Assembly: GCA_965220935.1 (NCBI GenBank)
Contig: OZ244857.1
Span: 3,047,998 to 3,111,997 of the forward strand
Source: Rhodothermales bacterium
GTDB taxonomy: Bacteria; Bacteroidota; Rhodothermia; Rhodothermales; Bin80
Length of the DNA: 64,000 nucleotides
Reading direction: 5' to 3'
Both the position numbers and the translations under genes were made by a program. A model generated the notes under the pieces. The model worked only from the letters and a program-made list of their open reading frames with translations. It did no database searches and was not told the origin of the DNA. Shown here piece by piece: positions 1 through 64,000 of the stretch; positions within the stretch are counted from its first letter, which is position 1; each line of letters starts with the position of its first letter.

Positions 1-171
1 CTGCCCTAAGGTTAGAAAATCTATGTCTGAGGTCATACGGCCTAAAAGAGCATCTCTAACAAATCCTCCGACGGCATAGGTTTCAATTTTCTGCTCTTTC
101 GCTTCAGCCTCAATGCCTCTGAGCAACGGGTACTGAGGAGATGATCGTAATAGTTCGTGTAGGTCATTCAT
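1..171 (-). CDS. tRNA nucleotidyltransferase / poly(A) polymerase family protein, first 57 codons only (gene continues past the left edge)
   Basis: My own minus-strand translation from the ATG at 171-169 gives MNDLHELLRSSPQYPLLRGIEAEAKEQKIETYAVGGFVRDALLGRMTSDIDFLTLGQ. GGFVRDxLLGR followed by DxD is the PolyA_pol head-domain signature. It is absent from the ORF track because there is no stop codon in the window. Confidence 0.6.
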   Translation of the reverse strand, partial: MNDLHELLRSSPQYPLLRGIEAEAKEQKIETYAVGGFVRDALLGRMTSDIDFLTLGQ

Positions 172-297
172 TGGCTCAGGTGCAAAAGTGTATCACAACT
201 GCGATTGAACGCTCAAATCATCCAAAATGACCGTAGAGATGCATTGATCCATAATATTCATGACGGAGCGATTTGATCTGAGAATTGATCATTTCTC

Positions 298-700
298 ATG
301 TTAACCCTTTAAACCTAAGGTTCTATCGTAATCTTTGTGGATGCAGGTCTAACCCACCGCAGAAGAAGAGAATGGCAATACTGCAAGTTGGCAAATTTTC
401 TTAACCTCTTGCAATGATCTTGAATTGTTCCATTCATGAGCTTGACCATGGCATTAGACTGCGGATGACAAAGCGGTTATACACGCCATTAAAATGTTCT
501 CTGAACATTGTGGCCACCTTGATCATACCTAATACACGCTTAATCCAGGGGTCTAAATTCTTTTCTGCCTCCGCATAGGGTTGACAATTAAAGATGGCTT
601 TGAAATCTTCATCTAATCGCCAGAAAACACTGAACTTCTACGTTGACTTTTTGGGCCATTTTTAAGATCTGAGAATTGGTTGATAGCATTTATTTACACT
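298..700 (-). pseudogene. ISL3-family transposase, 3' remnant broken by stops and frameshifts
   Basis: The minus-strand translation reads WRLDEDFKAIFN..REHFNGVYNRF..ARG*ENL..IAILFFCGGLDLHPQ. It has the same C-terminal signature as the ISL3 copy at 56368-56874 (RARGFRNPERLKNAIYFYLGGLDLYPE). Confidence 0.5.
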
Positions 701-735
701 TGGAAGAAAGCAAGGATACCACTGATCTGAAATAG

Positions 736-801
736 GAGCTTGACTTCCTTGTTTATGAACTTTACGATTTGGGGTCAGGAGAGATTTCTTTCTTGGAAGC
801 T
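736..801 (+). pseudogene. Short fragment resembling the extreme C-terminus of an Eco57I/TaqI-type N6-adenine methylase or type IIG enzyme
   Basis: The plus-strand translation is ELDFLVYELYDLGSGEISFLEA. This matches the xLVYELYGLTEEEIxxVE ending that I recall for that family. It has no start codon and no upstream body. Confidence 0.25.
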
Positions 802-1075
802 TGTATTAATCGAACTCAATATAGCGTACGCGCCAACTTGCTATTTCCCTCAACTTCTTGAAGTTTAGTCGCACCCTAAAATTCTCAGCACGTTTTGGAG
901 AATGCCTACCAGATCCCCAAATAGTCACATCTGGTGAGGGGTTGTAGCCTCCTGCAATTCCCCATTCGCAATACAAGAAGCAATGATTTTTCTTAAATCA
1001 TATCCGCCTCGGGCCTGTCTTGATATACATACTTAGCGATAATTGTGACGACTATTAATTCGAGGTTATTTCTAG

Positions 1076-1462
1076 TCATTGTGCATAATAACTTCCCCTG
1101 CTCATCAACCATTTGCCTTTATGAACACAATATCTTACGCGCATTGACGTTTGGGACATTTGAATTGTAGCAGAAGTATTTCCCTTTTCGGCTTTAGCAT
1201 CAAGCATTAATGCCACGGGCTGTGGATGGGGAAGAAAAACATAAATTGTCTTCTTGTAGTCCACTTTCCCATAGAGCCGTTCCCGTATGCCAGACAACCC
1301 CATCTCTTCAATAGCCTCACGCATGACATCCTGAGCAATATCACTCGGTAAATCTTGCTCTTCACGAAAGATCATAACGGATTCTTGGAGATAATTTGTT
1401 ATGGCCTGCACGACTATTTCAAATGTCGTGCGTTCTATGATCTCCAATTCATCAAGCGTCAT
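1076..1462 (-). CDS. Hypothetical protein, candidate truncated PD-(D/E)XK restriction endonuclease cognate to the adjacent methyltransferase
   Basis: I trimmed track ORF 1076..1588 to Met43 (1462), so it overlaps the MTase stop by only 11 nt. It contains GKVDYKK...ALMLDAKAEKG, a possible D...DxK pattern. At 128 aa it is short, and the downstream DNA (700-1075) is debris. Confidence 0.35.
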   Translation of the reverse strand: MTLDELEIIERTTFEIVVQAITNYLQESVMIFREEQDLPSDIAQDVMREAIEEMGLSGIRERLYGKVDYKKTIYVFLPHPQPVALMLDAKAEKGNTSATIQMSQTSMRVRYCVHKGKWLMSRGSYYAQ

Positions 1463-2450
1463 CAGTTCGGAGTCTTGCCATTTCAACGTATTCAGGGATC
1501 CTATCAATACCAAGCCATTTACGTCCCATTTTCTTGGCGACACATGTCGTTGTACCACTGCCAACAAAAGGATCAAGTACAAGCCCACCCCTTGGGGAAA
1601 ATAATTTGATGACTCTCCGTGCTAATTCTTCTGGAAACTCTGCCTCATGTCGTCCATTTTTTCGTACAGAACGTATGTGCCAAACCCCTCTGGATCCCCA
1701 ATCTGCCCATTCCTGTTTTTCCAAACGTGCCCTATCGTATTGGACAACACCTGGATGCCAAAAAATGTAGATATGCTCAAACTCGTCAACAGCACGGTAG
1801 CTATTAGAATGCCATTGACTATTTTGCCATGTAGGATCTTTGTGCCAAATTCGTTGATCATAGAGATACAATCCTGACATTTCAGCCCAATCAACAACCA
1901 TGCATCCAGTAAGCTTTACCTTTGTTGATGAACATTGTTTGCCTCCACGAACATTGTTACCTTCTAGCCTGCGCTGAACGGTCTGCTCGCTACAACCCAA
2001 TAACTCGGCCAACTGATACCGATTGGCATCTGGATATTGTAGACGCATGGAAAGCACTTTTTCAATCGTGACGCGATTCCTCTTGCCCCTCACATTTTCG
2101 GCTTGAAAACGCGGCATATCAGGATCGGAAAAACAGAGAATATCACCGATATTTACAGCCAGAAACCCTCCAGGTTTTAACACCCGTGCATGCTCATCAA
2201 TGACAGATCTGATCAGAGATTGCCAATCCTTAAACTCAAGGTTACGTTCGTATGATTTCCCCACGAAGTAGGGTGGAGACCAAAGTGATAAGTCCACCGA
2301 CTTTGCGGGGATCGTTTTCATAATCTTTCGCGAATCGCCCAGCAAAATTTTTTTTCCATTGAGCCTCTTGTGCTTAGTGATGGACATTCTATCACGGACT
2401 GCTGTTTGCTCAAGCGAGATACGAGCCTGTTCAATCCGAGGTATTTTCAT
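1452..2450 (-). CDS. Beta-class N4-cytosine/N6-adenine DNA methyltransferase (N4/N6 MTase family) with an internal HTH-like insert
   Basis: Motif IV (LWSPPYFVG) lies near the N-terminus and motif I (LDPFVGSGTTTCVAKKMGRKWLGID) near the C-terminus. The IV-before-I order indicates beta class. The HTH-like segment is NRYQLAELLGCSEQTVQRRL. Confidence 0.85.
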   Translation of the reverse strand: MKIPRIEQARISLEQTAVRDRMSITKHKRLNGKKILLGDSRKIMKTIPAKSVDLSLWSPPYFVGKSYERNLEFKDWQSLIRSVIDEHARVLKPGGFLAVNIGDILCFSDPDMPRFQAENVRGKRNRVTIEKVLSMRLQYPDANRYQLAELLGCSEQTVQRRLEGNNVRGGKQCSSTKVKLTGCMVVDWAEMSGLYLYDQRIWHKDPTWQNSQWHSNSYRAVDEFEHIYIFWHPGVVQYDRARLEKQEWADWGSRGVWHIRSVRKNGRHEAEFPEELARRVIKLFSPRGGLVLDPFVGSGTTTCVAKKMGRKWLGIDRIPEYVEMARLRTDDA

Positions 2451-3234
2451 AGAATCTAGTTCAGCTTAGCATTAAGCCAAATGGATCCTATCTCTCTATT
2501 AAATAATCTTTTTTTGATTGGCTTTATCCGATCAATTCTACTCATGTAGGGATCTGCGATTAATTTACAGACTTGGTTCTGTAAGTGCCTATCAATCAGC
2601 ATTTGATGGTAGGTGCGTAGAAGCATGCTTCAAAAATAGCCAAAATGATTCCATTCCAGTGATATGCCCCTGATAGTGGAATGCTACAAATATACGACAA
2701 CAATGAACATCCTGTTCTGGAGAAATGAACGATTAATATCAACTTGCATCCATGAATTTTTGATTAGTTCAATGACGAATCGTGTGGGTAGAGGTCCAGA
2801 CCATCAGAAAAAAAGAGGATCGCAACTCTGAAATTTTCAATCCCAATCGTTTTGATCTCTTTGATCATTTACATTGGACTGTGGATCATATATGCGTTGT
2901 AGACTTGAACCATAAACGTCTCTACTGGATTTAGGCCTCACATCTATTCCCATATCAGTCATAGACCAGTAAAAATCTTAATTAGCGAGTGAGGCAACAA
3001 GGGTTCTAAGAATATACAGTGCATGACAAAGTAATCCTATGAAACCAAGATTATCAATTCCATACAAATCGTGGTAGAACCATCACTAATTCAGCTACAT
3101 GAAAAAGGACGATGAATCAATCACAACCGCTACCCGCTTCATCATAGAAATCTGTGACCTGCCACTTAAATCAAGTCAAATAATGGTGAGGTAGTACTAC
3201 ATGCGATACTCTTTCAAGAGGAATGTGCCGGAGA

Positions 3235-5880
3235 TTAATTACCTGCGACCACCAGAGAGCGCGTGTAGGTATGTGGTTGTTGTGATCCATCTAGTTGAAG
3301 TCGAAGCACATAAACACCTGGAGCGAGATCTGGTGTTAATGCTAACTCGTGAAGCCCCGCACTGTAAGATGCCTCTGGAGCCGCATATACCTGTCGTCCC
3401 AGAACATCATAGAGCATCACAGATACCGTGACAGGCTCCACGGCAGAAAATGAAATGTTTACAGTCTCAACAAATGGATTGGGATAGGTGGAAAGAAGTG
3501 CAGATTCAATGATGGTTGGGTCATTATCTACATTGACTGGCGACGCTTTTTTGAATGTCATTCGATTGATATTGACCTCTCTGTCCGTAAAGGTCATGCG
3601 TAGCACTTTTTCAGTACCGGCGGTCAACATAGGCGTTTGAATCTGCCGGGTCACCCAATTCTGCCATCCGCCGGTGTTACCGACTTCAGCCTCTCCTAAG
3701 CTCTGATCGTCAATCTTGAATCGTACATCTGGACCTTCACGCTGTCCGCCGGTCGCACTTGCCCCACGTATATCAATCGTGTAATACCCATCCTCTAAGA
3801 TATCTAGTGTGTATTCTATCCATTCAAACCGCTCGGTCCATCCAACATTGTATTCAAAGCCTTCTAGGCCCGTGGAGGGTTGAATATCTACTCCATCATT
3901 ACGATAAGACCTGCCGCTGTTACCGCCACCTGGTGAACCGGTCACTGCCCAGTGATCAGAATCGTTGTATGCGATGTTTTGATTACCCAGATCATAGTCG
4001 GCTGCATTGATGATGCCAGGAATTGTATGCTGCTTGAATGGCTTTTTCTTTGTCCCAAACTCTGGGTCAAAGATTGACGCAAGCAGGCCGCGATTGACAT
4101 GAGAGGAATCCAATTCCAAATTATTGGCCATCGCTAGCAATGCCGATGTAGCGGCCGCAACCGACGGCCGTGGACCTTCATTACGCCAGTATTGAATTAC
4201 TTCTTCATAACCTGGGGCAAATGGGGAACTTAATGGACTCGTGGTCGTCTCAATTTTTTTATGCGTCCACCAATTAATTCCAATGTTATGCTCATCGGCT
4301 AATTTTGTCAATGCATAAAACCATGAATTGGAGTTCTCCCCCGTCTCGCCCAAATAGAGTGGCACTTTATCCTCAGATCTAAGCGTGAGTAGATAGTTGA
4401 TTGCCCCTTGATCAGCCCCCTTCCAGTAGTGGTGAAATGTATAAACAATATTGTCTTTACTTTTTGGGATTGCCCTGAGATGCTCATCAAATGAAGTCGC
4501 CCAAAAATTGCCCTCAATAAAGAACAAATGATGTGGAGAGATGGGCTGGACAGCATTAATGATCTGAGCATAGAGCTTCGCTAAATCTGATGCGATTTCA
4601 TCTGGCACTACAGGTTCATTAATGAGGTCATATCCAATGATGGTCGGATCATCGTTGTAACGCCGGGCGATTTCGCGCCAAATCTTGATGGTCTGTGGCC
4701 AGTACTTTTCAGGTTCTGTCCAGAGTCGAGCCTCTCCATCGCTGTCCGCAATTCCTCCTTTGCTCTGTGCTCCTGGGGCAGCATGCATGTCCAGAAGAAC
4801 CGTCAACTCATACATTCTACACCAGTCTAAAAATGTATCAAGTAATTGAAAGCCTTCCTCATCCCAGGTATCCATTTCTGGGTTATAGAATAGTCGGTAA
4901 TGAAAGGGGAGGCGAATGTGATCAAATCCCCATTCCTTGATTGCAGCGATATCTTTCTGTTGCACAAACTTTTCCCTGAACACTTTGAAAAATTGATCTG
5001 TATTGATTTCGCCAATCAGGTCAATCATTTGATTTCGAATTCCAGTAGGGCCGTCGGTTTCTCCTTCTGGAACTGAAATATGAAGCATGTATCCTTCGGG
5101 GAGTAGCCATCCACCAAGTCCAATCCCCTTGAGTGCGACTGGATTTCCAGTTGGGTCAACAATTTCCGTTTCTTGGACAGCAAAGAAATTATCCGCAGGA
5201 AGGTCCACTGATTTCAATTCAAATCGAAACGTCCCCACCGATTTGAGAGTGCCATTAACCAAAAACGGAGGTTCGTTGATCCGTCGGATGTGTTCCCTGG
5301 GGACAGTGGCATCATTGGCAGAGGTATAGTCAGTGCCGCTATCAGTACCGGCATCATACACAAACAGTTCTACTTCAAGCGAGTCAATCCAGTTATTGTG
5401 CTCATCCAATAAACTCATATCACGAACTCCCACAAACCAGTCTGGACTGGGTGCAATCATTGATGTCACTGTGACAAGATTCCATGGGGGACGAATTGTA
5501 AATTCTGTCCGCGCTAATCCTGGAGAGGTGCCAATGCCGCGTCCATCAATCACTTGGTCGGCATTGGATGCATCTTTGGCGCGCATAATCTCACTACGGA
5601 GGGGCCCCTTACTTCCTAGTTCAGCCATTGATTTAATCCCATCACTTGCAGTTTCACCAGGGGCCCAAATTTTAACTTGATCATTATGGGTGCCTCCAAT
5701 CATCCCAGAGAAATGGGGATTTGAGGGAAACCCATCAGGGTGTGTTTCCGCACTCCACGTCGTAGTGAATGTGAGTTGATAGGTGGCAGTGCCCTGCGCC
5801 ATCACCTGTGAAAGGGGCAATAGATTTGCTAAAGTGCACCAGCCCAAATATTTCAGAAGAGATGACAACATATTCATCAA
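3235..5880 (-). CDS. Secreted multidomain glycoside hydrolase: spondin_N-like + GH5 + CBM6-like + T9SS C-terminal sorting domain
   Basis: The protein has a signal peptide and a spondin_N-like block (TYQLTFTTTWSAETHPDGFPSNPHFSGMIGGTHN). The GH5 core shows IRLPF, the acid/base DLINEP and the nucleophile LGETGE. A CBM6-like block follows (INAADYDLGNQNIAYNDSD...GGWQNW). The tail STYPNPFVETVNISFS... is T9SS-type. Confidence 0.85.
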   Translation of the reverse strand: MMNMLSSLLKYLGWCTLANLLPLSQVMAQGTATYQLTFTTTWSAETHPDGFPSNPHFSGMIGGTHNDQVKIWAPGETASDGIKSMAELGSKGPLRSEIMRAKDASNADQVIDGRGIGTSPGLARTEFTIRPPWNLVTVTSMIAPSPDWFVGVRDMSLLDEHNNWIDSLEVELFVYDAGTDSGTDYTSANDATVPREHIRRINEPPFLVNGTLKSVGTFRFELKSVDLPADNFFAVQETEIVDPTGNPVALKGIGLGGWLLPEGYMLHISVPEGETDGPTGIRNQMIDLIGEINTDQFFKVFREKFVQQKDIAAIKEWGFDHIRLPFHYRLFYNPEMDTWDEEGFQLLDTFLDWCRMYELTVLLDMHAAPGAQSKGGIADSDGEARLWTEPEKYWPQTIKIWREIARRYNDDPTIIGYDLINEPVVPDEIASDLAKLYAQIINAVQPISPHHLFFIEGNFWATSFDEHLRAIPKSKDNIVYTFHHYWKGADQGAINYLLTLRSEDKVPLYLGETGENSNSWFYALTKLADEHNIGINWWTHKKIETTTSPLSSPFAPGYEEVIQYWRNEGPRPSVAAATSALLAMANNLELDSSHVNRGLLASIFDPEFGTKKKPFKQHTIPGIINAADYDLGNQNIAYNDSDHWAVTGSPGGGNSGRSYRNDGVDIQPSTGLEGFEYNVGWTERFEWIEYTLDILEDGYYTIDIRGASATGGQREGPDVRFKIDDQSLGEAEVGNTGGWQNWVTRQIQTPMLTAGTEKVLRMTFTDREVNINRMTFKKASPVNVDNDPTIIESALLSTYPNPFVETVNISFSAVEPVTVSVMLYDVLGRQVYAAPEASYSAGLHELALTPDLAPGVYVLRLQLDGSQQPHTYTRSLVVAGN

Positions 5881-6128
5881 ACAAATTCAATGTACTACAA
5901 ATATAACGATTTTTACGTTTTGACTGTATCAAAATCTCAAGTGAGAAAAAATCTGAAACAAGCATTAGCAAATAAAAATCACATGGTTGAAATTCTTACC
6001 TCAATACGAATATTTGTAACAAATTATACAGATCATTCTGTCAAGCATCTATACCCCGCGCAGATTAAATTTTCAATCAGTATGCGTCTAAGACTGATCG
6101 CACATAATTCCCTAAAATAAACTATAGT

Positions 6129-7867
6129 TAGTGCCTGACAAAAAACCCCTACTTTGGGGTGTCACAATTTTTTGCGGGGCTTAATATACGAATTTTTTAT
6201 TAACTGCTAGGCAGACTCACCGATTTTAGTCGCGAAATTTTTGATCTGTTTCACCGATCTGTACACCTCACCTATATTTGATCCAAATTCAGTGTATAGG
6301 CCACCGATTTTGCCTAAAATCTCTGCCGCACGGACGCACCTTTCCCACCTCCAATGGTGGAGTAATTTTTTTGTGACTCAGACTTTTACGCCGCTTGGCG
6401 AAACGACTCTCGGTGTCGGGCCATTAACACCTTCCCGATTCTGCACAAATTCGTGGCGACCACACTTGCACCGATGCTTCGCGCAAACCCCGCCTTACCT
6501 CCTTTGGTGCGAATACGCGCACCACCATGCTGAAGTTGATACAGGACTCAATCTGCGCATGCTGCCGACGTTTTCGCGCTCTATCTTGTTCTTATAGCCC
6601 TTTTTGGGAAGAATGACCTCTATACCCATAGCGCTTAATGCCTCAAAATTCTGAGGCGATCAAAACTCATGGATCCAAGGTTTTTAAACTCTGTCCTATA
6701 CATTGGTGGCGATCTCAATGGTCATATCTACATCTGATTGCGTCCATATGATCTCCCATCCCAGAATCAAACCATGTTGACACTCGCGACAGGAACCCCC
6801 AATTCTACCTGATTGGGCATGGCCTTCCCCTTGATAATCCAACGCGTATGCTCGGCGATAATAACTTCTCTACATTGGGAATCTTTTCTCCCTCTATCAC
6901 ATGAACCAAATCTACCAACCGATTGAACTGCTCAATCGCCTTTTCTAATGGCGCAATCCGACTTGAACTTCAGTCTACACTTCTGAATCCGATAGTAACA
7001 AATCAAGGCTAAGACCAGCTCTGGATTCGTCTCACGCTTTTTGGTGGTGTTGATCTCCAAATAGGCATTGTTAATCGTTATGATCAAATGCTTTAACTGA
7101 CGCCAGTGTCGTACGCCCCCAAATTAAAGATCTTCCAGGCCCAATCTGCATAGCCAGGATGATCGAATCACGTAACAACCGAACATCATGACGAATCCGT
7201 CCGCGAGCATCGGACGCAACCCCAAAGACCTCTAACCCATCATCCGATTGAGATCCGCCCAAACCTCTTCTGTGATCAAACTCACATTAGTAACGATCGT
7301 CTCCATACGATACAAAGACTCACGGTTGAATTCAGTGGCATCATGTTGTAACAAGATGCGGATATCGCTGTGTTTATTGGCCAGTTCTGTCAAAGTCGCA
7401 ATCCAATCCGTACTTCAATACCGCGAGTACGAAGATGCGCCAGTCATTTAGCCCAGGTCGCCCCACGCTCTGATCCGTGCCCTCTCCAATTACCTTCTGG
7501 AGGTAGGTTACAATCTGATCCCGAAGATCACAATTCATCCAGATGGACTGCAATGCTAAGATCATTCGGGGAATATCGTCTCTGGAATTAGGATCTACGA
7601 AAAGATCCTCAATTGCGTTCATCCCCAGTATCGGGGCAAAATTAATTTGTGTTCGGATTGTTAAATGATGGTGAAGATTTTTTGAATCCTGTGGATAGTC
7701 TGCCCACAAACCCTTACTTTACCGATGATATCACCCAATCAAAAGAAAGTTTCGAATTTTGGACCCCATCAAACAGACACTACGACGCCAAATACCATAA
7801 AAATATGAACGTTCAATCCCTAATATTTTCCAAATTCTGCCGTGTCTATGTTTTTTAGCAGGCACTA
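6129..7867 (-). mobile_element. ISNCY-like insertion sequence, copy 1, with a multiply frameshifted transposase
   Basis: The terminal IRs are TAGTGCCTGACAAAAAAC (6129-) and, as revcomp at 7867, TAGTGCCTGCTAAAAAAC. Transposase pieces include IEDLFVDPNSRDDIPRMILALQSIW..GRPGLNDWRIFVLAVLKYGLDCDFD (track ORF 7374..7709) and GEKIP..HTRWI.KGKA further down. The pattern matches ISNCY-family transposases as I remember them. I found no flanking TSD. Confidence 0.55.
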
Positions 7868-7946
7868 GATACGATTGATCTATAGAATTCGGAACCATTG
7901 AAGCCTGAATTGTGTCCAATGATCTAAAGGACAATATGTTCTCGTC

Positions 7947-9119
7947 ATGACTGATGCCTCTCAAGTACCTGATTATGTTGCTGACCGTGGACCTGCCAGA
8001 TATTTTCACGGGCGAAAACATATTATAGGTAATTTTGACAAACTTATTGATAACTCCTTGAAAATAAAACAGGGGACAACCTTTTTGATCCAGGGGGCTC
8101 CTGGTGCGGGCAAAACGGCGTTATTGGAGGAAATGGCCTTAGATGCTATGGAAAAACGTTGGGATGTCATTGAGATTGATTTGGATGACTTGTACAATCC
8201 CATCCATATGGCACAAACTCTTGGTAAATCCTACGTCGCTCGCAAACAGAAAGCCACGAAAGTAGATTCCACAGTGTTATCAAGAGAGCACATCAAAGAA
8301 GTTGCGGGAGATTCAAGCGTGTTCCAGATACTTGAAAAGATCAACCCCAGACGGGGTTTGATTTTAATTCTTGACGAGTCTCAACGTGTGGCCTATTTCT
8401 CCGACGTCCCAGACAAGAAAATTCACGCGACAACGACCTTGAATAAGATCCATAATGGAAAACTCACCCATCCTATCATTCTTCTGGCGGCGGGGCTGGG
8501 GCAGACAGAAGAGGCCTTCCGCTTGCTAGGAATTTCTAGATTCAAGGGAGGATGCTTTGTAGAGTTGGGAGCATTGGATAAAAAGTCTGAGCATGCGGTC
8601 ATTCAGGACTGGCTTGTCAAAGATGGAGGTGCCAAGGGAAATCCTCAGGAGTGGGTTGATGCCATTGCCCAAAAAACACATGGATGGCCTCAGCATATTA
8701 TCGCCTATGGAGACGCCGCTGCCAAACAGATCCAGAATGACCAAGGATCAATGACCCCAGAGGGGTTGGATGTCGTGTGCAAACTGGGGGCAGCGAGACG
8801 GGATGCATATTACAAACAACGTGTAAAAGGAATCAGCGGAATAGAGCGTTCAGGTTTGGCAAAAATGATCCAAAATGTTGCATCTGAAAGAGGGCTTTAC
8901 AGGGAAGAGATTGAAGAGTTTTTATCGCGAGAGTATAACGACCCCGACAAAGCGAAGGGTTTGTTCAAGAAAGCAGTGGAGCGCGGAATTCTGCACAGTC
9001 AAGATGAACTCTACAGCATCCCGATTCCATCTATGCGTACATGGCTGATTTCGAATTATTTCCGTGAGCAAATAAACCATCCACCATCACATGAGCGGAG
9101 TTCCGAAATTGGATCATGA
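7947..9119 (+). CDS. AAA+/STAND-like ATP-binding protein (AAA_16 / Orc1-Cdc6-like), orphan
   Basis: It has Walker A GAPGAGKTALL, Walker B LILILDESQ and an N-terminal YFHGRKHIIGNFDKL (F.GR..E.. type). The C-terminal part is helical and wHTH-like. Confidence 0.6.
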   Translation: MTDASQVPDYVADRGPARYFHGRKHIIGNFDKLIDNSLKIKQGTTFLIQGAPGAGKTALLEEMALDAMEKRWDVIEIDLDDLYNPIHMAQTLGKSYVARKQKATKVDSTVLSREHIKEVAGDSSVFQILEKINPRRGLILILDESQRVAYFSDVPDKKIHATTTLNKIHNGKLTHPIILLAAGLGQTEEAFRLLGISRFKGGCFVELGALDKKSEHAVIQDWLVKDGGAKGNPQEWVDAIAQKTHGWPQHIIAYGDAAAKQIQNDQGSMTPEGLDVVCKLGAARRDAYYKQRVKGISGIERSGLAKMIQNVASERGLYREEIEEFLSREYNDPDKAKGLFKKAVERGILHSQDELYSIPIPSMRTWLISNYFREQINHPPSHERSSEIGS

Positions 9120-9284
9120 GAACGCTGACAATCTGCTTTTCATGATCCTCAGAGGTGTAAAAACTCTCACAAGTCAACGATCGCTTAAAAAGGTACTCCC
9201 CCCCAATCCTTCATTTTTGCTAAAATGCGTCTGATTTATGTATAACTCCTCTATGGCGATTTGTGATTGCGTTTAGCGGTTTAT

Positions 9285-9400
9285 GGCTTGCATGTACATG
9301 CGCCTGAAAAATTTCATACATTTTCGCATTGCCATTCTCTTCTTCTGCGGCGGGTTGCCTGCATCCACAAAAACCACGATAGACCTTAAGATAGGGTTAA
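9285..9400 (+). pseudogene. ISL3-family transposase, extreme 3' remnant
   Basis: The plus-strand translation is RLKNFIHFRIAILFFCGGLPASTKT. The nucleotide sequence is the inverted counterpart of 298-378. Confidence 0.45.
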
Positions 9401-9443
9401 CTTCTGCGATTGGGAATTGTCACGGTCTAACGCATGAAAACCC

Positions 9444-10136
9444 TCACCTAGATTGAATCACTTCTACTTTTGACTCTGTCCCCACCAAAACCTCGCTAGT
9501 CAAACCAACGAAAATACCATGGTCCAGAACGCCTGGAATTTCTGATAATGTTTGACTCAGCTTCAAAGGATTGGAAATCACACCAAACTCAGCGTCAATG
9601 ATCCAAAATCCAAGATCTGTGACCACAGGCCCATCCTTTTGAATTCCATCTCGGATTACTGCTTTTGCACCCATATCATGGAGTTGACGGATTATCACGG
9701 GTGCTGCTACCGGAATAACCTCAATAGGGACGGGTGCCTTCGTTCCTAACTGGTCAACCATTTTTGACTGATCCACTAGAACAACAAACCGTTTTGCTTG
9801 ACTTGCAACAAGTTTCTCTAACGTATGCGCCGCTCCTCGACCTTTGATCAAATTGAGATCGGGTGACACCTCATCTGCCCCGTCAAAAGCAATATCCAAC
9901 TGGCCTTGTATGTCTTCTAATGTACAAATAGGAATCCCGTTGCTTCGCGCTTTAATTTCGGCAGAAGTAGATGTGGGAATGCCTCTGACATGCAGATTCT
10001 CGTTACGCATCCTCTCTGCTATTGCAACGAGGGCACATGCAGTCGTTGAACCCGTTCCAAGTCCAATCGTCATGCCGTCTTCTATATAACATGCCGCTTT
10101 CTCGCCAACCCGCACCTTGGCGATATTCCGATTCAT
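9444..10136 (-). CDS. rpiA: Ribose-5-phosphate isomerase A
   Basis: It contains GLGTGSTT, DGADEV and KGRGAAHTLEK motifs. I trimmed the track ORF to the ATG at 10136, which overlaps the upstream stop as TAATG. Confidence 0.85.
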   Translation of the reverse strand: MNRNIAKVRVGEKAACYIEDGMTIGLGTGSTTACALVAIAERMRNENLHVRGIPTSTSAEIKARSNGIPICTLEDIQGQLDIAFDGADEVSPDLNLIKGRGAAHTLEKLVASQAKRFVVLVDQSKMVDQLGTKAPVPIEVIPVAAPVIIRQLHDMGAKAVIRDGIQKDGPVVTDLGFWIIDAEFGVISNPLKLSQTLSEIPGVLDHGIFVGLTSEVLVGTESKVEVIQSR

Positions 10137-11359
10137 TATTCGTGCCGTAAGGACTCTATGGGATCCAACTTTGCGGCCTTGTATGCCGGATAGACTCCAA
10201 ATGTAAGGGCAATCGCCGTGACTCCCAAGACGGCTGCAATCGCCCAAACCCACGGGAATACAAATGAAACATCAAAGAATCGGCCTGCGACATTTCCACC
10301 AAGGACCCCGATCAGAATCCCCGTGATTCCACCAATCTGACACAGAAAAATCGCTTCGTATAAAAACTGTGTCAACACATCGCGTCTGCGAGCGCCTACC
10401 GCTTTACGAACTCCAATTTCACGCGTACGCTCGGCAACCGATACCAACATGATATTCATCACCCCAATGCCTGCCGCTAACAGCGTGATGAGCCCAATGA
10501 CCGCACCACCAATCTGTACTTGCCCTGTAAAGCCTGTAATTTGATCAAGAAATGATTCAGAACTTCGAATATCAAAATTATTTTCTTCCCCAGGTTGTAC
10601 ATCGCGAACAACCCTCAGAATTCCAATGGCCTCTTCCATCACTTCATCAATATTCTCAAGCCTACGTGCCTCTACTTTGATCTCAATATCACGCATTGCA
10701 GCGCTATAAGACTGAATCATATTGGTAATCGGAACCAGCGCAAGGAGATCTATATTACTGCCGAAGACATTCCCCCTTTCCTCCATCACGCCAACAACTT
10801 GATAACGATTCCCCCCCATGATAATTGGTTTGCCTATTGGGTTGATATTCGGGAAAAGTCGTTCACTAATATCATGCCCTATAACAGCGGCATCCCGCGC
10901 AAGCTCAATATCTAACTGCATCAGGTTTCGGCCTTGGGCAATATCAAATCCGTTGGTGCTAAGCCAAAATTCATTAACACCTAATTTAGTAATCACATTT
11001 TCAGTGATGAGATCGGCATATCGCCCCTCTACAGGGCCAGTGACTTGCATTGTTGGGCTGATGGCCGAAGGTAATCTCGCCCTCTCAGCATACTCAACCA
11101 TATCATCGTAGGTAAGGTTAGGGCGAGCACGATACGTGGATCCCGAACGATTGAATTCCGCTTGCTTGGAAATCGTAAGCGTGGTAGCCCCAAATGACTC
11201 AACGGTCTCAACTAGTTTTGTTTCCATCACCTGCACGGCCGTTACAGCCACAATGATGGCAAACACGCCAATGACAATTCCCAGTAAAGTCAGAGCGGAT
11301 CGTAGCTTGTGACTACGAATGACATCCCATGCAAGGCGGACAAACTCAAGATTAATCAT
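10136..11359 (-). CDS. ABC transporter permease, MacB/FtsX family
   Basis: It has an N-terminal TM helix, a large periplasmic domain and a C-terminal FtsX module (REIGVRKAVGARRRDVLTQFL). Confidence 0.8.
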   Translation of the reverse strand: MINLEFVRLAWDVIRSHKLRSALTLLGIVIGVFAIIVAVTAVQVMETKLVETVESFGATTLTISKQAEFNRSGSTYRARPNLTYDDMVEYAERARLPSAISPTMQVTGPVEGRYADLITENVITKLGVNEFWLSTNGFDIAQGRNLMQLDIELARDAAVIGHDISERLFPNINPIGKPIIMGGNRYQVVGVMEERGNVFGSNIDLLALVPITNMIQSYSAAMRDIEIKVEARRLENIDEVMEEAIGILRVVRDVQPGEENNFDIRSSESFLDQITGFTGQVQIGGAVIGLITLLAAGIGVMNIMLVSVAERTREIGVRKAVGARRRDVLTQFLYEAIFLCQIGGITGILIGVLGGNVAGRFFDVSFVFPWVWAIAAVLGVTAIALTFGVYPAYKAAKLDPIESLRHE

Positions 11360-12600
11360 TAACTGTAACGTAGTGCGTCAATGGGGTTGAGTCGCGAAGC
11401 ATTCCATGCAGGAACAACCCCAAAGATTACCCCAACGCCAACACAGATTCCAAATGCCAGAAAAACAGTTCCTGTTGCAAATGATGCCGGAACATACTGA
11501 TTAACAATGGCCGTCACTCCCAGAGACAGTAGAATTCCCACCGCTCCAGCGGCAATACATACCAAAACGGCTTCAATTAAAAATTGAGAAAGAACTGCTC
11601 GACGACTAGCACCCACTGCTTTACGTACACCAATTTCTCGGGTACGCTCTTTGACGGTGACAAACATGATATTCATGACACCAATTCCACCAACAACCAA
11701 AGCTAGTCCTGTCAAAAATATACCAATGGTATAAGCAATCGCCTTGATATTAGAGAGCTGCTCCCGAAATGCCTCAGTCTTATTAATGGAAAAATTATCC
11801 TCCTCAAATACATCTAGCCCACGGGCTGAACGTACAATTCCTTGGAGTTCCTCTACCAGCAGGGGGACAGTTTCGGAAGATTCAGCATTCACTTTAACGG
11901 TCATACTTCGATAACGTCCAAAATGCCGCTCCAATGTTTTTAGCGGAATTTGGGCTTGCTCGTCAAACGAAATAAACCCAAAAAATTGTCCCTGCTCTTT
12001 CAAGACCCCAATCACCTCAAACCTTTGACCTCCAATCCTAACCTCCTTGCCAACAGCTCGTTCACTTGGAAATAATGACTCACTGACAGTTTTACCGATG
12101 ACGACCACATTACGGGCCACTAGATTATCTATGTCATTATACCAGCGACCTTCTGACAGTTCAGTATCATCAACGCTGATCAGCTCAGGGGTCGACCCTT
12201 GTAGAAATACCCCTGACAAACTGCGGTCACGATAACGTATGCTACGAGATGTCTGAACTAGCGGGGCAATCGCAACCGCATATCTGGATCGTTCACGGAT
12301 ATAATCGGCCAGATCTTCACGCAGATCTGGTCTAGACCACTGACGCTCCCGCTCTCTGGGTTCGGTAAACCAGTCGGTTTTTTGAACATAAACTGCGTTT
12401 GACCCGAGTAGAGCTAAGGAACTATCCATGACATTTTCCAACCCGTTGATCACCGTGATCATCGCTGTCACCGTCACAATACCGATGACGATACCCAACA
12501 TCGTCAATCCGCTTCGCAGACGATTTGTATTCAGCGACCGCAAAGCGATGTTGAAACTTTCCCAGAATTCTACAATAAATCGAATCAAACCTGCCCCCAA
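11359..12600 (-). CDS. ABC transporter permease, MacB/FtsX family (paralog)
   Basis: It has the same architecture (REIGVRKAVGASRRAVLSQFL). Its stop abuts the start of the downstream permease. Confidence 0.8.
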   Translation of the reverse strand: MGAGLIRFIVEFWESFNIALRSLNTNRLRSGLTMLGIVIGIVTVTAMITVINGLENVMDSSLALLGSNAVYVQKTDWFTEPRERERQWSRPDLREDLADYIRERSRYAVAIAPLVQTSRSIRYRDRSLSGVFLQGSTPELISVDDTELSEGRWYNDIDNLVARNVVVIGKTVSESLFPSERAVGKEVRIGGQRFEVIGVLKEQGQFFGFISFDEQAQIPLKTLERHFGRYRSMTVKVNAESSETVPLLVEELQGIVRSARGLDVFEEDNFSINKTEAFREQLSNIKAIAYTIGIFLTGLALVVGGIGVMNIMFVTVKERTREIGVRKAVGASRRAVLSQFLIEAVLVCIAAGAVGILLSLGVTAIVNQYVPASFATGTVFLAFGICVGVGVIFGVVPAWNASRLNPIDALRYS

Positions 12601-12641
12601 TTATGTTGGTCTATTATGATTACGCACAATCATCCGTACGG

Positions 12642-12720
12642 TTGCGTAGGATACCATAATCTATGACCCGTGTTGCGTAGAACCACACTAAGATTGACCC
12701 TTGCTTGACGTTTTGCGTAG
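12642..12720. promoter_or_regulatory. Three direct copies of TTGCGTAG(R)A in a divergent intergenic region
   Basis: TTGCGTAG occurs at 12642-12649, 12673-12680 and 12713-12720, between the permease operon start and the small ORF at 12754. Confidence 0.25.
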
Positions 12721-12753
12721 AATAGTAAGCTGTATTGGAAAATTCCGAAAATC

Positions 12754-12912
12754 ATGACCAAGCTGAAAATCGTTATTGAATTTTTCCGGTTTTTGAAATT
12801 CCGTAAAAAATATTGGCTTACACCTATCGTCGGGGTGTTGCTCTTATTGAGTCTCTTGATTGTTCTGACCCAAGGGTCTGCGCTTGCGCCATTTATCTAC
12901 TCTTTATTCTAA
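12754..12912 (+). CDS. DUF5989-like small membrane protein (52 aa), missing from the ORF track
   Basis: My own translation is MTKLKIVIEFFRFLKFRKKYWLTPIVGVLLLLSLLIVLTQGSALAPFIYSLF. The RKKYWL.PI....L..L.V.TQGSA.APFIY.LF pattern matches the DUF5989 family as I remember it. Confidence 0.5.
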   Translation: MTKLKIVIEFFRFLKFRKKYWLTPIVGVLLLLSLLIVLTQGSALAPFIYSLF

Positions 12913-12953
12913 TCTCTGTCTTTGCTTCTTGATCGCTATCGCTGATTAATTCA

Positions 12954-13733
12954 ATGGGCCAAGTCATTGCAATTGCAAACCAGAAAGGAGGAGTTGGCAA
13001 AACAACGACCGCTGCAAACCTTGCTGTCTCACTGGCAGTGTTGGAGCATAAGACTTTACTGATAGATTTTGACCCGCAGGGCAATTGCACATCTAGCCTC
13101 GGCTACGATACCAAAGAAATCAGGCAGTCAATCTATGAAGTCATTCTGGCACAGGTCAATCCGAATGATGTGATTCTAAACCCAGAAGATGTCCCTCTAC
13201 TTAATTTGATTCCTGCCAATATCAACCTCGTTGGTGCAGAAATTGAACTCATTAATATGCCCAATCGAGAGCGCTTATTGCTTGAGGCTCTTGACAAAAT
13301 ATCTGACACTTACCAATATATAATTATTGACTGCCCCCCCTCACTGGGACTCTTAACCGTTAATGCTCTTACGGCTGCGACTGGTGTGATTATTCCCCTA
13401 CAAGTTGAGTACTTTGCATTAGAAGGGCTTGGACTATTACTGAACACCATCAAGATCATTCGCGGCGGACTGAACCCAGATCTTCAAATTACAGGGGTTT
13501 TGTTAACCCTCTATGATTCACGCCTTCGCTTGTCCAAACAGGTTGCATCAGAGGTAAAATCCTATTTTGGTGATAAAGTATTTAATACAATTATCAAACG
13601 CAATGTAACCATCGCTGAAGCCCCTAGCTTTGGGAAACCTGTACTGCTCCATAGCGCAACGAGTACGGGCGCATTAAATTATTTAGCGCTCGCCCGTGAA
13701 TTGATACAACTCCAATCAACGACCAATTCATAG
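12954..13733 (+). CDS. parA: Chromosome partitioning ATPase ParA/Soj
   Basis: It has the deviant Walker A motif NQKGGVGKTTTAANLA and is full-length ParA-like. Confidence 0.9.
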   Translation: MGQVIAIANQKGGVGKTTTAANLAVSLAVLEHKTLLIDFDPQGNCTSSLGYDTKEIRQSIYEVILAQVNPNDVILNPEDVPLLNLIPANINLVGAEIELINMPNRERLLLEALDKISDTYQYIIIDCPPSLGLLTVNALTAATGVIIPLQVEYFALEGLGLLLNTIKIIRGGLNPDLQITGVLLTLYDSRLRLSKQVASEVKSYFGDKVFNTIIKRNVTIAEAPSFGKPVLLHSATSTGALNYLALARELIQLQSTTNS

Positions 13734-13806
13734 TGTCGAACTTCTCGTCACCGTCACACACTTGATTCTTATCTTATAGCCATTCTCCAACTTTATCCAT
13801 AGACTT

Positions 13807-14691
13807 GTGACGACACAAAAATCAGCCCTGGGTCGCGGACTTGAGGCATTATTAGGCACAGATGGCCAGCTAAGGTCCGAAGAAGATGCTCGAGCCCTTG
13901 TTGGGGGAATTTTTGAGCTTCCTGTTGATTCAATTCATCCGAATCCTTTTCAGCCTCGACAAGAATTCCAGACAGAAGCATTAGAATCACTTGCGCAATC
14001 CATTGAACAATTAGGGATTGTCCAACCCATTACTGTCCGAGCCACCAAAGGAGATCAATTTGAATTGATCAGCGGTGAAAGGCGACTCCGGGCAGCGAAG
14101 CTGGTAGGACTCAAAGCCATTCCTGCCTATATTCGACCTGCAAAGAATGCGCAAATGCTGGAAATGGCCCTAGTTGAGAATGTTCAGCGTGAAGAACTCA
14201 ATCCCATAGAGGTCGCTCTTGGCTATCAACGACTTGTTAATGAATATAATCTCTCACAGGAAGAGGTCGCAAAACGAGTTGGTAAACAACGTCCTACGAT
14301 CACAAATTTTCTCCGCCTGCTTAACCTACCCCCAACGATCCAAGTTGGACTTCGCGAGGGTTTAGTCACTTCTGGACATGCTCGCGCGCTACTCTCGCTT
14401 CCTGATGACCGAAGCAAAAATAAACTTTACTCTGAAATCAAACGAAATCAACTGAGCGTGCGTGAAACCGAGCGCCGTGTTTGGTCTCTATTGCGTGAAA
14501 CTGAAAAACCAGAGGGGCAAAAACCTGTCCCCGCGTTACATCATAAAGAGATTGAGAAAAACCTTCGAAAATATTTTGGGACAAAGGTCTCTATTCGTCA
14601 AATGTCAAAAGAATCTGGCCAAATTGTCCTTCACTATTATACCGAGGATGATCTCTCCCGTCTAGTTGACCTACTTGACGCCTCTCAATGA
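13807..14691 (+). CDS. parB: Chromosome partitioning protein ParB/Spo0J
   Basis: It has a GTG start, the N-terminal LGRGLEALL, the ParB box ISGERRLRAAKLVGL and an HTH. Confidence 0.9.
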   Translation: MTTQKSALGRGLEALLGTDGQLRSEEDARALVGGIFELPVDSIHPNPFQPRQEFQTEALESLAQSIEQLGIVQPITVRATKGDQFELISGERRLRAAKLVGLKAIPAYIRPAKNAQMLEMALVENVQREELNPIEVALGYQRLVNEYNLSQEEVAKRVGKQRPTITNFLRLLNLPPTIQVGLREGLVTSGHARALLSLPDDRSKNKLYSEIKRNQLSVRETERRVWSLLRETEKPEGQKPVPALHHKEIEKNLRKYFGTKVSIRQMSKESGQIVLHYYTEDDLSRLVDLLDASQ

Positions 14692-14694
14692 TCC

Positions 14695-15309
14695 ATGACA
14701 AAGCAATCTATACGCACAATCGTGGCCTTCAATATACTGCTGGCCATCACACTGTCAGCTAATGGGCAAACTGACACGACGATGACCTCTGATCTCCCTA
14801 AGCGAATTGACCCCAATACGGCGCTGCGTCGAGCATTACTGCCAGGTTGGGGCCAGTTGTATAATCGCCAATATTATAAGATTCCTTTCGTTTATGTTGG
14901 GATAGCTGCTTTGGCAGGCTCCGCTCTGTTAGTGAACCAACGCTATCAACTCTATAGGCATGCTTATTTGTACACTGCGAGGGTCAATTCTGACGGCCAA
15001 CCAATTTTCCCTGAGTATGAAAGTGACTATTTTGAACTTCTACGCGACTTAGATATAAGGCCTGAATCAAATTTAATGCCCGATGAAATAATTTCACGTC
15101 GCAGTCGACTGGAGCCACAGATCCGTGCACAGCGCGATGCGCTTCGCAGAAACCGAGACCTGCTGTATTTTGGAATCGTTGCGTGGTATGGATTAACAAT
15201 TATTGATGCTTACGTCAGTGCACACTTATCGGAGTTTGACGTAAGTGAGTCCTTGTCAATTGAGGTGACAGGAGGACTGCACCGTGTTGGCCTTGCATTT
15301 TCTTGGTAA
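14695..15309 (+). CDS. DUF5683 domain protein
   Basis: The LLPGWGQLYNRQYYKIPFVY motif and the position immediately after parB are both typical of Bacteroidota. Confidence 0.6.
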   Translation: MTKQSIRTIVAFNILLAITLSANGQTDTTMTSDLPKRIDPNTALRRALLPGWGQLYNRQYYKIPFVYVGIAALAGSALLVNQRYQLYRHAYLYTARVNSDGQPIFPEYESDYFELLRDLDIRPESNLMPDEIISRRSRLEPQIRAQRDALRRNRDLLYFGIVAWYGLTIIDAYVSAHLSEFDVSESLSIEVTGGLHRVGLAFSW

Positions 15310-15381
15310 TGGGGCATATCTGTGTGCGTCTATTTGAAATCGCCAATCTTTTGCCTTACTGTCTGACTGGCTTCAAATTCG

Positions 15382-16656
15382 TTGATACCTCCAATGATTG
15401 AATTAACCGACACGCTCACTTCCGACATCTCATTATTTGAAAAGACGCGGGCATTTACTGCGCCTGGTGCCTTAGTCAATGAAGCAAAAAGTTCTGGTCT
15501 CTACCCGTACTTTCGTGCGATTTCTCATAACGAAGGAACCCGAGCCTTTATTGATGGCCAAGAGCTCATCATGGCCGGGTCAAACAACTATCTCGGGTTG
15601 ACGAGTGATCCACGCGTCAAGGAGGCGGCGACTGATGCCATTGCGAAGTATGGCACGGGATGTACTGGCAGTCGATTCTTGAATGGAACGTTGGATCTTC
15701 ATCTGGAGCTGGAAGAGAAATTATCTGCATTCATGCAAAAAGATGCATGTATTCTCTTTTCTACTGGATATATGACCAACATGGGGGCTATTCAGGGGAT
15801 TACCTCTAAAAGTGATATCATTTTCTCTGACAAAGATAATCATGCATGCATTGTCGCTGGCACGCAGGTCAGTGATGCAACCTGTTGGCGCTTCCGTCAT
15901 TTTGACATGAACCACCTACGCCGGCTCCTCCAAAAAGCTGATTTAGAACACCCCGAGTCGGACAAGATCATTGTGACCGATGGTGTATTTTCAATGAGTG
16001 GGCGCATTGCTCCCGTTCCAGAATTAGTCAAACTTGCACAAGAATTTAATGCCGCCCTGATGCTTGACGATGCGCATGCCGTCGGAGTCATCGGACCGGG
16101 CGGCCGCGGATCAGCTGCCTATTTTGGACTGGGCGATCAGGTGCCTCTTACCACCGGAACTTTTTCAAAAAGTTTTGCTTCTTTGGGAGGATTTGTGACT
16201 GGAGATACAGATGTGATTGAATACATTCGCCATATGTCTAATGCGCACATCTTTAGCGCTTCGATGCCGCCGAGCACCGTTGCTACGGTCCTCAAATGTT
16301 TGGAGATCCTGCAAGAGGAACCTTGGAGATTAAATCGTTTATGGGAGATTTCCAACTACATGCGCGATGGGTTTCATAATGCGGGGTTTGATGTATGGAA
16401 CAGTGAGGCACCGATCATTCCTGTGGTGATTGGAGAAGATGAGATGATTGCCGCTTTTGAATTTTGGAATGATTTACTTGCAGAGGGTGTATTTGTCAAC
16501 CCCGTGGTTCCATGGAGGGGCGCGGTCTCTGGTGGGCTCTGTATCATGCGTACGTCCTACATGGCAACCCATACCGATGAAGATCTTGACACAATTCTTG
16601 AAGCATTCTATCGCGTGGGGCGTAAACATGGTATACTGGACAACCATGTCGCATAA
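15382..16656 (+). CDS. Alpha-oxoamine synthase family PLP enzyme (serine palmitoyltransferase / 8-amino-7-oxononanoate synthase-like)
   Basis: It has GSNNYLGL and the PLP-lysine motif GTFSKSFASLGGF. The track start is TTG, and an ATG at 15394 is an alternative start. Confidence 0.8.
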   Translation: MIPPMIELTDTLTSDISLFEKTRAFTAPGALVNEAKSSGLYPYFRAISHNEGTRAFIDGQELIMAGSNNYLGLTSDPRVKEAATDAIAKYGTGCTGSRFLNGTLDLHLELEEKLSAFMQKDACILFSTGYMTNMGAIQGITSKSDIIFSDKDNHACIVAGTQVSDATCWRFRHFDMNHLRRLLQKADLEHPESDKIIVTDGVFSMSGRIAPVPELVKLAQEFNAALMLDDAHAVGVIGPGGRGSAAYFGLGDQVPLTTGTFSKSFASLGGFVTGDTDVIEYIRHMSNAHIFSASMPPSTVATVLKCLEILQEEPWRLNRLWEISNYMRDGFHNAGFDVWNSEAPIIPVVIGEDEMIAAFEFWNDLLAEGVFVNPVVPWRGAVSGGLCIMRTSYMATHTDEDLDTILEAFYRVGRKHGILDNHVA

Positions 16657-17814
16657 ATGTCGTCCTGCGTTGTACGTCCAGTCAAATCAAAGAAGGACTT
16701 ACGGCAATTCGTACAACTTCCTTACGATCTCTATCATGGCAATCCTTTCTGGGTTCCCCCTCTCCGTGTAGATCAATTTGAGATCCTTAACCCTCGTAAG
16801 CATCCTTTTTATGAACATGGTCAAATGCAACTTTTTTTGGCCTATGATCACACTGGGCGCGCTGTAGTAGGTCGGATTGCCGCCATCATCAATGGAATGC
16901 ATTTAAAGACCCATGCTGACGGGGCTGGGTTTTTTGGATTCTTTGAAACCATTGACCACTACGAAATTGCCGAATCCCTCCTGAATGCGGCAGCTGCCTT
17001 CCTTAGGCGCGAAGGGATGCAGGTCATTCGTGGCCCAGTGAACCCATCTCTTAATGATCCATCAGGTCTTCTGGTTGACGGATTTGATCGGATACCATCA
17101 ATCATGATGGCCTATAACCCTCCTTATTACGAGGATTTTCTTCTGCGATGGGGATTTACCCGTGTGATGACGCTTTGGGCCTACTATGTTCATCGTAAGC
17201 ATGTGCTGATTGATCGTCTGAGGCGCGGGGCATCTATTGTGCATCAACGCAACCCAGATCTCTCTGTTCGTACCTTGGATCTATCCCGTTTTGATCAAGA
17301 GATTGCGACCATACGGGATATCTTCAACGATGCATGGTCTGATAACTGGGGGTTTGTTCCGTTTACTGAACGGGAGTTTCAGCATCTTGCCAAGGGGCTC
17401 AAACAGATTGTAGACCCAAGGATCTGCTTTATTATAGAGCAACATGGTACGGCTGTAGGATTCACTATTAGCCTTCCAAACATTAATCCTGCATTGCAAC
17501 GCCTTCCCGATGGACGTCTGTTTCCGTTTGGTCTTGCTAAGCTTCTGATTTTGACAAAATATGCGAGGATGTCGGAGGTACGTCTGCCGTTAATGGGAAT
17601 CCGAAAAGCCTATCAAGGGCGCGCCTATGACGTACTCGCAGTTTTAGAAACGATTGAAAGGACCTCGGATTACGGTTACTTTGCTGGCGAGTTAAGCTGG
17701 GTTTTAGATGACAATCATCTGCTAAAAAACCTATTGAATTCCATCAACGCAATTATTGATAAGGAGTACGCAATCCTTGAGGCACCCCTCGCTAAGGCCT
17801 CCAAAAAACTCTGA
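16657..17814 (+). CDS. Conserved GNAT-fold-like acyltransferase family protein of unknown function
   Basis: The N-terminus (DLRQFVQLPYDLYHGNPFWVPPL...GRIAAIINGMH..GFFGFFE) matches a widespread N-acetyltransferase-annotated family from memory. Its start abuts the stop of the upstream gene. Confidence 0.5.
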   Translation: MSSCVVRPVKSKKDLRQFVQLPYDLYHGNPFWVPPLRVDQFEILNPRKHPFYEHGQMQLFLAYDHTGRAVVGRIAAIINGMHLKTHADGAGFFGFFETIDHYEIAESLLNAAAAFLRREGMQVIRGPVNPSLNDPSGLLVDGFDRIPSIMMAYNPPYYEDFLLRWGFTRVMTLWAYYVHRKHVLIDRLRRGASIVHQRNPDLSVRTLDLSRFDQEIATIRDIFNDAWSDNWGFVPFTEREFQHLAKGLKQIVDPRICFIIEQHGTAVGFTISLPNINPALQRLPDGRLFPFGLAKLLILTKYARMSEVRLPLMGIRKAYQGRAYDVLAVLETIERTSDYGYFAGELSWVLDDNHLLKNLLNSINAIIDKEYAILEAPLAKASKKL

Positions 17815-18649
17815 CTGATATTTCGGCTACAGACGATATGTTCATTCGTGTTGAATGTGTGCAGAATAAAATCAAGGTTACTCCTTAGGTGCCGGGATAG
17901 AGCTATCAGTTTATGAGTCATGTATCGCATTTGGGTTTAAGATAATCAAAGATTGACTATTGACTACGTACAAATCGTCCAGTATACACCGAAACTCCTG
18001 CGGTTGAGATTGCTTTTAATGGGTAGACGTAAACTCCTGCTGATAGTGTAATTTCAGTTAAATGAATTTCGCGATTCCAACCTGCTGACAGATCAAGTGG
18101 TGAATGCGAGTATACCCGACGCCCAGTCAAATCAAAAACTTCAACTTCTACGCGCGCCGTCCGTGGTAAATCAACACGCAGTTTTGTGGAACGATTAAAA
18201 GGATTCGGATAGTTTGAGTGTACAACGAATTCTGTTGGTAGGGATTCAAATACCTGAGATGATACTGGAGAGACTATTTCAATAGTGAACATCAAACTAT
18301 CATAAGATCCATTTGTATCTGTAGCACGATAGATCATCTGTACGGGTGGTGTCACATGGGTTGGAGTTCCATCAATAGTGCGATTCGTTACATCAAATCG
18401 GAGTCCAGATGGAAGATCACTACTGTTAAGGAAGTATTGAATTGGAGGTGCTCCCGAGTCCAGTGCGGGTAACACCAAAGGAGCAATCGGAAGTGCACGG
18501 GGATAAGATTGGGGAGCAATCTCACTGGAAAACGAGACAGTACATGTGTTCCCACTCACATACAAAATACTGTTTAACCAATTTTGAAACTCTGGACTTG
18601 GTGGTGAACATAAACCTAAATTTGAATCAAAATGCAGATTTTTAATATT

Positions 18650-19560
18650 TTTAAGTTGTAAAAAGCTTTGAGGTAGTACACCCGTCAACTGGTTACTTGA
18701 TATCCATAAATTTCTCAAATTAGATAGGTTACCGAGTTCTGGGGGAATCTCACCCGTTAACTGATTATTTCCCAGACTTAAATGTTCCAAACTATCGAGG
18801 CTACCGAGTTCTGGGGGAATCTTACCCGTTAACTGGTTGGCGTGCAGACTTAAATTTTCCAAATTAGATAGGTTGGCGAGTTCTGGGGGAATTTCACCCG
18901 TCAACTGGTTTACGAACAGCCATAAATCATCCAAATTAGAGAGGTTACCGAGTTCAGCAGGAATCTCACCCGTTAATTGATTAGTTTGCAGCCTTAAAGT
19001 TTCCAAATTAGATAGATTACCGAGTTCAGCAGGAATCTCACCCGTTAACTGATTATTTCCCAGCCTTAAAATTCTCAAATTAGATAGGTTGCCGAGTTCT
19101 GGGGGAAATTCGCCAGTCAACTGGTTACTGTTTAGATACAACTTTTCCAACTTAGAGAGGTTACCGAGTTCAACAGGAATCTCGCCCGTCAAGTGGTTGC
19201 CGTACAGCCATAAATTTTCCAACTTAGAGAGGTTACCGAGTTCAGCAGGAATCTCGCCCGTTAACTGGTTATCATATAGACTTAACTGCCAGAACTGAGA
19301 CAGGCTTCCGAGTTCAGCAGGAATCTCACCCGTTAACTGATTATTTCCCAGACTTAAAGTTTTCAAATTAGATAGATTACCGAGTTCAGCAGGAATCTCA
19401 CCCGTTAATTGATTATAAGCCAGACTTAAAGTTTCCAAATTAGATAGGTTGCCGAGTTCAGCAGGAATCTCGCCCGTCAACTAGTTATGGTTCAGCCTTA
19501 AAGTTTCCAAATTAGATAGGTTGCCGAGTTTGGGGGGAATCTCACCAACTAGGTTGTTGT
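18650..19560 (-). repeat. About 15 tandem 72-nt (24-aa) coding repeats, leucine-rich repeats of the LGNLSNLxxLxLxxNQLTGEIPxE type
   Basis: The 72-nt periodicity is visible in the DNA (..gttaccgagttcagcaggaatctcacccgttaactg..) and in the protein. Confidence 0.85.
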
Positions 19561-20729
19561 TTGTCATTCGTATTGAGATTTCTCCATCTCTGGTATATAT
19601 CCCATACCATTGATTAAAGTCATCCTTATTCTGTGGGATTTGATCTTTATCCCACCCAGAATTGTCCGTCCACTGATCTCCATTGGTGGATGTATATAAC
19701 GCAATAAGACTCTCGTGAATTGCCCTTGCAGAAGTACCAATAGTGATATTGAAATAAAGGGATATCGTATTTAAGTTAGAATCCCGTACTGTATAGATAT
19801 ATTCAGAATGTCTCGTACTAGTTGTTGGTATACCCGAAAGAGTTCTTGTACTGGGATCAAAACTTAATCCTTCAGGCAACTCGGGAGAGATCGTGTATGT
19901 TAATGGTTTTTGTCCACCAATTAACTCAGGCAATTGAATTTCAAAGGACACACCTAAAGAAAGATCCAGAGTTTCAATAGGAGCAGTGAATGTAAATGTT
20001 TCAATTTGGTTAGTATTGATTGCCCATACACCCCGACCATGTGTTCCTAGTATGATCTCATCATCTCGGATTTTCATTTGCCAAATAGCAACGGGAGGCA
20101 GGCCGTCATCAACATAATGCCAAGACTGACCACGATCTGTGGATCGAAATAGACCAATTTCTGTTCCAACCCAGAGTGTATTTGGTGCGTGGGGCATGAC
20201 GATCATATCGTATACAGCTACATCTGGAAACCCATTATTACTTTCGTGATTATTTCCAAATCCTGATAAATCAGTCCAGGTCTCTCCGTAGTCTCAAGTC
20301 TCTATAATCTTTGGATGATTGGGGGCGGAAAAGAGTGCATATGCGGTGGCAGGCTCATGAGGATGGGTAGCCAAACCAGATGCAACATAGCTCAACTTAA
20401 ATTTTTTCAGCTCTGGAATTTGAGAATAAGAGTTTCCACGATCTTTTGATTTATAGCCCTGGCCTGTTTCTGATCCACAAAGAATCCAAATTACCGATGG
20501 ATTTGCCTTAGAAACTTCAATTTTAGTGTAACTTCTGCAGGTCAAATTCAAAGGAGTATGATACCAAGTATCTCCAAAATCTCGAGAGTAATAGACTCCA
20601 TCTGACTTCGTAGTGTATACTTCATTAGGAGACAGATCACTACTTGCCAAATTCGTAAAGAACTGGCCGTTCTCTGTATCCCGGGACATTACTGGTGAAA
20701 ATGAATGATCACCATCAGTACTTTTATAG

Positions 20730-22125
20730 GGGAATTATATACGTGAGTAACCATCTATTAGACGACTACCTGTTGCGTATCCATTTCACGGATCATAGGA
20801 GTTCCTAACGGAAACGCTCCTCCACGTGCAGATGCCCCAATCCCGGAGGCCTGTAATACATTCGCAGATGCATTGATATCTGCGTGATCCGTATGGCCAC
20901 ATGCCATACACTCAAATTTACTTTGTGTCTTACGGTTGACTTTATCTGTATGACCACACTGGTTACAGCGTTGACTGGTATACTTCGGATCAACAAGAAT
21001 CACGTTGCCGAACTTGTAATCGCAATAAGTATTGAACCGCCCCCATCCAGCGTTCTGTATGACGCGGTTCAACCCCGCCTTCGCCCTCACATTGGTTCCA
21101 GGGTTCTCAACCGTGCCCTTAGCGGACTTGGACATGTTCTTGATCTTCAAGTCTTCACGTTTCAACGTATACGCCTTATTGGACAATCTACGGCTATGTT
21201 GATGTGCCGCATTCGTTCTGCAATTCTTCTGTTTTCGCTTCCACTTGTTGATTTTTCGCAAGGATCTACCAGATCCTTTCTGCTGTCGGGCTAACTTTCT
21301 TTGCCACCGACGAATCTTAATCTCCTTATCCGTTAAGTCAGGGATCGGTAACATGCCCTGTTCACCATCCGTTGAGGAATAAGAAATGTTATAGGTATTC
21401 AAGTCAATGCCAATCTCTTTGCCATCGTCCACCTTCTCTGGTAGATTAGTGACTTTGTAAATTACGCTCATCTTCCAGTACCGTCCGTCTTTCTTCACGG
21501 TGACTTCAATCGGCTCACCGTCTGGATAAGGATTACCTCCTTTCCTACGAAACTTCACCCAGCCAATCTTCTGGATATAGACATCATTCCCTCGGATCTT
21601 AAACAATCCTTTGGTCGCCGTAAACGAATTGTGTTGAAACCGATTATGGAACGTAGGATGATCACGTAATCCCTTGAAGAAAGCCTGCCACGCCTCTGCC
21701 TGATGCTTTAAGGTGTTTCGTACAATGTTGGACGAATACCGATTCAACCAAGAAATGGTTGGGCGAAAAGAAGTGTATCTCCTACTTAATGACGGCCAGG
21801 TCAATTCTGGATTATCCTTATGTTCGTCTTTATAGTCCCTGTTGATTTGGTCAAGAAACGTATTCCATACAAACCTACATGCTCCACAAAGACCTGACAA
21901 GAGATGGGCTTTCCACTGCGTGCCGGGTAATAGACGATACTCTATTCCACGATAGGAACAGTTTGAACCCGAAGGGTTAGAAGCCTTTTGAACAGGCATG
22001 ATATCAAGGTTACGTTGGTGTTATGGTAAGCAATAGGGTAGACTGCGTATCTATCCTATTGTGTCTGTTAAACTTTGCCAAAATAGAATGGTTCCATTCT
22101 TTGGGTACTCACGTATATAATTCCC
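20730..22125 (-). mobile_element. IR-bounded 1396-bp element carrying only tnpB, flanked by the 8-bp TSD TTTTATAG
   Basis: The IRs are GGGAATTATATACGTGAGTAACC (20730-20752) and, as revcomp of 22103-22125, GGGAATTATATACGTGAGTACCC. The direct repeat TTTTATAG lies at 20722-20729 and 22126-22133. The host frame is restored on conceptual excision. Confidence 0.8.
20758..21999 (-). CDS. tnpB: TnpB-type RNA-guided endonuclease (OrfB_IS605 / OrfB zinc-ribbon family), apparently intact
   Basis: The RuvC triad candidates are GIDLN, LKREDLKIKNM and HADINASANV. The zinc ribbon is CNQCGHTD...CMACGHTD. The N-terminus YRLLPGTQ...CGACRFVWN is TnpB-like. Confidence 0.85.
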   Translation of the reverse strand: MPVQKASNPSGSNCSYRGIEYRLLPGTQWKAHLLSGLCGACRFVWNTFLDQINRDYKDEHKDNPELTWPSLSRRYTSFRPTISWLNRYSSNIVRNTLKHQAEAWQAFFKGLRDHPTFHNRFQHNSFTATKGLFKIRGNDVYIQKIGWVKFRRKGGNPYPDGEPIEVTVKKDGRYWKMSVIYKVTNLPEKVDDGKEIGIDLNTYNISYSSTDGEQGMLPIPDLTDKEIKIRRWQRKLARQQKGSGRSLRKINKWKRKQKNCRTNAAHQHSRRLSNKAYTLKREDLKIKNMSKSAKGTVENPGTNVRAKAGLNRVIQNAGWGRFNTYCDYKFGNVILVDPKYTSQRCNQCGHTDKVNRKTQSKFECMACGHTDHADINASANVLQASGIGASARGGAFPLGTPMIREMDTQQVVV

Positions 22126-23385
22126 TTTTATAGATTCCAGAGTATTGAGTCGTTCCAAGTACCAGATCAGAATTGGTTTTATGCCAGACTGCATCAAATC
22201 CGTCGCCTCCTATGACATGTTCCCAATAACTATCAGATTCTGGATCATGTTGGGACAGGGAGGTTCCATTATCCTGAGTTCCACCAATATATATAGATTC
22301 GCCAGGCTTCTTTGCGATTCCATAAAATTGAGATGTATTATAGCCAGAATTGTTCCTATCCAATTCATCAAAATATCGTCCCTTGTTTTCAGAAATTGCC
22401 ACCCCTCCGTCATTTGTATTAAATATCCAAAACTTCTCATTGAGAGAGTCTACTACAAATGGTTGAATAACATGGTGATCAACATGGGCTGCTTGATCAA
22501 CATTAACTCCCCAATCTATAATACGTGTGGGCGACCCATTATGCGAGTCTGTAACGATAATACGATTCATGGTTACACCCCCAACGAGCACTATATTCGG
22601 ATCAAAAGGATGAACAGCAAGACAGTTATTATGATATCCTTGTTGTCGCATCCAATTAACAGGCTCGGATGACCGATCAATTGTTAAGATCCAACTTTTC
22701 CCTGCATCATAACTTTTGTAAAGATTCGAAATCCTATCTTGGTATACCGCTGCGTAGGCAATCTGTGGATTCGAAGGTGAAAAAGCTAATTCTGCACGGT
22801 GCACCGAATGTCCAAATGGATCGTGCACTCTCGTCCAATTGAGTCCACCATCAACGGAATAGTATGAGTGATTATGAAATCTACCTGATGCTGCAATTTG
22901 CATATTAAAATTATCAGGCTGCGAAAGTAAGCTAACAATCTCTGCCCGCCATCCACAGCACACACGAGTCCAAGTAGATCCGCCATCTTGCGTACGAAAT
23001 ACCCTCTGTTGGTACCTGCAATTACCACATTTGGGTCACTTGGATCAACTAATAGTCGATATACATCTTGAAAGTTTTTGTTTCCAAACGTTGATTGTAA
23101 ATGCTCCCATCTTACTCCTCGATCGCTGGTTCGAAAAATTCCATAACCAAAACTAGAAAAATCCTCTCCCCAAGCCGACCCGCCTGTGCCAAGATACATT
23201 AGGAATTATATACGTGAGTAACCAAACTTTAGAAAGGGCTTCCCCAGCGCCATAATTAGCTGTTTTTTTATTTTTTCTTGAGCGTTCTCGGGGGTGTGTT
23301 CATGATGATCTTCGCAAAGTCCCCCGGATGCATTGGGATATATCCACTAAGGCTACTCAGATCCTTTGGAGGCCGACCGCGCGGC

Positions 23386-24184
23386 TTACTGGCTTTCTTC
23401 TTGGGGGGTGCAGGTTTCGGTTTGTTGGTTGAGTTCATAATATTTGAATCTCTTGAAATAATTATCTATCTCATCTTGCATATCTATTCCAGCTCTTCGA
23501 AAAGAATTTAACAGGTTTTGGTATGCGTTTTCTCCGCCGAGAAAATTCCAAAATTCCTCAGCGACCTTTATTTCAGCATCCAAATCAATCATTCCAGCCA
23601 TTGTCCACCGTTCATATGGTTTGGGATCATAGGGGTTATAAGGGATGGCAAGGTAAGATTGAACTTTTGCATCTGGATTTTTATATAGAAACCCACTCCA
23701 AAAGAGTTCGCTTAAAATCCTTGAAATTACTCTTATTGGGTTTGACTGTTTTGAGATCAAATAAGTGGAATACTCCATAATGATCTTGGACGGCCAAGTC
23801 AACCTTTACAGGCTTTGATGTGACAATTTCCCCCTGTGTGCAAACCGATCTGATTCTCTCAATCTCCTTGTTTTTATTGGGATTGGCTCCACCAGATAAG
23901 GTATCAATAATTTCTTGGATTACGGATTGTGCCTCTTTCGAAATATGTTCCCCAACAATATATTGCTCTTTGACAAAGGGGAAATGAGGTGTAGCAAGAG
24001 CTTCAGCAGCTGGTTGGAATATTGAAGTTCCAAATGTAGTGTTAAGAGAATGAATAAAAGAAAAAAGTGCCATCCTATCCTCACCTAACAATCTGTGATG
24101 AAATGGTTTATGCTTGGTCTTAGGTTTATATGATGCAAATTTCTTCCGTAAACTCTTCTTAATAATGTCTTCAATGTTTGTCAT
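23386..24184 (-). pseudogene. Type II restriction endonuclease (TdeIII-like by recollection) with one frameshift
   Basis: Track ORFs 23681..24184 and 23386..23802 are two frames of one gene. The join is at ..FKRTLLEWVSI* / ..YKNPDAKVQSYLAIPYNPYDPKPYERW within tctatataaaaatcc (~23690-23705). A D...DLK pattern is present (KVDLAV...LFDLKTVKPN). The gene starts 9 nt after the MTase stop. Confidence 0.55.
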
Positions 24185-24193
24185 GATATCCTA

Positions 24194-25822
24194 TCAACGC
24201 ATATGGAATATAGTCTCTGAATACGCGGCTTTATCCTTTTCTGTTCGATTGAGAACTGGTCGCTTATACTTATTCAGTATTTCCATTCCAGCCAACTTTG
24301 CAATTTCGGGATAAAGTTCGTACTTATCATTTGCGACTAAAAATACGTTGTAATTATCTGAAAAATATTTTTTGCAATTTAGCAAGACAGTAGATATAGA
24401 TTCAACATAGGTTTTTCTGGCCATCATTCCCTGTCCTTGAGAGAGTGGGCCTATTTCTTTTTCGTCACTTCGAGGATAGTTGAAAAGTTCATAGGCGTAT
24501 GCGTGTTGTTCATGATAATCAATTAGGCCAACATAGGGAGGACTTGTAAATATCCCCTGTATTCCCCGGTCATGAATTAAATCTTTGAATTGTTTATGTT
24601 TACTCCCAAGTGCATTTACTATATCAACATTTCTGGAATCTCCTTGTAAGCAATGTTGGTAGGTATGGGTTCTGATTCTATCAAATGAATGTAGGCGTGT
24701 TAAAGTATCTTGACTATATCTTTTCCACCATGATCTCACTGAAAATAGAGGCTTACATATTTTCCCATGTTTTCTGCAATAATACGGAGCAGTCACGGGT
24801 TTCTTTAATGTAGCTAAATCAGAATGCCTTGTAGCACGGCAGGAGCGAACAGTTCGACTCAGAATGACTTCCAGTACTTTTCTGGTATTTAGACAATTAA
24901 CTTTTTCTATCTGAGTAAAAAGAAAATCTATCTCAGACAGAACTGGAGCTAAACACCATTTACATAGATACTCACGTGTATCTGTAAAATTATCATTTTG
25001 AATCTTAACTTGATATTTACTGATCAAGTCATTATAGATAGATAATATTTCCTTTTCTCGATCAACTGAGTATGCTTTTTCATCAATCTTTCCTGTACGA
25101 ATCAGTCTCTTAAATTCTGGCGATGGGTAGTGCAGCTTGTTAAACCCCTTTAAGACATCTGATAGCTCTAATTCAAATTTCACATTGCACTCATCAATTC
25201 CATGCTGAAAAAACAGTGAACTTATTCGATCAATTTCACTGCTCAATTTGACTATGTTATGCTTTGAAGTTTTGACGTTTGCTATGAGAGTGTTAAATAC
25301 TGATACATCAAGTCCAATAGCATGAATCCCCATCTCATTTGCTTGTACAAGTGTTGTACCGCTTCCACAAAATGGATCTAATACAATATCTCCCTCGCAA
25401 AAAAAGACTTCTTTTTTGTACTTATCAGTCTTTTGATCAAGAAAATACTCAACTAATTGTGGAATGAACTTCCCTTTGTAAGGATGAAGTCTATGTACGT
25501 GTTTAGTTGTGTCTTTTTCTCTAAGTGAGTCAAATGAAAGCCTCCAATTCAAATCCTGACCCAACTTGGATTTCCATTCAGATTCCTTGGAATCAACCTG
25601 ATCTTGATAATAATGTGCTAAATCTGCTAAACTTACATAAGTAGCCCTCTCGACAACGTATTTTTTGACACGGCCGTATTGCACCAAGTAAGATATGTTT
25701 GCAGGCGTGATTTCCCTTTTCAGGAATTTTGATGCCCATGAACTTGCTTGTTTAAGATCAACTAAATCTGATTTGTCCTTATTGGATTCAAAAAGAGAAG
25801 GAAGCATAGGATAAGGGTTCAT
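24194..25822 (-). CDS. N6-adenine/N4-cytosine DNA methyltransferase, alpha-like motif order (I ... TRD ... IV)
   Basis: Motif I is VLDPFCGSGTTLVQANEMG and motif IV is IFTSPPYVGLIDY, about 270 aa later. Its ATG overlaps the transposase stop (ATATGA at 25819-25824). Confidence 0.8.
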   Translation of the reverse strand: MNPYPMLPSLFESNKDKSDLVDLKQASSWASKFLKREITPANISYLVQYGRVKKYVVERATYVSLADLAHYYQDQVDSKESEWKSKLGQDLNWRLSFDSLREKDTTKHVHRLHPYKGKFIPQLVEYFLDQKTDKYKKEVFFCEGDIVLDPFCGSGTTLVQANEMGIHAIGLDVSVFNTLIANVKTSKHNIVKLSSEIDRISSLFFQHGIDECNVKFELELSDVLKGFNKLHYPSPEFKRLIRTGKIDEKAYSVDREKEILSIYNDLISKYQVKIQNDNFTDTREYLCKWCLAPVLSEIDFLFTQIEKVNCLNTRKVLEVILSRTVRSCRATRHSDLATLKKPVTAPYYCRKHGKICKPLFSVRSWWKRYSQDTLTRLHSFDRIRTHTYQHCLQGDSRNVDIVNALGSKHKQFKDLIHDRGIQGIFTSPPYVGLIDYHEQHAYAYELFNYPRSDEKEIGPLSQGQGMMARKTYVESISTVLLNCKKYFSDNYNVFLVANDKYELYPEIAKLAGMEILNKYKRPVLNRTEKDKAAYSETIFHMR

Positions 25823-26811
25823 ATTGCCCTTGAACCCCGTTTCGTTTTGCGTGTGAGTTGCTTGTAGGTGATCTCTTTATCAAACAACCCCTTCGCGGTC
25901 AATTCCATCTGCTTGATGGTGTCATATTCTCTGATATTATGCCGACCAGTAAACTCATTCACGTAGCGCTGTAAATGCTTGGGAGACATTCTGTGATACG
26001 TGCCATAGTAGCCACGCTTCAACAACGACCAGAAACTCTCCATGCCGTTGATATGGTCATCTCCGTCTACATATTCTTTAACCGAGTGCTTCACCGTTTT
26101 ATGCGCTGCCCTTTTGAGCGCTTGGTATCCTCTGAAATCATCTGTATAAGTTACAGCATCTTCCTTTGACGTACTGTTTACAAACTCTGCAAGGGTCTCG
26201 CCAGTCGTATCTGTAACTACTTTGGCTTGTACCTGCTTTGTCCCTCTATCCCTTGTTCCTACCACAGTCGTCTTGCCAACAGGCCCTCTACCTGTGCCTT
26301 CTAATTCCTTTCTCTTAGCATTACTCATATTCTTGCGCTTCCCGCCCACATAAGTTTCGTCTATCTCTACTTGGCCAAGAAACATCTTCATATCCTCTCT
26401 CCAGCTCTCACGGATCCGATGCGCCAGATACCAAGAACTCTTCTGCGTTATATTCAGATCACGGTGCATTTTCATACTGGACGCTCCCTTGATCCCTACA
26501 TTGAGAATATAGATTGCCAGTACCCAAATCTGATAATCCATTTTGGTATCTTCCATAACCGTTCCAACTCTCACACTGAAGAATTTACGACATTTTGGGT
26601 TTCTGCACCGGTAGTTCATGGAAGGATGCTTTGCGCCGACCTGAACATTGGTGCAACCACAATGAGGGCAAGTTGGAGTATTACCCCAGCGCTTCTTTGC
26701 AAACCACTTTTCAGCCGACTCACTATCAGGAAACATCTTCAAGAGTTTCACCCAAGAGATACCCGCCCGGTGGTATTGACCTGGTCCTGTCCGTTTCTTT
26801 GATTCTGACAT
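25819..26811 (-). CDS. IS1595-family DDE transposase (zinc-ribbon + ISXO2-like DDE domain), apparently intact
   Basis: It has the N-terminal Zn ribbon CPHCGCTN...CRNPKCRKFFSVRVGT. The catalytic-region motifs are VEIDETYVGG, TYTDDFRGYQAL and HINGMESFWSLLKR. Confidence 0.85.
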   Translation of the reverse strand: MSESKKRTGPGQYHRAGISWVKLLKMFPDSESAEKWFAKKRWGNTPTCPHCGCTNVQVGAKHPSMNYRCRNPKCRKFFSVRVGTVMEDTKMDYQIWVLAIYILNVGIKGASSMKMHRDLNITQKSSWYLAHRIRESWREDMKMFLGQVEIDETYVGGKRKNMSNAKRKELEGTGRGPVGKTTVVGTRDRGTKQVQAKVVTDTTGETLAEFVNSTSKEDAVTYTDDFRGYQALKRAAHKTVKHSVKEYVDGDDHINGMESFWSLLKRGYYGTYHRMSPKHLQRYVNEFTGRHNIREYDTIKQMELTAKGLFDKEITYKQLTRKTKRGSRAI

Positions 26812-26892
26812 TGTAAGTATGTGTTTGAATTAAATCCTTATGCGGACTTGGTTACTCAAAGTTCCAAAAATACATAGAATTTCTAAAATAAA

Positions 26893-27498
26893 TTAGGCGG
26901 GCGATTGCTGAACTTTGTTTTGACGAACTTTCGTTTTATTTGCATTGTAGTCGTCCAATTTTATCCATTTTATTGGAGACAAAAAAGGAGATAAAACTCC
27001 CCACTGCGCAAACATCTTTTGAACCCAATTTACATGCCACACCTCTTCCGTATATCCAAGAGATTCACAAAGCTCATTATGACTTATAATACTGGCAACC
27101 TCTAAGTCTGGTGGAGAATCTTGATCTATTTCCAGCCTTAATGCAAGAAAATGTTCAGCCATAGATTCGTCTTTCTTCTTTGATGTTGTCATTTTCATAT
27201 CTAAACGAATAAAATGCTTTGTCAAGATGTCATGAATTGCTGCCATTTTTCCGGGTTTATAGATCAAGTCCAGTGTAGAAATTAGAATAATTAGTACTGG
27301 AAAAACAAACTTATAAAATTCACCTTCTTGCGAAAATAAATAGCCAGAAATAGCTGTTAATACAATTATTAACAACGAAGTTACTTTAGAAAAAAACTCA
27401 TAATACCTTTGACGTGCACTATTGTATCTGGCTAATCTTTGAACATCAAATTGTACATCATCAAAATCTACATTTGAGCGATCCTTGAGTAGTGTCAT
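26893..27498 (-). CDS. Two-TM membrane protein, SLATT-like (tentative)
   Basis: An N-terminal helix (RLARYNSARQRYYEFF) is followed by two TM helices (VTSLLIIVLTAISGYLF, FVFPVLIILISTLDLIY) and a soluble tail. The layout resembles SLATT 2-TM effector domains from memory. Confidence 0.4.
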   Translation of the reverse strand: MTLLKDRSNVDFDDVQFDVQRLARYNSARQRYYEFFSKVTSLLIIVLTAISGYLFSQEGEFYKFVFPVLIILISTLDLIYKPGKMAAIHDILTKHFIRLDMKMTTSKKKDESMAEHFLALRLEIDQDSPPDLEVASIISHNELCESLGYTEEVWHVNWVQKMFAQWGVLSPFLSPIKWIKLDDYNANKTKVRQNKVQQSPA

Positions 27499-28266
27499 TT
27501 TTTAGGAGGCGGTTTTGGAGCAGGGTTATATTTTTGTCCAGATCCAGATCCTTTCCTTGTTCGAGTAGGGTTGCTTGGCCGATCTGGCTTAGGCTGTTTC
27601 CCCTTCTTGTTATTTTGTTGTTTTGCAATTACCAAACAACTAAATAACAATTAAATCCATTTACCGAAAGTTTGGTTACTCACGTATATAATTCCCATAC
27701 ATTACATCATGATTACTCTCGGCCATGGCTAACTACTCACATTCAAAGAGGGGAAATGATCGGTCTGAGGCTTCCAAGACCTGCCTCCGTCAGTGGTTTT
27801 CCACAATCCACCCGATACAGAACCTGCCCATATGGTCTCAAGCGTTGGGTCATCAGGATCAACAATCAGTGCTCGCGTTCGGCCTCCTACATTTCCAGGA
27901 CCGCGCTCAACCCAATTAAGTGGTTTAGAAGTTTTAGCCTGACTTAATGCCTTATTGAATTCTATGACTTGGTAGCCAATCGGGTACTCATTGCCACCAT
28001 TGATAGGTTGCCGAATAAGACGGTGGTATTCGGCATATTTATCGGGGTTGCCTTCCTCATTATCAAACAATTCATCCTCAGGAAGATGAGGTTTGTTATT
28101 AGATACAGACCAGATGGCAATCATTAGAAGGAAAATCACACCAGCCGCAATTGCGATGTGAATTGAACCCCGATTATTGAACATCACCAAAAACTACCAA
28201 ACAAATCTAATGCGGAAGTTCAAAAACCATCATCCGGCGATAACAATAAAACCACAGACGATGGCG

Positions 28267-28776
28267 TTATCTAATGATAGACTGAAACGATGATGAAACA
28301 GGATTTTCGGAGTGGGAATCAGGACTCTCAGGGCCGTCGTCAGTGGTATGATCCGTCCCACAGAATTGATCAAATGCGCGAACTAAATCAACGGCAATCG
28401 CCTCAGCACTGCGCCCCTCAATATGTCGGCGTTCAATCACATAAACCACATCTCCACCTTTGATGAGTGCCATAAATGGAGATGAAGGAGGAATTCCGAC
28501 TAGATGATGACGTGCAGTAGCCGTTGCATCAAGATCCTGTCCAGCAAATACCGTAACAATCTTGTCTGGCAGAGTCTTATTTTGTATTGCTAACCCAACC
28601 GCTGGCCGAGCCATCCCTGCAGCACATCCGCACACAGAATTAATTACCAAAAGCATGGTCTGATCCGACGACATATTGAATGCATCAGTGACTGCCTCAG
28701 ACGAGCGCAGTTCCTCAACCCCCAACCGCGTGAGTTCCTCGCGCATGGGTGTTACAAGATGTTCTGGGTAAGGCAT
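28267..28776 (-). CDS. BrxA/BrxB-family bacilliredoxin (DUF1094) with a C-terminal extension
   Basis: It contains PEHLVTPMREELT...LLVINSVCGCAAGMARP...TVFAGQD...PSSP. The CGC motif is present. Confidence 0.7.
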   Translation of the reverse strand: MPYPEHLVTPMREELTRLGVEELRSSEAVTDAFNMSSDQTMLLVINSVCGCAAGMARPAVGLAIQNKTLPDKIVTVFAGQDLDATATARHHLVGIPPSSPFMALIKGGDVVYVIERRHIEGRSAEAIAVDLVRAFDQFCGTDHTTDDGPESPDSHSENPVSSSFQSIIR

Positions 28777-28885
28777 AGAGATAATAAAATGGACCGTAAA
28801 TTTATTATATTTGTACTAACTGTCACACAGTGATGTTCCCACAGAAGATCCTGTGATTTTAGTTGTAAATGTAGCAAGGTATTCT

Positions 28886-29455
28886 ATGCGTAAAAACTTC
28901 ATTCTTTTGTGTCTTATTCTTTTTGCTGGCTGCAGTCAATCACAGCGGCTTGAAACATCTTCATCTCAAGTTACATTGTCTTCAACCACTTCTATAATCC
29001 CATCGGCAGCAACGGAATCTGAATTGCGTACCTTTGCCTCTCAATGGCAGGGAGTACCGCATCTCAATGGAGGCGATTCAAGATCTGGAATTGACGCGCC
29101 AGGACTTGTGATGGTGGCGTTTGATCAGGTGCTTGGAATCTCTCTTCCTCATTCAACTCCTCGCCAGCTTGGATTTGGTCAAGAAGTTGAATTTCAATCC
29201 CTAAGGCCAGGTGATCTTATATTTTTTCGCCCCACAAGTATGCCGCGCCATGTTGGAATCTATCTTGGTTCAGAAGAATTTCTACATTCATGGCCTGAAA
29301 ATGGTGTGTCTATCGCTCGCTTAGATGACTCATTCTGGACAGGAGCATTTTGGGCTGGAAGGCGTATACTGGGAACACAACCTACGGGGGCGGCTCCCGA
29401 TTCGTCCTCTCAGAAGCCTGCTGACCGCCCCACCAAACGGCGGGTAGGATGGTAA
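28886..29455 (+). CDS. NlpC/P60-like lipoprotein with the catalytic Cys replaced (GIDAPGLV)
   Basis: It has the lipobox LILFAGC. The NlpC/P60 core reads SGIDAPGLVMVAF...GDLIFF...HVGIYLG. I trimmed the track ORF to the ATG at 28886. Confidence 0.7.
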   Translation: MRKNFILLCLILFAGCSQSQRLETSSSQVTLSSTTSIIPSAATESELRTFASQWQGVPHLNGGDSRSGIDAPGLVMVAFDQVLGISLPHSTPRQLGFGQEVEFQSLRPGDLIFFRPTSMPRHVGIYLGSEEFLHSWPENGVSIARLDDSFWTGAFWAGRRILGTQPTGAAPDSSSQKPADRPTKRRVGW

Positions 29456-29477
29456 TTCGCTCCTAATTCCTGAATTA

Positions 29478-29957
29478 ATGCCTGTATATCTTACTGAAAA
29501 AGCCTTAGAAAAACTCAAGTCAGATCTCCACCATGCTCGGACAGTTGAGCGAAAGCGGATCTCTAATGAAATCGCCGAAGCACGAGCACATGGCGACCTG
29601 TCAGAAAATGCCGAATATGACGCGGCCAAAGAGGCGCAGGGGAAACTTGAGGCACAGATTGCACAAATGGAAAATACTCTCGCCGAAGCCCGTGTCTTAG
29701 ATGAAGATGCTGTGGATACATCAACGGCCAGAATCCTATCAACCGTCCGTTATCTAAATTCAAAAACTGGTGCTGAAAAAGCCGTGACTCTGGTGTCTGC
29801 CCCAGAAGCAGATGTCTCTCTGGGTCGAATCCCGGTCACCAGCCCGATCGGAAAAGGGCTTCTCGGAACATCTGTTGGCGATGAGGTCACAATTGAAGTT
29901 CCGGCAGGAGAGTTACATCTGAAAATCCTTGAGATTACTCGTGACGGCCATGGTTGA
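29478..29957 (+). CDS. greA: Transcription elongation factor GreA
   Basis: It has an N-terminal coiled coil with AEARAHGDLSENAEYDAAKE and a C-terminal FKBP-like domain. Confidence 0.9.
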   Translation: MPVYLTEKALEKLKSDLHHARTVERKRISNEIAEARAHGDLSENAEYDAAKEAQGKLEAQIAQMENTLAEARVLDEDAVDTSTARILSTVRYLNSKTGAEKAVTLVSAPEADVSLGRIPVTSPIGKGLLGTSVGDEVTIEVPAGELHLKILEITRDGHG

Positions 29958-30360
29958 TCTGCGCAGTCATACGCCCAACACAAGGGGCGCGTACCATGGC
30001 AGAGGCCGAAGACGATATTTTGGAGAGACCCCTCAAAAAAGAGACGATAAGAAGCCGTAGCCGACCTGCTCAGAAAAGAATCTGCCTTATTTGTCTCGTC
30101 TGGTATGCTGGCAATCTATGCCTAAGGTCATTGTTGATCGCCAAAGTCATATTTTCTATCTATTCCACTTTACGATTGGATGGCCAAAAACGATGGTAGC
30201 CCACCCTGGATTCACTGCATCATCACACTTTATGAGGAGTAATATAGCACACCTCATCTATAGTCGTACCCATATATTTCACAACACTCTGGATTTTGTG
30301 TGCAAATCGCATCTGAGTTCACACCTTTCCATGCGCGCGATAAAGTGCGTATCTAAATGA

Positions 30361-31800
30361 CTATCCGTCTGAAAACTCTCTATACCTTTGGGCATAGGCC
30401 GCTGCCTGATCACGGTTGTTGAGTCTCCTGTGAATGCTCACTAAGTGTTCAAGCAAAGTACGCTTTGACACCGAATCTAGCTGGTCCCATCCACGCTCCG
30501 CCATTTCTGCAGCTTCTAAGGAGGCTTCTGGGTCGGTTCTTAATAGAATACTCCGTGTAAGTGAACTCAAAGGGGCACCACTGTATCCAGTCGCCTCTGA
30601 CTGCAACAGATAAGCTATTGCATTACGTAACTCGCCATTACTTCGAAATTCAAGTGCCATAGTATAAGCCATGGTTCCGTAGTCCTCACGAATTCGATGA
30701 ACCATGGATTCCTCCATCAACTGCACATCTAGCCATGCTTGTTGGATTTCTTGAATTCCATCGGCAGAATGTCCCGCATTAAAGAGAGCGAGCGAAAGTT
30801 GATGGCGCACATCAACCATGGCGTTCGGAGTCGTCACCTGCTCTATAAGATTGCGTAGACCAATGGCGGCACTATCTGGAGTATTGCTGGATAGGTTAAT
30901 CAGATGATCAAAACGTTTCCTGTTCACCAGTTGAGTATCCCAAGTCAACCATTCGCGCTCAGATTCAACATACTCCTGTTCCTCATTGGTGATGGAAAAT
31001 GGAGTCGCTTCTTCAATCGCACTAAGGGCGAGAGCTCCTTGATTGGCCTCGGAAAATGCACGGCTAGCATTGGCCAAGTAAATAAATACTGTTGACGTAT
31101 CTACTTCAATTTCCGTGAGCGATAGCGCTGGCTCATCGCGTAGAAGGATGGAGGCACGGTGCCACCATGCTCCCGCATCAGACCATGACGAATCTGTCTC
31201 AATGGATTCATAGGCCGAGGCAAGCAGGGACGCATAATCATGTCTTAGGGGATATAATTCTACCAGTCGAGTCACCGATTGAACCAGATCAGAAAAAGAA
31301 CCTGCATCCATAAAATGCTGCGCTTGGATTTCATAGACGCGACTGAGCCAGTACAAGGCCTCCTCATCGTATGGATTTAAGTCCAATGCGCTTAGAAACA
31401 ACTCTGCGGCTTCATGAAGTTCTTTTAACCCCATCTGGGGGTGCTGCAATGCTTCTGCTCCTTGATTAAATTGCTCAATTGACAGAGCTCTTTGTTCATC
31501 ACTTACTTCAATGCTGTCAAATGGCGTTTCAAACTCGGAGATTAGACTATCTGCAATTTGTAGGAGTCGTCGCCCACCTTCTACAGCTTTACGTGTAGAT
31601 TCAGATGTACGCGGATCAACGAGCATCCCCCGACTCTGATAGGCGATAGCCATGGCCGTGAAGACACTGTCTACGCCAGGAAGCGCGGGGATTTCCACCT
31701 CTTTTACTGGAGTGGATTCAACCACAAGCACCTCTTTATTTGAGCATCCAACCGCGAAGCAGATGGCGAAGATGGTCAGAATAAAACGGAATGTCATCAT
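30361..31800 (-). CDS. TPR-like repeat lipoprotein, last gene of the ExbB/ExbD cluster
   Basis: It has the lipobox FAVGCS and helical-repeat-rich sequence. Its start overlaps the upstream stop (ATGA). Confidence 0.55.
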   Translation of the reverse strand: MMTFRFILTIFAICFAVGCSNKEVLVVESTPVKEVEIPALPGVDSVFTAMAIAYQSRGMLVDPRTSESTRKAVEGGRRLLQIADSLISEFETPFDSIEVSDEQRALSIEQFNQGAEALQHPQMGLKELHEAAELFLSALDLNPYDEEALYWLSRVYEIQAQHFMDAGSFSDLVQSVTRLVELYPLRHDYASLLASAYESIETDSSWSDAGAWWHRASILLRDEPALSLTEIEVDTSTVFIYLANASRAFSEANQGALALSAIEEATPFSITNEEQEYVESEREWLTWDTQLVNRKRFDHLINLSSNTPDSAAIGLRNLIEQVTTPNAMVDVRHQLSLALFNAGHSADGIQEIQQAWLDVQLMEESMVHRIREDYGTMAYTMALEFRSNGELRNAIAYLLQSEATGYSGAPLSSLTRSILLRTDPEASLEAAEMAERGWDQLDSVSKRTLLEHLVSIHRRLNNRDQAAAYAQRYREFSDG

Positions 31801-32771
31801 GGATAATTATTTGATGCGGTATTCCACCAATCGCTGAAGATCCTATAAAACATTTGAGATTCATCACTAGAAATCCGACGTTCCTGAGAAATAATCCGCG
31901 ATAGTAGGAAATCTCCTTGTCGAGATACTTGCCCCACACGAAAACGGGACGCTTGGTCACGGGATCCACGATTAATGTAAAAGTACGATTGATCACCATC
32001 AATCAATAATACATGCAACTGATTGTATCCAGATCGAACCACAATATAGATCTCAATGGGTTGATTGTCTACCATAATCGTATCCATACTAGTCCTATCT
32101 CCGCTTTCAAAATCCATATGCCGCTGTACAACGCTTGGAATATCTATGTGATGTTTAATGACCCATTGGACAATTTCTTTGGTTTGCTCGGACTCTGTGG
32201 ACAGAGAGGAATCATCAAAAACACGAACATCTGGGCTATCGACCGTCTCTCGAACCTCTGGTATATCAGTTTCGGGTAAAGGCACATCCAAGGTATTGGT
32301 TTCTGGAAGTTCAAGCGATGGGTCAACCGTTGGCAAGACAGATTGAGAAGATAATCCGCGAGGGACACGCCGACGTATACCTAGTAACCCCGAATTGCGT
32401 TGACGTGTTGACGGTCTCTGGGAATTAAGATCAGTCGCAAGAATTGATTTGGATTGAATCGCATCAGGTGTCACACGTGATCTTGTTAATGTGGGGCGAT
32501 CTAAATCAATACGAACGGGATCAAGAGTGATTTCAGCCCGCTTCGGCATGGTAACGGCCGTCGGTGTGACGGTTGCGCTCGCTGGCTCTGATGAGGTTGC
32601 TGCCACTGGGGTTGGTGCGACCGTATTTGTGAAGGAGATAATACGTGTGGCATATTCATTGGGTGATATATCTGACCAAGCCGCCATGACATAGATCAAC
32701 AGTAGCAAGAATGCGGTAATCAACAAGCCCCCTGCTCGATCAGTGATTAATCGTTTGTTGGTGATTTGCAT
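31797..32771 (-). CDS. N-terminally anchored Pro/Thr/Ser-rich protein occupying the TonB position but lacking a recognisable TonB C-terminal domain
   Basis: It has a single TM helix (GGLLITAFLLLLIYVMAAW), a low-complexity linker and a C-terminal globular part with no YP...G..G motif that I can see. Confidence 0.45.
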   Translation of the reverse strand: MQITNKRLITDRAGGLLITAFLLLLIYVMAAWSDISPNEYATRIISFTNTVAPTPVAATSSEPASATVTPTAVTMPKRAEITLDPVRIDLDRPTLTRSRVTPDAIQSKSILATDLNSQRPSTRQRNSGLLGIRRRVPRGLSSQSVLPTVDPSLELPETNTLDVPLPETDIPEVRETVDSPDVRVFDDSSLSTESEQTKEIVQWVIKHHIDIPSVVQRHMDFESGDRTSMDTIMVDNQPIEIYIVVRSGYNQLHVLLIDGDQSYFYINRGSRDQASRFRVGQVSRQGDFLLSRIISQERRISSDESQMFYRIFSDWWNTASNNYP

Positions 32772-32859
32772 GACCAGTCGTTCAGCTATCCAATCTGTCT
32801 TGTGACATAGCTTAGTTGATCTCTACTAAATTTTATGTAGACAATGGCGAGTAAAAATT

Positions 32860-33243
32860 TCATGAGCCACCCCCAGCCACACATGGCACATTGACCCGGG
32901 CACATGTATCCAATGCATTAACCAGTCGCTGTACCCGTACCCCTTCACTGGGTATGACGAGCACATTGCTGATGGATGGTTTGAATGTTTCAAAACACTG
33001 GATCAGTTGGTCTAATGGTTCAGCGCCACTGCACTGCTCCCCTTGTGTGTTACTCAGTGACCATGACATTGGCATCAGAGATAAACTCCATGTTTCTTGA
33101 GATGATGCCTCCTCGGATTGGTTTGGATCGCCGTGTGGCAGTCCAACCTCCAACTCAATTGACAAATCAGCCTCTAAGAGAAATGCCATCAATAAAAGCA
33201 GGGTGAGATCCAAGAATCGGATCATCATACGTGTATTTCGCAT
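32860..33243 (-). CDS. ExbD/TolR-like protein (divergent)
   Basis: It has the N-terminal anchor IRFLDLTLLLLMAFLL and is similar to its neighbour. It lies directly after another ExbD-like gene. Confidence 0.45.
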   Translation of the reverse strand: MRNTRMMIRFLDLTLLLLMAFLLEADLSIELEVGLPHGDPNQSEEASSQETWSLSLMPMSWSLSNTQGEQCSGAEPLDQLIQCFETFKPSISNVLVIPSEGVRVQRLVNALDTCARVNVPCVAGGGS

Positions 33244-33606
33244 CTACCTCACTGCTCTGTGCTCTACAATAAAGACGGCTGGTCTTCCTGCATTCTCTAA
33301 CACATGATGGATGTTCATCAAGCGAAGTGCATCGGCATTGGCATCTACTCGGAGTTCAACGGGGCGTTGTAGAGTTGTACTAATCTGAGCAAGCCGTTGA
33401 GCATCCACCAGTCCAGCCCCCTCTACATACAAATCTCCCTGTGAAGAGATCGCCGCTCTGATTGTAGTAGGTAGCCCCCCTTGATCAGTCAAATCAAGGC
33501 TTATCGGTAGATCAACTTCATATTCATTGATCTTAACCACAGCTAAAAGGCTTAAAAGCAACAAGAGTGTAAGGTCAATCAATCTGACCACAAAGGTTGC
33601 CTGCAT
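33244..33606 (-). CDS. ExbD/TolR-like biopolymer transport protein
   Basis: At 120 aa it has the anchor VRLIDLTLLLLLSLLAV and a periplasmic domain. It lies downstream of ExbB. Confidence 0.55.
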   Translation of the reverse strand: MQATFVVRLIDLTLLLLLSLLAVVKINEYEVDLPISLDLTDQGGLPTTIRAAISSQGDLYVEGAGLVDAQRLAQISTTLQRPVELRVDANADALRLMNIHHVLENAGRPAVFIVEHRAVR

Positions 33607-33612
33607 GATTGA

Positions 33613-34362
33613 TTATTCCGAGGGTTTTTGTGAGCTTTCTAATTCGTTATGCTCAATCACCGTGGAGGTATGTTTGAGGTGACTCAAGCGTGCACACAAA
33701 TCTTCACCCCACTGCCGTCCATGTGTGAACTCTCTACTGGCATAACGTGAAACAAAGGTTTCAGCGGTTTCAAGAACAAGGCTTGCTGCAACCCCTAATA
33801 ATGTTGACACTAACGCAAGGGAAATTCCGACATATACCGAATTTGGATCGGTTCCAGCGGCTGCAAAACTTGAATACATTCCAACCAGCGTTCCCGCTAG
33901 CCCTAGTCCTCCGGCAGCACTGCTGCAGTACGTCACAAGTTTATTGGTAAGTTGAATTGATTCCTGCTGGGTTTGAATTGTGACGGCGACGCTCTTCAAG
34001 AGAGATCCGTGATCTGACGTGAATTTGGCTCTCAATGTGATCCCTCGAAGAAGTGAGTGATAGATGCTTTGGCCTGGTTTATCGGCTATCTTTCGGATGT
34101 CATCTGCTTTCATTGATTCAATATCCATCGCACGTAGCTCTTTGCTTTGGCGGTTATCGTTGAACACGCGCACCAACATATTCATAAGTGCACCAAGCCC
34201 TAACACAAACACAAACAAAATTGGCCATTCAAATCCACCCGCCAGCCCGATGAGGTCAAGGAGGTTCTGCCCACCATCAGAGGATTGCGTAACCACCATA
34301 GAGAGGGAATCATTGGCGGTGCTGTCTGCGTACTGATTCATAAAATTGGTAAATTTTTGCAT
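33613..34362 (-). CDS. MotA/TolQ/ExbB proton-channel family protein
   Basis: It has three TM segments and the motif GLAGTLVGMYSSF. Confidence 0.75.
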   Translation of the reverse strand: MQKFTNFMNQYADSTANDSLSMVVTQSSDGGQNLLDLIGLAGGFEWPILFVFVLGLGALMNMLVRVFNDNRQSKELRAMDIESMKADDIRKIADKPGQSIYHSLLRGITLRAKFTSDHGSLLKSVAVTIQTQQESIQLTNKLVTYCSSAAGGLGLAGTLVGMYSSFAAAGTDPNSVYVGISLALVSTLLGVAASLVLETAETFVSRYASREFTHGRQWGEDLCARLSHLKHTSTVIEHNELESSQKPSE

Positions 34363-34592
34363 TTATACTATATGCCCTGTATCTGGTTTCAAGAAATTAA
34401 AGGGTTCTCTTCGAAAGTTACACATATCCCCATTGTCCGAAGCGTCATGATTCTTGTGAAATCCTGCTATGACCTGTACAACAGGCGCTAACGTTCTCCC
34501 TATTCTACACGCCGTCATCAAATCCTGGTGTAATACAAACAAGATGCCTCGTAATATGTTAGATATGTAGATCATTCATTAATCGTTGACTC

Positions 34593-35096
34593 ATGAATCT
34601 CTTCTGTGTTGCCAATCTCCTGCTTCTCATCGTGTTATGTCCTGCATTATCAGCACTGGCTCAAAACTGTGAAACCTTGCAGAGGACTACAGGTGGAAGC
34701 TGCGAATTTTCTCATAAAGTGGCGGTTAAACAACCAATTAAAGATGACTGTGATCCGACTATTACTGCTGGCGACGACATGGTATGGAAGAATATCGTGG
34801 CTGGAAATGGAGTTCCTCTTAGCACAGATGAATCCGTTAATCCAACCAAATATACCACATTTACGGGAGGTATTGTGGATCATCCTGTCTGTAAATCATG
34901 TATGATGGAGATTAAAGATGTTAGTCAAGATGGCACCCCAAATGCCCCACAATTCGTCATTTCAAGTGGACAGAATATTACAGGATTTAAGGGCACCAGA
35001 AGCATGACGATTGGTGGGCGATTCACAGGTGGGGCTCAGGCATCCTCTGGTGCCTATACAGCGAGGATATCTGTGACCTTGTCGTGTGGTTCGTAA
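34593..35096 (+). CDS. Secreted DUF4402/SCPU-like pilus-subunit paralog (satellite, opposite strand)
   Basis: It has a signal peptide and the C-terminal signature MTIGGRFTGGAQASSGAYTARISVTLSCGS, shared with the cluster paralogs. Confidence 0.5.
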   Translation: MNLFCVANLLLLIVLCPALSALAQNCETLQRTTGGSCEFSHKVAVKQPIKDDCDPTITAGDDMVWKNIVAGNGVPLSTDESVNPTKYTTFTGGIVDHPVCKSCMMEIKDVSQDGTPNAPQFVISSGQNITGFKGTRSMTIGGRFTGGAQASSGAYTARISVTLSCGS

Positions 35097-35101
35097 GTCG
35101 C

Positions 35102-35992
35102 CTACATAGTGCATGACCCCGTCAGGCTAACGACCGCTTTCAATGTATCTGCACTAGTGAGTAAGTGGCTTGGAATGGGCCCCCTTGAGAATTTGACCTG
35201 AGATCCATAAAGCCATTCAACTTTGAGTTCAGGTATATTCGTGCTGAGGATTTGATGGCTCAGGCGCGTGGGCATCAGAAGTGGGTCTCCGCCTCTGCCA
35301 TCGCCAGCGTCGTAGATGACGGCTACATTGATGGTTGTTGCGGCGCCTGAAGGGTCTCCCTGTGTGAGGGAGACCTCAGGAAATATGGCCTCATTCTCCC
35401 CTCTCAACATACAACTCACCTGTTTCTTTTTCACATCAAGGGATATAGGCATATCAAACTCCCACTTTTTCTCAATACCCATGACGGTCACGGGTATGGT
35501 ACCTGTGTATGTGCCATGCACCAAAGCATCTACGGGATCCACGCTTCCGCCAAATGCCCAGCGCAGGTAATCGCCTGGGTCTTCAAGTATGGTCCGGCAC
35601 TCAATACCTGGCTCATCTGCCGTTCGCCGCTTTCCGTTCTTATCGGTGATGATGCATCTAACAAATGGAGTAAATATAATATCTTCGGACGGCCCAACTA
35701 AGCCAATGACCGCAGGGATCGTTGTGGTGTAGCGCGTGTCAAGAGGCAGCTGGCTGTCATTCCATAATGCCTTCCCGCACGCCGCACGCTGGTCGGCAGG
35801 ATCGCACACCAACGCGTCCTCCGGGGCCGTATAAGGAGACGTAAACTGTAAATGCTCTTGGGGAAAATAATTGATCACAACCCCCTGCGTGACTAGTACA
35901 GGCGATTTATGCTCCTCGGGCTGGGCCATTGATGGGGGCACTAAATTGGATAGTGTGCAATACAATCCTACGATAAGGAAACTAGTCCGCAT
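35102..35992 (-). CDS. Secreted protein whose C-terminal domain ends like the pilus subunits (..AVVSLTGSCTM)
   Basis: It has a signal peptide. An internal Cys (KKQVSCMLRG) and a penultimate Cys are arranged as in the paralogs. Confidence 0.4.
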   Translation of the reverse strand: MRTSFLIVGLYCTLSNLVPPSMAQPEEHKSPVLVTQGVVINYFPQEHLQFTSPYTAPEDALVCDPADQRAACGKALWNDSQLPLDTRYTTTIPAVIGLVGPSEDIIFTPFVRCIITDKNGKRRTADEPGIECRTILEDPGDYLRWAFGGSVDPVDALVHGTYTGTIPVTVMGIEKKWEFDMPISLDVKKKQVSCMLRGENEAIFPEVSLTQGDPSGAATTINVAVIYDAGDGRGGDPLLMPTRLSHQILSTNIPELKVEWLYGSQVKFSRGPIPSHLLTSADTLKAVVSLTGSCTM

Positions 35993-36480
35993 ATAATAAC
36001 CATTAATTTGATGAGTAAGTCCTCAACTTTGAACTGAGTCAGAATAATTTCTGGCGAACACCCGCCCACTCGTCATACGCTTATTGAACCCTACATGATG
36101 ATACCGAAAACTCATACATGAAATCCATTGTAGACTCAACCGAGTGCAATTCAGCTTCTGTGTTCCATATGCAGCTCTCTCTGTCACTTGATGATTCCTC
36201 TGGATCATTGCAAGTTGGCCAGAATTAGAAATGATAATGACCCACAGACTATTCGCAGACAAGAATGCTGAATTTTCTGATCTGACTAGCAAATCTGTAT
36301 GACTTGACAGCATAATTTTAATTAATATTTGATGCCAATCTCAAGATGATAGCTCCCATTGCGATCTAATATCCGCCGAGATGTAGATCTCCCGTCGTTA
36401 TGATTGCCCACCTTCAACTCCTCTAAACGCTCTGAAAGTAATGTCAGAAATAGCTTCCGATCCATCTTTGTGAGATACCG

Positions 36481-36912
36481 TCAAGATCTATCATTCGGTG
36501 TGAACCACATCTCTTGGATACCATCAACCTCTCCATCTCGGCCACTCCAGAAATAAGTCACCGCAACTTTTTTGGGTAGGGTTTGATTGAAACTGGATGT
36601 TAATACACCAACAATGCCCTCCCGAATAAGCCGATCGTTGGGATATAACGATACTGGATCCTCGGATTCATCCGTGACGATCCGTTCGGATAAGCCAGAT
36701 CTTGTGAGAGTAGCTTCATGGGTACAGAAGACTGGTTGATCATACACAGGATGATGATTGGACGAAGAGAGATTCAATGTTTCGTTAGTCCTGAACAGAT
36801 CTGGCAGAGGCGAATCACTGGAATCAAGCGCTGTATCACGTTCAATAACTCCAATCAAGGGCACAATTAAAAAACATATCATTGGATAGATCCTTAGGAT
36901 GTTGTTTATCAT
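36481..36912 (-). CDS. Hypothetical anchored/secreted protein, last gene of the pilus-like operon
   Basis: This 143-aa ORF has an N-terminal hydrophobic segment and lies 39 nt after the usher-like gene. Confidence 0.4.
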   Translation of the reverse strand: MINNILRIYPMICFLIVPLIGVIERDTALDSSDSPLPDLFRTNETLNLSSSNHHPVYDQPVFCTHEATLTRSGLSERIVTDESEDPVSLYPNDRLIREGIVGVLTSSFNQTLPKKVAVTYFWSGRDGEVDGIQEMWFTPNDRS

Positions 36913-36951
36913 TTAACGGCTTTAAGTGTAGACATTGACGGGGGCGGCCGG

Positions 36952-39255
36952 TCAAGGACCTAAAGAAATGAGGATCTCCGAAGTGTCATCATCAAATCTG
37001 TACACTTTTTGCAAAATTACATCATCGGTTAATAGGTTACTAACGGTGAATTCGTATTCATCTGGGGGGAGTAAAGCAAAGAAGCCTCCATCCCTATACA
37101 CATCCAACTCTCTGCTAATGTTGCTACCGATGACGGTGATACGGAGTAGCTCATGGGCGGAATTCCACCCCGTGATTCTTCCCTGCATTAGCGGTAGGGG
37201 TTGAAGTGCGATGTCAAGCCTCCGCGTACGTCCTGCCTGAGCCACAAATCCAAAACGATACCCTGTGATAGGATAAAGCATCGGATCACGAATAGATTCG
37301 GGTATAATTGTGACGGTATAGGTTTGATTTGGGCTTAGATCTTTGGTGTAGAGTTCTCCACTCCATCGTCTCATGATATAATAGCTATTGACTTTGATTT
37401 CTGGGGTATCCAACAGATCCTCGTTTTCATCGAGTACTCCATTGAGATTCTTATCTACAAAGATCCGAAACCTTGCTTGTGCATTGTCTTGGGCAATCGC
37501 ACTCAGCGTAATTCCCTGATCAATTCCGATCGTCCCTCGCGCTCTCTGGGTCAATAAAATATCTTCATCAATCATCCGCGTCTCCATACCGAGCCAGGCC
37601 CAGTCAGTATTAAACTGCACTGATGCGGACACCGTCGTTTGATCTTGGTACAAATCTTGTTGCCCCGAAACCGAGAAATTCCAATCTCGTCGTGCAATCC
37701 TGATCGTACTACTGACGTCATGGATCTGTCCTGAGATTACTTCGGCTCCATGCGAAACCCTGATGCGTGCCCTGCCAAGGCTGAGGACCCAAGATAGATT
37801 TGGATTCAGCGAGGCATCTGCCACTGCCCCAAGGGTGATGCGGCTTCGTAATTGAGCCCGTATTCCAGATGGAAATTGCCATCCAAGCGTGGGTGTTAGT
37901 CTTGTGTAGGGGTCTCTATACGTTGATCGATGGTGTGTGAGGTTACTTGAAAACGACAGTGCACCCGACTGAATGTATCCTGATCCTGAAATGGACTGAG
38001 AGCTATCGTTGAATCGTTGCCAGCCCACTTCATATTCGCCCCAGTTACGCCATTGGCGTATTTTTGCATTGGCGCTTTGATCAATCGGATCTGACTCTAC
38101 CTCAAGATACAGAGATCTGAGAAGCCGTGCAGTGGAGCCTATGCGAGCTCGGTAGGGATCCGTGGATGCATCTGTTCGTACGGTCAAGCGGTCGTTGATC
38201 CCATAAGCCACAGAGGCCGTCCATCGGTGATTATACTCGATGTGATACTGTAAATGGCCTTTTCGAATAGAGGTTTGAGGCGTAAGTTCGTATCCATACT
38301 GCGTCGTCAAAGGGGGTTGTCCCAGAGGGGTTACATCTAGTTCTGATCGGGTTGTACCGTAGTAGACAGGAAGCGCAATGGCATAGCGTCCTTCGCCATC
38401 GGCTTGGACTTGATCTGATTGATTCCCCCCTAGGCTTGCACGGACGATGGCGTGCGGGATTGTGACGCCAGAGTGTATTCTTTCTGCGAAAATGCGCGGA
38501 TGAATGAGTGGTACATTCGTCATCTGAAACCCTGGTAACTCATCACCTTTGCGCCAAGAGGCACTCACACTGGTTAACCAGGGGTGGTTGAGTTCAACGG
38601 CATAGCTGGCACTGGGCCGCTTCAGGGAAAGATTCGCACGTAAGACTCCCCATGCAACGGCAGCCGATGCCCGCGCATTCACCGAGAATTGGCTTCCCTC
38701 TATCTGGCTCCACTGATGGCTAGCGTCATAATAGATATGTAGACCGCCGAGTAGGCCAAGTTCTCTCGGAAACACAAGTTTGGCGGGTTTAGTCAGCGTG
38801 GATGGATTGGGTCCAGGGTTAAACAGGACGGGGTTTGTTGATAACCGAAGCGTTAAGGCGCTTTCATCCCAGTCAAGGTCGCTACCGAAGGCCGCCGAGA
38901 GAGCGGATAAGCTGATCAGCATTTCTCCGTCGGGGCCGCGTAGAACATCAAGCGTGGTCAAGTAGATCTCTTGGTTCACACTGACGGTGCCCTGTTGTCC
39001 ATCAAAAATCATGACTCGACTTGCATCGCGAAGTGTCACGTGCATACTGTCAGCTTCCAGAGTTTCGTAGCCTATATGGGTTGCGAGTCCTGTCACATCA
39101 ATCCAGAATTGTTCTCCATCATGAAAGGCCATGATATTTTTGTCGCGGGCTGGGGTATCTAGCACTAAGGGGGCATTCACCAAAATGGCTTGTGCGTTGA
39201 CGACCCTAAAGCATGAGAATCCTGACATAACAAATACTATCCACACTAATCGCAT
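36952..39255 (-). CDS. Outer-membrane usher-like protein (tentative)
   Basis: It is 767 aa with a signal peptide (..RVVNAQA) and beta-rich alternating sequence. It has a C-terminal Ig/CarboxypepD_reg-like region (RFRIFVDKNLNGVLDENED). It lies immediately after the chaperone-like gene. I recognised no diagnostic motif. Confidence 0.4.
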   Translation of the reverse strand: MRLVWIVFVMSGFSCFRVVNAQAILVNAPLVLDTPARDKNIMAFHDGEQFWIDVTGLATHIGYETLEADSMHVTLRDASRVMIFDGQQGTVSVNQEIYLTTLDVLRGPDGEMLISLSALSAAFGSDLDWDESALTLRLSTNPVLFNPGPNPSTLTKPAKLVFPRELGLLGGLHIYYDASHQWSQIEGSQFSVNARASAAVAWGVLRANLSLKRPSASYAVELNHPWLTSVSASWRKGDELPGFQMTNVPLIHPRIFAERIHSGVTIPHAIVRASLGGNQSDQVQADGEGRYAIALPVYYGTTRSELDVTPLGQPPLTTQYGYELTPQTSIRKGHLQYHIEYNHRWTASVAYGINDRLTVRTDASTDPYRARIGSTARLLRSLYLEVESDPIDQSANAKIRQWRNWGEYEVGWQRFNDSSQSISGSGYIQSGALSFSSNLTHHRSTYRDPYTRLTPTLGWQFPSGIRAQLRSRITLGAVADASLNPNLSWVLSLGRARIRVSHGAEVISGQIHDVSSTIRIARRDWNFSVSGQQDLYQDQTTVSASVQFNTDWAWLGMETRMIDEDILLTQRARGTIGIDQGITLSAIAQDNAQARFRIFVDKNLNGVLDENEDLLDTPEIKVNSYYIMRRWSGELYTKDLSPNQTYTVTIIPESIRDPMLYPITGYRFGFVAQAGRTRRLDIALQPLPLMQGRITGWNSAHELLRITVIGSNISRELDVYRDGGFFALLPPDEYEFTVSNLLTDDVILQKVYRFDDDTSEILISLGP

Positions 39256-39281
39256 GGGTGAACTTAAATGCAGTGCGGTCG

Positions 39282-40076
39282 TTACTTAAAGACGATCACA
39301 TCCGCTGGTTGAACTAATCTGGATGTAGCCAGATTTGCGCTGCGTTCATTTTCAACAAACATGACGCGTAGCGTATCTGGTAGGTCATCCATCTCACTGA
39401 GCGATACAAACCTTTGCGTAAAGACCGATGTGACGGCTTCTTGGTAAATCTGCGTCTTATCCATGTTAGAGATCCGTATACGCCCTGTGTACGGAAAGTC
39501 GCCAACATTCTCCAACATGATTCCCGTGAAATTTTCGCCCTGATAGATGGGGGCTACGGTAATCTGAGGTTGCCCCTCTCCCTGAATCAAGACAAGTGGG
39601 GCGACCAGAGAGTAGTTAATTTGCACGCCTGCAGATGTAGCTGAAACTTGCCCTTCCACAATAGGGGCTCGCTGTGTCATTGAGAATTTGACCATACTAA
39701 TGTAGCCTCCACTTGGAAGTATTTGTGCTTGTGGAATCATATACCGCACTGTCTGAGATTCGCCTGAGGCAAGAATCATTCTGGGGGGGAACAGACTGAG
39801 ATGCTCGGTGAGATTACGCATCGGTGGGTACTCTCCACCCATAAATATACCTGTCTCATTGTTCTCCCCAGCGGAGGCGATGACGCCAAAATCAACTGTC
39901 GCAGTGATCTCTACGCTTCGTGTCCCTGTATTGCTGACCGTGAAGTGCCCATGCGGCGTGGATTCTGTAATCCACGCAAAGGATGGCGTAATGGATATGG
40001 ATGTTTCGCCGCTGTCCTGACCAAATGCATCAAAACTATAGATCCATATACATAGGAATATTACAAGGTGTTTCAT
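39282..40076 (-). CDS. PapD-like periplasmic pilus chaperone (tentative)
   Basis: It is 264 aa with a signal peptide and two beta-sandwich-like halves (ISITPSFAWI..HFTVSNTGTRSVEI and LSLFPPRMILASGESQTVRY). Its size and position fit a chaperone. Confidence 0.45.
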   Translation of the reverse strand: MKHLVIFLCIWIYSFDAFGQDSGETSISITPSFAWITESTPHGHFTVSNTGTRSVEITATVDFGVIASAGENNETGIFMGGEYPPMRNLTEHLSLFPPRMILASGESQTVRYMIPQAQILPSGGYISMVKFSMTQRAPIVEGQVSATSAGVQINYSLVAPLVLIQGEGQPQITVAPIYQGENFTGIMLENVGDFPYTGRIRISNMDKTQIYQEAVTSVFTQRFVSLSEMDDLPDTLRVMFVENERSANLATSRLVQPADVIVFK

Positions 40077-40118
40077 TGGTGTTTGACTGTATGGATCAAG
40101 TCTGGTATGATGGGGTGT

Positions 40119-40640
40119 CTATTGGGCGACAACATGAACCATCATGGTTCCATTATATAGACCCGGTGAAGCCCCATTTAAAGCGAGGACACCTCCGATC
40201 TGAAATCGCGTACATCCAGATGGTCCGATTGAAGTTTCTATGGAGTGCTCGCTAACAATTCGGGTAAATCCTGTGAGGGTGCACTCGGGTGTCTGGGCCC
40301 ATAACAAATCGTAACCTATAGAATGATTCATTCGTGGAGCCGACAAGGTGGGCGGGGACGTGACATGCACGACAAATGGCATACCTGGTGGTCCTGTCAT
40401 GATGGCGTTACCTGTGCTATAACTCCCGAATGCTTTCCCACCTCTTTGCCCATTGGCTGGGTCAATTCTAACCTCTCCAGCGTCGCTGGATACCTGTCCA
40501 AAGTTGAGGCGTGAGGACGAAATTGTGAGTGATAGGGTGGCAGGAATAATCTCTGCTTGTATCGTCACAGATCCATTGTCCTGTGCGCATAAGCCCAAAG
40601 GGACGATCCCGGCAGTAAGAATTAGAATTATTGTACGCAT
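40119..40640 (-). CDS. DUF4402/SCPU-like pilus subunit, Cys-less paralog
   Basis: It has a signal peptide, the N-terminal strand SVTIQAEII, LNFG and the C-terminal RFQIGGVLALNGASPGLYNGTMMVHVVAQ. Confidence 0.55.
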   Translation of the reverse strand: MRTIILILTAGIVPLGLCAQDNGSVTIQAEIIPATLSLTISSSRLNFGQVSSDAGEVRIDPANGQRGGKAFGSYSTGNAIMTGPPGMPFVVHVTSPPTLSAPRMNHSIGYDLLWAQTPECTLTGFTRIVSEHSIETSIGPSGCTRFQIGGVLALNGASPGLYNGTMMVHVVAQ

Positions 40641-43600
40641 GTTTGAGTGACGTCGATCGTAGCTTTGTAGGTGCCCACTGGTGTCATATTGGTTATTCCT
40701 GAAACCTTACCCCCGATCTGGAACTGTCGTGACCAATTCTTATATGATATACTTGCACCAGAATAGTCTTGTGAATCAGCATCACCGATAATGGATAGTG
40801 TGCTCTCACCTACAACGCCATCGGCCCATTCCCGAGCAAAACTAACAGATCCGTCAGTGCCCTCCCCTCCAAGAAAATCGGGGGGAATAATGGTGATGGT
40901 GCAACTAGTGCAGTAGTTCGCGCTGGCCGTGAACGCACCAACTTGACCCGTCCCTTCTCCAAAGCGAACCAAGTTGCTTTCAGTAGTACCGTTTCTTGGG
41001 TTAATGGTAATGGATTCCATGCCAGTTGCTGGCATTCGCCATGATCCAAAGTTCAGATCGGTCAGATCTTCCACACTCGATTCACATGGTGGTGGGCTAG
41101 TAGTAATAGAAATCTCTTCCGACAGACCCTGGTAACATGCCCCCATAGTCGCCTCTAACGTCAATGTATGTTTAGCAGAAACCGCCTCGTCTGTGGCTTG
41201 TATGGTAAATATGTTGGCTTTAGTATTATAATTATTATTATTTAACTTTCGTTGTTTCGGTGTGACCGAAAGGTAAGGTACAGTTGTTAGTCCAAAGGGG
41301 CGGACGACCACATCTCCACGCGGCGCAGCGCCGAGAGTTACTTGAATTTCTTGTTTAGTGCCGCCAACGATATCAACCTCCTCTGGGGTTACGTTAATCG
41401 CCGCGCCAACTAATCCTGATATGAGTCCTAAAAAAGTTATGCTTCTGATAAGTGCTTGACTCTCTCTCTCTACGTCTTCTCTAACCTGTATCGTATTTAC
41501 CCTTATCATCCCACCTTCACCATCTAATCTAGCGTTAGCATTTATCGTAACTACTACATCTTGCCACATATCATAATCGGCTTGGGTAAATGTTAGAGAT
41601 GATGGGCTTACACTAGCAAAACCTAAATTGGAACCCCCCTGCCCAGTGATGTTAAAGGTTGTGGGGGATTTGGAAGGAGGAGGATGATTCAGCCGAATTC
41701 CGATTGTTATTATTTGTCCTCGACAAATTCTCGGAAAATCCCATGTAAGCTTACCACAATCGTCGCGTCTATCCCCTGATCGAAAGCATATCAATCTTTC
41801 TGCGGGTAGTTGGGAGACAGTGACCGTGATTTCAATTGGATTTGTTACGCGTCCGCCACTGGGGGTGAATACTATTTTATATTCCCCCACTGCATCATCA
41901 GCTGCTACAATGGTCGTTGCCAATCCGCTTGTAGTCACTTGATCCTGTAGCATAATGGTTAGGTCGCCAACTGAACGTCCAGAAGGAGGGGTCACTGTGG
42001 AATTGAGCGTTACGGTTTCACCATTATATGCAGACTTGTTTAGGCTGAATTGGACAGTAGTGCTACCTCCCTGTGGTAGGGTGACTTCAGACGCTGGAGT
42101 TACCCTTAGTTCGGGTCCAACATACTTGACCTTCACGGTGAGTGTGGCAGGATCTAGACTGACATCGGCATTGTTCATCTCAGGTGTAAAGGTAATCTGA
42201 CGTGTGACCATGGTATCCGCATCTAAATCCGCACGGATGGTGATAGGTCGTTCTGGTGTCAATACGTTAAAGGTAGCGTTTGTTCGACTGATGCTTAATC
42301 CTCTATCGGTTTGATATGCAGTTCGTGCATCAACGCTCCCTGTCTTCAGAGGTGGGTTAAAGGAAAGTTTAAGAATACGGCTAGTCCCCTGATCAATATC
42401 AATCCGTGTCGTCTCTTTATCTTCATCTTTCCATACGAGTTTTGAAGCGATATTGATTGGAATCGTAATAGGGATGGATCCCGTAACATTCCCACTTCCG
42501 TCTGCTGATACCATGACAGTAGAGAGGCCTTCAATGTCGGTTGAGGTCACACTAATCGTCTGTCCAATATTCCAGTTGGAATTTGAGAGCGTGAGCGTAT
42601 GTGGGCTTACGAACACACCTGGTGGTTGACTGACCTTAATCGTGGCGGGGCTAGCTGGGCGGCGATTCAATTTAATATTGAACGATCGGGTCTCTCCAGT
42701 TAACATGGCTAAGGTTTGCGGGATAACCACTAAGGATGGCTGAGCATAGACAGTGATGGGCACAGACGCTGATCCAGTAAATGCACCCGTTGCCGTGAGC
42801 GTCAGTGTACGAGTCCCTGTTTGCTCCCCTTTGTGGTGGATCAGTAAGGGGACACTCTGACCAGATGCGATCAATGATGGGGTTGAAATGTCTATCGCAT
42901 CAAAGCCGATATCTGGAGCAGACCAGCTCCCACTGATATCAACATGATCTGACACAGGGCGACTCAGTTTCGCTGTGACGGTGCAAGAGCCACCAGCAGG
43001 AATACCGTTTCTGCAAGTATCTGGATTGATGGTAAATGCAATAGGTGTCTCGTCTGTGGTTGCGCATGCCACATTAGAGACAGCATTGGCCACGGTCACT
43101 CGATAGCAAAGATGCGTTCCCTCGGTCAATCCAGTATGTGAATACGCTGTCTCAGTCGCGTTCGTATGATACACCAGACCCGACCACCCAGAGCGACCTG
43201 TAGATGAAACTTCAATTTGATAACCTGAAAACGACGCGTTGTCGTTGACAGGTCGTGTCCAAAAAAGGTCAATGACTGATGGACTAGCGGCCGTTGCCGT
43301 TAGGGTAGGCACATGTGGGAGAGTGGCGGTGTTCGTCGTTGCACATGCCACATTGGAGACAGCATTGTTCACGGTCACCCGATAACAAAGATGCGTTCCC
43401 TCGGTCAATCCAGTATGTGAATACGTTGTCTCAGTCGCGTTCGTATGATACACCAGATCAGACCACCCAGAGCGACCTGTAGATGAAACTTCAATTTGAT
43501 AACCTGAGAACGACGCGTTGTTATTGACAAATGCTGTCCAGGAAAGGCCAATTGATGATGGGCTATCCGCTGCTGCCATTAACAGGGGCCTATCGCGTTT

Positions 43601-44020
43601 CTCACCAACGGTTAAGGAGACTATTTCTTTACTTGTGGATCCTCCGCTGGCCAGAATAGAGATATTTCCAGTCCCAGATTCACGCCCACTGGTAACGGTT
43701 ACCACTTGGGGGATAGTCCCATTTAGTGGGGTAAAACTTAAAGATTTAGGACTGAACGTACTTCCATGAGGAAGGGCGTTGGGCCCGTCTTCTTCCGTCA
43801 GTGTGACTGTTACGATGCGATCAGGATTCTCGGACAACCTAACCGTAAATGTTTGTCCAGTGCTATCATTAGGATCCAGCGTAAGTTCAGACGGACTGAC
43901 ATCCATATTGGGCGGAGCGATGATTGTAATCTTAGCGGTTGCCTCCCCTGTTTGTGCGATCACAGGTTCAGTTGATCCTAACAAGATTGCAGCTCCCATG
44001 ATTAGCCCCCAGCGAAACAT
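40628..44020 (-). CDS. 1130-aa repetitive Ig/FN3-rich adhesin ending in a DUF4402/SCPU-like subunit domain
   Basis: It has a signal peptide. Two near-identical FN3-like repeats (..SFSGYQIEVSSTGRSGWS.LVYHTNATET.YSHTGLTEGTHLCYRVTV.NAVSNVACATT) are followed by many Ig-like segments. The C-terminal domain runs CESSVEDLTDLNFG...FQIGGKVSGITNMTPVGTYKATIDVTQTCVQ. Confidence 0.6.
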   Translation of the reverse strand: MFRWGLIMGAAILLGSTEPVIAQTGEATAKITIIAPPNMDVSPSELTLDPNDSTGQTFTVRLSENPDRIVTVTLTEEDGPNALPHGSTFSPKSLSFTPLNGTIPQVVTVTSGRESGTGNISILASGGSTSKEIVSLTVGEKRDRPLLMAAADSPSSIGLSWTAFVNNNASFSGYQIEVSSTGRSGWSDLVYHTNATETTYSHTGLTEGTHLCYRVTVNNAVSNVACATTNTATLPHVPTLTATAASPSVIDLFWTRPVNDNASFSGYQIEVSSTGRSGWSGLVYHTNATETAYSHTGLTEGTHLCYRVTVANAVSNVACATTDETPIAFTINPDTCRNGIPAGGSCTVTAKLSRPVSDHVDISGSWSAPDIGFDAIDISTPSLIASGQSVPLLIHHKGEQTGTRTLTLTATGAFTGSASVPITVYAQPSLVVIPQTLAMLTGETRSFNIKLNRRPASPATIKVSQPPGVFVSPHTLTLSNSNWNIGQTISVTSTDIEGLSTVMVSADGSGNVTGSIPITIPINIASKLVWKDEDKETTRIDIDQGTSRILKLSFNPPLKTGSVDARTAYQTDRGLSISRTNATFNVLTPERPITIRADLDADTMVTRQITFTPEMNNADVSLDPATLTVKVKYVGPELRVTPASEVTLPQGGSTTVQFSLNKSAYNGETVTLNSTVTPPSGRSVGDLTIMLQDQVTTSGLATTIVAADDAVGEYKIVFTPSGGRVTNPIEITVTVSQLPAERLICFRSGDRRDDCGKLTWDFPRICRGQIITIGIRLNHPPPSKSPTTFNITGQGGSNLGFASVSPSSLTFTQADYDMWQDVVVTINANARLDGEGGMIRVNTIQVREDVERESQALIRSITFLGLISGLVGAAINVTPEEVDIVGGTKQEIQVTLGAAPRGDVVVRPFGLTTVPYLSVTPKQRKLNNNNYNTKANIFTIQATDEAVSAKHTLTLEATMGACYQGLSEEISITTSPPPCESSVEDLTDLNFGSWRMPATGMESITINPRNGTTESNLVRFGEGTGQVGAFTASANYCTSCTITIIPPDFLGGEGTDGSVSFAREWADGVVGESTLSIIGDADSQDYSGASISYKNWSRQFQIGGKVSGITNMTPVGTYKATIDVTQTCVQ
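43060..43574 (-). repeat. Tandem 279-nt duplication encoding two FN3-like modules
   Basis: Segments 43060-43295 and 43339-43574 are nearly identical at the nucleotide level (offset 279). Confidence 0.8.
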
Positions 44021-44650
44021 TTAGTTGCAAGTGGCTGAAACTTCAATATTATTCATGAACATACCCTCTGGTGTCGTATTTGGCACTGTCAGGACACCCC
44101 CAAACCGAAAATACTTCGATACAGAAGCCCCTGAAACGTTTTCAGTGAACGTCCCGCTCTGAGCCGCGTATATCCCATCTTGAGTGTCTGAGGTTGCCCA
44201 ATTGCCCGAGTAGGTAAGGGAGGTCTGTGGGGACACGGCTGGGTCGGCTGGTAGACTAGAAGGGAATGTGGAGGTGACTGAAATGGAAGATGAGTTATAA
44301 GCCGTAAGAGACAATTCCCCAGGTGACCAGTCTGATGGTGAGGGAAGAACTCTAGGGATAGATGCGTTATCCACATAATTGATCTCAGGGGTATCTCCTG
44401 CCACATCAATCGTTGCGGTCGCCGTCATCCCCGCTCCTGGTAATGATAAAGATCCAAAGTTTAGTGTCTCTGGAGTTGTACCAAGTTCACATTCCGGGAT
44501 AGCAGGAACGATCGTCGCAGACACCGGCACATTCTTAGTATCCGTCGTAGACTGTGCCAAGACATCAACATCTATCATGCATCCAACAAGTAGGATCAAG
44601 AGAAAAAAAATCGCATATGTGATGTGGTTCATTGATTTAGTCTTATGCAC
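44021..44650 (-). CDS. DUF4402/SCPU-like pilus subunit paralog
   Basis: It has a signal peptide, VPVSATIV, CELGTTPETLNFG and the C-terminal FRFGGVLTVPNTTPEGMFMNNIEVSATCN. Confidence 0.55.
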   Translation of the reverse strand: MHKTKSMNHITYAIFFLLILLVGCMIDVDVLAQSTTDTKNVPVSATIVPAIPECELGTTPETLNFGSLSLPGAGMTATATIDVAGDTPEINYVDNASIPRVLPSPSDWSPGELSLTAYNSSSISVTSTFPSSLPADPAVSPQTSLTYSGNWATSDTQDGIYAAQSGTFTENVSGASVSKYFRFGGVLTVPNTTPEGMFMNNIEVSATCN

Positions 44651-44656
44651 ACAAAC

Positions 44657-45235
44657 CTATACCGTAATCTCTCCTTCATACGGACCATTTACATTGTCTT
44701 GATCAGAAGCAATAGTGACCGCTCCGCCAAATCTCATATAACCGTTTATTGTAGGCGCACCTGTGGTAAACGTAGTACTTGACACTCCAGCTGAAAAACT
44801 TGGTGCCGTCCAAGCGTCACTAGAACCGTTGTCGTCGGAAACAGCCCAGTTCGGTGTTAATGCAATTTCCACTGGTGTTCCTGCACGGTTTTCGAGGTTG
44901 GTTGGATATGTAACCGTGACTGCGATTGCACTTACATTTGTCCCATTTACTCTGAGACTACCAATTTTATGATTACCATCGTCTCCAGGGGTATAGCCTG
45001 TTATGTCTGGAGTACCTGCAGAGGCAGTGAACGTTGCGGTCGCCGTTCCAGTGGCTGGCCTATATAATGTGCCAAAGTCCAACGTAGTATTTTGACTAAG
45101 TATACAATTCCCCTGAGTACTACCAATCGTTAATGATACCTCAACATCGTCGTTAGGGGCAAGATCCTGAGCGTGTGCGCTCGTAAGGGCAATCACACAT
45201 GTGAAAAGAAAAATGGAAAGAAATTTTTGAATCAT
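44657..45235 (-). CDS. DUF4402/SCPU-like pilus subunit, duplicated copy B, truncated 8 codons early
   Basis: Its first 46 aa are identical to copy A. It ends ..GPYEGEITV* where copy A continues EVTCTQAS (GAG versus TAG). Confidence 0.55.
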   Translation of the reverse strand: MIQKFLSIFLFTCVIALTSAHAQDLAPNDDVEVSLTIGSTQGNCILSQNTTLDFGTLYRPATGTATATFTASAGTPDITGYTPGDDGNHKIGSLRVNGTNVSAIAVTVTYPTNLENRAGTPVEIALTPNWAVSDDNGSSDAWTAPSFSAGVSSTTFTTGAPTINGYMRFGGAVTIASDQDNVNGPYEGEITV

Positions 45236-45401
45236 GATTTCAATGTCTAATTACAGTTAGTGGTTTGAACTTGTCCGTTTTCAGTCCAAGTTTCAATGCA
45301 CGCCGATGGATCTTTAAATGCTGTCACTTCAATAGGTCAAGCATATTTGAATCGTTGGTACCGCAATCTCTCCAGAATTCCCCTGATGAACTGGCCTCCA
45401 C

Positions 45402-46001
45402 TTAGGAAGCCTGCGTGCATGTAACCTCTACATCAATCTCTCCTTTATACGGATCATTTTCATTGTCTTGATTAAAAGCAATAGTGACCGCTCCGCCAAA
45501 TCTCATATAACCGTTTATTGTAGGCGCACCTGTGGTAAACGTAGTACTTGACACTCCAAGTGAAAAACTTGGTGCCGTCCAAGCGTCACTAGAACCGTCG
45601 TCGTCGGAAACAGCCCAGTCCGGTGTTAATGCAATTTCCACTGGTGTTGCTGCACCGTTTTTGAGGTTGGTTGGATATGTAACCGTGACTGCGATTGCAC
45701 TTACATTTGTCCCATTTACTCTGAGACTACCAATTGTATGATTACCATCGTCTCCAGGGGTATAGCTTATGTCTGGAGTATCTGCAGAGGCATTGAACGT
45801 TGCGGTCGCCGTTCCAGAGGCTGGCCTATATAATGTGCCAAAGTCCAACATAGTAATTGGAGTAAGTATACAATTCCCCTGAGTACTACCAATCGTTAAT
45901 GATACCTCAACATCGTCGTTAGGGGCAAGATCCTGAGCGTGTGCGCTCGTAAGGGCAATCACACATGTGAAAAGAAAAATGGAAAGAAATTTTTGAATCA
46001 T
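45402..46001 (-). CDS. DUF4402/SCPU-like pilus subunit, duplicated copy A (likely major subunit)
   Basis: It has a signal peptide ..LTSAHA, VEVSLTI, NCILTPITMLDFG and the C-terminal MRFGGAVTIAFNQDNENDPYKGEIDVEVTCTQAS. Confidence 0.55.
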   Translation of the reverse strand: MIQKFLSIFLFTCVIALTSAHAQDLAPNDDVEVSLTIGSTQGNCILTPITMLDFGTLYRPASGTATATFNASADTPDISYTPGDDGNHTIGSLRVNGTNVSAIAVTVTYPTNLKNGAATPVEIALTPDWAVSDDDGSSDAWTAPSFSLGVSSTTFTTGAPTINGYMRFGGAVTIAFNQDNENDPYKGEIDVEVTCTQAS

Positions 46002-46012
46002 GATTTCAATGT

Positions 46013-46681
46013 CTAATTACAGTTAGTGGTTTGAACTTGTCCGTTTTCAGTCCAAGTTTCAATGCACGCCGATGGATCTTTAAATGCTGTGACTTGAATA
46101 GGTCGAGCATATTTGAATCGCTGGCGGTTGATTTCGCAAGCTGCAGATTCTGACGGACCGCCATACGAGAGAGCCGATGGGTCATATCCCCATAACTCTA
46201 CGCGGACCGAAGACGCGTTGCGCTTCAATAAAATATTCATGTTATCTGCCGAATAATGGGTGTCAATCGCATTAATGCAGATTCCTGCTATGGTGGCGCC
46301 TGGATCTTCTTCCATGTGAGCAGTAATGAGGTCTTGTGACGTGACTTCCCTGATCACATCATATCGAAAATCAACCTCAAGATCCCACTGGGCAATCATT
46401 GACCGCAATGATGGGGGAATAAAGTCTCCAATGTAGTGGACATCCAAAGTAGGATTTATGATCAGTAGATCATCTGGTCCATAGCCGTTAGACGTAATAT
46501 CCACCATCTGTATGGATGTCAGCTCAGATGGTATTGGTATAATCAGATCTGTGAGAATCTCATTCATGACGGCGCGATCAGTAAGTGTCGCCACTGGGCG
46601 AGTAATCTGGTCAAATGACTGTCCCATAGATACCGTTGAAATGATCAGAAGCAGTCCAGAAAGAATTGAAAATATCTTCAT
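46013..46681 (-). CDS. Secreted hypothetical protein, first gene of the pilus-like operon
   Basis: I trimmed the track ORF to MKIFSILSGLLLIISTVSMGQ (signal peptide). It ends ..ACIETWTENGQVQTTNCN with a penultimate Cys like the subunits. Confidence 0.45.
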   Translation of the reverse strand: MKIFSILSGLLLIISTVSMGQSFDQITRPVATLTDRAVMNEILTDLIIPIPSELTSIQMVDITSNGYGPDDLLIINPTLDVHYIGDFIPPSLRSMIAQWDLEVDFRYDVIREVTSQDLITAHMEEDPGATIAGICINAIDTHYSADNMNILLKRNASSVRVELWGYDPSALSYGGPSESAACEINRQRFKYARPIQVTAFKDPSACIETWTENGQVQTTNCN

Positions 46682-46942
46682 TCTATATCTTAATAATTTG
46701 ACTCGTTTGCACATTAAGCTTCACGCACACCACCATTATTCAGTTGTGATTTAAAAAGTAGCAACTCCAGCCAGAACTGTTGCTGAAAGGAATAATTCCA
46801 TAATGCTTCAAACAGCAATTGATCAAACGAGTAGGCATTTCTCGTTATCAATCCTGTTTGATCAATTGTATCTGGAGGAGAATCACCACCAGTACATCGG
46901 TGCCAAAAAAGTAATAGTACCAGAGGGGTACGTTTAAAAAAT

Positions 46943-46952
46943 GGGGGGGGGG
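46943..46952. repeat. Homopolymeric G10 (C10 on the coding strand) ~230-260 bp upstream of the pilus-like operon
   Basis: The sequence aaaaaatGGGGGGGGGGatttat was counted directly. Confidence 0.9.
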
Positions 46953-47194
46953 ATTTATAAGCACCCAACCCAACCACAAATGACTGGGATTTTAAGTATA
47001 TCAGTATGATATCAGGGGCCAACATTATCCAGATGTATTAGATTGATCTGCGAGGTTATACATCTCGCGCCACGAAGAGTTGCTCAACATTAAAAGATAA
47101 ACATTTTTTATCAATCATGGTTCCCAGACTTTGGACAAATAACCATTGTAGCCTTACACACATGGCAATCCATAAAGTTTCATTTGTGTATACC

Positions 47195-50100
47195 TAGTGC
47201 CTGACAATAAACTCTAATTCTGGGTTAGCATAGGATCGCAAGGGCTATATTTTACAAGTACTTACCGATAGTTTGCTTGTTCATTTTGCGGTTATTTTAG
47301 GCGTTGAAGATTTTTCATGAAAAAATCGAAACTTTTCCTGTGGCGGTGGATATCACTGTATTTATAGGACTTTTCTGGGGTTTTTCTTTCTGAATTGATC
47401 AAGATTTGAAAAATCTTCACCGTTCATTTAATTACATCATTGACTATGCGCGCACAATTTGACACTGAACCGACACTGGGGATGGCTTCCATTGAGGATA
47501 TGTTTGTAGATCCTCAGACGACACGTCCCAAATCATCTTGGCATTGCAGTCCATCTGGATGGCCACAGATCTACGGGATCGGATTGTCATGTACCTGCAA
47601 GAGGCGATCGGAGAGAACACAGATCAAAACACCGGGTTTGACGTACTGGCGTATCTTTGTCTTAGCCGTACTAAAATTCGGGCTTGATTATGATTTTGAC
47701 CGATTGACGTTTACGGTTAATGACTCTGCGCTCATTCGCACCTTATTACAAAATGATACGAGTGATTTTGGTCATGAGTCCTTGTATCGTGTGCAGACGA
47801 TGATCAACAATGTAAGTCTGATCACCGATGACATTTGGTCCACCCTCAATCGGATGATCGTGGATCATGGGTTAGAGGTCTTTGGAGTTGCGTCCGATGC
47901 GCCTTTGGAAGCGCGGACGGATTCGTATGTGGTGGACGCCCCATGATGTTCGGTTATTACGCGATTCAATCATTCTGGCGATGCAGATTGCTTCAAAGGC
48001 CTGGGAGGCCTTCAATTTGGGGGCGTACGACATTGCAGGTTGGCGTCAGTTAAAGCATTTGATCATTACGGTTAACAATGCCTATTTGGAGATCAACACC
48101 ACCAAAAAGCGTGAGACGAATCCAGAGCTGGTCTCAGCAATTCCCACTAAGTTTAAAACTTCCCACCATAGCGCACTTTGGGGCCTATTGTTAAACGTGA
48201 GTTTCGTAAACTATTTTGCTGAATTTTCGTCAGAAGAGCACATTTTGGACGTTATAACGACTCATCGATCAACTAGGCATTTATTTGAGGGCAATGGTTC
48301 TTCATGCGAGGCTGGTTAATTATTCTGCGGCTCATTTGTGTATTAGTTATGATTGATTCCATCATTTCACTACATTCTATCATCAATGAAACGGACGTCA
48401 CGCAAGTATTTTCACAAGAAACATTTGATTCACACCATCCGCAGCTGTTTTGAGCAGATTGAGGATACGAACGTGTCACGGGGATTTACACTGGTGGATT
48501 ACCTGATGTCGGGGTTTGCTCATTTGAAGTGTGCTTGAATTTGATCAAAAGATTCGCAATGGTTCTCCTGCGATCATCGCCAACATGAAGCGTCTGTGAA
48601 CCATGTGCCCAGTGATTCGGGTATGCGCAAGCGTCTTGATGAAGTGGATCCGTTCAATTTGCGTGGTGCTTTCAAAAAGATCTTTGCTCAATTGCAACGG
48701 GGAAAGATACTGGAGGGTTTTCGGTATATTGAGAATCATGTACTGCTTGCCATAGACGGAACCGGCATGTTTTCATCCAAGTCGGTCCACTGCCAGCATC
48801 GCAATGGAACGAAGACCTATTTTCATCACATGTTATGTGCTGCGTTGGTTCATCCGTTCAAAAAGATCGTAATTCCTCTGATGCCCGAGTCGATCATCAA
48901 GAGCGATGGCGCCACAAAAAATGACTCTGAGCGCAGTGCATGCAAGCGATTCTTGGAGTATTTTCGGCGAGAACACCCTCATTTGAAGACGATTGTGGTC
49001 CAAGATGGACTCTTTTCCAATGCGCCCCATCTTCGGCTTTTAGGGTGTCTTAATTTAAGATATATCATTGGAGCGAAGCCTGGAGATCATACGTTCATGT
49101 TTAACTATATTGATCGCAGTGACCAGACCCAAGAGGTGGTGATGGAGGTTGAAGGAATTCAGTATCGTTTTCGCTATAACAACGACGCCAACGCATCCAA
49201 TCGGCGGGTCAATTTTTTAGAGGTATATGAAACCAGGCGCGGGACCAAGAAGCACTCTAAACCCAGAACAACGCGTTTTTCTTGGGTGACCGATATTCCC
49301 CTTGATGAGAAGAATCTTCTGAAGATCATGCGAGCGGGCCGGTCACGGTGGAGAATTGAAAATGAAACCATCAATACCCTCAAGAATCAGGGCTACAATT
49401 TTGAGCATAATTATGGGCACGGTTACAAGCATTTGTCCACGGTCTTTGCCTGCCTGATGATGCTGGCCTTTTTGGTGGATCAGGTAGAACAACTCTGTGA
49501 TGTGTTGTTCCATGATGCCTTGGAGAGCATGGGGCGACTCAAGTATCTAAGAGAGCGCGTGCGAAACCTGTTTCGGGAGTTTGTTTTAGAGAGTTGGGAG
49601 TTTCTATACCTGGGGATAGCGAAGGGATTTAGGGTTACTGTAGACATTGATTCATCGTAGCGGAAACCAGAGCAGTAGGGGCAGAACGTGAACCCCTGAT
49701 TATATGAGAGGGGCTGGGTGTGGTGTGTCCAGTCGTCAGAACGCACAGAAAAAAGGATCAGAAAACGTCCGATTATTGCAGGAATTGATCCTCAAAAACA
49801 AGCAAAACCCGCCAGATTTGCAGAAGATGTACCTGAAATACTAGATCAACTAAATTCTATGCCGTTAGTGGGAATTGCTGAGCTGGTCTTAGCCTTGATT
49901 TGTTACTATCGGATTCAGAAGTGTATACTGGTCTTGAATAAGATCAAAGAACTTGACCCAAGTTCAAGTCGGATTGCGCCATTAGAAAAGGTGATTGAAC
50001 AGTTCAATCGGTTGGTAGATTTGGTTCATCGTCGTGTAATAGAGGGGGAAAAGATTCCCAATGCAGAGAAGTTATTATCGCTCCATGCCGAGCATACGCG

Positions 50101-50247
50101 TTGGATTGTCAAGGGGAAGGCCATGCCCAATCAGGTGGAGTTGGGGGTGCCCGTCGCGATCACCCAATGTCAACATGGCTTGATTCTTGGATGGGAGATC
50201 ATATGGACGCAATCAGATGTAGATATGACCATTGAGATCGCCACCAA
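47195..50247 (+). mobile_element. ISNCY-like insertion sequence, copy 2 (diverged from copy 1), frameshifted, interrupted by another IS and truncated at its 3' end
   Basis: The left IR is TAGTGCCTGACAATAAAC at 47195. Track ORFs 47440..47946, 47882..48319 and 49718..50254 are collinear with copy 1. Homology to copy 1 stops at 50247. Confidence 0.55.
48136..49879 (+). mobile_element. IS4-superfamily-like DDE element nested inside ISNCY-like copy 2, with a frameshifted transposase
   Basis: The 15-nt IR is AGCAATTCCCACTAA (48136-48150; revcomp of 49865-49879). The target GAGCTGGTCT(C/T) is duplicated at 48125-48135 and 49880-49890, and the uninterrupted site is visible in copy 1. Transposase pieces are 48353..48538 and 48596..49660 (..RSRWRIENETINTLKNQGYNFEHNYGHG..). 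Confidence 0.6.
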
Positions 50248-50311
50248 GATATAATAGAAAGGAAGATTCCCTCAGAAGTGTTATTTTTCGAGGTAACCAA
50301 ACTTTCATTTC

Positions 50312-50625
50312 ATGATGTCATCTACATCTGCACCTGTTCGCTATTACGTTGGATTAGACGTTCATCGTGACACAATCTCGGCGTGTGTTTACGATGCGAC
50401 TGAGAAGCGTTACTGTGATGAGCAAATGCACACAAGCCGAAGCGTCTCACTCGGTTTGTGGAATCCACGCGTTCAAAGTATGGACCTTCCCGCTGTTGTT
50501 ATGAGGCATCCTTTTCTGGCACTGTGCTCTATGACACTTTGACCGAGCACGGCGTGGATTGCGCCATCATTGCTTGATTGCCAAGCGCTCAGGCGATCAA
50601 AACAACCCCCTATCCGTGCCGCAGC
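50312..50625 (+). pseudogene. IS110-family transposase, N-terminal fragment with frameshifts
   Basis: It contains RYYVGLDVHRDTISACVYDA, then ..TEHGVDCAIIA..LIAKRSGDQ.. in shifted frames. Confidence 0.5.
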
Positions 50626-50684
50626 TCATAGAAACCTCACCATAAAGGACATTGATCGTGCAGCTTAACATGTGGAGCAAGCAC

Positions 50685-51344
50685 TCAGCTCACCGTAACT
50701 TCTAATGTAGGTAACTGATCACTTGTTGCCTGTAAGCGATCGCCGCGCGTTACGGAGCCAACACCTTCAGGTGTTCCTGTATAGAGTAGATCTCCATATT
50801 CCAGTGTGAATATCTTGGAACAATACGAGATTAAAGATACAACTGAGAAGATCATATCGTTGGTATACCCCTTCTGTTTGGTTGACCCATTGACGGTAAG
50901 GTTTAGCGTGATTGCTTGGGGATTTTCAACTTGGGCGGCAGGCACCAGTGGACCGAGTGGTGCAAACGTATCAAACCCCTTGGCTACACTCCACGGATTA
51001 CCCTTTGCCTTTGCATCAGATTGAATGTCTCGTGCTGTCATATCTAACCCAAGGGCATACGCAGCTACATGCCTAAGGCTGGAGTCTTCTGAGATATTCT
51101 TTCCACCTTGCCCGATCATGACCACCAATTCCACCTCATGATGGACATCGGCGGACATCTCAGGAAGAATAACAGAACCTCCAGTTGGAATTAACGAAGT
51201 TGGCGGTTTCAAAAAAATCACGGGCTGCTCTGGAACAGAGTCGCTCATTTCTGCAACATGTAGGGCATAGTTCCGGCCAATACAGAGTATTTTCCCCACA
51301 TTCACTCGCTCCAAAGTACAAGGATCGATCAACATCATCGTCAT
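50685..51344 (-). CDS. Fumarylacetoacetate hydrolase (FAH) family protein
   Basis: It contains KILCIGRNYALHVAEM...HHEVELVVMIG...PWSVAKGFDTFAPLGP...TGTPEGVG. Confidence 0.8.
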   Translation of the reverse strand: MTMMLIDPCTLERVNVGKILCIGRNYALHVAEMSDSVPEQPVIFLKPPTSLIPTGGSVILPEMSADVHHEVELVVMIGQGGKNISEDSSLRHVAAYALGLDMTARDIQSDAKAKGNPWSVAKGFDTFAPLGPLVPAAQVENPQAITLNLTVNGSTKQKGYTNDMIFSVVSLISYCSKIFTLEYGDLLYTGTPEGVGSVTRGDRLQATSDQLPTLEVTVS

Positions 51345-51590
51345 GCAATAGTGAAAATTTCTTTAACCTCATAAGAGGTGCGATGTTGAGAGCATTTAAC
51401 CGCGATACTAGATTTATCTTACAGGGGACTCGGAAATTAAAGATCTATTTTAGATCTACAACTCAAAGAAATCAAACCTTGTATCAATACACTTGCAGTG
51501 ATTAGGATAACGCCACCGTTGCCGAAACCTCCATATCTGAAGGGTGTATACCATACTAAACGAAACCCAGTATCTCCGAACTTTTTATTT

Positions 51591-51785
51591 GGGAATTATA
51601 TAGATGATTACGCAAACCACCTATCCATTTGACGGGTTCTCGGAGTTCCTAACGGAAACGCTCCTCGCCGTCCATTCAACACCGCTAGTTTGTGCGGTAG
51701 ACATCGCCAATCCCGAACGTAACGCTCCAAATATACGATTTTTTCATAATAAAACAATTCATGCGTGATCATCTCTATAATTCCC
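51591..51785 (-). mobile_element. 195-bp MITE of the GGGAATTATATA family, flanked by the 8-bp TSD TTTTATTT
   Basis: The IRs are GGGAATTATATAGATGATTACGCA (51591-) and, as revcomp ending at 51785, GGGAATTATAGAGATGATCACGCA. The direct repeat TTTTATTT lies at 51583-51590 and 51786-51793. The interior segment 51622-51715 is homologous to the tnpB 3' end (20778-20845). Confidence 0.75.
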
Positions 51786-52127
51786 TTTTATTTCATCAAA
51801 TTAGGTTGCCTGATTAATTTGTATCTGACATTACATTATTCTAGTTTGCGGTATCAAGATAATCCCCAAATAGAATAAAATCGTGGAATGGTTATTTCGT
51901 ATTGATTCAACTTTTTGACTTGACTGATTATCCCGTGCAGATGCATTAGGTTGTTTTTCTAACATCATGAAAGGGATCATTTCTTTCACTCACAAGATTA
52001 ACCACGCATCAAAGGATTGTTTTTCCATTGACGCTCGTTATGCAGAGAAAAAGAAACTTTTTATCTGCCTAAGCATTACACTGGGCTACCTTTAATATAA
52101 CGCGTCAATCAAAACGCTTAATTCAAT

Positions 52128-52448
52128 ATGTTTGCAGTTGTCAATATCAGCGGGAAGCAGTTCCGCGTTGCTGAAAAGGATACCCTTTTCATCCCTTACA
52201 TAGCGGATGCACAAGAAGGAGACACGCTTCACTTTGATGAGGTGCTCCTGATTGCTGACCAAGAGAATGTCACCTTGGGGCATCCTCATATCGCTGGCGC
52301 TCATGTATCTGGGGAGGTCATTCAACATGTTCGTGGAGATAAAATTCTTGTTTTTAAGAAAAAGCGCCGTAAGCGCTACAAGGTTAAACAAGGTCATCGC
52401 CAACGGTATACTCAAATAAAAATTTCATCACTCTCCACTGGAGAATAA
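52128..52448 (+). CDS. rplU: 50S ribosomal protein L21
   Basis: It contains [20 protein letters not shown]...[16 protein letters not shown]. Confidence 0.9.
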
Positions 52449-52459
52449 ACGATAAGATT

Positions 52460-52726
52460 ATGGCTCATAAGAAGGGGCTTGGCTCCACTAAAAACGGACG
52501 CGACTCCAACCCGAAGATGCTCGGCGTAAAGGTTTACGCAGGTCAACATATCTTCGCTGGAGGGATCATCGTTCGGCAGCGTGGCACTCGAATCCACCCT
52601 GGACTCAACGTTGCGAGAGGTGGAGATGATACACTCTTTGCTCTTCAAGAAGGACTGGTTCGTTTTTCAAATGGACGAAAAAATCGAAAAATCGTCCATG
52701 TTGACCCTGTTGCATCTCTTGACTAA
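52460..52726 (+). CDS. rpmA: 50S ribosomal protein L27
   Basis: It contains [23 protein letters not shown]...[13 protein letters not shown]. Confidence 0.9.
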
Positions 52727-52744
52727 TCTAACCGTGATTTCGCA

Positions 52745-54829
52745 ATGGGCTTCATGAATCGTATGCGAGAAAACACAGGAATTGTCCTGTGGATTCTCGT
52801 CCTTTCCTTTGGTGGACTATGGGTGCTCCAAGATTCTGGCGTGTTTGACACAATCGGAGCTGACCCTCTTGGCAAAGTCATTGTTGTTGATGGCGACCCT
52901 ATCACTCGTGATATATATAGCCGACAACTAGAAACACAGTTGGAACAGATCCGGCGCTCATCCAATGGTACTGTATTACCTCAGCAATTAGAAACAGAGC
53001 GCGAGCGAGCCTTCAACTTTTTGGTTGATAGTAAAATCCGTGAGCATGTGATGGATGAGTTAGGAATTACGGTAAGTGATACCGAAGTGCGTGAACTGAT
53101 CACTGGTGAGAATCCCCACTGGCTCATTCGACAAAATTTTTCCGATAACCAAGGTGGAATCAACCGCGCACTTCTTCAAAATGTCATTGATGATCCTGCG
53201 CAGTCACCCTATCTGATCCAATTAGAACAATACATCCGACTTGAACGCCGCCAACAGAGATTAAATGAATTGCTTGAATCATCGGTTCGGGTATCTGAGA
53301 CAGATGTTAAGGCGCAATGGAATCTAACCGAAACTGTAACTGATGCTGAATTCTTCCTCTTGAGATTTGCCGATGTCCCTGACTCTTTAATCACCGTGAG
53401 TGATCGTGATGTAGAAAGATATTATTCAGACCATCGTGAAGATTACGCATTGAAACGCATTTACTCTGTTGAAATTGGCGCTCTCTCTCGACTACCCGCT
53501 AGTGAAGACACCTTAGCGGTCATGGAAGAGATTCAACGGCTGCGCCAAGAATTTATTGAAACAGATAATGATTCGTTATTTCTTGCCCAGTCTGCAAGTG
53601 AATCTACATGGTCGGATAATTTCGTTGGTGCCTCAACTCTGTCTCCCGAAGTATCCAGCGCCCTCTTTGAGCAAGATTCTGCACCTGAAAAAGGAGATCT
53701 TATCGGCCCGATGATTGTCAATGGACAGGCGCAGTTAATCAAGATTGCCGATACTCAACCCTCTGAAGAAACTCATGTCCGCGCAAGACATATCTTGATC
53801 AATACCGATAATGGCCGCGATTCAATTCTAGATATCCGTCGCAGAATTCAATCTGGCGAAGACTTCGCCACCGTTGCTACTGAGATGAGTGACGATACTG
53901 GTAGTGGGTTTAATGGAGGCGATCTCGGTTGGTTTGGACCCGGAAGGATGGTCGCCCCCTTTGAAGATGCTGCCTTCAGCGCTCGAATTGGCGCGTTGGT
54001 CGGCCCCATTGAAACAGACTTTGGATTCCACCTTATTGAAGTCACCCATCGCGCTCCCGTAGATGTGCAACTATCCCGATTAGCCTACACTATTGATGCA
54101 TCCGTTGCAACGCTCAACAGCATCCAGGAGACCTTAGAGGACTTGCGATATTACGCTGAAGAGGAAGGGAGCTTTGTTGATGAAGCACAGCGCCGAGGGA
54201 TTGCGGTTGAATCTCTCCAGATTCAAGAGGAGCAGACATCAATTCCTGGCTTTGGTCAGAGCTATGCTATTGAAGCGTTTTTACGCGATGCAAAAACTCA
54301 TGATATTAGTCCTGTGATTGAATTGAATGAATTCGCACTTGTTGTTCATGTCGTTGAAATTGAACCCGCTGGATATCAACCACTAGAAACAGTTGAAGAA
54401 CAACTACGGCAATTAGTGGCTCTGGATAAAAAACGTGACTATCAGGTTAATCGCTTACAAGCCGCCTATGATTCTGGTGGGTTTAATGGTCTTTCCGATG
54501 CCCTTGATATTTCACCACAAATAGCGACGGACCTATCATTTAATAATCCAGTGATCAGTGGCTTAGGTAGAGATTACCAGTTTATTGGGGCAACCTCTGC
54601 CCTTGACGAGGGGGAAGATTCTGGAGTCATCGTCGGTGAGAATGCCGCATATGTGATTCGTACCACATATATCTCAGAACCTATTGAGATATCCGACAGT
54701 GAACTGGAATCTATTATGTCGGATCTGAGCCGAGAGCAAAAAACCTCAATCAGTCAAGATTGGATCAATTCTCTGCGCGAATCTGCAAAGATTGAAGATC
54801 TAAGGACAGATCTTCTCCCGATTCAGTAA
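52745..54829 (+). CDS. Periplasmic chaperone / peptidyl-prolyl isomerase, PpiD/SurA-like with a parvulin domain
   Basis: It has an N-terminal anchor (IVLWILVLSFGGLWV). The parvulin core reads VRARHILI...GGDLGWFGPGRMVAPFEDAAF...GFHLIEV. Confidence 0.75.
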   Translation: MGFMNRMRENTGIVLWILVLSFGGLWVLQDSGVFDTIGADPLGKVIVVDGDPITRDIYSRQLETQLEQIRRSSNGTVLPQQLETERERAFNFLVDSKIREHVMDELGITVSDTEVRELITGENPHWLIRQNFSDNQGGINRALLQNVIDDPAQSPYLIQLEQYIRLERRQQRLNELLESSVRVSETDVKAQWNLTETVTDAEFFLLRFADVPDSLITVSDRDVERYYSDHREDYALKRIYSVEIGALSRLPASEDTLAVMEEIQRLRQEFIETDNDSLFLAQSASESTWSDNFVGASTLSPEVSSALFEQDSAPEKGDLIGPMIVNGQAQLIKIADTQPSEETHVRARHILINTDNGRDSILDIRRRIQSGEDFATVATEMSDDTGSGFNGGDLGWFGPGRMVAPFEDAAFSARIGALVGPIETDFGFHLIEVTHRAPVDVQLSRLAYTIDASVATLNSIQETLEDLRYYAEEEGSFVDEAQRRGIAVESLQIQEEQTSIPGFGQSYAIEAFLRDAKTHDISPVIELNEFALVVHVVEIEPAGYQPLETVEEQLRQLVALDKKRDYQVNRLQAAYDSGGFNGLSDALDISPQIATDLSFNNPVISGLGRDYQFIGATSALDEGEDSGVIVGENAAYVIRTTYISEPIEISDSELESIMSDLSREQKTSISQDWINSLRESAKIEDLRTDLLPIQ

Positions 54830-55109
54830 CACTTTCTGCCCAAAGTATAGAGCTTTCGGGGCCTCAGCCTATAGTGTGAGAGTAATCGTAAAGCTAGGAA
54901 ATTCTAAATCACTATGCACGGTTTAGAACTCAAAAGCCCACGATGATACGCCTTCATGCAGCACTGGACGCATTGATTGGGCTGAACCGTATCACAACTC
55001 ATTGTCCGTTACAGATACTACCGCTCACGGCTCCATATTGAGGTTCACTCACCTTGAATCATTCATCTTCAGTGTCTGCGATAAAAATCTTTAAAGCCAA
55101 CGACGAAAA

Positions 55110-55260
55110 CTTTTTAACCCATAATATTCATGACGGAGCGATTTGATCTAAGATTGATCATTTCACATGAATGGTTGAATGTTCTTTTCTACGATGATTC
55201 CATGCTCCCCATGAACAATTCACGAAAAGAGAATCACGTAGCGAGTGATTCACCTATTAC
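55110..55260 (-). pseudogene. Third copy of the ISL3-type 3' remnant (weak)
   Basis: Segment 55108-55160 is nearly identical to 249-300 (ccataatattcatgacggagcgatttgatct..). The adjacent minus-strand translation YVILFS*IVHGEHG resembles IAILFFCGGLDLH. Confidence 0.3.
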
Positions 55261-55464
55261 ATCACCGCTTCTTGATAGATCGTGGAAACATACTGGGCAG
55301 TATCTGGCAAACTGGCTGAATCCATGGGCGCGCCTTGGAGCGTGATGACATCATTTCTGCACTCCAAGAAGAATATTCCCCATCATAGCAGAAGATCTCT
55401 TTCAAAAAGCACTTGAGCTTGGAATGATTGATGAACGAGGCATAGTGGACAATCATTTTCCAGT

Positions 55465-55474
55465 CCCCCCCCCC
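55465..55474. repeat. Homopolymeric C10 tract in IS debris
   Basis: The sequence cagtCCCCCCCCCCttcc was counted directly. Confidence 0.9.
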
Positions 55475-55773
55475 TTCCTATTCAAGTCTGATGGATGAAT
55501 ATCCGAATGGCAAAACCAAGATACAGCCACCCAAGCAGGCCAGCTATTGAATCTACCAAAAAAAATGATGTCAAGTCAGATGCGGAAACCTTGATAAAGG
55601 TTGCGGCGATTCTTCAATGGAACGATCACCGAATTACATGCAAATGGAACCGTCGAGAATCACGCCATTTTTAATGGTTTTCAAGTCATCATCATGACCA
55701 TTACTGAAACATAGAATGTTGGTTATTGTATGAAAATTGATCGTAACCTTCAATATTCGTCACCGACAGCATC

Positions 55774-56232
55774 ATGATGAAACTACTTACGGATTTCTCT
55801 GTGGAGGATTTGGAACAGGCTCTGCAATGGGCAAAAGATGGTGCGAAGTTTGATAACGCGAGAGATGATGTTCCTGAAGCGGCTCAGGCATGGGTGCGTG
55901 GACGGATTGAACTCGTGCGAGATATGTTTGAGGCTCAGCATAAGGCCACTGGTCAGTGGCTACGTGAAGAGATCGGATTGAGCGACATTGAGCAGCCTTT
56001 TCGCGAAACATTCACGGGTTGGATCCAGGAGGCTATCCATCCACGCATGGAGTATTATAAACGACATAAAGATACGGGAATCGCTCATTGGCGAAGTAGA
56101 AAACGATCCAAAGAGGAGTGTCAGGAAGCATTTGAGTTCCTCGCAAGCGGGAAACCAGTGAATCGGCTCAAAGATCTTCCATCAGCCCTGCGAACAGATG
56201 CACCTGAGTACTGGACTGGAAATCAATACTAG
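55774..56232 (+). CDS. Hypothetical protein (152 aa)
   Basis: The ORF is unbroken, but I recognised no motif. It lies between IS debris and the ISL3 element. Confidence 0.35.
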   Translation: MMKLLTDFSVEDLEQALQWAKDGAKFDNARDDVPEAAQAWVRGRIELVRDMFEAQHKATGQWLREEIGLSDIEQPFRETFTGWIQEAIHPRMEYYKRHKDTGIAHWRSRKRSKEECQEAFEFLASGKPVNRLKDLPSALRTDAPEYWTGNQY

Positions 56233-56355
56233 ACACCTTGAGAAAAAAAAGCGCGATGCTGACTGGATTGCCTCTGGGTTCCACAATATGAGTCGGACTG
56301 AGAAGAATATCGATGCAGAATGCATTGAATCGGTGGAGTCAGGACTATATGATTT

Positions 56356-57732
56356 GGGCCTCCCATTTTAAGAGTGGGTTGGCCGATTTTTGGTGCCTTC
56401 TGGATACAAATCAAGTCCACCAAGATAGAAGTAAATTGCATTCTTTAATCGTTCAGGATTTCTGAATCCACGCGCACGGATTTTGATCATTTTGATGCGA
56501 CTATTGATGCTTTCAGCCGGCCCATTACTCACATCTAAAACCACCGCATTGAGAATGCCCCAAAGATGACTTCTAATGGTTTTAGCCACTTTTTTCATCG
56601 GCTCCAGACGACTGCGTGAGAGCCACCCTAACCAACGGTTCCATGCTTTGAGCGCCCAAGTGCGATGTTTATACTTCCACAGCGTCTGGAACACTTCTTT
56701 CATCGCCCAAGCGCGTGCTGTTTTCAGTGCACTGTTTTTCAAGAGACTAAACCGCTTTTTTTGCTTGGCCGACATGCTGGCCCGATTCTTAAGCCAATCA
56801 TACTTTGTCCCTACCAAATCCAGAATCCCCAGTTTCTTTAACGCACGATTCTCCTCTCTGCGAACCTCATCCACCCCAGTTCCAACATATTTAGAGATAT
56901 GAAAATGGTCAAATGCAATCTTGCATCGGGTCTACGCATCCTTGTTGCAGTGATGTAGGCAGGCCACATATCCATACTCACACTTTCAATCCCTGCAATT
57001 TGCTCAGGTGAACAACTATCGTAGTACTCTAATAAACTCTCTATTGTTGGTGACACATGTAACACCGTGCCGATCCGATACAATCGTCACATAGTTGTGC
57101 CCCTTCTTGGACGCTGTCTCATCTACGCAAATATGAGGCACGATCTTCTCTGGCTTGCGCTCCAATCCACGCTTGATTCCACGATCCATAATATGAGCGA
57201 TCATCGTCCAACTCACCCCTAAGCGTTTCGCGATCACTGAAATGCTGGTTGCATCATGCAACCAATCCATCACACAGGCCTCAAAACTGGACGTGAATTG
57301 CACACGAGCATCGGCCCAAGGAACCGCAATCGTAGTCACGCCATGCTGTGGACACTGCACACGGGGCACCTTCGCGACGACCTCCGTACGATAATCACAG
57401 ATATTCGTATGGCGCCATCGTCGCTCTCGGTGATCATACCCCGGACACACCTTTCCACACTCCGGACACCTTAACTCCGCATCCCCCGAAAGCGCTACAT
57501 GGATCCTCGCCGCATAACGACTCGTCTCCTGCTCAATCTCGGTCACCTCCCACGGTGACGCAATACCAATCAAATGATTCACATCCGTTATTTTTAAAGC
57601 CATCTTTTTTTTGATAAGTTGAAGGATAGATAAACAAATCTAAACTACTATAAAAATCCTTACCGAACCTTATTCTTGTTACCCTCGTTTACCCATTTCT
57701 GAAAATATCACCCACTTAAAAAATGGGAGGCC
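56356..57732 (-). mobile_element. ISL3-family insertion sequence (1377 bp) with the 8-bp TSD TATGATTT
   Basis: The IRs are GGGCCTCCCATTTTAAGAGTGGGT (56356-) and, as revcomp ending at 57732, GGGCCTCCCATTTTTTAAGTGGGTG. The direct repeat TATGATTT lies at 56348-56355 and 57733-57740. Confidence 0.8.
56368..57603 (-). pseudogene. ISL3-family transposase split into three frames
   Basis: Track ORF 57016..57603 carries the zinc-finger N-terminus (CPECGKVCPGYDHRERRWRH). ORF 56838..57083 is the middle section. ORF 56368..56874 is the C-terminus (..ESINSRIKMIKIRARGFRNPERL..). Confidence 0.75.
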
Positions 57733-57989
57733 CTATGATTTTATACATGCCCTTGAAGAGAGGCTTGGCCATCTTAACCATCAAGATACAGCCAGATGAG
57801 TGTGTCTATGATGTTACTCTTCACTTAGGTCTGCCCTAATTGTCCAAACTCTTCAGGTAGCCGCATTGGTCCATGTTGGTATAGAGAATGGATAACGATA
57901 CCAATAGACGGATCCCATATGATCAAACATCAACGCGGTTCAGACAACCCCTTTCCGTATCGGTAAAGGACTCCATTTCCATACGGTAC

Positions 57990-58868
57990 TGTGCAACTTC
58001 AAGTCGGTAACTGGAGAGGCTGAATTCCTACACAACGCAATGGTGCACTAGTGGCTATGGTTTTATTCACGGATCATGGAAGATGCTTTCCCTTGTGAGA
58101 ATGGCAGATGACTTGAGATCAGCACACTGGCACGCTGCCAACAAATAGAAGAGCACCCCCATCTGGCTGTGCTTAACATAACCAAGTCCATCAAAGCGGC
58201 ACCAGTTGCCTCATGAACGCGGGAAGGTCTTGATTCTGCACATCAAAGCCTCAACCAGTGCACTGGAGCTATAAAAGATCACCCGTAGCCGTGATGCACC
58301 AATATTTGCCCAACCCAGCCAATAGGTGGGTCTTCCGCTAACACATTCTCCTGGCAATCCAAAAAATCATCCAGTAATGTGCTGAGCTGATGATCTAACT
58401 TCAACGGTAAGCGTGCCCTATCAAAGGTGTCCAATGTTTTAGACAAAGGTAGATTTGAAGCGCGCTGAATGCAATTCTGTGCCCTTGTTTGCTGCTCCTG
58501 TTCCATAAGTGTCAGAAAGGATGCTCAAAACTCATGGACTCGCGTCTGGCCAGATTCGCTATCTGTGAAGCGTCGCCGAATGTCTGGCATCCCTAATGCT
58601 TTGAGCCCTGCGACGTTCCAGTTCTTTTGACTTCAGCGCAGTACTGCGCCATAGGATTCCAGCGTGCACGATACCCCCGATACACACATTGCTCAACGAC
58701 ACATGGACGGTAATGCACGCACTGTCGAAGTTGCTCCAGTGCGGACTCAACCCTTGCTTCACTCTCGGTTGGTGCAAGGTACAACACCTTATCTGCACTG
58801 AGACGATCTGGATGTGCGTATTTGATCACATCATAGGCCCTAGAAACAGGTCTATAGATAATTTGCAA
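57990..58868 (-). pseudogene. IS21-family remnant: IstA C-terminal fragment plus frameshifted IstB
   Basis: Track ORF 58279..58506 has LPLSKTLDTFDRARLP (IstB N-terminus). A minus-strand translation further down gives FDGLGYVKHSQMGVLFYLL and HHCVV.EF..SSYRL (IstB C-terminus). Track ORF 58593..58868 resembles the IstA tail. Confidence 0.45.
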
Positions 58869-59130
58869 AGACCTCTGCTTACTTGTATTGACCGAGCGAG
58901 ATGACCTCGTGCGAAAAAATTGTCAGAGAGTCATCTGCCCCCGACAAACACTACGCCTAGTCTCAGTGCAGAAAGTCCGCCTCAAATTTATAACTGAAAG
59001 ATTTCAGGTAAACAAAAACTGGTATTTGAAGAGCACTTCAGCCTTATACTCTGCACATTCCACCTGTAGCTCTGGACTCCTCAATTAGAACTTTAGCGCC
59101 TGAGCTATCTATACCTTCCACAATAACGCA

Positions 59131-60276
59131 TCATACCATGCTGAGCGCCTGCTCTAAATCTTCAATCAGGTCATCCACATCTTCAATTCCTACCGATAGA
59201 CGCACCATACTATCGCTGACCCCGAGATGTGCCCGCTCCTCGACCGTAAGCGCGCCATGTGACATGGTCGCTGGATGGCCAATCAAACTTTCAACTCCAC
59301 CAAGGCTCTCAGCAAAACTAAATACTTTCAACTGACTCAGAACATCTCTGGTGTGTTGGGCTGAAGACGTATTGAGCATCACGGCCATCATACCACCAAA
59401 ATCTAACATCTGCTTCTTGGCCACCGCATGCCCTGAATCAGATTCCAACCCTGGATACACAACCTGTCTGACACCTGAATGCCCCTCAAGGTATCTTGCA
59501 ATCGCATGTGCGTTGGCGCAGTGACGCTCCATGCGTACATGAAGCGTTTTTGTACCGCGCAAAACGAGATAACAATCCATGGGGCCAGGAATCGCCCCAA
59601 CACATTTGACCTGCAATCGCAAATGTTCTGCCCACTGCTCATCATTAGTACAAACAAAGCCTCCAATAATATCAGAGTGCCCACCAAGGTATTTTGTGGT
59701 TGAATGAAGAATAATATCTGCGCCTAATGTAAGGGGTTTTTGAAGATAAGGAGAAGCAAAGGTATTGTCCACTACAAACGTGGCATTCACCGAATGAGCA
59801 CACTCAGCCATCAATTCAAGGTCAATCACTTTGCACAGAGGATTTGTTGGGGACTCTGCCCATACGACGCGAGTCTCTGGTTTTAAAGTCTTTTCCACAG
59901 TCTTGATGCAACTGAAATCAATCAATGACACATCAATCCCCATTGGCTTTAGTACAAACTTAAAGTATCGGTAGTTACCACCATAGATATGCTCCGAAGC
60001 AATGATGTGGTCTCCTGGGCGTAGTGCACGTAGAATGGCATCCGTCGCAGACATTCCCGAAGCATATGCAATTCCGTGACTAGCACCTTCAAGGTCGGCT
60101 AAGTTCTGCTCAAGGGCCGTTCGCGTTGGATTTCCTGCACGCCCATAATCATAAAGAGGTGAGACATCGCTGGGAGGTTGCCTGTATGTGGATGTTTGAT
60201 AAATCGGAGGCATGATTGCCCCGATACGATCATGTTGATTTTTTCGAGAGTGAACTGCTTTTGTTGCAAAACGCAT
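59131..60276 (-). CDS. Cys/Met-metabolism PLP enzyme (cystathionine gamma-synthase/beta-lyase/gamma-lyase family)
   Basis: It contains YGRAGNPTR...ASGMSA...HSTTKYLGGHSD (PLP Lys). I trimmed it to the ATG at 60276 to avoid overlap with the upstream gene. Confidence 0.8.
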   Translation of the reverse strand: MRFATKAVHSRKNQHDRIGAIMPPIYQTSTYRQPPSDVSPLYDYGRAGNPTRTALEQNLADLEGASHGIAYASGMSATDAILRALRPGDHIIASEHIYGGNYRYFKFVLKPMGIDVSLIDFSCIKTVEKTLKPETRVVWAESPTNPLCKVIDLELMAECAHSVNATFVVDNTFASPYLQKPLTLGADIILHSTTKYLGGHSDIIGGFVCTNDEQWAEHLRLQVKCVGAIPGPMDCYLVLRGTKTLHVRMERHCANAHAIARYLEGHSGVRQVVYPGLESDSGHAVAKKQMLDFGGMMAVMLNTSSAQHTRDVLSQLKVFSFAESLGGVESLIGHPATMSHGALTVEERAHLGVSDSMVRLSVGIEDVDDLIEDLEQALSMV

Positions 60277-60307
60277 TCCTTTAATATTCAGGTGAAAATC
60301 AATTACT

Positions 60308-61537
60308 TTACTGGCTTGCACATGCGCGGGCCTGCTCTGCATGGAGTCTTTGATTGGTCTGCGCATAGGCAATAACCAGTGCATGACATACACTGCGAGT
60401 ATCTTCTAAATCATTCTCCATGAGGCGCTTAGCCATCTCAAGATGTTGAATTGCAAAGTTAAATAATTCGTCTTTGGATTGCCGAAGTAGTGACTGACGA
60501 TTTTCTAAGTGCTTAGTTTCGTTTTGGGTAAGACGACCTTGGAGTGAATCTGAAACTGCTCGATACTTTTCATCCACCCAAACACCTTGGTTCACATAGG
60601 CCGCACCAAGATTAAACCGCGCATTCACATAGGACGAATCCATAGAAACAGCCTCAGAAAGTAGTTTGATCGCCCCCTCGTAATCGTGTTGCCGAAGTAG
60701 CAATGTTCCGTAATTATGTAGAAATATGGGGTTATGTTTTTCCAACTGATAGACCTCTTCAAAAAATGGCCGTGCATCCAGAGTTGCTTCTGACATTGAG
60801 TAGGCATTGAGAAGCAACTTTCGGATTTCTTCATCTTTGGGATAATGACCTCTGGCGACTTCAAGGATTCTAATCATATGACCATAGTGTTCCGGCTGGG
60901 ATTCAGGGTCAGATAATTCCATAGCCATGAGTTCATGGGTACGAGCGAGATAGATAAACAACTCGCGATCTCTATGCCCTAAAGCGATCACCGACTCATA
61001 TGCATCCACAGCATCCTGTGCCATCCCAGCATTATAATAGGCGTGAGCTTCATTGATGAATGCGTCTACCGAGTCTGGACTCATCATTGAAGCATTTCTG
61101 AAGTACCTCGCAGCTGTGCTGAAGAGGTTTGCGCGTTCCCTACCGGCCAACAGACCAGCATCCTTGAACGTTTCCATCGCCAGTGCGAACTCGTTACTGT
61201 ACAATACGGCGCGCTGACGATTCACATAATCAAGATTCCTCTCATCAAGCAACACGGCTCTGGCATAGGCGCCACTTAGTTCTCCTACATAGTCGGTTCG
61301 CTGCGTTTCATCTGAAACACCAGCTAACAACTCAGCAATAATATCTCCTTTCAATACGAGCGCTTCTGAATTGTCGGGGTTGTTGATGAGTGCTTTATTA
61401 ATTTTACTGAGGGCCTGCGGATAATCCTTACCACGAAGATCAAACCTCGCTCCTTCAATGTAGGGGTTTGTCCTGCAACCCGTGGCGATAATAATAACCG
61501 CAATGAGATGGCAAAAACAAGACAGCAATCGTTTCAT
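60308..61537 (-). CDS. TPR-repeat lipoprotein
   Basis: It has the lipobox IIIATGC and several TPR-like A..Y..G..A..Y segments. Confidence 0.6.
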   Translation of the reverse strand: MKRLLSCFCHLIAVIIIATGCRTNPYIEGARFDLRGKDYPQALSKINKALINNPDNSEALVLKGDIIAELLAGVSDETQRTDYVGELSGAYARAVLLDERNLDYVNRQRAVLYSNEFALAMETFKDAGLLAGRERANLFSTAARYFRNASMMSPDSVDAFINEAHAYYNAGMAQDAVDAYESVIALGHRDRELFIYLARTHELMAMELSDPESQPEHYGHMIRILEVARGHYPKDEEIRKLLLNAYSMSEATLDARPFFEEVYQLEKHNPIFLHNYGTLLLRQHDYEGAIKLLSEAVSMDSSYVNARFNLGAAYVNQGVWVDEKYRAVSDSLQGRLTQNETKHLENRQSLLRQSKDELFNFAIQHLEMAKRLMENDLEDTRSVCHALVIAYAQTNQRLHAEQARACASQ

Positions 61538-61555
61538 AGCAAGAATTTTTAAGAA

Positions 61556-62416
61556 CTACAGCCCTTCATCAGCAATGTTTCTATCAGGAGAAGTATATTC
61601 AAATGAACCCCTATACACATAGGTTGATGGCCCTTCTAAAAATACACGCTGTTTCTCCAATCCAACCGTCAACATTCCCCCTTGCATCTCAACTTGGCAT
61701 ATATCTTCTGTGATCATGCCAGATTTTCGTGCAGCATATACACTTGCAATTGCGCCAGTTCCACAGGCGAGGGTTTCATCTTCAACTCCTTTTTCGTAGG
61801 TTCGAACGCGTAACCGCGTCATCTGTGTATCAACCTCAACAAAGTTGACATTTGCCCCCTCGGATCCAAGGTTTCGATCTTTGCGTAGGATTGGCCCCCA
61901 ATACTCTGTGGACACTGCATGAATATCTTTTGTGAAGCACACAAGGTGTTGGGTTCCTGGCCACACATAATGGACTGATTTGAATTGTTCTAATTGATCT
62001 GCCTCTAACACAAACGGGTGGATATAGTTTTTAGGAACATCCAAATAGACTCGCACTTGCCCATGTTCAGGAATAAATACTTCACAATTCCCTGACGATG
62101 TCTGCATCAATACAGACCTCTTATCAATTCCCCGCTCATGAGCAAACCTTGCCAAGCAACGCGCACCATTACCACACATTGTCCCTATACTCCCATCAGC
62201 ATTGATATAGATCATCCTGTAATCAGCATCTGGAATCTCAGAAGGTGCAAGTGCCAAGAGCCCATCTGCTCCAATACCAATTCTTCGAGAGCACACAGAT
62301 TGTGCAAGGGTTGACAGTTCGGAAACTGAAAAGTGATAAAACCGGTTGTCAATTACAATAAAATCGTTGCCAGCTCCATTCATTTTCGTAAATTCAATTA
62401 CTAATGCGCGTTTCAT
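61556..62416 (-). CDS. dapF: Diaminopimelate epimerase
   Basis: It contains FTKMNGAGNDFIVID and the two active-site Cys contexts (GTMCGNGARC, LACGTGA). I trimmed it to the ATG at 62416. Confidence 0.85.
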   Translation of the reverse strand: MKRALVIEFTKMNGAGNDFIVIDNRFYHFSVSELSTLAQSVCSRRIGIGADGLLALAPSEIPDADYRMIYINADGSIGTMCGNGARCLARFAHERGIDKRSVLMQTSSGNCEVFIPEHGQVRVYLDVPKNYIHPFVLEADQLEQFKSVHYVWPGTQHLVCFTKDIHAVSTEYWGPILRKDRNLGSEGANVNFVEVDTQMTRLRVRTYEKGVEDETLACGTGAIASVYAARKSGMITEDICQVEMQGGMLTVGLEKQRVFLEGPSTYVYRGSFEYTSPDRNIADEGL

Positions 62417-62472
62417 GAGGCACTTTTGGTCGTCAACATTGTTAAATCTCACTTCTGATATCAATCAAGGAA

Positions 62473-63414
62473 TTGGCAAAAACTACTTTTACGCTTAATC
62501 ATCCGCTTTTACTGTACGGCACTCATGATGTGCACCTCAAACGAATTGAGTCCGCTTTTCCAGATACTAAAATTACTGCACGGGGAAATCAAATCTCTCT
62601 TCACGGCCCAGACGGTGCAGTAGACTCCATCAAACATGCCTTCTCTGAGCTTGCCTTAGTTGCGGATCGTAATGGGCAAGTCACCTCTGGCGATTTAGAC
62701 ACCATCCTCGCCATGTCAACTACGAACCTAAGATCATCTAATCACGGGGTTGGTGATGTGATCTTATATACACCTGCTGGGGGCATCATTCGAACTAAAA
62801 CTCCTGGGCAAGCTCAGTTACTTAAGTCAACTGTAAAAAACGATATCATCTTTGCTATAGGACCTGCAGGAACAGGAAAGACTTATCTAGCGGTTGCACT
62901 CGCTGTTGCAGCACTCAAAGCACGGCAGGTCAAACGAATTGTTTTATGCCGACCTGCGGTTGAAGCTGGGGAGCATCTTGGATTCCTGCCTGGAGATTTT
63001 CGCGATAAGATTGATCCGTATCTGCGCCCTCTCTATGATGCGTTAGAGGAATTTCTACCGCCCGAGAAGCTTGTATCGCACATGCAAGATCATGTCATTG
63101 AGATCGTACCGCTTGCCTTCATGCGCGGAAGAACCCTCAACTCTTCCTATGTAATTCTTGACGAAGCGCAGAATGCCACCGCCATTCAGATGAAGATGTT
63201 TCTGACGCGCTTGGGCATCAATAGTCGTACTATTATTACGGGTGATCTCACGCAGATTGATCTTCAAGACTCGCGTCAAAGCGGACTTCTGGAAGCAACG
63301 TCAATCCTTAAAGAAATCAGCGGAATTGACTTTGTGTATTTTAGTCACATTGATGTTGTTCGTCATCAACTCGTAAAAGATATCATTAATGCCTACGAAA
63401 AAAGTAACCCATGA
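62473..63414 (+). CDS. phoH: PhoH-family ATPase
   Basis: It contains Walker A GPAGTGKTYLAVA, ILDEAQN and ITGDLTQIDL. The start codon is TTG. Confidence 0.85.
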   Translation: MAKTTFTLNHPLLLYGTHDVHLKRIESAFPDTKITARGNQISLHGPDGAVDSIKHAFSELALVADRNGQVTSGDLDTILAMSTTNLRSSNHGVGDVILYTPAGGIIRTKTPGQAQLLKSTVKNDIIFAIGPAGTGKTYLAVALAVAALKARQVKRIVLCRPAVEAGEHLGFLPGDFRDKIDPYLRPLYDALEEFLPPEKLVSHMQDHVIEIVPLAFMRGRTLNSSYVILDEAQNATAIQMKMFLTRLGINSRTIITGDLTQIDLQDSRQSGLLEATSILKEISGIDFVYFSHIDVVRHQLVKDIINAYEKSNP

Positions 63415-63556
63415 TGATATCATCTCACCAAAATGAGACCCATATTTATGATCCTTGGTAACTCGTTGAAATTCTTCAATCGCTATCTCAAAGACACATA
63501 GTCTCAATTCAAAGGGTTTCCAACGTCAGCACCCCCTTACACGATCTGAATTTAGC

Positions 63557-64000
63557 CTACTCCGTTAGGCCATCCCTCATTTCGGATGCGATTGCTGCGA
63601 CGTATTCATTCGTGCTGAGATCTTCAAGTATCCACTGAGATCCTGAATCCGCTGGAAACTCAATACTCCCCTTAGAAGATCCATGTCGCATGTCAGGGGG
63701 AATTTCAAACTTGGCAAGATTCGTTTTTAGTCCAGTACCGACGGCTTTGACCAAGGATTCTTTGAATGTCCAAATCCTAAGGAAATGATTTTTGCGTTCC
63801 AGCCCATGCAATGAATTAATTTCAGAGCATTCATTGAACCCAAAGACCTTCTGGGCTATCCTAAGATAATCTCTCTCGCGGGAGCCAACTTCCAGATCAA
63901 TGCCCACTTGAATACCTTCGGCAATGGCAATTAAGCCGTGGTTACCGCTATGACTGACGCTGAAATGCATCGTAATTTGATTTTCATTTAACAATGCGTA
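63557..64000 (-). CDS. 4'-phosphopantetheinyl transferase (Sfp-type), C-terminal part (gene continues past the right edge)
   Basis: It contains FSVSHSG, VGIDLE and WTFKESLVKAVGTG. The frame is open to position 64000. Confidence 0.6.
   Translation of the reverse strand, partial: YALLNENQITMHFSVSHSGNHGLIAIAEGIQVGIDLEVGSRERDYLRIAQKVFGFNECSEINSLHGLERKNHFLRIWTFKESLVKAVGTGLKTNLAKFEIPPDMRHGSSKGSIEFPADSGSQWILEDLSTNEYVAAIASEMRDGLTE

Follow-up and report, generated by a model that had tools for sequence, protein, structure and literature searches.

A probable non-autonomous IS1595-family cassette with tnpB and a putative omega-RNA as cargo

The tnpB cassette and a neighbouring IS1595 element

The DNA analysed, referred to as the window, was a stretch of 64,000 nucleotides from contig OZ244857.1 of a Rhodothermales bacterium. 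It contains a tnpB cassette, an IS1595-family element next to it and a distal MITE, with the following features.

20722..20729, 8-bp target-site duplication on the tnpB 3' side, TTTTATAG (CTATAAAA in tnpB sense)
20730-22125, TnpB cassette of 1396 bp with one real gene (tnpB)
20730..20752, minus strand, right-end (RE) inverted repeat, IS1595-type, GGGAATTATATACGTGAGTAACC; doubles as the 3' strand of the terminal stems of the putative omega-RNA
20730..20910, minus strand, putative omega-RNA scaffold of about 180 nt with 7 helices (covariance model R1, 128.7 bits)
21999..20758, minus strand, tnpB, 413 aa, intact
22000..22102, minus strand, left-end untranslated region with hairpins at 22085-22100 and 22032-22060 and one sigma-70-like match (consensus match only)
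22103..22125, plus strand, left-end (LE) inverted repeat, reverse complement GGGAATTATATACGTGAGTACCC
22126..22133, 8-bp target-site duplication on the tnpB 5' side, TTTTATAG
23202-27696 (23194..27704 with duplications), minus strand, candidate autonomous partner of the IS1595 family with 29-nt perfect repeats
23194-23201 and 27697-27704, duplication of the IS1595 neighbour, ATACATTA
23386..24184, TdeIII restriction enzyme, frameshifted, in the IS1595 neighbour
24194..25822, N6/N4 DNA methyltransferase, in the IS1595 neighbour
25819..26811, DDE transposase, in the IS1595 neighbour, Pfam DDE_Tnp_IS1595 (8e-40) and Zn_ribbon_IS1595
26893..27498, 201-aa ORF, in the IS1595 neighbour
51591-51785 (51583..51793 with duplications), minus strand, MITE of 195 bp with IS1595-type ends, duplication TTTTATTT

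The boundaries of the cassette were defined by the duplications and by restoration of the host frame. Of the 23 nt of the inverted repeats 22 match, and the 8-bp duplication is perfect; the 22-nt repeat pattern occurred in four copies in the window, while 0.00 were expected from 100 shuffles. An earlier, sequence-only reading had reported this duplication and the 23-nt repeats with their single mismatch, and both were found at the coordinates it gave. The distance of only 5 nt from the tnpB stop codon to the repeat was confirmed as well (stop codon at 20758-20760). The same reading had described tnpB as the sole ORF. It is the only real gene, but the cassette also contains two short overlapping ORFs of 63 and 136 aa; these are off-frame and were rejected as mechanical. 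Scanning the cassette for sigma-70 promoters and terminators gave counts that were not above those of shuffles.

Excision of 20730-22133 rejoined the host frame (...GTTQYSGIYK joined to STDGDHSFSPVMSRDTENGQ...). The earlier claim of frame restoration was thus locally exact, but the gene as a whole is still broken. It contains two more frameshifts and two in-frame stops (TGA and TAG) and is therefore a decayed pseudogene, and no single long host ORF resulted when both elements were removed in silico.

Membership of the cassette in the IS200/IS605 family was rejected, as it has 23-nt repeats and an 8-bp duplication and room for tnpB alone; IS607 was rejected too, since no second gene lies inside the boundaries and repeats and duplication are present. 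A Y1 or serine recombinase, the absence of which had been noted before, does not fit into the cassette or into any of about 50 related copies, the boundaries of which likewise enclose tnpB only. Elements of the IS1595 family have terminal inverted repeats that begin with GG and make 8-bp duplications (PMC8101967). The cassette has an 8-bp duplication, and its GG-initiated repeats are common to it and a transposase-encoding element. It has no transposase of its own (DDE_Tnp_IS1595 with N-terminal zinc ribbon) and is therefore non-autonomous.

The tnpB product passed the profile check that had been proposed for it, with Pfam matches to HTH_OrfB_IS605 (PF12323), OrfB_IS605 (PF01385, 1e-11) and Cas12f1-like_TNB (PF07282, 1e-15). 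The RuvC residues D199, E282 and D374 are intact, as is the CxxC...CxxC zinc ribbon, and an alignment showed that the D/E/D triad and the four zinc-ribbon cysteines are kept across 14 diverse relatives. Residues 19-389 aligned to the ISDra2 TnpB structures 8h1j and 8exa. Judged by its sequence, the protein is a full-length canonical TnpB. The ORF was intact in 70 of 79 tnpB loci, and 49 intact copies from one genome gave a dS of 0.04 and a dN/dS of 0.5, which is moderate constraint only.

The element at 23202-27696 encodes an IS1595-type DDE transposase with both expected Pfam domains, as had been read from the sequence. It had also been described as bounded by the same terminal 22-23 nt as the cassette. 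The ends are indeed common to both, but the repeats of the neighbour are 29 nt long and its left copy is without the outermost G. In a sister genome another element with transposase and methyltransferase genes has the same ends and the duplication TTAAATAT.

Related copies and evidence for mobilisation

About 50 related copies were found in at least nine MAGs. Their TnpBs are 44-95% identical, and they have GGGAMTTATAT... ends and differing 8-bp duplications; the architecture is thus a general one. To call their boundaries, motif anchors were used in place of an automatic inverted-repeat search, which was blurred by palindromic flanks. The cassettes measure 1273-1472 bp, and the duplications are perfect in about 40 and match at 7 of 8 positions in 9. 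The repeat-bounded tnpB architecture spans several phyla-level MAG groups. IS605-type ends were present in no copy, and no intact copy without the repeats was found, in line with the earlier interpretation.

The most informative genome was OY760427 (5.9 Mb), in which seven compound copies of about 3.7 kb carry the transposase in cis. Their order is IS1595 left repeat, tnp, tnpB and TnpB right repeat, and each has its own, different, perfect duplication, which strongly suggests that the transposase uses the TnpB end. The IS1595 repeats of this genome match the left end of its own TnpB elements and not the ends found in the window, and the end sequences of IS1595 and TnpB elements co-vary genome by genome. 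At least 50 TnpB cassettes are present in OY760427 compared with about 20 transposase genes. A 19-mer of the end was also found, together with 8-bp duplications, at the borders of ordinary IS1595 insertion sequences and MITEs from unrelated metagenomes; the transposases of these insertion sequences are 30-46% identical. We take the ISNwi1-type IS1595 end to be 'GGnnATTAT' (ISfinder).

Mobilisation by an IS1595-type DDE transposase had been proposed from the window alone. The common ends, the 8-bp duplications, the genome-wise co-variation of the ends, the seven compound copies and the 19-mer on insertion sequences and MITEs give strong genomic evidence for it.

Two copies, L050 and L057, had transposed with a disrupted right-end RNA region, and for this reason mobility and the putative RNA function are separable. 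The MITE at 51591-51785 retains the 3' part (about 90 nt) of the omega-RNA-like scaffold (R1 67.5 bits, E 9e-16) and was therefore interpreted as a deletion derivative that lacks TnpB and stems from a related cassette.

The putative omega-RNA and the target sites

The putative omega-RNA extends over the 3' end of tnpB and stops at the cassette boundary. The fold comprises 37 pairs with 98.3% of the cells paired, and compensatory changes occur in 14 of the pairs. None of 500 shuffles was as good, and slid controls had at most 5 compensatory pairs. The result was repeated with 19 sequences that included three distant lineages. Helix 7 pairs 20780..20776 with 20743..20739, which lies inside the right repeat, and the repeat-containing stem shifts in step with the repeat of each subfamily. 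It had been argued earlier that any omega-RNA would have to run through the inverted repeat, and the covarying fold does take in the right repeat. By covariation, a structured RNA thus lies at the tnpB 3' end and abuts the boundary, as is characteristic of OMEGA nucleases. Covariance model R1 matched TnpB-bearing elements and the MITE only and gave no match in IS1595-only elements.

Single-sequence folding of the 3' region in the window gave a stability not above that of shuffles (z = -1.4), and the support for the structure is therefore covariation, not energy. An Rfam scan of 20000-28500 (E<=1) returned no omega-RNA or IS605-orfB family and one chance CRISPR-DR match. The fold contains an invariant loop, GGGAUU, at 20844..20839. 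A pseudoknot between this loop and the terminal ...UCCC is a hypothesis; two lineages show co-variation of loop and terminus, and the majority form has U.U at the variable position. As the RNA fold stops where the element stops, the predicted guide is the 8-bp duplication, which would supply its first 8 nt, followed by flank.

A G was present directly 5' of the left duplication (position -1) in 47 of 54 copies (p ~4e-20). The subfamily of the window is without it and has T, T, T and C at this position. TnpB-less IS1595 insertions were gathered for the same position at 5 close and 8 distant sites, a small and heterogeneous set, and 2 of the 5 scored close sites had G(-1). The duplications themselves are AT-rich at positions 1-3 and 6-8. 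The G(-1) may be TAM-like or part of a TAM, and the bias could also be a preference of particular transposase lineages.

Proposed mechanism, alternatives and known systems

The element is likely a non-autonomous IS1595-family cassette, the cargo of which is an intact tnpB with a putative omega-RNA over its 3' end. An IS1595-type DDE transposase would recognise the terminal repeats of about 18-23 nt and insert the cassette by an 8-bp staggered cut. The transposase could be supplied by a separate element, e.g. the neighbour at 23202-27696, or in cis, in which case a transposase-bearing insertion sequence and the cassette would move jointly via their outermost ends. The conserved, covarying RNA structure begins in the part of tnpB that codes for the zinc ribbon and reaches the final base of the cassette, the inner half of the right repeat forming the 3' strand of the terminal stems. 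The transcript would run on into the flank with the duplication and downstream host sequence as guide. TnpB and omega-RNA would then cut an unoccupied site (left flank, one duplication copy and right flank), and recombination with a filled copy would bring back the cassette or spread it. This would account for the excess of TnpB cassettes over transposase genes. The G immediately 5' of the left duplication would perhaps belong to the TAM.

A more far-reaching version is possible but doubtful, namely that the TnpB lineage was rebuilt around a DDE (IS1595) transposon end so that the same ~23 nt are bound and cleaved by the transposase as DNA and form the terminal stem and pseudoknot in the omega-RNA, the guide is taken from the duplication, G(-1) is the TAM, and target choice and nuclease co-evolved. 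If true, the target choice of the transposase (or the survival of insertions) and the specificity of the nuclease would have evolved together, and a duplication-making transposon would still be able to home.

Four other explanations were weighed. Repeats and duplications might have arisen by repeat mis-assembly, as a MAG is the source of the window and frameshifts abound in the host gene; this possibility had been raised before and is refuted for practical purposes by about 50 copies with differing duplications from independent assemblies, among them several circular long-read chromosomes, and by the precise restoration of the host frame. It is very improbable that the cassette is a nested accident, in which an IS200/IS605-type TnpB-only element (IS1341-like) with its own IS605-style ends sits inside an IS1595 MITE. 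End-switching and nesting do occur in this family: the left end in OY760427 consists of a 172-bp MITE joined to an older left end, some copies contain other insertion sequences, and hairpins are present in the left untranslated region. Such a capture is a plausible evolutionary origin. However, only 5 nt lie between stop codon and repeat, the RNA fold uses the repeat and covaries with it, and the architecture is kept over the whole range of TnpB identities and MAG groups without any IS605-type end or repeat-less intact copy.

The remaining two explanations concern the function of TnpB and the position of the guide. TnpB might be passive or repurposed (a TldR-like regulator, or a defence or addiction function) without a role in self-maintenance, and the cassettes would then be MITE-like parasites of IS1595. 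The RNA region was dispensable for transposition of L050 and L057, and IS1595 elements here often carry unrelated cargo such as restriction-modification genes. A cut-and-paste DDE element also needs restorative homing less; it leaves a double-strand break, and the relevant passages of a 2026 review (PMC13565253) regard the benefit of TnpB 'restorative homing' as less obvious in this case. Nevertheless, we consider a passive role quite unlikely, since RuvC triad and zinc ribbon are intact clade-wide, unlike in TldR-type derivatives, the ORF is intact in most copies with a dN/dS below 1, strong selection acts on the structure of the guide-RNA-like scaffold, which always adjoins variable flank, and cassettes outnumber transposase genes. 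In a Fanzor-like geometry, the duplication would be absorbed into the scaffold, the guide would start after it, and the AT-rich duplication would be the TAM. This agrees with the description of Fanzor1 and Fanzor2* reRNAs in TIR/TSD transposons, and many TnpB TAMs are AT-rich as the duplications are at both ends. It appears unlikely, because the 8 nt vary in sequence and so provide no constant part of the scaffold, the conserved structure, like the candidate pseudoknot, extends to the last base of the cassette, and the sole strongly asymmetric position is -1, outside the duplication.

The novelty implied by the sequence-only reading was overstated. In the main text of Altae-Tran et al. [quoted passage not shown] The partner families named there and in the relevant passages of the 2026 review (PMC13565253) are IS630, ISL2 and IS1031, and IS1595 is not among them; the review passages call prokaryotic DDE associations rare and mechanistically unexplained. 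A literature search for TnpB with IS1595, ISXO2 or Merlin yielded no pertinent report. The present family bears on how TnpB and Fanzor nucleases aid transposons other than IS605 and IS607, and it has all relevant forms, i.e. transposase-only insertion sequence, compound transposase and TnpB element, solo TnpB cassette and omega-RNA-only MITE. With many recent copies, ends defined by duplications and an RNA fold over the transposase site, three questions can be put to a direct test: the starting point of the guide in an element that makes a duplication, which sequence is the TAM, and whether TnpB increases the retention of a DDE element. The family also adds a new group of TnpBs of about 410 aa with a defined scaffold to screens for editing tools.

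The cassette resembles the branches of Altae-Tran et al., as described in their main text, in that TnpB lies in an inverted-repeat transposon with the tnpB 3' end near the transposon end, and solo copies share ends with transposase-bearing ones; the link to a DDE transposase is present here, and mobilisation in trans was inferred in both studies. It differs in its IS1595 partner (DDE_Tnp_IS1595 with N-terminal zinc ribbon, 8-bp duplication). The lineage of the window may be one of DDE-1 to DDE-5. Covariation of a repeat within the RNA, compound copies with Tnp and TnpB, an omega-RNA-bearing MITE and the G(-1) do not appear in that main text.

With IS1595 insertion sequences and MITEs the cassette shares the 8-bp duplications, the GG-initiated repeats and the 19-mer end, and passenger genes are common in them. 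Unlike the transposase-encoding members it is without a transposase, and unlike other derivatives its passenger is an RNA-guided nuclease with the putative guide RNA fused to one transposon end. As in TnpB-only IS200/IS605 elements (IS1341 group) and ISDra2, a canonical TnpB is encoded, the omega-RNA (putative here) extends over the 3' end of its gene and the scaffold stops where the element stops; pairing of the 3' terminus with a loop about 100 nt upstream in a pseudoknot, as in ISDra2, is plausible. Unlike IS200/IS605 elements, the cassette has no Y1 TnpA, and its ends are terminal inverted repeats instead of subterminal hairpins. As an 8-bp duplication is made, unlike in IS200/IS605, the first part of the guide would be duplicated sequence, with the TAM on the far side of the other duplication copy.

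The literature search gave no instance of Fanzor on Merlin elements, the eukaryotic relatives of IS1595. If the more far-reaching version above is correct, the cassette would be the prokaryotic equivalent of Fanzor on its transposons, with IS1595/Merlin as a partner not previously linked to TnpB. As with Fanzor1 and Fanzor2* (Bao & Jurka 2013, PMC3627910; Yoon et al. 2023, PMC10711439), a TnpB-family nuclease is carried on DDE-type, often non-autonomous transposons, and a terminal repeat is built into the guide-RNA scaffold (putative here). Unlike Fanzor, the system is bacterial, the RuvC-II glutamate is at the canonical position, and the duplication is longer and variable and is probably part of the guide instead of the scaffold.

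The cassette, its neighbour and the host gene

The two elements and the surrounding gene comprise the following features (window positions).

20722-20729 and 22126-22133: 8-bp target duplication TTTTATAG, flanking the small element
20730-20752 and 22103-22125: inverted repeats of the small element, 23 nt, differing at one base
21999..20758, minus strand: tnpB ORF, 413 aa, stop codon 5 nt from the repeat
23202-27696: second element, 29-nt perfect repeats (left copy without the outermost G), own 8-bp duplication ATACATTA
25819..26811: IS1595 transposase, 330 aa, Pfam DDE_Tnp_IS1595 (8e-40) and Zn_ribbon_IS1595
~17957-28190, minus strand: host gene, with a BNR/sortilin-like N-terminus, LRR repeats and a T9SS-type C-terminus

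The minus-strand TnpB of 413 aa, the 23-nt repeats and the 8-bp duplication proposed in the sequence-only reading were all present as described. Pfam confirmed both domain assignments, the 413-aa protein containing HTH_OrfB_IS605, OrfB_IS605 and Cas12f1-like_TNB, and the 330-aa protein the IS1595 DDE domain. The 22-nt repeat pattern occurred four times in the 64-kb window versus 0 times in 100 shuffles. The two copies outside the small element form the boundaries of 23202-27696, and the claimed sharing of ends was thus borne out. The host reading frame was restored as claimed, since in silico excision of the small element with one duplication copy joined ...GTTQYSGIYK to STDGDHSFSPV... in frame. 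The window very probably contains a mobile IS1595-type TnpB cassette.

Both elements lie within the one minus-strand host gene, 1.07 kb apart. This gene has two frameshifts (~22790-22960 and ~27720) and two in-frame stops (TGA 20294-20296, TAG 19481-19483) besides the elements, and is therefore a decayed pseudogene. The IS1595 element carries restriction-modification cargo (23386-25822). The 542-aa N6/N4 methyltransferase has an intact reading frame that overlaps the stop codon of the transposase gene; a frameshift has broken the TdeIII-type restriction enzyme into two ORFs, 23681..24184 and 23386..23802. In a sister genome, the cargo of a related element (locus L144, 3378-6249) is instead a methyltransferase-HNH fusion. 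Between transposase and right repeat lies a minus-strand ORF of 201 aa (26893-27498), which matched no Pfam family significantly and seems to be hydrophobic or membrane-like.

Related elements and the IS1595 transposase

A search with the TnpB gave 2373 homologues at E<=1e-10; those nearest to it form multi-copy sets within genomes of 3-6 Mb. A copy 95% identical in another assembly had identical ends and a different duplication, TAAATTAT. A reference-genome scan with alignment of diverse homologues yielded 80 loci, all in Rhodothermales MAGs. With boundaries anchored on the terminal motif, the related elements span 1273-1472 bp, and no copy had room for a second gene within its boundaries. 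Perfect 8-bp duplications were present at about 40 of these loci and 7/8 matches at 9 more; the duplications were all different and AT-rich. TnpBs of only 44-47% identity, one of them in a Gammaproteobacteria MAG, also had GGGAMTTATAT ends and duplications of about 8 bp.

The tnpB ORF was intact in 70 of 79 loci. The catalytic residues D199/E282/D374 and the zinc-ribbon cysteines were conserved among the relatives, and the protein aligned over nearly its full length to ISDra2 TnpB structures. For 49 intact copies of one genome, a dS of ~0.04 and a dN/dS of ~0.5 indicate a recent expansion under some purifying selection. Two duplication-flanked cassettes of ~3.4 kb (L008, 360-3729; L038, 355-3738) contain unrelated transposase-like ORFs between left end and tnpB, namely fragments of 292, 141 and 154 aa in L008 and one ORF of 484 aa in L038. 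The inserted ORFs belong to nested insertion sequences, and the genomes concerned are IS-rich and of symbiont type.

Genomes with TnpB elements also contained homologues of the window's IS1595 transposase. In OY760427, a 5.9-Mb genome with many cassettes, the IS1595 repeats (GGGAGTTATATRGCTGAGTG.CACGCG) matched the left end of that genome's own TnpB elements and not the window's repeat; IS1595 and TnpB ends co-vary genome by genome. At ten OY760427 loci, tnpB is preceded at a distance of 1.4 kb by an IS1595 transposase gene. Seven of the ten have perfect 8-bp duplications directly outside the outermost left repeat, of IS1595 type, and the right repeat of the TnpB cassette (tnpB 3' side): AATACTAT, TAAAGTAA, ATCTGTAA, ATATCATA, TATATAAT, TTAAATAG and TAACTTTA. 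As these are mutually different, a two-gene compound element of ~3.7 kb with one end of each type has transposed repeatedly. No other evidence available speaks as strongly as these compound copies for the TnpB end being a substrate of the IS1595 transposase. Together with the shared ends and their genome-specific co-variation, they argue for the proposed mobilisation by an IS1595-type DDE transposase.

The 19-mer GGGAATTATATACGTGAGT was also found at the ends of elements on 50 contigs from unrelated metagenomes: ordinary IS1595 elements, whose transposases were 30-46% identical, a few TnpB elements, and MITEs of 49-483 bp. Many of these elements are flanked by perfect 8-bp duplications. A sister Rhodothermales genome contained a transposase and methyltransferase element with the same ends and the duplication TTAAATAT. 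By the ISfinder end consensus, the elements may belong to the ISNwi1 subgroup.

In the OY760427 cassettes (L028-L080, locus positions 2281-2483) the left end consists of a MITE of ~172 bp fused to an older left end, with a further repeat-like sequence, GGGAGTTATATAYCACAGTGCC, 22 nt upstream of the ATG; new outer ends have thus been taken on repeatedly. In L050 (2282-5532) and L057 (2281-5531) another IS, with a 451-aa DDE_Tnp_1-like ORF, is nested in the right end of the cassette. These two copies retain no more of the right repeat than its terminal ~18 nt. Since their perfect duplications differ, the cassette can transpose with ~18 nt of the repeat and does not need the RNA region to do so.

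Covarying RNA and target-site asymmetry

In an alignment of sixteen diverse 3' ends, nucleotide-invariant stretches occurred within the coding region together with clear compensatory changes. RNAalifold predicted seven helices over the tnpB 3' end. Of their cells, 98.3% were paired over 37 pairs, 14 of which had changes on both sides; 0 of 500 shuffles did as well, slid controls gave at most 5, and the result held with 19 sequences including three distant lineages. In one helix the sequence just 3' of the conserved CCGTGAAATGGAT pairs with right-repeat positions ~10-14. Subfamily folds always paired the inner half of the right repeat with the ORF tail, in step with the subfamily's own repeat (AUACG/CGUAU in the window, AUAUUUGG/CCAAAUAU in L014, GAUCUGAA/UUUCAGAU in L015). 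The covariation places the right repeat within the putative scaffold, in agreement with the earlier suggestion that an omega-RNA reads through it.

The last ~9 nt (AUAAUUCCC) were unpaired in the folds and may form a pseudoknot with an invariant loop, GGGAUU, ~100 nt upstream. In two lineages the loop GGGACU accompanies the terminus AAGUCCC; because the majority form has U.U at this variable position, the pseudoknot is proposed tentatively. Pseudoknots joining the scaffold 3' end to a loop near position -130 are known from TnpB reRNAs (PMC10711439).

No Rfam family matched the RNA region of the window. Covariance model R1, built on the 3' scaffold, gave the tnpB end in the window a score of 129 bits. 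Among repeat-containing metagenome contigs it matched only TnpB-bearing loci, and IS1595-only ends scored ~18-21 bits. We consider it probable that the covarying RNA is a functional omega-RNA. As in IS200/IS605, the scaffold would stop where the element stops, and the guide would therefore consist of the duplication and downstream flank, beginning CTATAAAAGTACTGAT... in the window copy.

A MITE of 195 bp at 51591-51785 (51583-51793 with its duplication TTTTATTT) has IS1595-type ends, GGGAATTATATAGATGATTACGCAA and GGGAATTATAGAGATGATCACGCAT. Its minus strand keeps the 3' ~90 nt of an omega-RNA-like scaffold (R1, 67.5 bits); the MITE derives from a different cassette subfamily, of which it has kept only the putative guide RNA.

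Of 54 scored elements, which include 46 cassette copies and 7 compound copies, 47 have a G directly before the left duplication copy in tnpB sense (p about 4e-20). The same elements showed no mirrored C after the right copy; a two-fold symmetric transpososome is expected to have a palindromic target preference. The scored duplications never began with G and had A/T at positions 2, 3, 7 and 8. Under the proposed guide geometry, this G(-1) would directly precede the guide-matching sequence in an empty site, where a TAM ends, and may be TAM-related. The G occurs in the OY760427, L004 and L015 subfamilies and is missing from the window's own (T, T, T, C). It was present in only 2 of 5 close IS1595 elements lacking TnpB, and distant metagenomic elements showed no such bias; the bias may therefore belong to particular transposase/TnpB lineages. 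The 195-bp MITE also has G at -1 in RNA-sense orientation. A role in homing or retention and the TAM reading are possible, though somewhat less likely than not.

Comparison with known TnpB systems

The window element differs from IS200/IS605 and IS607 elements, and membership in either is ruled out, by the absence of a Y1 or serine recombinase and the presence of terminal repeats and a duplication. The main text of Altae-Tran et al. 2023 (PMC10691335) describes six branches of TnpB associated with DDE transposases, in each of which the element has inverted terminal repeats and tnpB near one end, and solo TnpBs with the same ends, 'mobilized by transposases in trans'. The concept of DDE-borne TnpB and of trans-mobilised solo TnpB is thus already known. 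A 2026 review names ISL2, IS630 and IS1031 as DDE partners and terms the associations rare and unexplained (PMC13565253). IS1595 is not named as a TnpB partner in the literature searched, which for Altae-Tran et al. 2023 was the main text; one of the branches DDE-1 to DDE-5 may be the present lineage, and a DDE-borne TnpB with an IS1595 partner is only apparently undescribed.

The interpretation as a TnpB cassette with IS1595 ends is upheld. The analysis adds direct genomic evidence of the joint use of TnpB and IS1595 ends, the compound, solo and RNA-only element forms, an asymmetric target-site G that is possibly TAM-related, and covariation evidence that the right repeat also serves within the putative guide-RNA scaffold. 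In this last respect the cassette resembles the Fanzors of eukaryotic TIR/TSD transposons, in which a terminal repeat is likewise folded into the guide RNA (PMC10711439).

What the first reader, a model, noticed from the sequence alone, without database searches (positions are those of the whole stretch)
23194..27704. IS1595-family transposon carrying a translationally coupled transposase-methylase-endonuclease operon plus a 2-TM protein
What the sequence shows:
- The 29-31-nt IRs and the perfect TSD ATACATTA delimit 4495 bp.
- On the minus strand an intact IS1595-type transposase ends in ATATGA, overlapping the start of a 542-aa SPPY methyltransferase.
- A restriction-endonuclease gene follows 9 nt after the methyltransferase.
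- A 201-aa 2-TM protein gene sits upstream of the transposase, inside the right IR.
- The interior looks clearly more AT-rich than the flanking host gene.

What is established (from memory): some IS1595 subgroups carry passenger genes.

What I infer:
- This is a compact mobile defence cassette (an R-M system plus a possible membrane effector).
- Its transposase is probably also the engine for the TnpB-only element and the MITE.
Basis: partly seen in the sequence, partly recalled or inferred. Interest (0 to 1): 0.65.

Follow-up and report, generated by a model that had tools for sequence, protein, structure and literature searches.

The report
IS1595 transposon carrying a decayed restriction-modification cassette
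This is a real 4.5-kb jumping gene of the IS1595 family in a sponge-associated Rhodothermales genome; it carries a DNA methylase, a restriction enzyme gene broken by an 8-base deletion, and a small membrane protein, and its end sequences also bound a neighbouring TnpB (RNA-guided nuclease) element and a miniature element, so the find is a new example of known kinds rather than a new kind.

Summary
A perfect 29-nt inverted repeat and an 8-bp duplication (ATACATTA) bound 4495 bp, and deleting the element restores the host reading frame. The interior encodes an intact IS1595 transposase (zinc ribbon plus DDE domain). It overlaps, by ATGA, a 542-aa SPPY methyltransferase. A TdeIII-family endonuclease gene follows 9 nt later, and a 201-aa 2-TM protein lies upstream.

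Corrections:
- The endonuclease is a pseudogene. An 8-nt deletion, absent from three intact relatives, splits it into two ORFs, so the cassette is now at most an orphan methylase.
- There are six co-directional ORFs, not four. The two extra are a conserved AT-hook ORF at the left end and a small basic ORF coupled to the 2-TM gene.
- The 2-TM protein belongs to a family distantly related to SLATT/CBASS 2-TM effectors.

The TnpB element (20730-22125) and the MITE (51591-51785) carry the same repeat tips and 8-bp duplications. At least 18 further TnpB elements with the same ends and site-specific duplications occur in related genomes.

IS1595 elements with passenger genes, R-M units with inverted repeats and 8-bp duplications, and solo TnpBs bounded by DDE-transposon ends are all already described. 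This is a new member of known kinds, of moderate interest.

The parts
23194..23201 (.). left copy of the 8-bp target-site duplication, ATACATTA
23202..23230 (+). left inverted repeat (IRL), GGAATTATATACGTGAGTAACCAAACTTT; lacks the first G of the family tip GGG
23268..23438 (-). orf56: small basic protein with an AT-hook-like KPRGRPPK motif. Conserved next to this end in related transposase-bearing elements
23386..23802 (-). C-terminal fragment ORF of the TdeIII-family restriction endonuclease (Pfam profile positions 175-242); the homologous part runs from about 23691 downstream
23691..23692 (-). site of the 8-nt deletion that frameshifts the endonuclease gene (window ...GAGTGGG|TTTCTATA...; intact relatives have 8 more bases here)
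23681..24184 (-). N-terminal fragment ORF (167 aa) of the restriction endonuclease (Pfam RE_TdeIII positions 7-173, E 1e-49)
24194..25822 (-). 542-aa type II DNA methyltransferase. Motif I (DPFCGSGTT) lies at residue 149 and SPPY at 427. Probably N4-cytosine specific
   Evidence: (PADLOC MTase_II, 703 bits)
25819..26811 (-). 330-aa IS1595-family transposase: zinc ribbon plus DDE domain (D151, D224, E258, K265; E286/R290). Its stop overlaps the methyltransferase start (ATGA)
26847..26862 (-). internal IR-like motif ACTTTGAGTAACCAAG upstream of the transposase start; also found upstream of the closest transposase relative (L087)
26893..27498 (-). 201-aa 2-TM protein; member of a widespread family distantly related to SLATT/CBASS 2-TM effectors
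27495..27650 (-). orf51: small basic Pro/Lys-rich ORF whose stop overlaps the 2-TM start (ATGA). Homologous ORFs precede the 2-TM gene in L083-L085; a P/K-rich ORF of similar character and position precedes it in L081 (no tblastn match)
27667..27696 (-). right inverted repeat (IRR); read inward it is GGGAATTATATACGTGAGTAACCAAACTTT
27697..27704 (.). right copy of the target-site duplication, ATACATTA
20730..22125 (-). 1396-bp non-autonomous element. It holds a TnpB gene (20758-21999) between IS1595-type IRs (20730-20752 and 22103-22125), with TSD TTTTATAG (20722-20729 and 22126-22133). It sits in the same host gene
51591..51785 (.). 195-bp MITE with the same IR tip and TSD TTTTATTT (51583-51590 and 51786-51793). 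A deletion derivative of a TnpB element that keeps the 3'-terminal tnpB hairpin region

Best explanation
The region is a 4495-bp 'transporter IS' of the IS1595 family, with ISNwi1-like ends, inserted into a BNR/sortilin-type host gene.

What is shown:
- The 330-aa transposase has an N-terminal zinc ribbon and a DDE domain whose conserved residues are all intact.
- The IRs are a perfect 29-nt pair.
- The insertion made an 8-bp duplication.

What is inferred:
- The transposase binds the IRs.
- All six ORFs run in one direction from the right IR: small basic ORF, 2-TM protein, transposase, methyltransferase, endonuclease, AT-hook ORF. The stop/start overlaps (orf51 with the 2-TM gene, transposase with the methyltransferase) suggest co-expression.

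The cargo:
- The main passenger is a captured type II R-M module: a probable N4-cytosine methyltransferase plus a TdeIII-family endonuclease. It is intact in relatives.
- Here the endonuclease has been killed by an 8-nt deletion. The element now carries at most an orphan methylase and no longer restricts DNA.
- The 2-TM protein is a remote relative of SLATT-type membrane effectors. It has no recognisable sensor partner in the element, and its role is unknown.

The wider family:
- The same transposase clade and IRs carry other DNA methyltransferases in related genomes.
- The same IRs bound non-autonomous elements whose only gene is TnpB, and MITEs derived from those. This transposase, or a close paralogue, is therefore the likely trans-acting driver of the neighbouring TnpB element. 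It is a less certain driver of the MITE.
For: - Boundaries: IR and TSD; restored host frame.
- Transposase: domain hits; conserved D151, D224, E258, K265, E286 and R290 in an 18-sequence alignment.
- Methyltransferase: full-length match to PADLOC MTase_II (703 bits). A 58%-identical relative is named cytosine-N4-specific by UniRef.
- Endonuclease: split Pfam RE_TdeIII match. The 8-nt deletion is seen against L079, L086 and L080. Intact 250-aa endonucleases lie 9 nt after the 78%-identical methylase in L079 and 13 nt after the 73%-identical methylase in L086.
- Recurrence of the cassette: L079 also has an IS1595 transposase C-terminus overlapping the methylase start by ATGA.
- Foreign origin of the cargo: 72 of 80 metagenomic methylase homologues have the endonuclease alongside and 0 of 80 have the transposase. 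Cargo GC is 34-38% against 45.8% for the transposase.
- Cargo swapping: L002, L017 and L010 share the IRs and have 8-bp TSDs but carry different methyltransferases.
- Trans-mobilisation: the TnpB element and the MITE share IR tips and have 8-bp TSDs. Of 27 complete TnpB elements (one of them the window's own), 18 have perfect TSDs that differ between sites.
- 2-TM protein: 611 homologues. Four of 70 hit Pfam SLATT_1 (best 2e-05). Twenty-four of 70 hit a PADLOC 2TM effector model (best 6e-07), and some hit RT-associated SLATT models.
Against: - No activity was tested. Only one copy of this exact transposase is on record in the source assembly.
- The left tip lacks one G of the family consensus.
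- The promoter scan was no better than shuffled sequence, so the operon and coupling model rests on gene spacing alone.
- The window's own 2-TM protein reaches no SLATT or PADLOC model at E <= 0.01, and its high-confidence model has no PDB neighbour.
- Methylase specificity is unproven.
- The assembly has about 12x coverage judging by the contig name, and the raw reads could not be inspected.
Confidence: 0.85

Rival explanations
1. The R-M module is still functional. Under this reading the apparent endonuclease frameshift is an assembly artefact, or it is bypassed by programmed frameshifting, and the element is a working mobile defence cassette.
For: - Both endonuclease fragments keep strong, contiguous Pfam matches with no other damage.
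- The contig name suggests only about 12x coverage.
- The break lies next to short runs (GGG, TTT, AAAAA).
Against: - The difference from three independent intact homologues is a clean 8-nt gap, not a 1-nt homopolymer miscall.
- The neighbouring host gene carries two frameshifts, one of them in a non-homopolymer context, plus an in-frame TGA. Real mutational decay therefore occurs at this locus.
- Related elements also carry split methylase genes, and many TnpB copies are degraded.
- No slippery-site or stimulatory structure was looked for or seen.
Confidence: 0.07
2. The element is an immobile fossil. It inserted long ago, its transposase no longer works, and it plays no current part in moving the TnpB element or the MITE. 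Those would be moved by other IS1595 copies elsewhere in the genome.
For: - It is a single copy.
- The left tip lacks a G.
- The cargo endonuclease is decayed.
- The host gene has had time to gather two frameshifts and a nonsense codon.
- The MITE's IRs differ from this element's at about 6 of 23 positions.
Against: - The transposase ORF is full length with every conserved catalytic and zinc-binding residue.
- The IRs are 29 of 29 identical and the TSD is intact.
- One IR of the TnpB element is identical to this element's IRR over 23 nt.
Confidence: 0.3
3. The cargo did not travel with the transposase. Under this reading a simple IS1595 element landed next to resident host R-M and 2-TM genes, or those genes were inserted into an already resident IS.
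For: - The cargo differs in GC from the transposase.
- An IR-like motif lies just upstream of the transposase (26847-26862). That could mark an older boundary predating the 2-TM module.
Against: - The perfect IRs and the TSD enclose all six ORFs, and the host ORF is restored only when the whole 4495 bp is removed.
- The transposase-methylase ATGA junction followed by M-R is conserved in L079, although the proteins have diverged to 59-79% identity.
- No second IR pair or internal TSD is present.
- The 2-TM module lies next to a transposase of the same clade in a sponge metagenome contig.
Confidence: 0.05

Closest known systems
IS1595 family, ISNwi1 subgroup with passenger genes ('transporter IS', tIS; ISfinder; Siguier, Gagnevin & Chandler 2009). 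Subgroup criteria are recalled from memory
   Same: - Zinc ribbon plus DDE_Tnp_IS1595 transposase.
- 8-bp TSD.
- IR tip GGGAATTAT, which fits the recalled consensus ggnnatTAT.
- DDEK + ER4 signature (D151, D224, E258, K265; E286-R290).
- The 4495-bp length falls in the recalled range for passenger-bearing members (about 1.75-4.75 kb).
- Passenger genes lie downstream of the transposase.
   Different: - The passenger set (type II R-M, SLATT-like 2-TM, AT-hook ORF) is not one I could find described.
- One passenger module lies upstream of the transposase.
- The ISfinder criteria could not be checked against a held paper.
Transposon-like R-M units with terminal IRs and 8-bp TSD (Furuta, Abe & Kobayashi 2010, PMC2853133), such as the N. 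gonorrhoeae unit with a COG3677 transposase-like gene
   Same: R-M genes lie inside a compact unit bounded by perfect short IRs (26 of 26 there, 29 of 29 here), with an 8-bp duplication and a transposase-like gene.
   Different: - There the R-M is type IIG plus an S subunit, and the transposase-like gene is thought to be inactive.
- Here the transposase is intact, the R-M is a TdeIII-type M+R pair, and the endonuclease is the part that is broken.
TdeIII-family type II R-M systems (Pfam PF09520 endonuclease with an N6_N4_Mtase partner)
   Same: The M-then-R order and 9-nt spacing match the closest relative, L079. Seventy-two of 80 homologous methylase loci carry the endonuclease.
   Different: - This copy is inside an IS, and its endonuclease is frameshifted.
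- The recognition sequence was not determined. GGNCC for TdeIII is from memory only.
Solo TnpB genes bounded by the inverted repeats of DDE transposons and mobilised in trans (Altae-Tran et al. 2023, PMC10691335; review PMC13565253 names ISL2, IS630 and IS1031)
   Same: The neighbouring 1.4-kb element has TnpB as its only gene, IRs identical to those of a transposase-bearing element, TSDs, and the TnpB 3' end within 30 nt of one end.
   Different: The partner here is an IS1595-family transposase. That family is not named in either paper's text, and the supplementary tables were not available.
SLATT / CBASS 2-TM effector proteins
   Same: - Two TM helices after a conserved basic N-terminal segment, and a size of about 200 aa.
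- Family members hit Pfam SLATT_1 and SLATT_4, and PADLOC 2TM-effector and RT-associated SLATT models.
   Different: - The window protein itself does not reach those models.
- No cyclase, SLOG or reverse-transcriptase partner lies in the element. The partner is instead a small basic ORF.

Membership tests
IS1595 family insertion sequence | Transposase with the DDE_Tnp_IS1595 (ISXO2-like) catalytic domain | tested here: met
   Pfam PF12762 at 8.3e-40, covering 3-153 of 153. NCBIfam NF033547 scores 172 bits against a cut-off of 75.
IS1595 family insertion sequence | N-terminal zinc-ribbon DNA-binding domain | tested here: met
   PF12760 scores 29.8 bits against a cut-off of 25.4. C48, C51, C69 and C74 are invariant among 18 relatives.
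IS1595 family insertion sequence | Terminal inverted repeats and an 8-bp target-site duplication | tested here: met
   29-nt perfect IR. 8-bp TSD. The empty site restores the host frame.
ISNwi1 subgroup (criteria recalled from ISfinder, not verified in a held paper) | IR tip ggnnatTAT and the DDEK + ER4 signature | tested here: met
   IRR tip is GGGAATTAT. D151, D224, E258 and K265, plus E286 with R290 four residues on. The criteria themselves are from memory (searches found no source).
Transporter IS (tIS) | Passenger genes unrelated to transposition lie inside the IRs together with the transposase | tested here: met
   The methylase, endonuclease fragments and 2-TM gene all lie within 23202-27696.
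Type II restriction-modification system | Methyltransferase with AdoMet-binding and catalytic motifs | tested here: met
   DPFCGSGTT at residue 149 and SPPY at 427. PADLOC MTase_II at 5.9e-212, full length.
Type II restriction-modification system | Intact cognate restriction endonuclease gene | tested here: not met
   The Pfam match is split over two ORFs. There is an 8-nt deletion relative to L079, L086 and L080.
Type II restriction-modification system | Demonstrated methylation and cleavage of a defined sequence | not testable with these tools
   No kinetic data, REBASE or enzyme assay was available.
SLATT 2-TM effector | Match of the protein to a SLATT or 2-TM effector profile | tested here: inconclusive
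   The window protein has no hit at E <= 0.01. Among 70 family members, 4 hit SLATT_1 (2e-05), 24 hit PADLOC 2TM effector PDLC00712 (6e-07), and several hit RTasSLATT.
SLATT 2-TM effector | Genomic association with a nucleotide-signalling or RT sensor partner | tested here: not met
   No such gene lies in the element.
TnpB / OMEGA element (neighbouring 20730-22125) | TnpB protein with RuvC motifs and a zinc finger | tested here: met
   NCBIfam guided_TnpB scores 209 bits against a cut-off of 100. Motifs: GIDLN at residue 197, KREDLK at 280, HADINAS at 372, and CxxC pairs at 345 and 364.
TnpB / OMEGA element (neighbouring 20730-22125) | IS200/IS605- or IS607-type ends (no TIR, no TSD) with a TnpA partner | tested here: not met
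   The element has 23-nt IS1595-type IRs and an 8-bp TSD, and no TnpA.
TnpB / OMEGA element (neighbouring 20730-22125) | omegaRNA overlapping the tnpB 3' end | tested here: inconclusive
   A hairpin at 20798-20820 shows compensatory changes in 4 pairs across 16 copies and is kept in the MITEs. There is no Rfam match, and the RNA ends are unknown.
MITE (51591-51785) | Short, non-coding, terminal IRs, TSD, derived from a longer element | tested here: met
   195 bp, IR tips, TSD TTTTATTT. Its left 84 nt align to the TnpB element's tnpB-3' end. Homologous MITEs occur in another genome.

The most novel reading that the evidence does not exclude
This IS1595 clade has taken up a TnpB-omegaRNA module as cargo. 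The 4.5-kb element, or its paralogues, would be the autonomous driver of a large family of TnpB-only elements and of omegaRNA-retaining MITEs. Because the tnpB stop codon lies only 5-28 nt from the IR tip, there are two possibilities:
- The IR forms the 3' end of the omegaRNA scaffold and the guide is read from the flanking DNA, starting with the TSD. That would give a DDE (TIR/TSD) transposon RNA-guided homing in bacteria.
- The fixed IR sequence itself serves as the guide, which would direct TnpB to the ends of sibling elements.

The oriented target pattern G|NAANNTAN might then reflect a TAM-like constraint.
Probability: 0.3. Interest if true: 0.75.

Novelty: new member of a known kind. Interest (0 to 1): 0.45.

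Why it matters
On its own the element is one more passenger-carrying IS1595 member. It shows how a compact DDE element can pick up an R-M module and carry it into new sites, and how that module then decays to an orphan methylase. This fits the repeated pairing of this transposase clade with solitary DNA methyltransferases.

The wider value is the set of three elements in one window that share ends: an autonomous element, a TnpB-only element and a MITE. Dozens of TnpB copies with site-specific 8-bp duplications occur in related genomes. Together they offer a natural system for asking what an RNA-guided TnpB nuclease does for a transposon that leaves inverted repeats and duplications behind. Recent reviews treat that question as open for prokaryotes.

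Tried and rejected
- Rfam scan of 20000-28500 gave only a sub-threshold CRISPR-DR26 hit at E 0.33 and no omegaRNA family.
- The sigma-70 promoter and terminator scan of the element was no better than shuffles.
- Foldseek of the high-confidence 2-TM model against the PDB gave no match at E < 0.8. The afdb50 library was unavailable.
- phmmer of the methylase against PDB sequences matched only the 30-residue AdoMet motif, so specificity could not be assigned.
- tblastn of the transposase against plasmids gave only hits below 45% identity, annotated generically as IS1595 family, which did not help with the subgroup.
- The FEMS review by DOI and an 'ISNwi1' text search did not yield the ISfinder subgroup table. 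The PNAS supplements were not held.
- A search for the second IR around the 2-TM homologue in L081 and L082 failed because the contigs end there. Whether that module lies inside an IS there is unknown.
- A predicted pairing between CGUGA upstream and UCACG in the IR is conserved in 16 TnpB elements but shows no covariation. By my own inspection of the MITE sequences it is not kept there, so it is not claimed.
- I considered that the frameshift might be a homopolymer error. I rejected this after the 8-nt gap was seen.
- The hits GGGAATTGTATA at 45101 and 45867 lie on the same strand, with no partner in inverted orientation. I do not count them as element ends.
- Six viral contigs carry the IR core, but none encodes a homologue of any of the element's proteins.

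Full report
**Observation**

The repeat finder reports one outstanding inverted pair in 22500-28500. The arms are 23202-23230 and 27667-27695, 29 nt long and 100% complementary. The 29-mer occurs only at these two places in the window and never in 100 shuffles.

The bases outside the arms are ATACATTA on both sides, at 23194-23201 and 27697-27704. The right end carries one extra tip base (C at 27696).

Deleting the element and one duplication copy joins the flanks into a continuous reading frame...LAMAESNHDVMYLGTGGSAWGEDF.... The insertion is therefore real and interrupted a host gene.

**Gene content**

All ORFs of note lie on the minus strand.

- **Transposase, 25819-26811.** It matches Pfam DDE_Tnp_IS1595 (8e-40, full profile) and Zn_ribbon_IS1595, and NCBIfam transpos_IS1595 (172 bits against a cut-off of 75). 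In an alignment with 17 relatives, the zinc-binding cysteines and D151, D224, E258, K265, E286 and R290 are invariant or nearly so, and all are present here.
- **Methyltransferase, 24194-25822.** Its ATG overlaps the transposase stop (ATATGA). The protein is 542 aa, with DPFCGSGTT at residue 149 and SPPY at 427. It gives a full-length 703-bit match to a PADLOC type II methyltransferase model. A 58%-identical relative is named cytosine-N4-specific by UniRef.
- **Endonuclease.** Nine bases after the methyltransferase stop an ORF begins that matches Pfam RE_TdeIII. The match is split: 23681-24184 covers profile positions 7-173, and a second, overlapping ORF 23386-23802 covers 175-242.
- **2-TM protein, 26893-27498.** It is 201 aa with two hydrophobic segments.
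One is 23268-23438 (56 aa, basic, with a KPRGRPPK AT-hook-like motif). The other is 27495-27650 (51 aa, Pro/Lys-rich), whose stop overlaps the 2-TM start.

**The endonuclease is broken**

The closest methyltransferase relative (78% identity) lies on a 2.8-kb Logan contig, L079. It is followed 9 nt later by an intact 250-aa endonuclease. A 73%-identical methylase (L086) and a 62%-identical one (L080) also have uninterrupted endonuclease reading frames alongside; L086's runs off the contig end.

A nucleotide alignment of all four across the break shows a clean 8-nt gap in the window copy. The window reads GAGTGGG--------TTTCTATATAAAAATCC where L079 reads GAATGGGTTGCCATCTTGTTATTGAAAAACCC (the site is 23691/23692). 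An 8-nt gap is not the signature of a homopolymer miscall.

The host gene around the element is itself decayed. Once both inserted elements are removed it still has two frameshifts, one in a non-homopolymer context, and an in-frame TGA at 20294-20296. I therefore treat the endonuclease as a true pseudogene. I could not inspect reads, and the contig name (ctg52282_12x_l) suggests about 12x coverage.

**Is the cargo foreign, and does it travel with the transposase?**

- The passengers are AT-rich: methylase 36.0%, endonuclease 37.7% and 2-TM 34.3% GC. The transposase is 45.8% and the window 44.9%.
- Among 80 metagenomic loci encoding 53-59%-identical methylases, 72 have a homologous endonuclease alongside and none has an IS1595 transposase. 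The M-R pair is thus an ordinary, widespread R-M module that this IS captured.
- The capture is not unique to the window. L079 begins with the C-terminus of an IS1595 transposase (59% identity over 71 aa) whose stop overlaps the methylase ATG in the same ATGA arrangement.

**The family**

Scanning one genome per species for the IR core GGAATTATATACGTGAGTA returned 76 loci. Most are in Rhodothermales MAG chromosomes. Exact matches also occur in Latescibacterota, Terriglobia, Opitutales, Dehalococcoidia, Anaerolineales, Bryobacteraceae and two alphaproteobacterial MAGs. Homologues come from sponge metagenomes, which suggests a sponge-associated community.

Ten loci encode a transposase homologue and 49 encode a TnpB homologue. 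Three elements have complete ends, 8-bp TSDs and a different cargo:

| Locus | Length | Content |
|---|---|---|
| L002 | 2731 bp | transposase, a split DPPF-type methylase, an orf56 homologue |
| L017 | 2622 bp | transposase, a methylase-HNH fusion, an orf56 homologue |
| L010 | 2943 bp | no transposase; a split NPPF-type methylase |

orf56 homologues sit at the IR-proximal end, or directly after the transposase, in six loci. The clade's basic unit therefore seems to be transposase plus a small AT-hook protein, with varied DNA methyltransferases slotted between them.

**The 2-TM protein**

- Word-indexed search found only two close homologues. One lies next to a transposase of the same clade in sponge metagenome contigs, preceded by a similar small basic ORF and followed by a glycine-zipper peptide. 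The other is frameshifted and not near a transposase.
- An exhaustive HMMER search found 611 relatives.
- Of 70 aligned members, 4 hit Pfam SLATT_1 (best 2e-05), 24 hit a PADLOC CBASS-type 2TM effector model (best 6e-07), and several hit RT-associated SLATT models. The window protein itself reaches none of them.
- Its AlphaFold model is confident (pLDDT 93.5) but has no PDB neighbour.

'Possible membrane effector' is thus a fair but weakly supported label. No sensor partner is present in the element.

**The TnpB element and the MITE**

The IR tip GGGAATTATATA recurs at 20730 and 22125, and at 51591 and 51785.

The first pair bounds 1396 bp that hold only a 413-aa TnpB gene (NCBIfam guided_TnpB, 209 bits; RuvC and zinc-finger motifs present). 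It has TSD TTTTATAG. Its removal restores the same host ORF. One of its IRs equals the 4.5-kb element's IRR over 23 nt, and the other matches at 20 of 23.

The second pair bounds a 195-bp MITE with TSD TTTTATTT. Its left 84 nt align to the tnpB 3' end of the TnpB element.

Across the fetched loci plus the window, 27 complete TnpB elements of 1.27-1.48 kb have these IRs, and 18 have perfect 8-bp duplications that differ from site to site. That is the signature of DDE transposition, not of IS200/IS605 or IS607. It is less certain for the MITE, whose IRs differ from the 4.5-kb element's at about 6 of 23 positions.

**omegaRNA clues**

- The tnpB stop lies 5-28 nt from the IR tip in the copies whose reading frame is intact to the 3' end.
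- A hairpin inside the 3' coding end (window 20798-20820) shows compensatory substitutions at four pairs across 16 copies.
- The hairpin is retained in the window MITE and in homologous MITEs of another genome.
- Whether the guide lies beyond the IR tip or is the IR itself cannot be settled here.
- In the orientation of the genes, the 5' flank shows G at position -1 in 13 of 17 sites, and the duplication follows NAANNTAN asymmetrically. The 4.5-kb element fits this pattern (G|TAATGTAT). The sample is small and I did not test it further.

**Comparison with what is known**

- Passenger-carrying IS1595 members (tIS) are an established category, from memory of ISfinder and Siguier et al. 2009. That paper is cited by Furuta et al. 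but is not held here.
- Furuta et al. 2010 described R-M units bounded by short perfect IRs with 8-bp duplications, including one with a COG3677 transposase-like gene.
- Altae-Tran et al. 2023 reported six DDE-associated TnpB branches with inverted terminal repeats, and solo TnpBs with the same ends that are probably mobilised in trans.
- A 2026 review names ISL2, IS630 and IS1031 as the DDE partners. IS1595 is not named in either text, and no held paper links IS1595 with TnpB in this way. The supplementary tables were not available.

**Verdict**

- The main correction is that the endonuclease is dead.
- The element is a new member of a known kind.
- The shared-end TnpB family is the more interesting lead.

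Noticed in passing
window 20730-22125: A TnpB gene is the sole cargo of a 1396-bp element bounded by IS1595-type IRs with an 8-bp TSD (TTTTATAG). More than 20 similar elements with site-specific TSDs occur in related Rhodothermales genomes, and one occurs in a Dehalococcoidia MAG (L054).
   Followed up: partly
window 51591-51785; L042 7179-7370; L061 5670-5848: A 180-195-bp MITE family is conserved between genomes. It keeps about 130 nt of the tnpB 3' end, including the covarying hairpin, so these may be omegaRNA-only derivatives.
   Followed up: partly
window 20200-28190 (host gene fragments 27729-28190, 22109-23199, 20294-20689): One BNR/sortilin-like host gene was hit by both the 4.5-kb element and the TnpB element. 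It also carries two frameshifts (near 27721-27740 and 22990-23010) and an in-frame TGA (20294-20296). It is a multiply decayed pseudogene.
   Followed up: yes
flanks of 18 TnpB elements (loci L005-L075) and window 27697-27712: Target sites show an orientation-dependent pattern relative to gene direction. G precedes the duplication in 13 of 17 sites, and the duplication follows NAANNTAN. A symmetric transposase preference would not predict this, so a TAM-like constraint is one possibility.
   Followed up: partly
window 27607-27650: A 44-nt near-perfect palindrome (22-nt arms, 86% complementary, no spacer) lies just inside the right IR and overlaps the start of orf51. Its function is unknown.
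   Followed up: no
window 26847-26862; L087 1-16: The motif ACTTTGAGTAACCAAG upstream of the transposase start resembles the inner half of the IR and is conserved upstream of the closest transposase relative. It could be a subterminal transposase-binding site or an old boundary.
   Followed up: no
L044 1710-4318: A 2609-bp element has the same IRs and a perfect 8-bp TSD. It holds a divergent TnpB (34% identity) whose 3' end appears to run into a nested insertion carrying what looks, by eye, like an IS630-family transposase.
   Followed up: partly
L017 1125-2300; L010 2489-5262; L002 2814-4242: Sibling elements carry other DNA methyltransferases: a methylase-HNH fusion, a split NPPF-type enzyme in an element with no transposase, and a split DPPF-type enzyme. 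DNA methylases seem to be the favoured cargo of this transposase clade.
   Followed up: partly
L015, L018, L020, L026, L054, L057, L063, L069, L073: Exact 19-nt IR-core matches occur in chromosome-scale MAGs of at least seven other phyla or classes, which suggests recent cross-phylum spread within one community.
   Followed up: no
L092 4485-5597 (IMG/VR contig): A pair of inverted IR cores 1.1 kb apart lies on a viral contig with no homologue of the window's proteins. The cargo is unidentified.
   Followed up: partly
L081 861-1052: In a sponge metagenome contig, a 63-aa glycine-zipper membrane peptide follows the 2-TM homologue. No counterpart exists in the window element.
   Followed up: no

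What the first reader, a model, noticed from the sequence alone, without database searches (positions are those of the whole stretch)
51583..51793. A 195-bp MITE of the same family retains the IRs plus the 3' end of tnpB (candidate guide-RNA scaffold)
What the sequence shows:
- The 24-nt IRs, GGGAATTATATAGATGATTACGCA and revcomp GGGAATTATAGAGATGATCACGCA, share their first 12 nt with the IRs of the two larger elements.
- There is a perfect 8-bp TSD, TTTTATTT.
- Interior segment 51622-51667 aligns to 20778-20823, the last codons of tnpB.
- The alignment includes an identical 25-mer, GGAGTTCCTAACGGAAACGCTCCTC, which can fold as GGAG-TTCC-loop-GGAA-bulge-CTCC.
- A second shared block, CCAATCCCG, lies further in.

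What I infer:
- Internal deletion removed the protein but kept exactly the region where TnpB omega-RNA scaffolds are normally encoded.
- This parallels omega-RNA-retaining PATE/MITE derivatives of IS200/IS605.
- It supports a functional RNA overlapping the tnpB 3' end and independently confirms that this IR family transposes with 8-bp TSDs.
Basis: partly seen in the sequence, partly recalled or inferred. Interest (0 to 1): 0.7.

Follow-up and report, generated by a model that had tools for sequence, protein, structure and literature searches.

The report
Protein-less transposon keeping a guide-RNA scaffold
A 195-bp gene-less mobile element keeps the inverted ends that a transposase recognises plus a complete copy of the folded guide-RNA scaffold normally encoded at the end of a TnpB nuclease gene, so it could borrow both enzymes from its larger relatives.

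Summary
The MITE is 51591-51785, with 24-nt inverted repeats (IRs), a perfect 8-bp target-site duplication (TSD, TTTTATTT) and a 53-nt stretch 85% identical to the tnpB 3' end of element 1 (E1).

The IR family belongs to IS1595, not IS200/IS605. Element 2 (E2, 23202-27696) carries an IS1595-type DDE transposase and has the same IRs as the TnpB-only E1.

I aligned 25 tnpB 3' regions, with no MITE among them. They support an omegaRNA-like fold by covariation: 91.7% of cells paired against 57% or less when partners are slid, and 12 pairs with compensatory changes. The last ~14 nt of the RNA are the tip of the IR. These nucleotides form a pseudoknot with a 5' GGGAUU loop, as in the solved ISDra2 omegaRNA.

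A covariance model built from that alignment matches the MITE end to end (positions 1-111 of 111, 70.3 bits, E 4.5e-16). It also matches a second MITE copy in another Rhodothermales genome, at a different site with its own TSD.

The MITE is not a deletion of E1 itself. Its parent was a diverged TnpB element, and it carries a 26-nt hairpin insertion.

Transcription, TnpB binding and the target-adjacent motif (TAM) are untested. The closest analogue is the omegaRNA-encoding PATE of IS200/IS605. I rate this a new variant of a known kind.

The parts
51583..51590 (.). Left copy of the 8-bp target-site duplication, TTTTATTT
   Evidence: identical to 51786-51793
51591..51614 (+). Terminal inverted repeat at the RNA-3' end of the MITE (GGGAATTATATAGATGATTACGCA). 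On the minus strand it supplies the loop and 3' strand of stem H3 and the 3' strand of the pseudoknot.
51591..51721 (-). Complete omegaRNA-like scaffold (131 nt, including a 26-nt insertion)
   Evidence: Model R1 positions 1-111 of 111, 70.3 bits, E 4.5e-16, no non-standard pairs. The MITE was not in the training alignment A3.
51709..51714 (-). GGGAUU, the 5' strand of the pseudoknot.
   Evidence: Pseudoknot columns 8-13 pair with the 3' terminus in 87% of cells, and 2-3 pairs change on both sides. The single-sequence fold also pairs it with the 3' end.
51677..51700 (-). MITE-specific insertion that forms its own hairpin (UACCGC/GCGGUG). It lies between the GGGAUUGG block and stem P1.
   Evidence: 26-nt insert state in the model alignment; hairpin in the minimum-energy fold; absent from all tnpB-linked copies
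51631..51672 (-). Stem P1 (GACGG at 51668-51672 with CCGUC at 51631-51635) enclosing hairpin P2 (51642-51664: GGAG-CGU-UUCC-GUUA-GGAA-CUCC)
   Evidence: The outer P1 pair is G-C in the MITE and L004 but C-G in E1, a compensatory change. P2 covaries in 3 of its 4 inner pairs.
51600..51624 (-). Stem H3: a 10-bp hairpin, AUAGGUGGUU-UGCGU-AAUCAUCUAU. Its 3' strand is the inner part of the IR.
   Evidence: All 5 pairs of the homologous stem change on both sides in alignment A4.
51591..51597 (-). AAUUCCC, the 3' strand of the pseudoknot and the outer tip of the IR; the last scaffold nucleotides before the flank
   Evidence: same geometry as the ISDra2 pseudoknot, nt -5 to -3 pairing with -103 to -105 (PMC10097598)
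51571..51590 (-). Predicted guide, if the RNA reads through into the flank (AAAUAAAAAGUUCGGAGAUA; its first 8 nt are the TSD). Inferred only.
   Evidence: Placed by analogy with TnpB omegaRNAs, where the guide begins at the transposon end. The sequence is unique in the window.
51728..51757 (-). AT-rich segment with a Bacteroidota-style promoter-like match (TTG, 16 nt, TATATTTG), ending 6 nt before the scaffold start. A hint only.
   Evidence: Coordinates. TAnnTTTG also lies 25-68 nt upstream of several ORF starts in the window. The sigma-70 scan found nothing here, and the L002 copy has TATACTTG.
51762..51785 (-). Second terminal inverted repeat (GGGAATTATAGAGATGATCACGCA read on the minus strand)
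51786..51793 (.). Right copy of the TSD, TTTTATTT
20730..22125 (-). E1: a non-autonomous element with terminal IRs that carries only tnpB (20758-21999, 413 aa). Its omegaRNA scaffold is at 20730-20851. TSD TTTTATAG.
   Evidence: Pfam finds Cas12f1-like_TNB, OrfB_IS605 and HTH_OrfB. D199, E282, D374 and the four zinc-finger Cys are invariant columns. Model R1 scores 114.7 bits.
23202..27696 (-). E2: the candidate autonomous partner. IS1595-family DDE transposase at 25819-26811, 29-nt perfect IRs matching E1's, TSD ATACATTA, and restriction-modification cargo.
   Evidence: (I13, I17, I18)

Best explanation
The 195-bp element is a MITE of an IS1595-family (DDE transposase) lineage whose non-autonomous members carry tnpB.

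Shown:
- It has the family's terminal IRs and an 8-bp TSD, and it has inserted at two or more different sites in different genomes.
- Between the IRs it keeps a full-length copy of the structured RNA encoded at the 3' end of the family's tnpB genes. That RNA has helix A, stem P1, hairpin P2, stem H3, and a pseudoknot between a 5' GGGAUU loop and the 3'-terminal UUCCC.
- In this lineage the transposon's IR is also the last ~25 nt of the RNA scaffold, so the RNA ends exactly at the transposon boundary.

Inferred:
- The MITE is moved in trans by an E2-like IS1595 transposase that binds the IRs.
- Its minus strand is transcribed, possibly from the TAnnTTTG-like motif 6 nt upstream of the scaffold, into a ~130-nt scaffold that runs on into the flank.
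- That flank (TSD plus adjacent bases) serves as a guide for a TnpB supplied in trans by related elements.
- On this reading the MITE exploits both the transposase and the RNA-guided nuclease, as omegaRNA-encoding PATEs are proposed to do in IS200/IS605.
For: 1. Anatomy of the MITE.
2. IS1595 link:
   - E2's ORF has DDE_Tnp_IS1595 (8e-40) and Zn_ribbon_IS1595.
   - E2's IRs match E1's (pairs I13, I17, I18).
   - A second transposase-plus-methylase element, in another genome, has the same IRs and an 8-bp TSD (L096).
   - The transposase cluster for this genome has a single member, while the TnpB cluster P0001 has 47 members.
3. RNA structure, from tnpB-linked sequences only:
   - 91.7% of cells paired, against 57% or less for slid partners.
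   - 12 of 28 pairs change on both sides; 0 of 500 shuffles reach this.
   - On 41 distinct sequences: 92.6% paired, 17 such pairs, covariation score 0.341 against 0.130.
4. Nucleotide-level rather than protein-level constraint: the same DNA is read in two different frames in different TnpB homologs.
5. The MITE matches model R1 over its full length at E 4.5e-16, and the L002 copy at 2.9e-15. Among 94 sources, all other hits lie at tnpB 3' ends.
6. The MITE differs from E1 in ways that keep the structure: P1 C-G becomes G-C, stem H3 is rebuilt as a perfect 10-bp stem, and the 26-nt insertion is a self-contained hairpin outside the helices.
7. E2 has no such RNA segment, so the transposase does not need it (only 12.9 bits, from the IR alone).
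8. The architecture matches the solved ISDra2 omegaRNA: a 116-nt scaffold, dispensable 5' sequence, and a pseudoknot between the nucleotides just before the guide and a 5'-proximal segment (PMC10097598).
9. PATEs that encode omegaRNAs are a precedent (bioRxiv 10.1101/2023.03.14.532601).
Against: - There are no expression data. The sigma-70 scan finds no promoter in the MITE, and the Bacteroidota-type motif is weakened in the L002 copy.
- The helix A region is remodelled by the insertion. A CUG that is invariant in all 25 tnpB-linked sequences is AUG in the MITE.
- Folding energy is no better than for shuffled sequence (z -0.66).
- Only two insertion sites are known.
- The two copies differ at 4 of 131 RNA positions and 5 of 64 other positions, which is not significant (p 0.16).
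- No conserved TAM-like motif lies next to the TSD at 15 insertion sites. How a flank-derived guide would find an empty site for a TSD-making transposon is therefore unexplained.
- The inner halves of the MITE's IRs differ from E2's (19 of 24 identical), so mobilisation by E2 itself is not certain.
Confidence: 0.6

Rival explanations
1. Inert relic. The MITE is an ordinary internal-deletion derivative moved through its IRs. The omegaRNA-like segment is left-over sequence that has not yet decayed, and it is neither transcribed nor used.
For: - No expression evidence and no sigma-70 promoter.
- Few copies are known.
- An invariant CUG is changed and helix A is disturbed.
- The difference in substitution density between the RNA part and the rest is not significant.
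- The two copies are 95% identical, so little time has passed in which to see decay.
Against: - The 5' deletion breakpoint coincides with the start of the scaffold module, which corresponds to the minimal ISDra2 scaffold.
- Compared with every sampled tnpB-linked relative the segment is well diverged (best match 91% over 44 nt), yet all 22 modelled pairs remain standard pairs.
- The two changes between MITE copies that fall in modelled structure are a loop change and a G-C to G-U change.
Confidence: 0.3
2. The retained ~100 bp next to one IR is a cis-acting DNA site needed for transposition, such as a subterminal transposase-binding or host-factor site, and not an RNA.
For: The conserved block adjoins and overlaps one IR, and stem H3 involves IR bases.
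Against: - E2 and the L096 element, which encode the transposase, lack this segment at both ends.
- Covariation is of the Watson-Crick and G-U kind between distant positions, which is expected for RNA and not for a protein-binding site.
- The segment lies at only one end of each element.
Confidence: 0.05
3. The MITE encodes a small protein. A 54-aa ORF on the minus strand (51608-51772) starts at an ATG inside the IR and ends in the TnpB C-terminal tail frame. A mirror 54-aa ORF lies on the plus strand (51604-51768).
For: Both ORFs are open in the window copy, and a gene caller annotated one of them in L094.
Against: - Neither ORF has a Pfam match.
- In L002 the minus-strand ORF is cut short by a stop and carries 3 amino-acid changes against 3 silent ones (read).
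- Having ORFs on both strands follows simply from an ATG and a TAA in the palindromic IRs.
Confidence: 0.03

Closest known systems
PATEs (palindrome-associated transposable elements) of IS200/IS605 that encode omegaRNAs (Meers et al., bioRxiv 10.1101/2023.03.14.532601)
   Same: A protein-less, non-autonomous derivative that keeps the transposon ends and the omegaRNA. It would need both the transposase and TnpB in trans.
   Different: PATEs have subterminal hairpin ends, no terminal IRs and no TSDs, and are moved by a Y1 HUH TnpA with scarless excision. This element has 24-nt terminal IRs and an 8-bp TSD, and belongs with an IS1595-type DDE transposase.
ISDra2 TnpB-omegaRNA (cryo-EM structure, PMC10097598; PDB 8H1J, 8EXA)
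   Same: - The E1 protein aligns with ISDra2 TnpB over nearly its full length (E about 1e-17).
- The scaffold is about 116-122 nt and overlaps the tnpB 3' end.
- It has several stems plus a pseudoknot between the last nucleotides before the guide and a 5'-proximal segment.
- It ends at the transposon boundary.
   Different: There is no detectable sequence similarity between the RNAs and no Rfam match. Here the 3' ~25 nt of the scaffold are a transposase IR. The TAM is unknown.
DDE-transposase-associated TnpB branches with inverted terminal repeats (Altae-Tran et al. 2023, PNAS, PMC10691335)
   Same: TnpB lies inside transposons with terminal IRs, its 3' end is near a transposon end, and solo TnpB elements share their ends with transposase-bearing elements.
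   Different: The accessible text names IS630, and a review adds ISL2 and IS1031 (PMC13565253). IS1595 is not named. No gene-less derivative that keeps the RNA, and no overlap of IR and scaffold, is described there. I could not read that paper's supplement, so overlap with one of its DDE branches is not excluded.
IS1595-family insertion sequences and their passenger-carrying members (ISfinder classification; from my own knowledge)
   Same: The DDE_Tnp_IS1595 and zinc-ribbon transposase, IRs starting with GG, 8-bp AT-rich TSDs, and frequent passenger genes (here a methylase and restriction enzyme in E2, and TnpB in E1).
   Different: TnpB plus omegaRNA as the passenger, and a MITE that keeps the RNA, are not features I know to be described for this family.
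Fanzor-carrying eukaryotic DNA transposons (PMC3627910)
   Same: A TnpB-family nuclease rides in cut-and-paste transposons that have terminal IRs and make TSDs.
   Different: Those are eukaryotic or viral hosts with different transposase superfamilies. Here the host is a bacterium of the order Rhodothermales.

Membership tests
MITE | Terminal inverted repeats | tested here: met
   24-nt IRs, 22 of 24 complementary
MITE | Target-site duplication of the length typical of the parent family | tested here: met
   Perfect 8-bp TTTTATTT here; the L002 copy has TAAAGTAG; E1, E2 and 15 other elements also have 8-bp TSDs
MITE | Small size and no coding capacity | tested here: inconclusive
   The element is 195 bp. 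Two mirror-image 54-aa ORFs exist but have no Pfam match, and one is truncated in L002.
MITE | Several copies at different sites, with ends shared with an autonomous element | tested here: met
   A second copy lies at a different site in OZ244061.1. The first 12 nt of the IR are identical to E2's, and 19 of 24 overall. Only two sites are known so far.
IS1595 family (for the IR family) | DDE transposase with the IS1595/ISXO2 catalytic domain and an N-terminal zinc ribbon | tested here: met
   E2 ORF 25819-26811: PF12762 at 8e-40 and PF12760 at 6e-07. NCBI names its homologs 'IS1595 family transposase'.
IS1595 family (for the IR family) | Terminal IRs with an 8-bp TSD | tested here: met
IS1595 family (for the IR family) | The transposase actually mobilises E1 and the MITE | not testable with these tools
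   Inferred from shared IRs only
TnpB omegaRNA | Encoded at or overlapping the tnpB 3' end and ending at the transposon boundary | tested here: met
   E1 scaffold at 20730-20851. Apart from the two MITE copies, all 44 model hits lie at tnpB 3' ends and finish at the IR tip.
TnpB omegaRNA | Conserved secondary structure supported by covariation | tested here: met
TnpB omegaRNA | Pseudoknot between the nucleotides preceding the guide and a 5'-proximal segment (PMC10097598) | tested here: met
   87% of cells paired and 2-3 pairs with changes on both sides, although the pseudoknot was not part of the model
TnpB omegaRNA | A variable guide follows the scaffold | tested here: met
   The flanks after ...UUCCC differ at every insertion. 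This is positional evidence only.
TnpB omegaRNA | Transcribed, bound by TnpB, and directs TAM-dependent DNA cleavage | not testable with these tools
   No RNA data. No TAM-like motif was found at 15 sites.
TnpB omegaRNA | Match to a curated RNA family | tested here: not met
   No Rfam 15 family matches at gathering score or at E up to 10
PATE of IS200/IS605 | Subterminal palindromic left and right ends, no terminal IRs, no TSD, insertion next to a fixed tetra- or pentanucleotide | tested here: not met
   The element has terminal IRs and an 8-bp TSD of variable sequence. It works like a PATE but is not a member.
TnpB (the E1 protein) | HTH, OrfB_IS605 (RuvC) and zinc-ribbon TNB domains with an intact D-E-D triad | tested here: met
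   Pfam. D199, E282, D374 and C345/C348/C364/C367 are invariant among 36 homologs. PDB ISDra2 TnpB matches at E 5e-17.

The most novel reading that the evidence does not exclude
A widespread bacterial lineage of cut-and-paste (IS1595-type DDE) transposons has fused its transposase-binding terminal IR with the 3' end of the TnpB omegaRNA scaffold. Every insertion therefore creates a new flank-derived guide. A gene-less MITE has kept this dual-use end, apparently with its own promoter, and so exploits both the transposase and the RNA-guided nuclease in trans. If this is true, it is a compact natural system for asking what RNA-guided cleavage does for a TSD-making transposon, where the scarless-excision logic of IS605 homing does not apply.
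Probability: 0.35. Interest if true: 0.75.

Novelty: new variant of a known kind. Interest (0 to 1): 0.6.

Why it matters
TnpB homing is understood for IS200/IS605 and IS607, which excise without a scar. Why TnpB sits in DDE transposons with terminal IRs is an open point in recent reviews (PMC13565253).

- This locus gives a concrete three-member set in one 64-kb window: an autonomous IS1595 element, a TnpB-only partner and an RNA-only MITE.
- The RNA scaffold and the transposase IR overlap, so two machineries constrain the same ~25 nt.
- The MITE shows that the RNA module can be kept without the protein.
- The ~120-130-nt scaffold with a defined fold, and a 413-aa TnpB with intact catalytic residues, may also interest people who mine compact editors.

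Tried and rejected
- Rfam, at gathering score over the whole window and at E up to 10 over both loci: nothing relevant.
- Sigma-70 promoter and terminator scan of 51400-52000: nothing inside the MITE.
- Folding energy against shuffles: uninformative for both the MITE and E1 (z -0.66 and -0.65).
- Exact-pattern scan of one genome per species for the MITE's IR: one further copy only. The source genome is evidently not the species representative there, so I could not count copies in the source genome.
- Metagenome scan with the TnpB profile: only relatives of 51% identity or less. These helped with covariation but yielded no new MITEs.
- Search for an empty site: the exact-protein look-up of the neighbouring FAA hydrolase failed. 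Its 100%-identical 216-aa form led to L094, which has the same MITE at the same site. The next orthologs are 79% identical or less, too distant to compare intergenic DNA.
- TAM search: no conserved motif in the 12 nt upstream of the TSD at 15 sites.
- Origin of the MITE's 45-nt AT-rich segment: no homolog in any fetched locus.
- The idea that the guide is the IR tip itself, because classical relatives end at ...GGATGTCAA and the IRs of distant members contain TGTCAAC: rejected. The terminal 14 nt take part in stem H3 and the pseudoknot, both of which covary.
- The idea that GGGAATTGTATA at 45101 and 45867 marks further element ends: rejected. Both lie inside a 766-bp tandem duplication of a DUF4402 gene.
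- Supplement of the PNAS TnpB survey: not held.

Full report
**Observation**

The element spans 51591-51785 (195 bp). Its ends are GGGAATTATATAGATGATTACGCA and, on the other strand, GGGAATTATAGAGATGATCACGCA (22 of 24 complementary). It is flanked by a perfect TTTTATTT duplication at 51583-51590 and 51786-51793.

The 12-mer GGGAATTATATA, allowing one mismatch, occurs 8 times in the window against 0.39 expected. Six of these are the ends of three elements:
- E1, 20730-22125, TSD TTTTATAG.
- E2, 23202-27696, TSD ATACATTA.
- The MITE.

MITE positions 51622-51674 are 85% identical to 20778-20830, including the exact 25-mer (family D11).

**What the IR family is**

E1 carries one ORF of 413 aa (20758-21999, minus strand).
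- It has the HTH_OrfB, OrfB_IS605 and Cas12f1-like_TNB domains.
- It aligns with the solved ISDra2 TnpB over almost its full length.
- It keeps the D-E-D triad and the zinc-finger cysteines, which are invariant among 36 homologs.
- Its stop codon lies 28 bp from the element end.

E2 has 29-nt perfect IRs that match E1's for 22-27 nt.
- It encodes a 330-aa protein with DDE_Tnp_IS1595 (8e-40) and Zn_ribbon_IS1595 domains.
- It also encodes an N6/N4 methylase, a frameshifted TdeIII restriction enzyme and an unknown 201-aa ORF.
- A similar transposase-plus-methylase element with the same IRs and an 8-bp TSD (TTAAATAT) sits in another Rhodothermales genome (L096).
- The transposase cluster for this genome has a single member, whereas the closest TnpB cluster has 47 members on one 4.1-Mb contig.

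The family is therefore IS1595 (DDE transposase, terminal IRs, 8-bp TSD). E1-type elements are non-autonomous partners with TnpB as passenger. The family is not IS200/IS605.

**How wide the architecture is**

I checked tnpB loci fetched by exact-protein look-ups and by a metagenome scan. Fifteen of them show IRs of the form GGG(A/G)(A/C)TTATAT... together with perfect 8-bp TSDs. These include TnpBs only 38-42% identical to E1's, from unrelated GC-rich metagenomes. More distant relatives end in the classical ...GGATGTCAA and have no IRs.

TnpB inside DDE transposons with terminal IRs has been reported in general terms. Six DDE branches, and solo TnpBs sharing their ends, are described in PMC10691335. 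IS1595 is not named in the text I could read, nor in a 2026 review.

**The RNA**

I aligned 25 tnpB 3' regions, with no MITE among them (alignment A3). A consistent fold emerges.
- Helix A: GCCU/GGGC.
- Stem P1: CACG(G)/(C)CGUG.
- Stem H3: AUACG/CGUAU. Its 3' strand is the inner part of the IR.
- A pseudoknot between GGGAUU in the loop of helix A and the terminal (A)AUUCCC, which is the IR tip.

| Measure | A3, 25 sequences | A4, 41 distinct sequences |
|---|---|---|
| Cells forming standard pairs | 91.7% | 92.6% |
| Same, with partners slid by 1-3 columns | 23-57% | 22-58% |
| Pairs with changes on both sides | 12 of 28 (0 of 500 shuffles reach this) | 17 of 28 |
| Covariation score, observed vs shuffled | 0.260 vs 0.127 | 0.341 vs 0.130 |

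A4 is the alignment of model hits, so it is fitted to the nested helices. It is not fitted to the pseudoknot, which still pairs in 87.5% of cells and has three pairs with compensatory changes.

The constraint acts on nucleotides rather than on protein. The same DNA is read as ...GGAFPLGTP... in most homologs and as ...RSVSVRNS... in others.

The architecture mirrors the ISDra2 omegaRNA (PMC10097598). That RNA has a 116-nt scaffold and a dispensable 5' region. Its pseudoknot pairs nt -5 to -3 with nt -103 to -105. No Rfam family matches.

**The MITE against that model**

Covariance model R1 has 111 positions and 22 pairs, and was built from A3.

| Target | Coordinates | Bits | E-value | Model span |
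|---|---|---|---|---|
| E1 | 20730-20851 (minus) | 114.7 | 2.7e-27 | 1-111 |
| MITE | 51591-51721 (minus) | 70.3 | 4.5e-16 | 1-111, no non-standard pair |
| MITE copy in L002 | 7261-7391 (minus) | 67.1 | 2.9e-15 | 1-111 |

Across 94 sources, every other hit lies at a tnpB 3' end.

- The 5' edge of the match (51721) is the start of the scaffold module, so the MITE keeps the whole unit and little else. The other 64 nt are the second IR plus a 45-nt AT-rich stretch with no homolog elsewhere.
- Compared with E1, P1 has a compensatory C-G to G-C change, shared with the P0033-type locus L004.
- H3 is rebuilt as a perfect 10-bp stem.
- A 26-nt self-folding hairpin is inserted between GGGAUUGG and P1.
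- The tnpB remnant reads ...GRRGAFPLGTPRTRQMDRWFA*, closest to P0033/P0052. The parent was therefore a diverged TnpB element and not E1.

E2 lacks the segment, so it is not needed for transposition.

**Mobility**

The L002 copy (OZ244061.1, a Rhodothermales MAG) lies in a different gene neighbourhood and has its own TSD, TAAAGTAG. It is about 95% identical to the window copy.

The neighbouring FAA hydrolase has orthologs only 66-72% identical in the other large Rhodothermales genomes. This points to recent horizontal spread of the MITE, which is an inference. A second assembly of the source organism has the same MITE at the same site (L094). I found no empty site.

**What is not shown**

- Transcription is untested. 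The sigma-70 scan is negative.
- A TTG-N16-TATATTTG match to the Bacteroidota-type -33/-7 consensus ends 6 nt before the scaffold start. The motif recurs 25-68 nt upstream of several ORF starts in the window. However, L002 has TATACTTG at this position, so this is only a hint.
- Folding energies are unremarkable.
- An otherwise invariant CUG is AUG in the MITE, and helix A is remodelled.
- The two copies differ at 4 of 131 RNA positions and 5 of 64 other positions (p 0.16).
- No TAM-like motif is conserved next to the TSD. How a flank-derived guide would serve a TSD-making transposon is therefore open. The field itself flags this question (PMC13565253).

**Verdict**

- The structural and homology part of the claim is very likely right, at about 0.9.
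- That the RNA is expressed and used by TnpB in trans is plausible but untested, at about 0.4-0.5.
- The closest known thing is an omegaRNA-encoding PATE. This element fails the PATE membership test because it has terminal IRs and a TSD, but it probably works like one.

I rate it a new variant of a known kind, with interest 0.6.

Noticed in passing
window 23202-27696: E2 is an IS1595-family transposon with cargo: a 542-aa N6/N4 DNA methylase (24194-25822), a TdeIII restriction enzyme split by a frameshift (23386-24184) and an unknown 201-aa ORF (26893-27498). It looks like a mobile restriction-modification system whose nuclease has decayed.
   Followed up: partly
window ~17957-23199 (possibly to 28190): A very large surface-protein gene has 72-nt-period leucine-rich repeats at 18600-19619 and sortilin/BNR-like repeats. 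E1 interrupts it, and the reading frame breaks in several other places. E2, inserted about 1 kb from E1, may interrupt the same gene, but its flanking ORFs have no Pfam match. The gene appears to be a pseudogene.
   Followed up: partly
window 6697-7586 and 47511-50253: Inverted repeats 74-98% identical link a region that encodes an IS4-like DDE_Tnp_1 transposase (48596-49660) to a partial copy 40 kb away. This is a second, unrelated IS family in the window.
   Followed up: partly
window 44654-46066: A 766-bp tandem duplication (95-98% identical) gives two DUF4402 ORFs. The two GGGAATTGTATA matches at 45101 and 45867 lie inside it and are not transposon ends.
   Followed up: yes
TnpB homologs P0019, P0025, P0056, P0057, P0022 versus the rest: The last ~25 codons of tnpB are read in two different frames in different homologs (...GGAFPLGTP... 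versus ...RSVSVRNS..PSNG) over nearly the same DNA. This shows that the RNA, not the protein tail, is the conserved entity.
   Followed up: partly
loci L009, L010, L016-L019, L021, L027, L033, L035 versus L031, L042, L053 and others: The IRs of distant TnpB elements contain GTTGACA about 19-25 nt from the tip. Its complement, TGTCAAC, is the motif at which the classical IR-less relatives end (...GGATGTCAA). The IR-bearing type may have arisen by adding about 18 nt beyond an IS605-like right end.
   Followed up: no
L085 4259-6046: In OZ244061.1 a TnpB element directly abuts an N6/N4 methylase gene and a remnant of an IS1595 transposase (38% over 63 aa). This echoes the E1-E2 proximity in the window and may reflect nested or clustered insertion.
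   Followed up: no
window 51591-51785 versus L002 7261-7455: The MITE copies are about 95% identical, although the neighbouring FAA hydrolase has orthologs only 66-72% identical in the other large Rhodothermales genomes. Two of the related MAG chromosomes come from the same ENA assembly (ERZ25070844). This suggests recent exchange of these elements between co-resident species.
   Followed up: partly
window 51604-51768 (+) and 51608-51772 (-): Two mirror-image 54-aa ORFs span the MITE. Each starts at the ATG inside GATGAT(T/C)ACGCA of one IR. Neither has a Pfam match. They are probably a by-product of the palindromic ends.
   Followed up: yes
window 20886-20907 (minus strand): The DNA encoding the RuvC-III motif (HADINASAN) can form a hairpin, GCAGAU-AUCAAUGC-AUCUGC. 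By eye it shows two apparent compensatory changes in L007 (GCGGAC...GGCCGC). It lies upstream of the scaffold module and is absent from the MITE. It may be a dispensable 5' stem or a coincidence of Ala codons.
   Followed up: no
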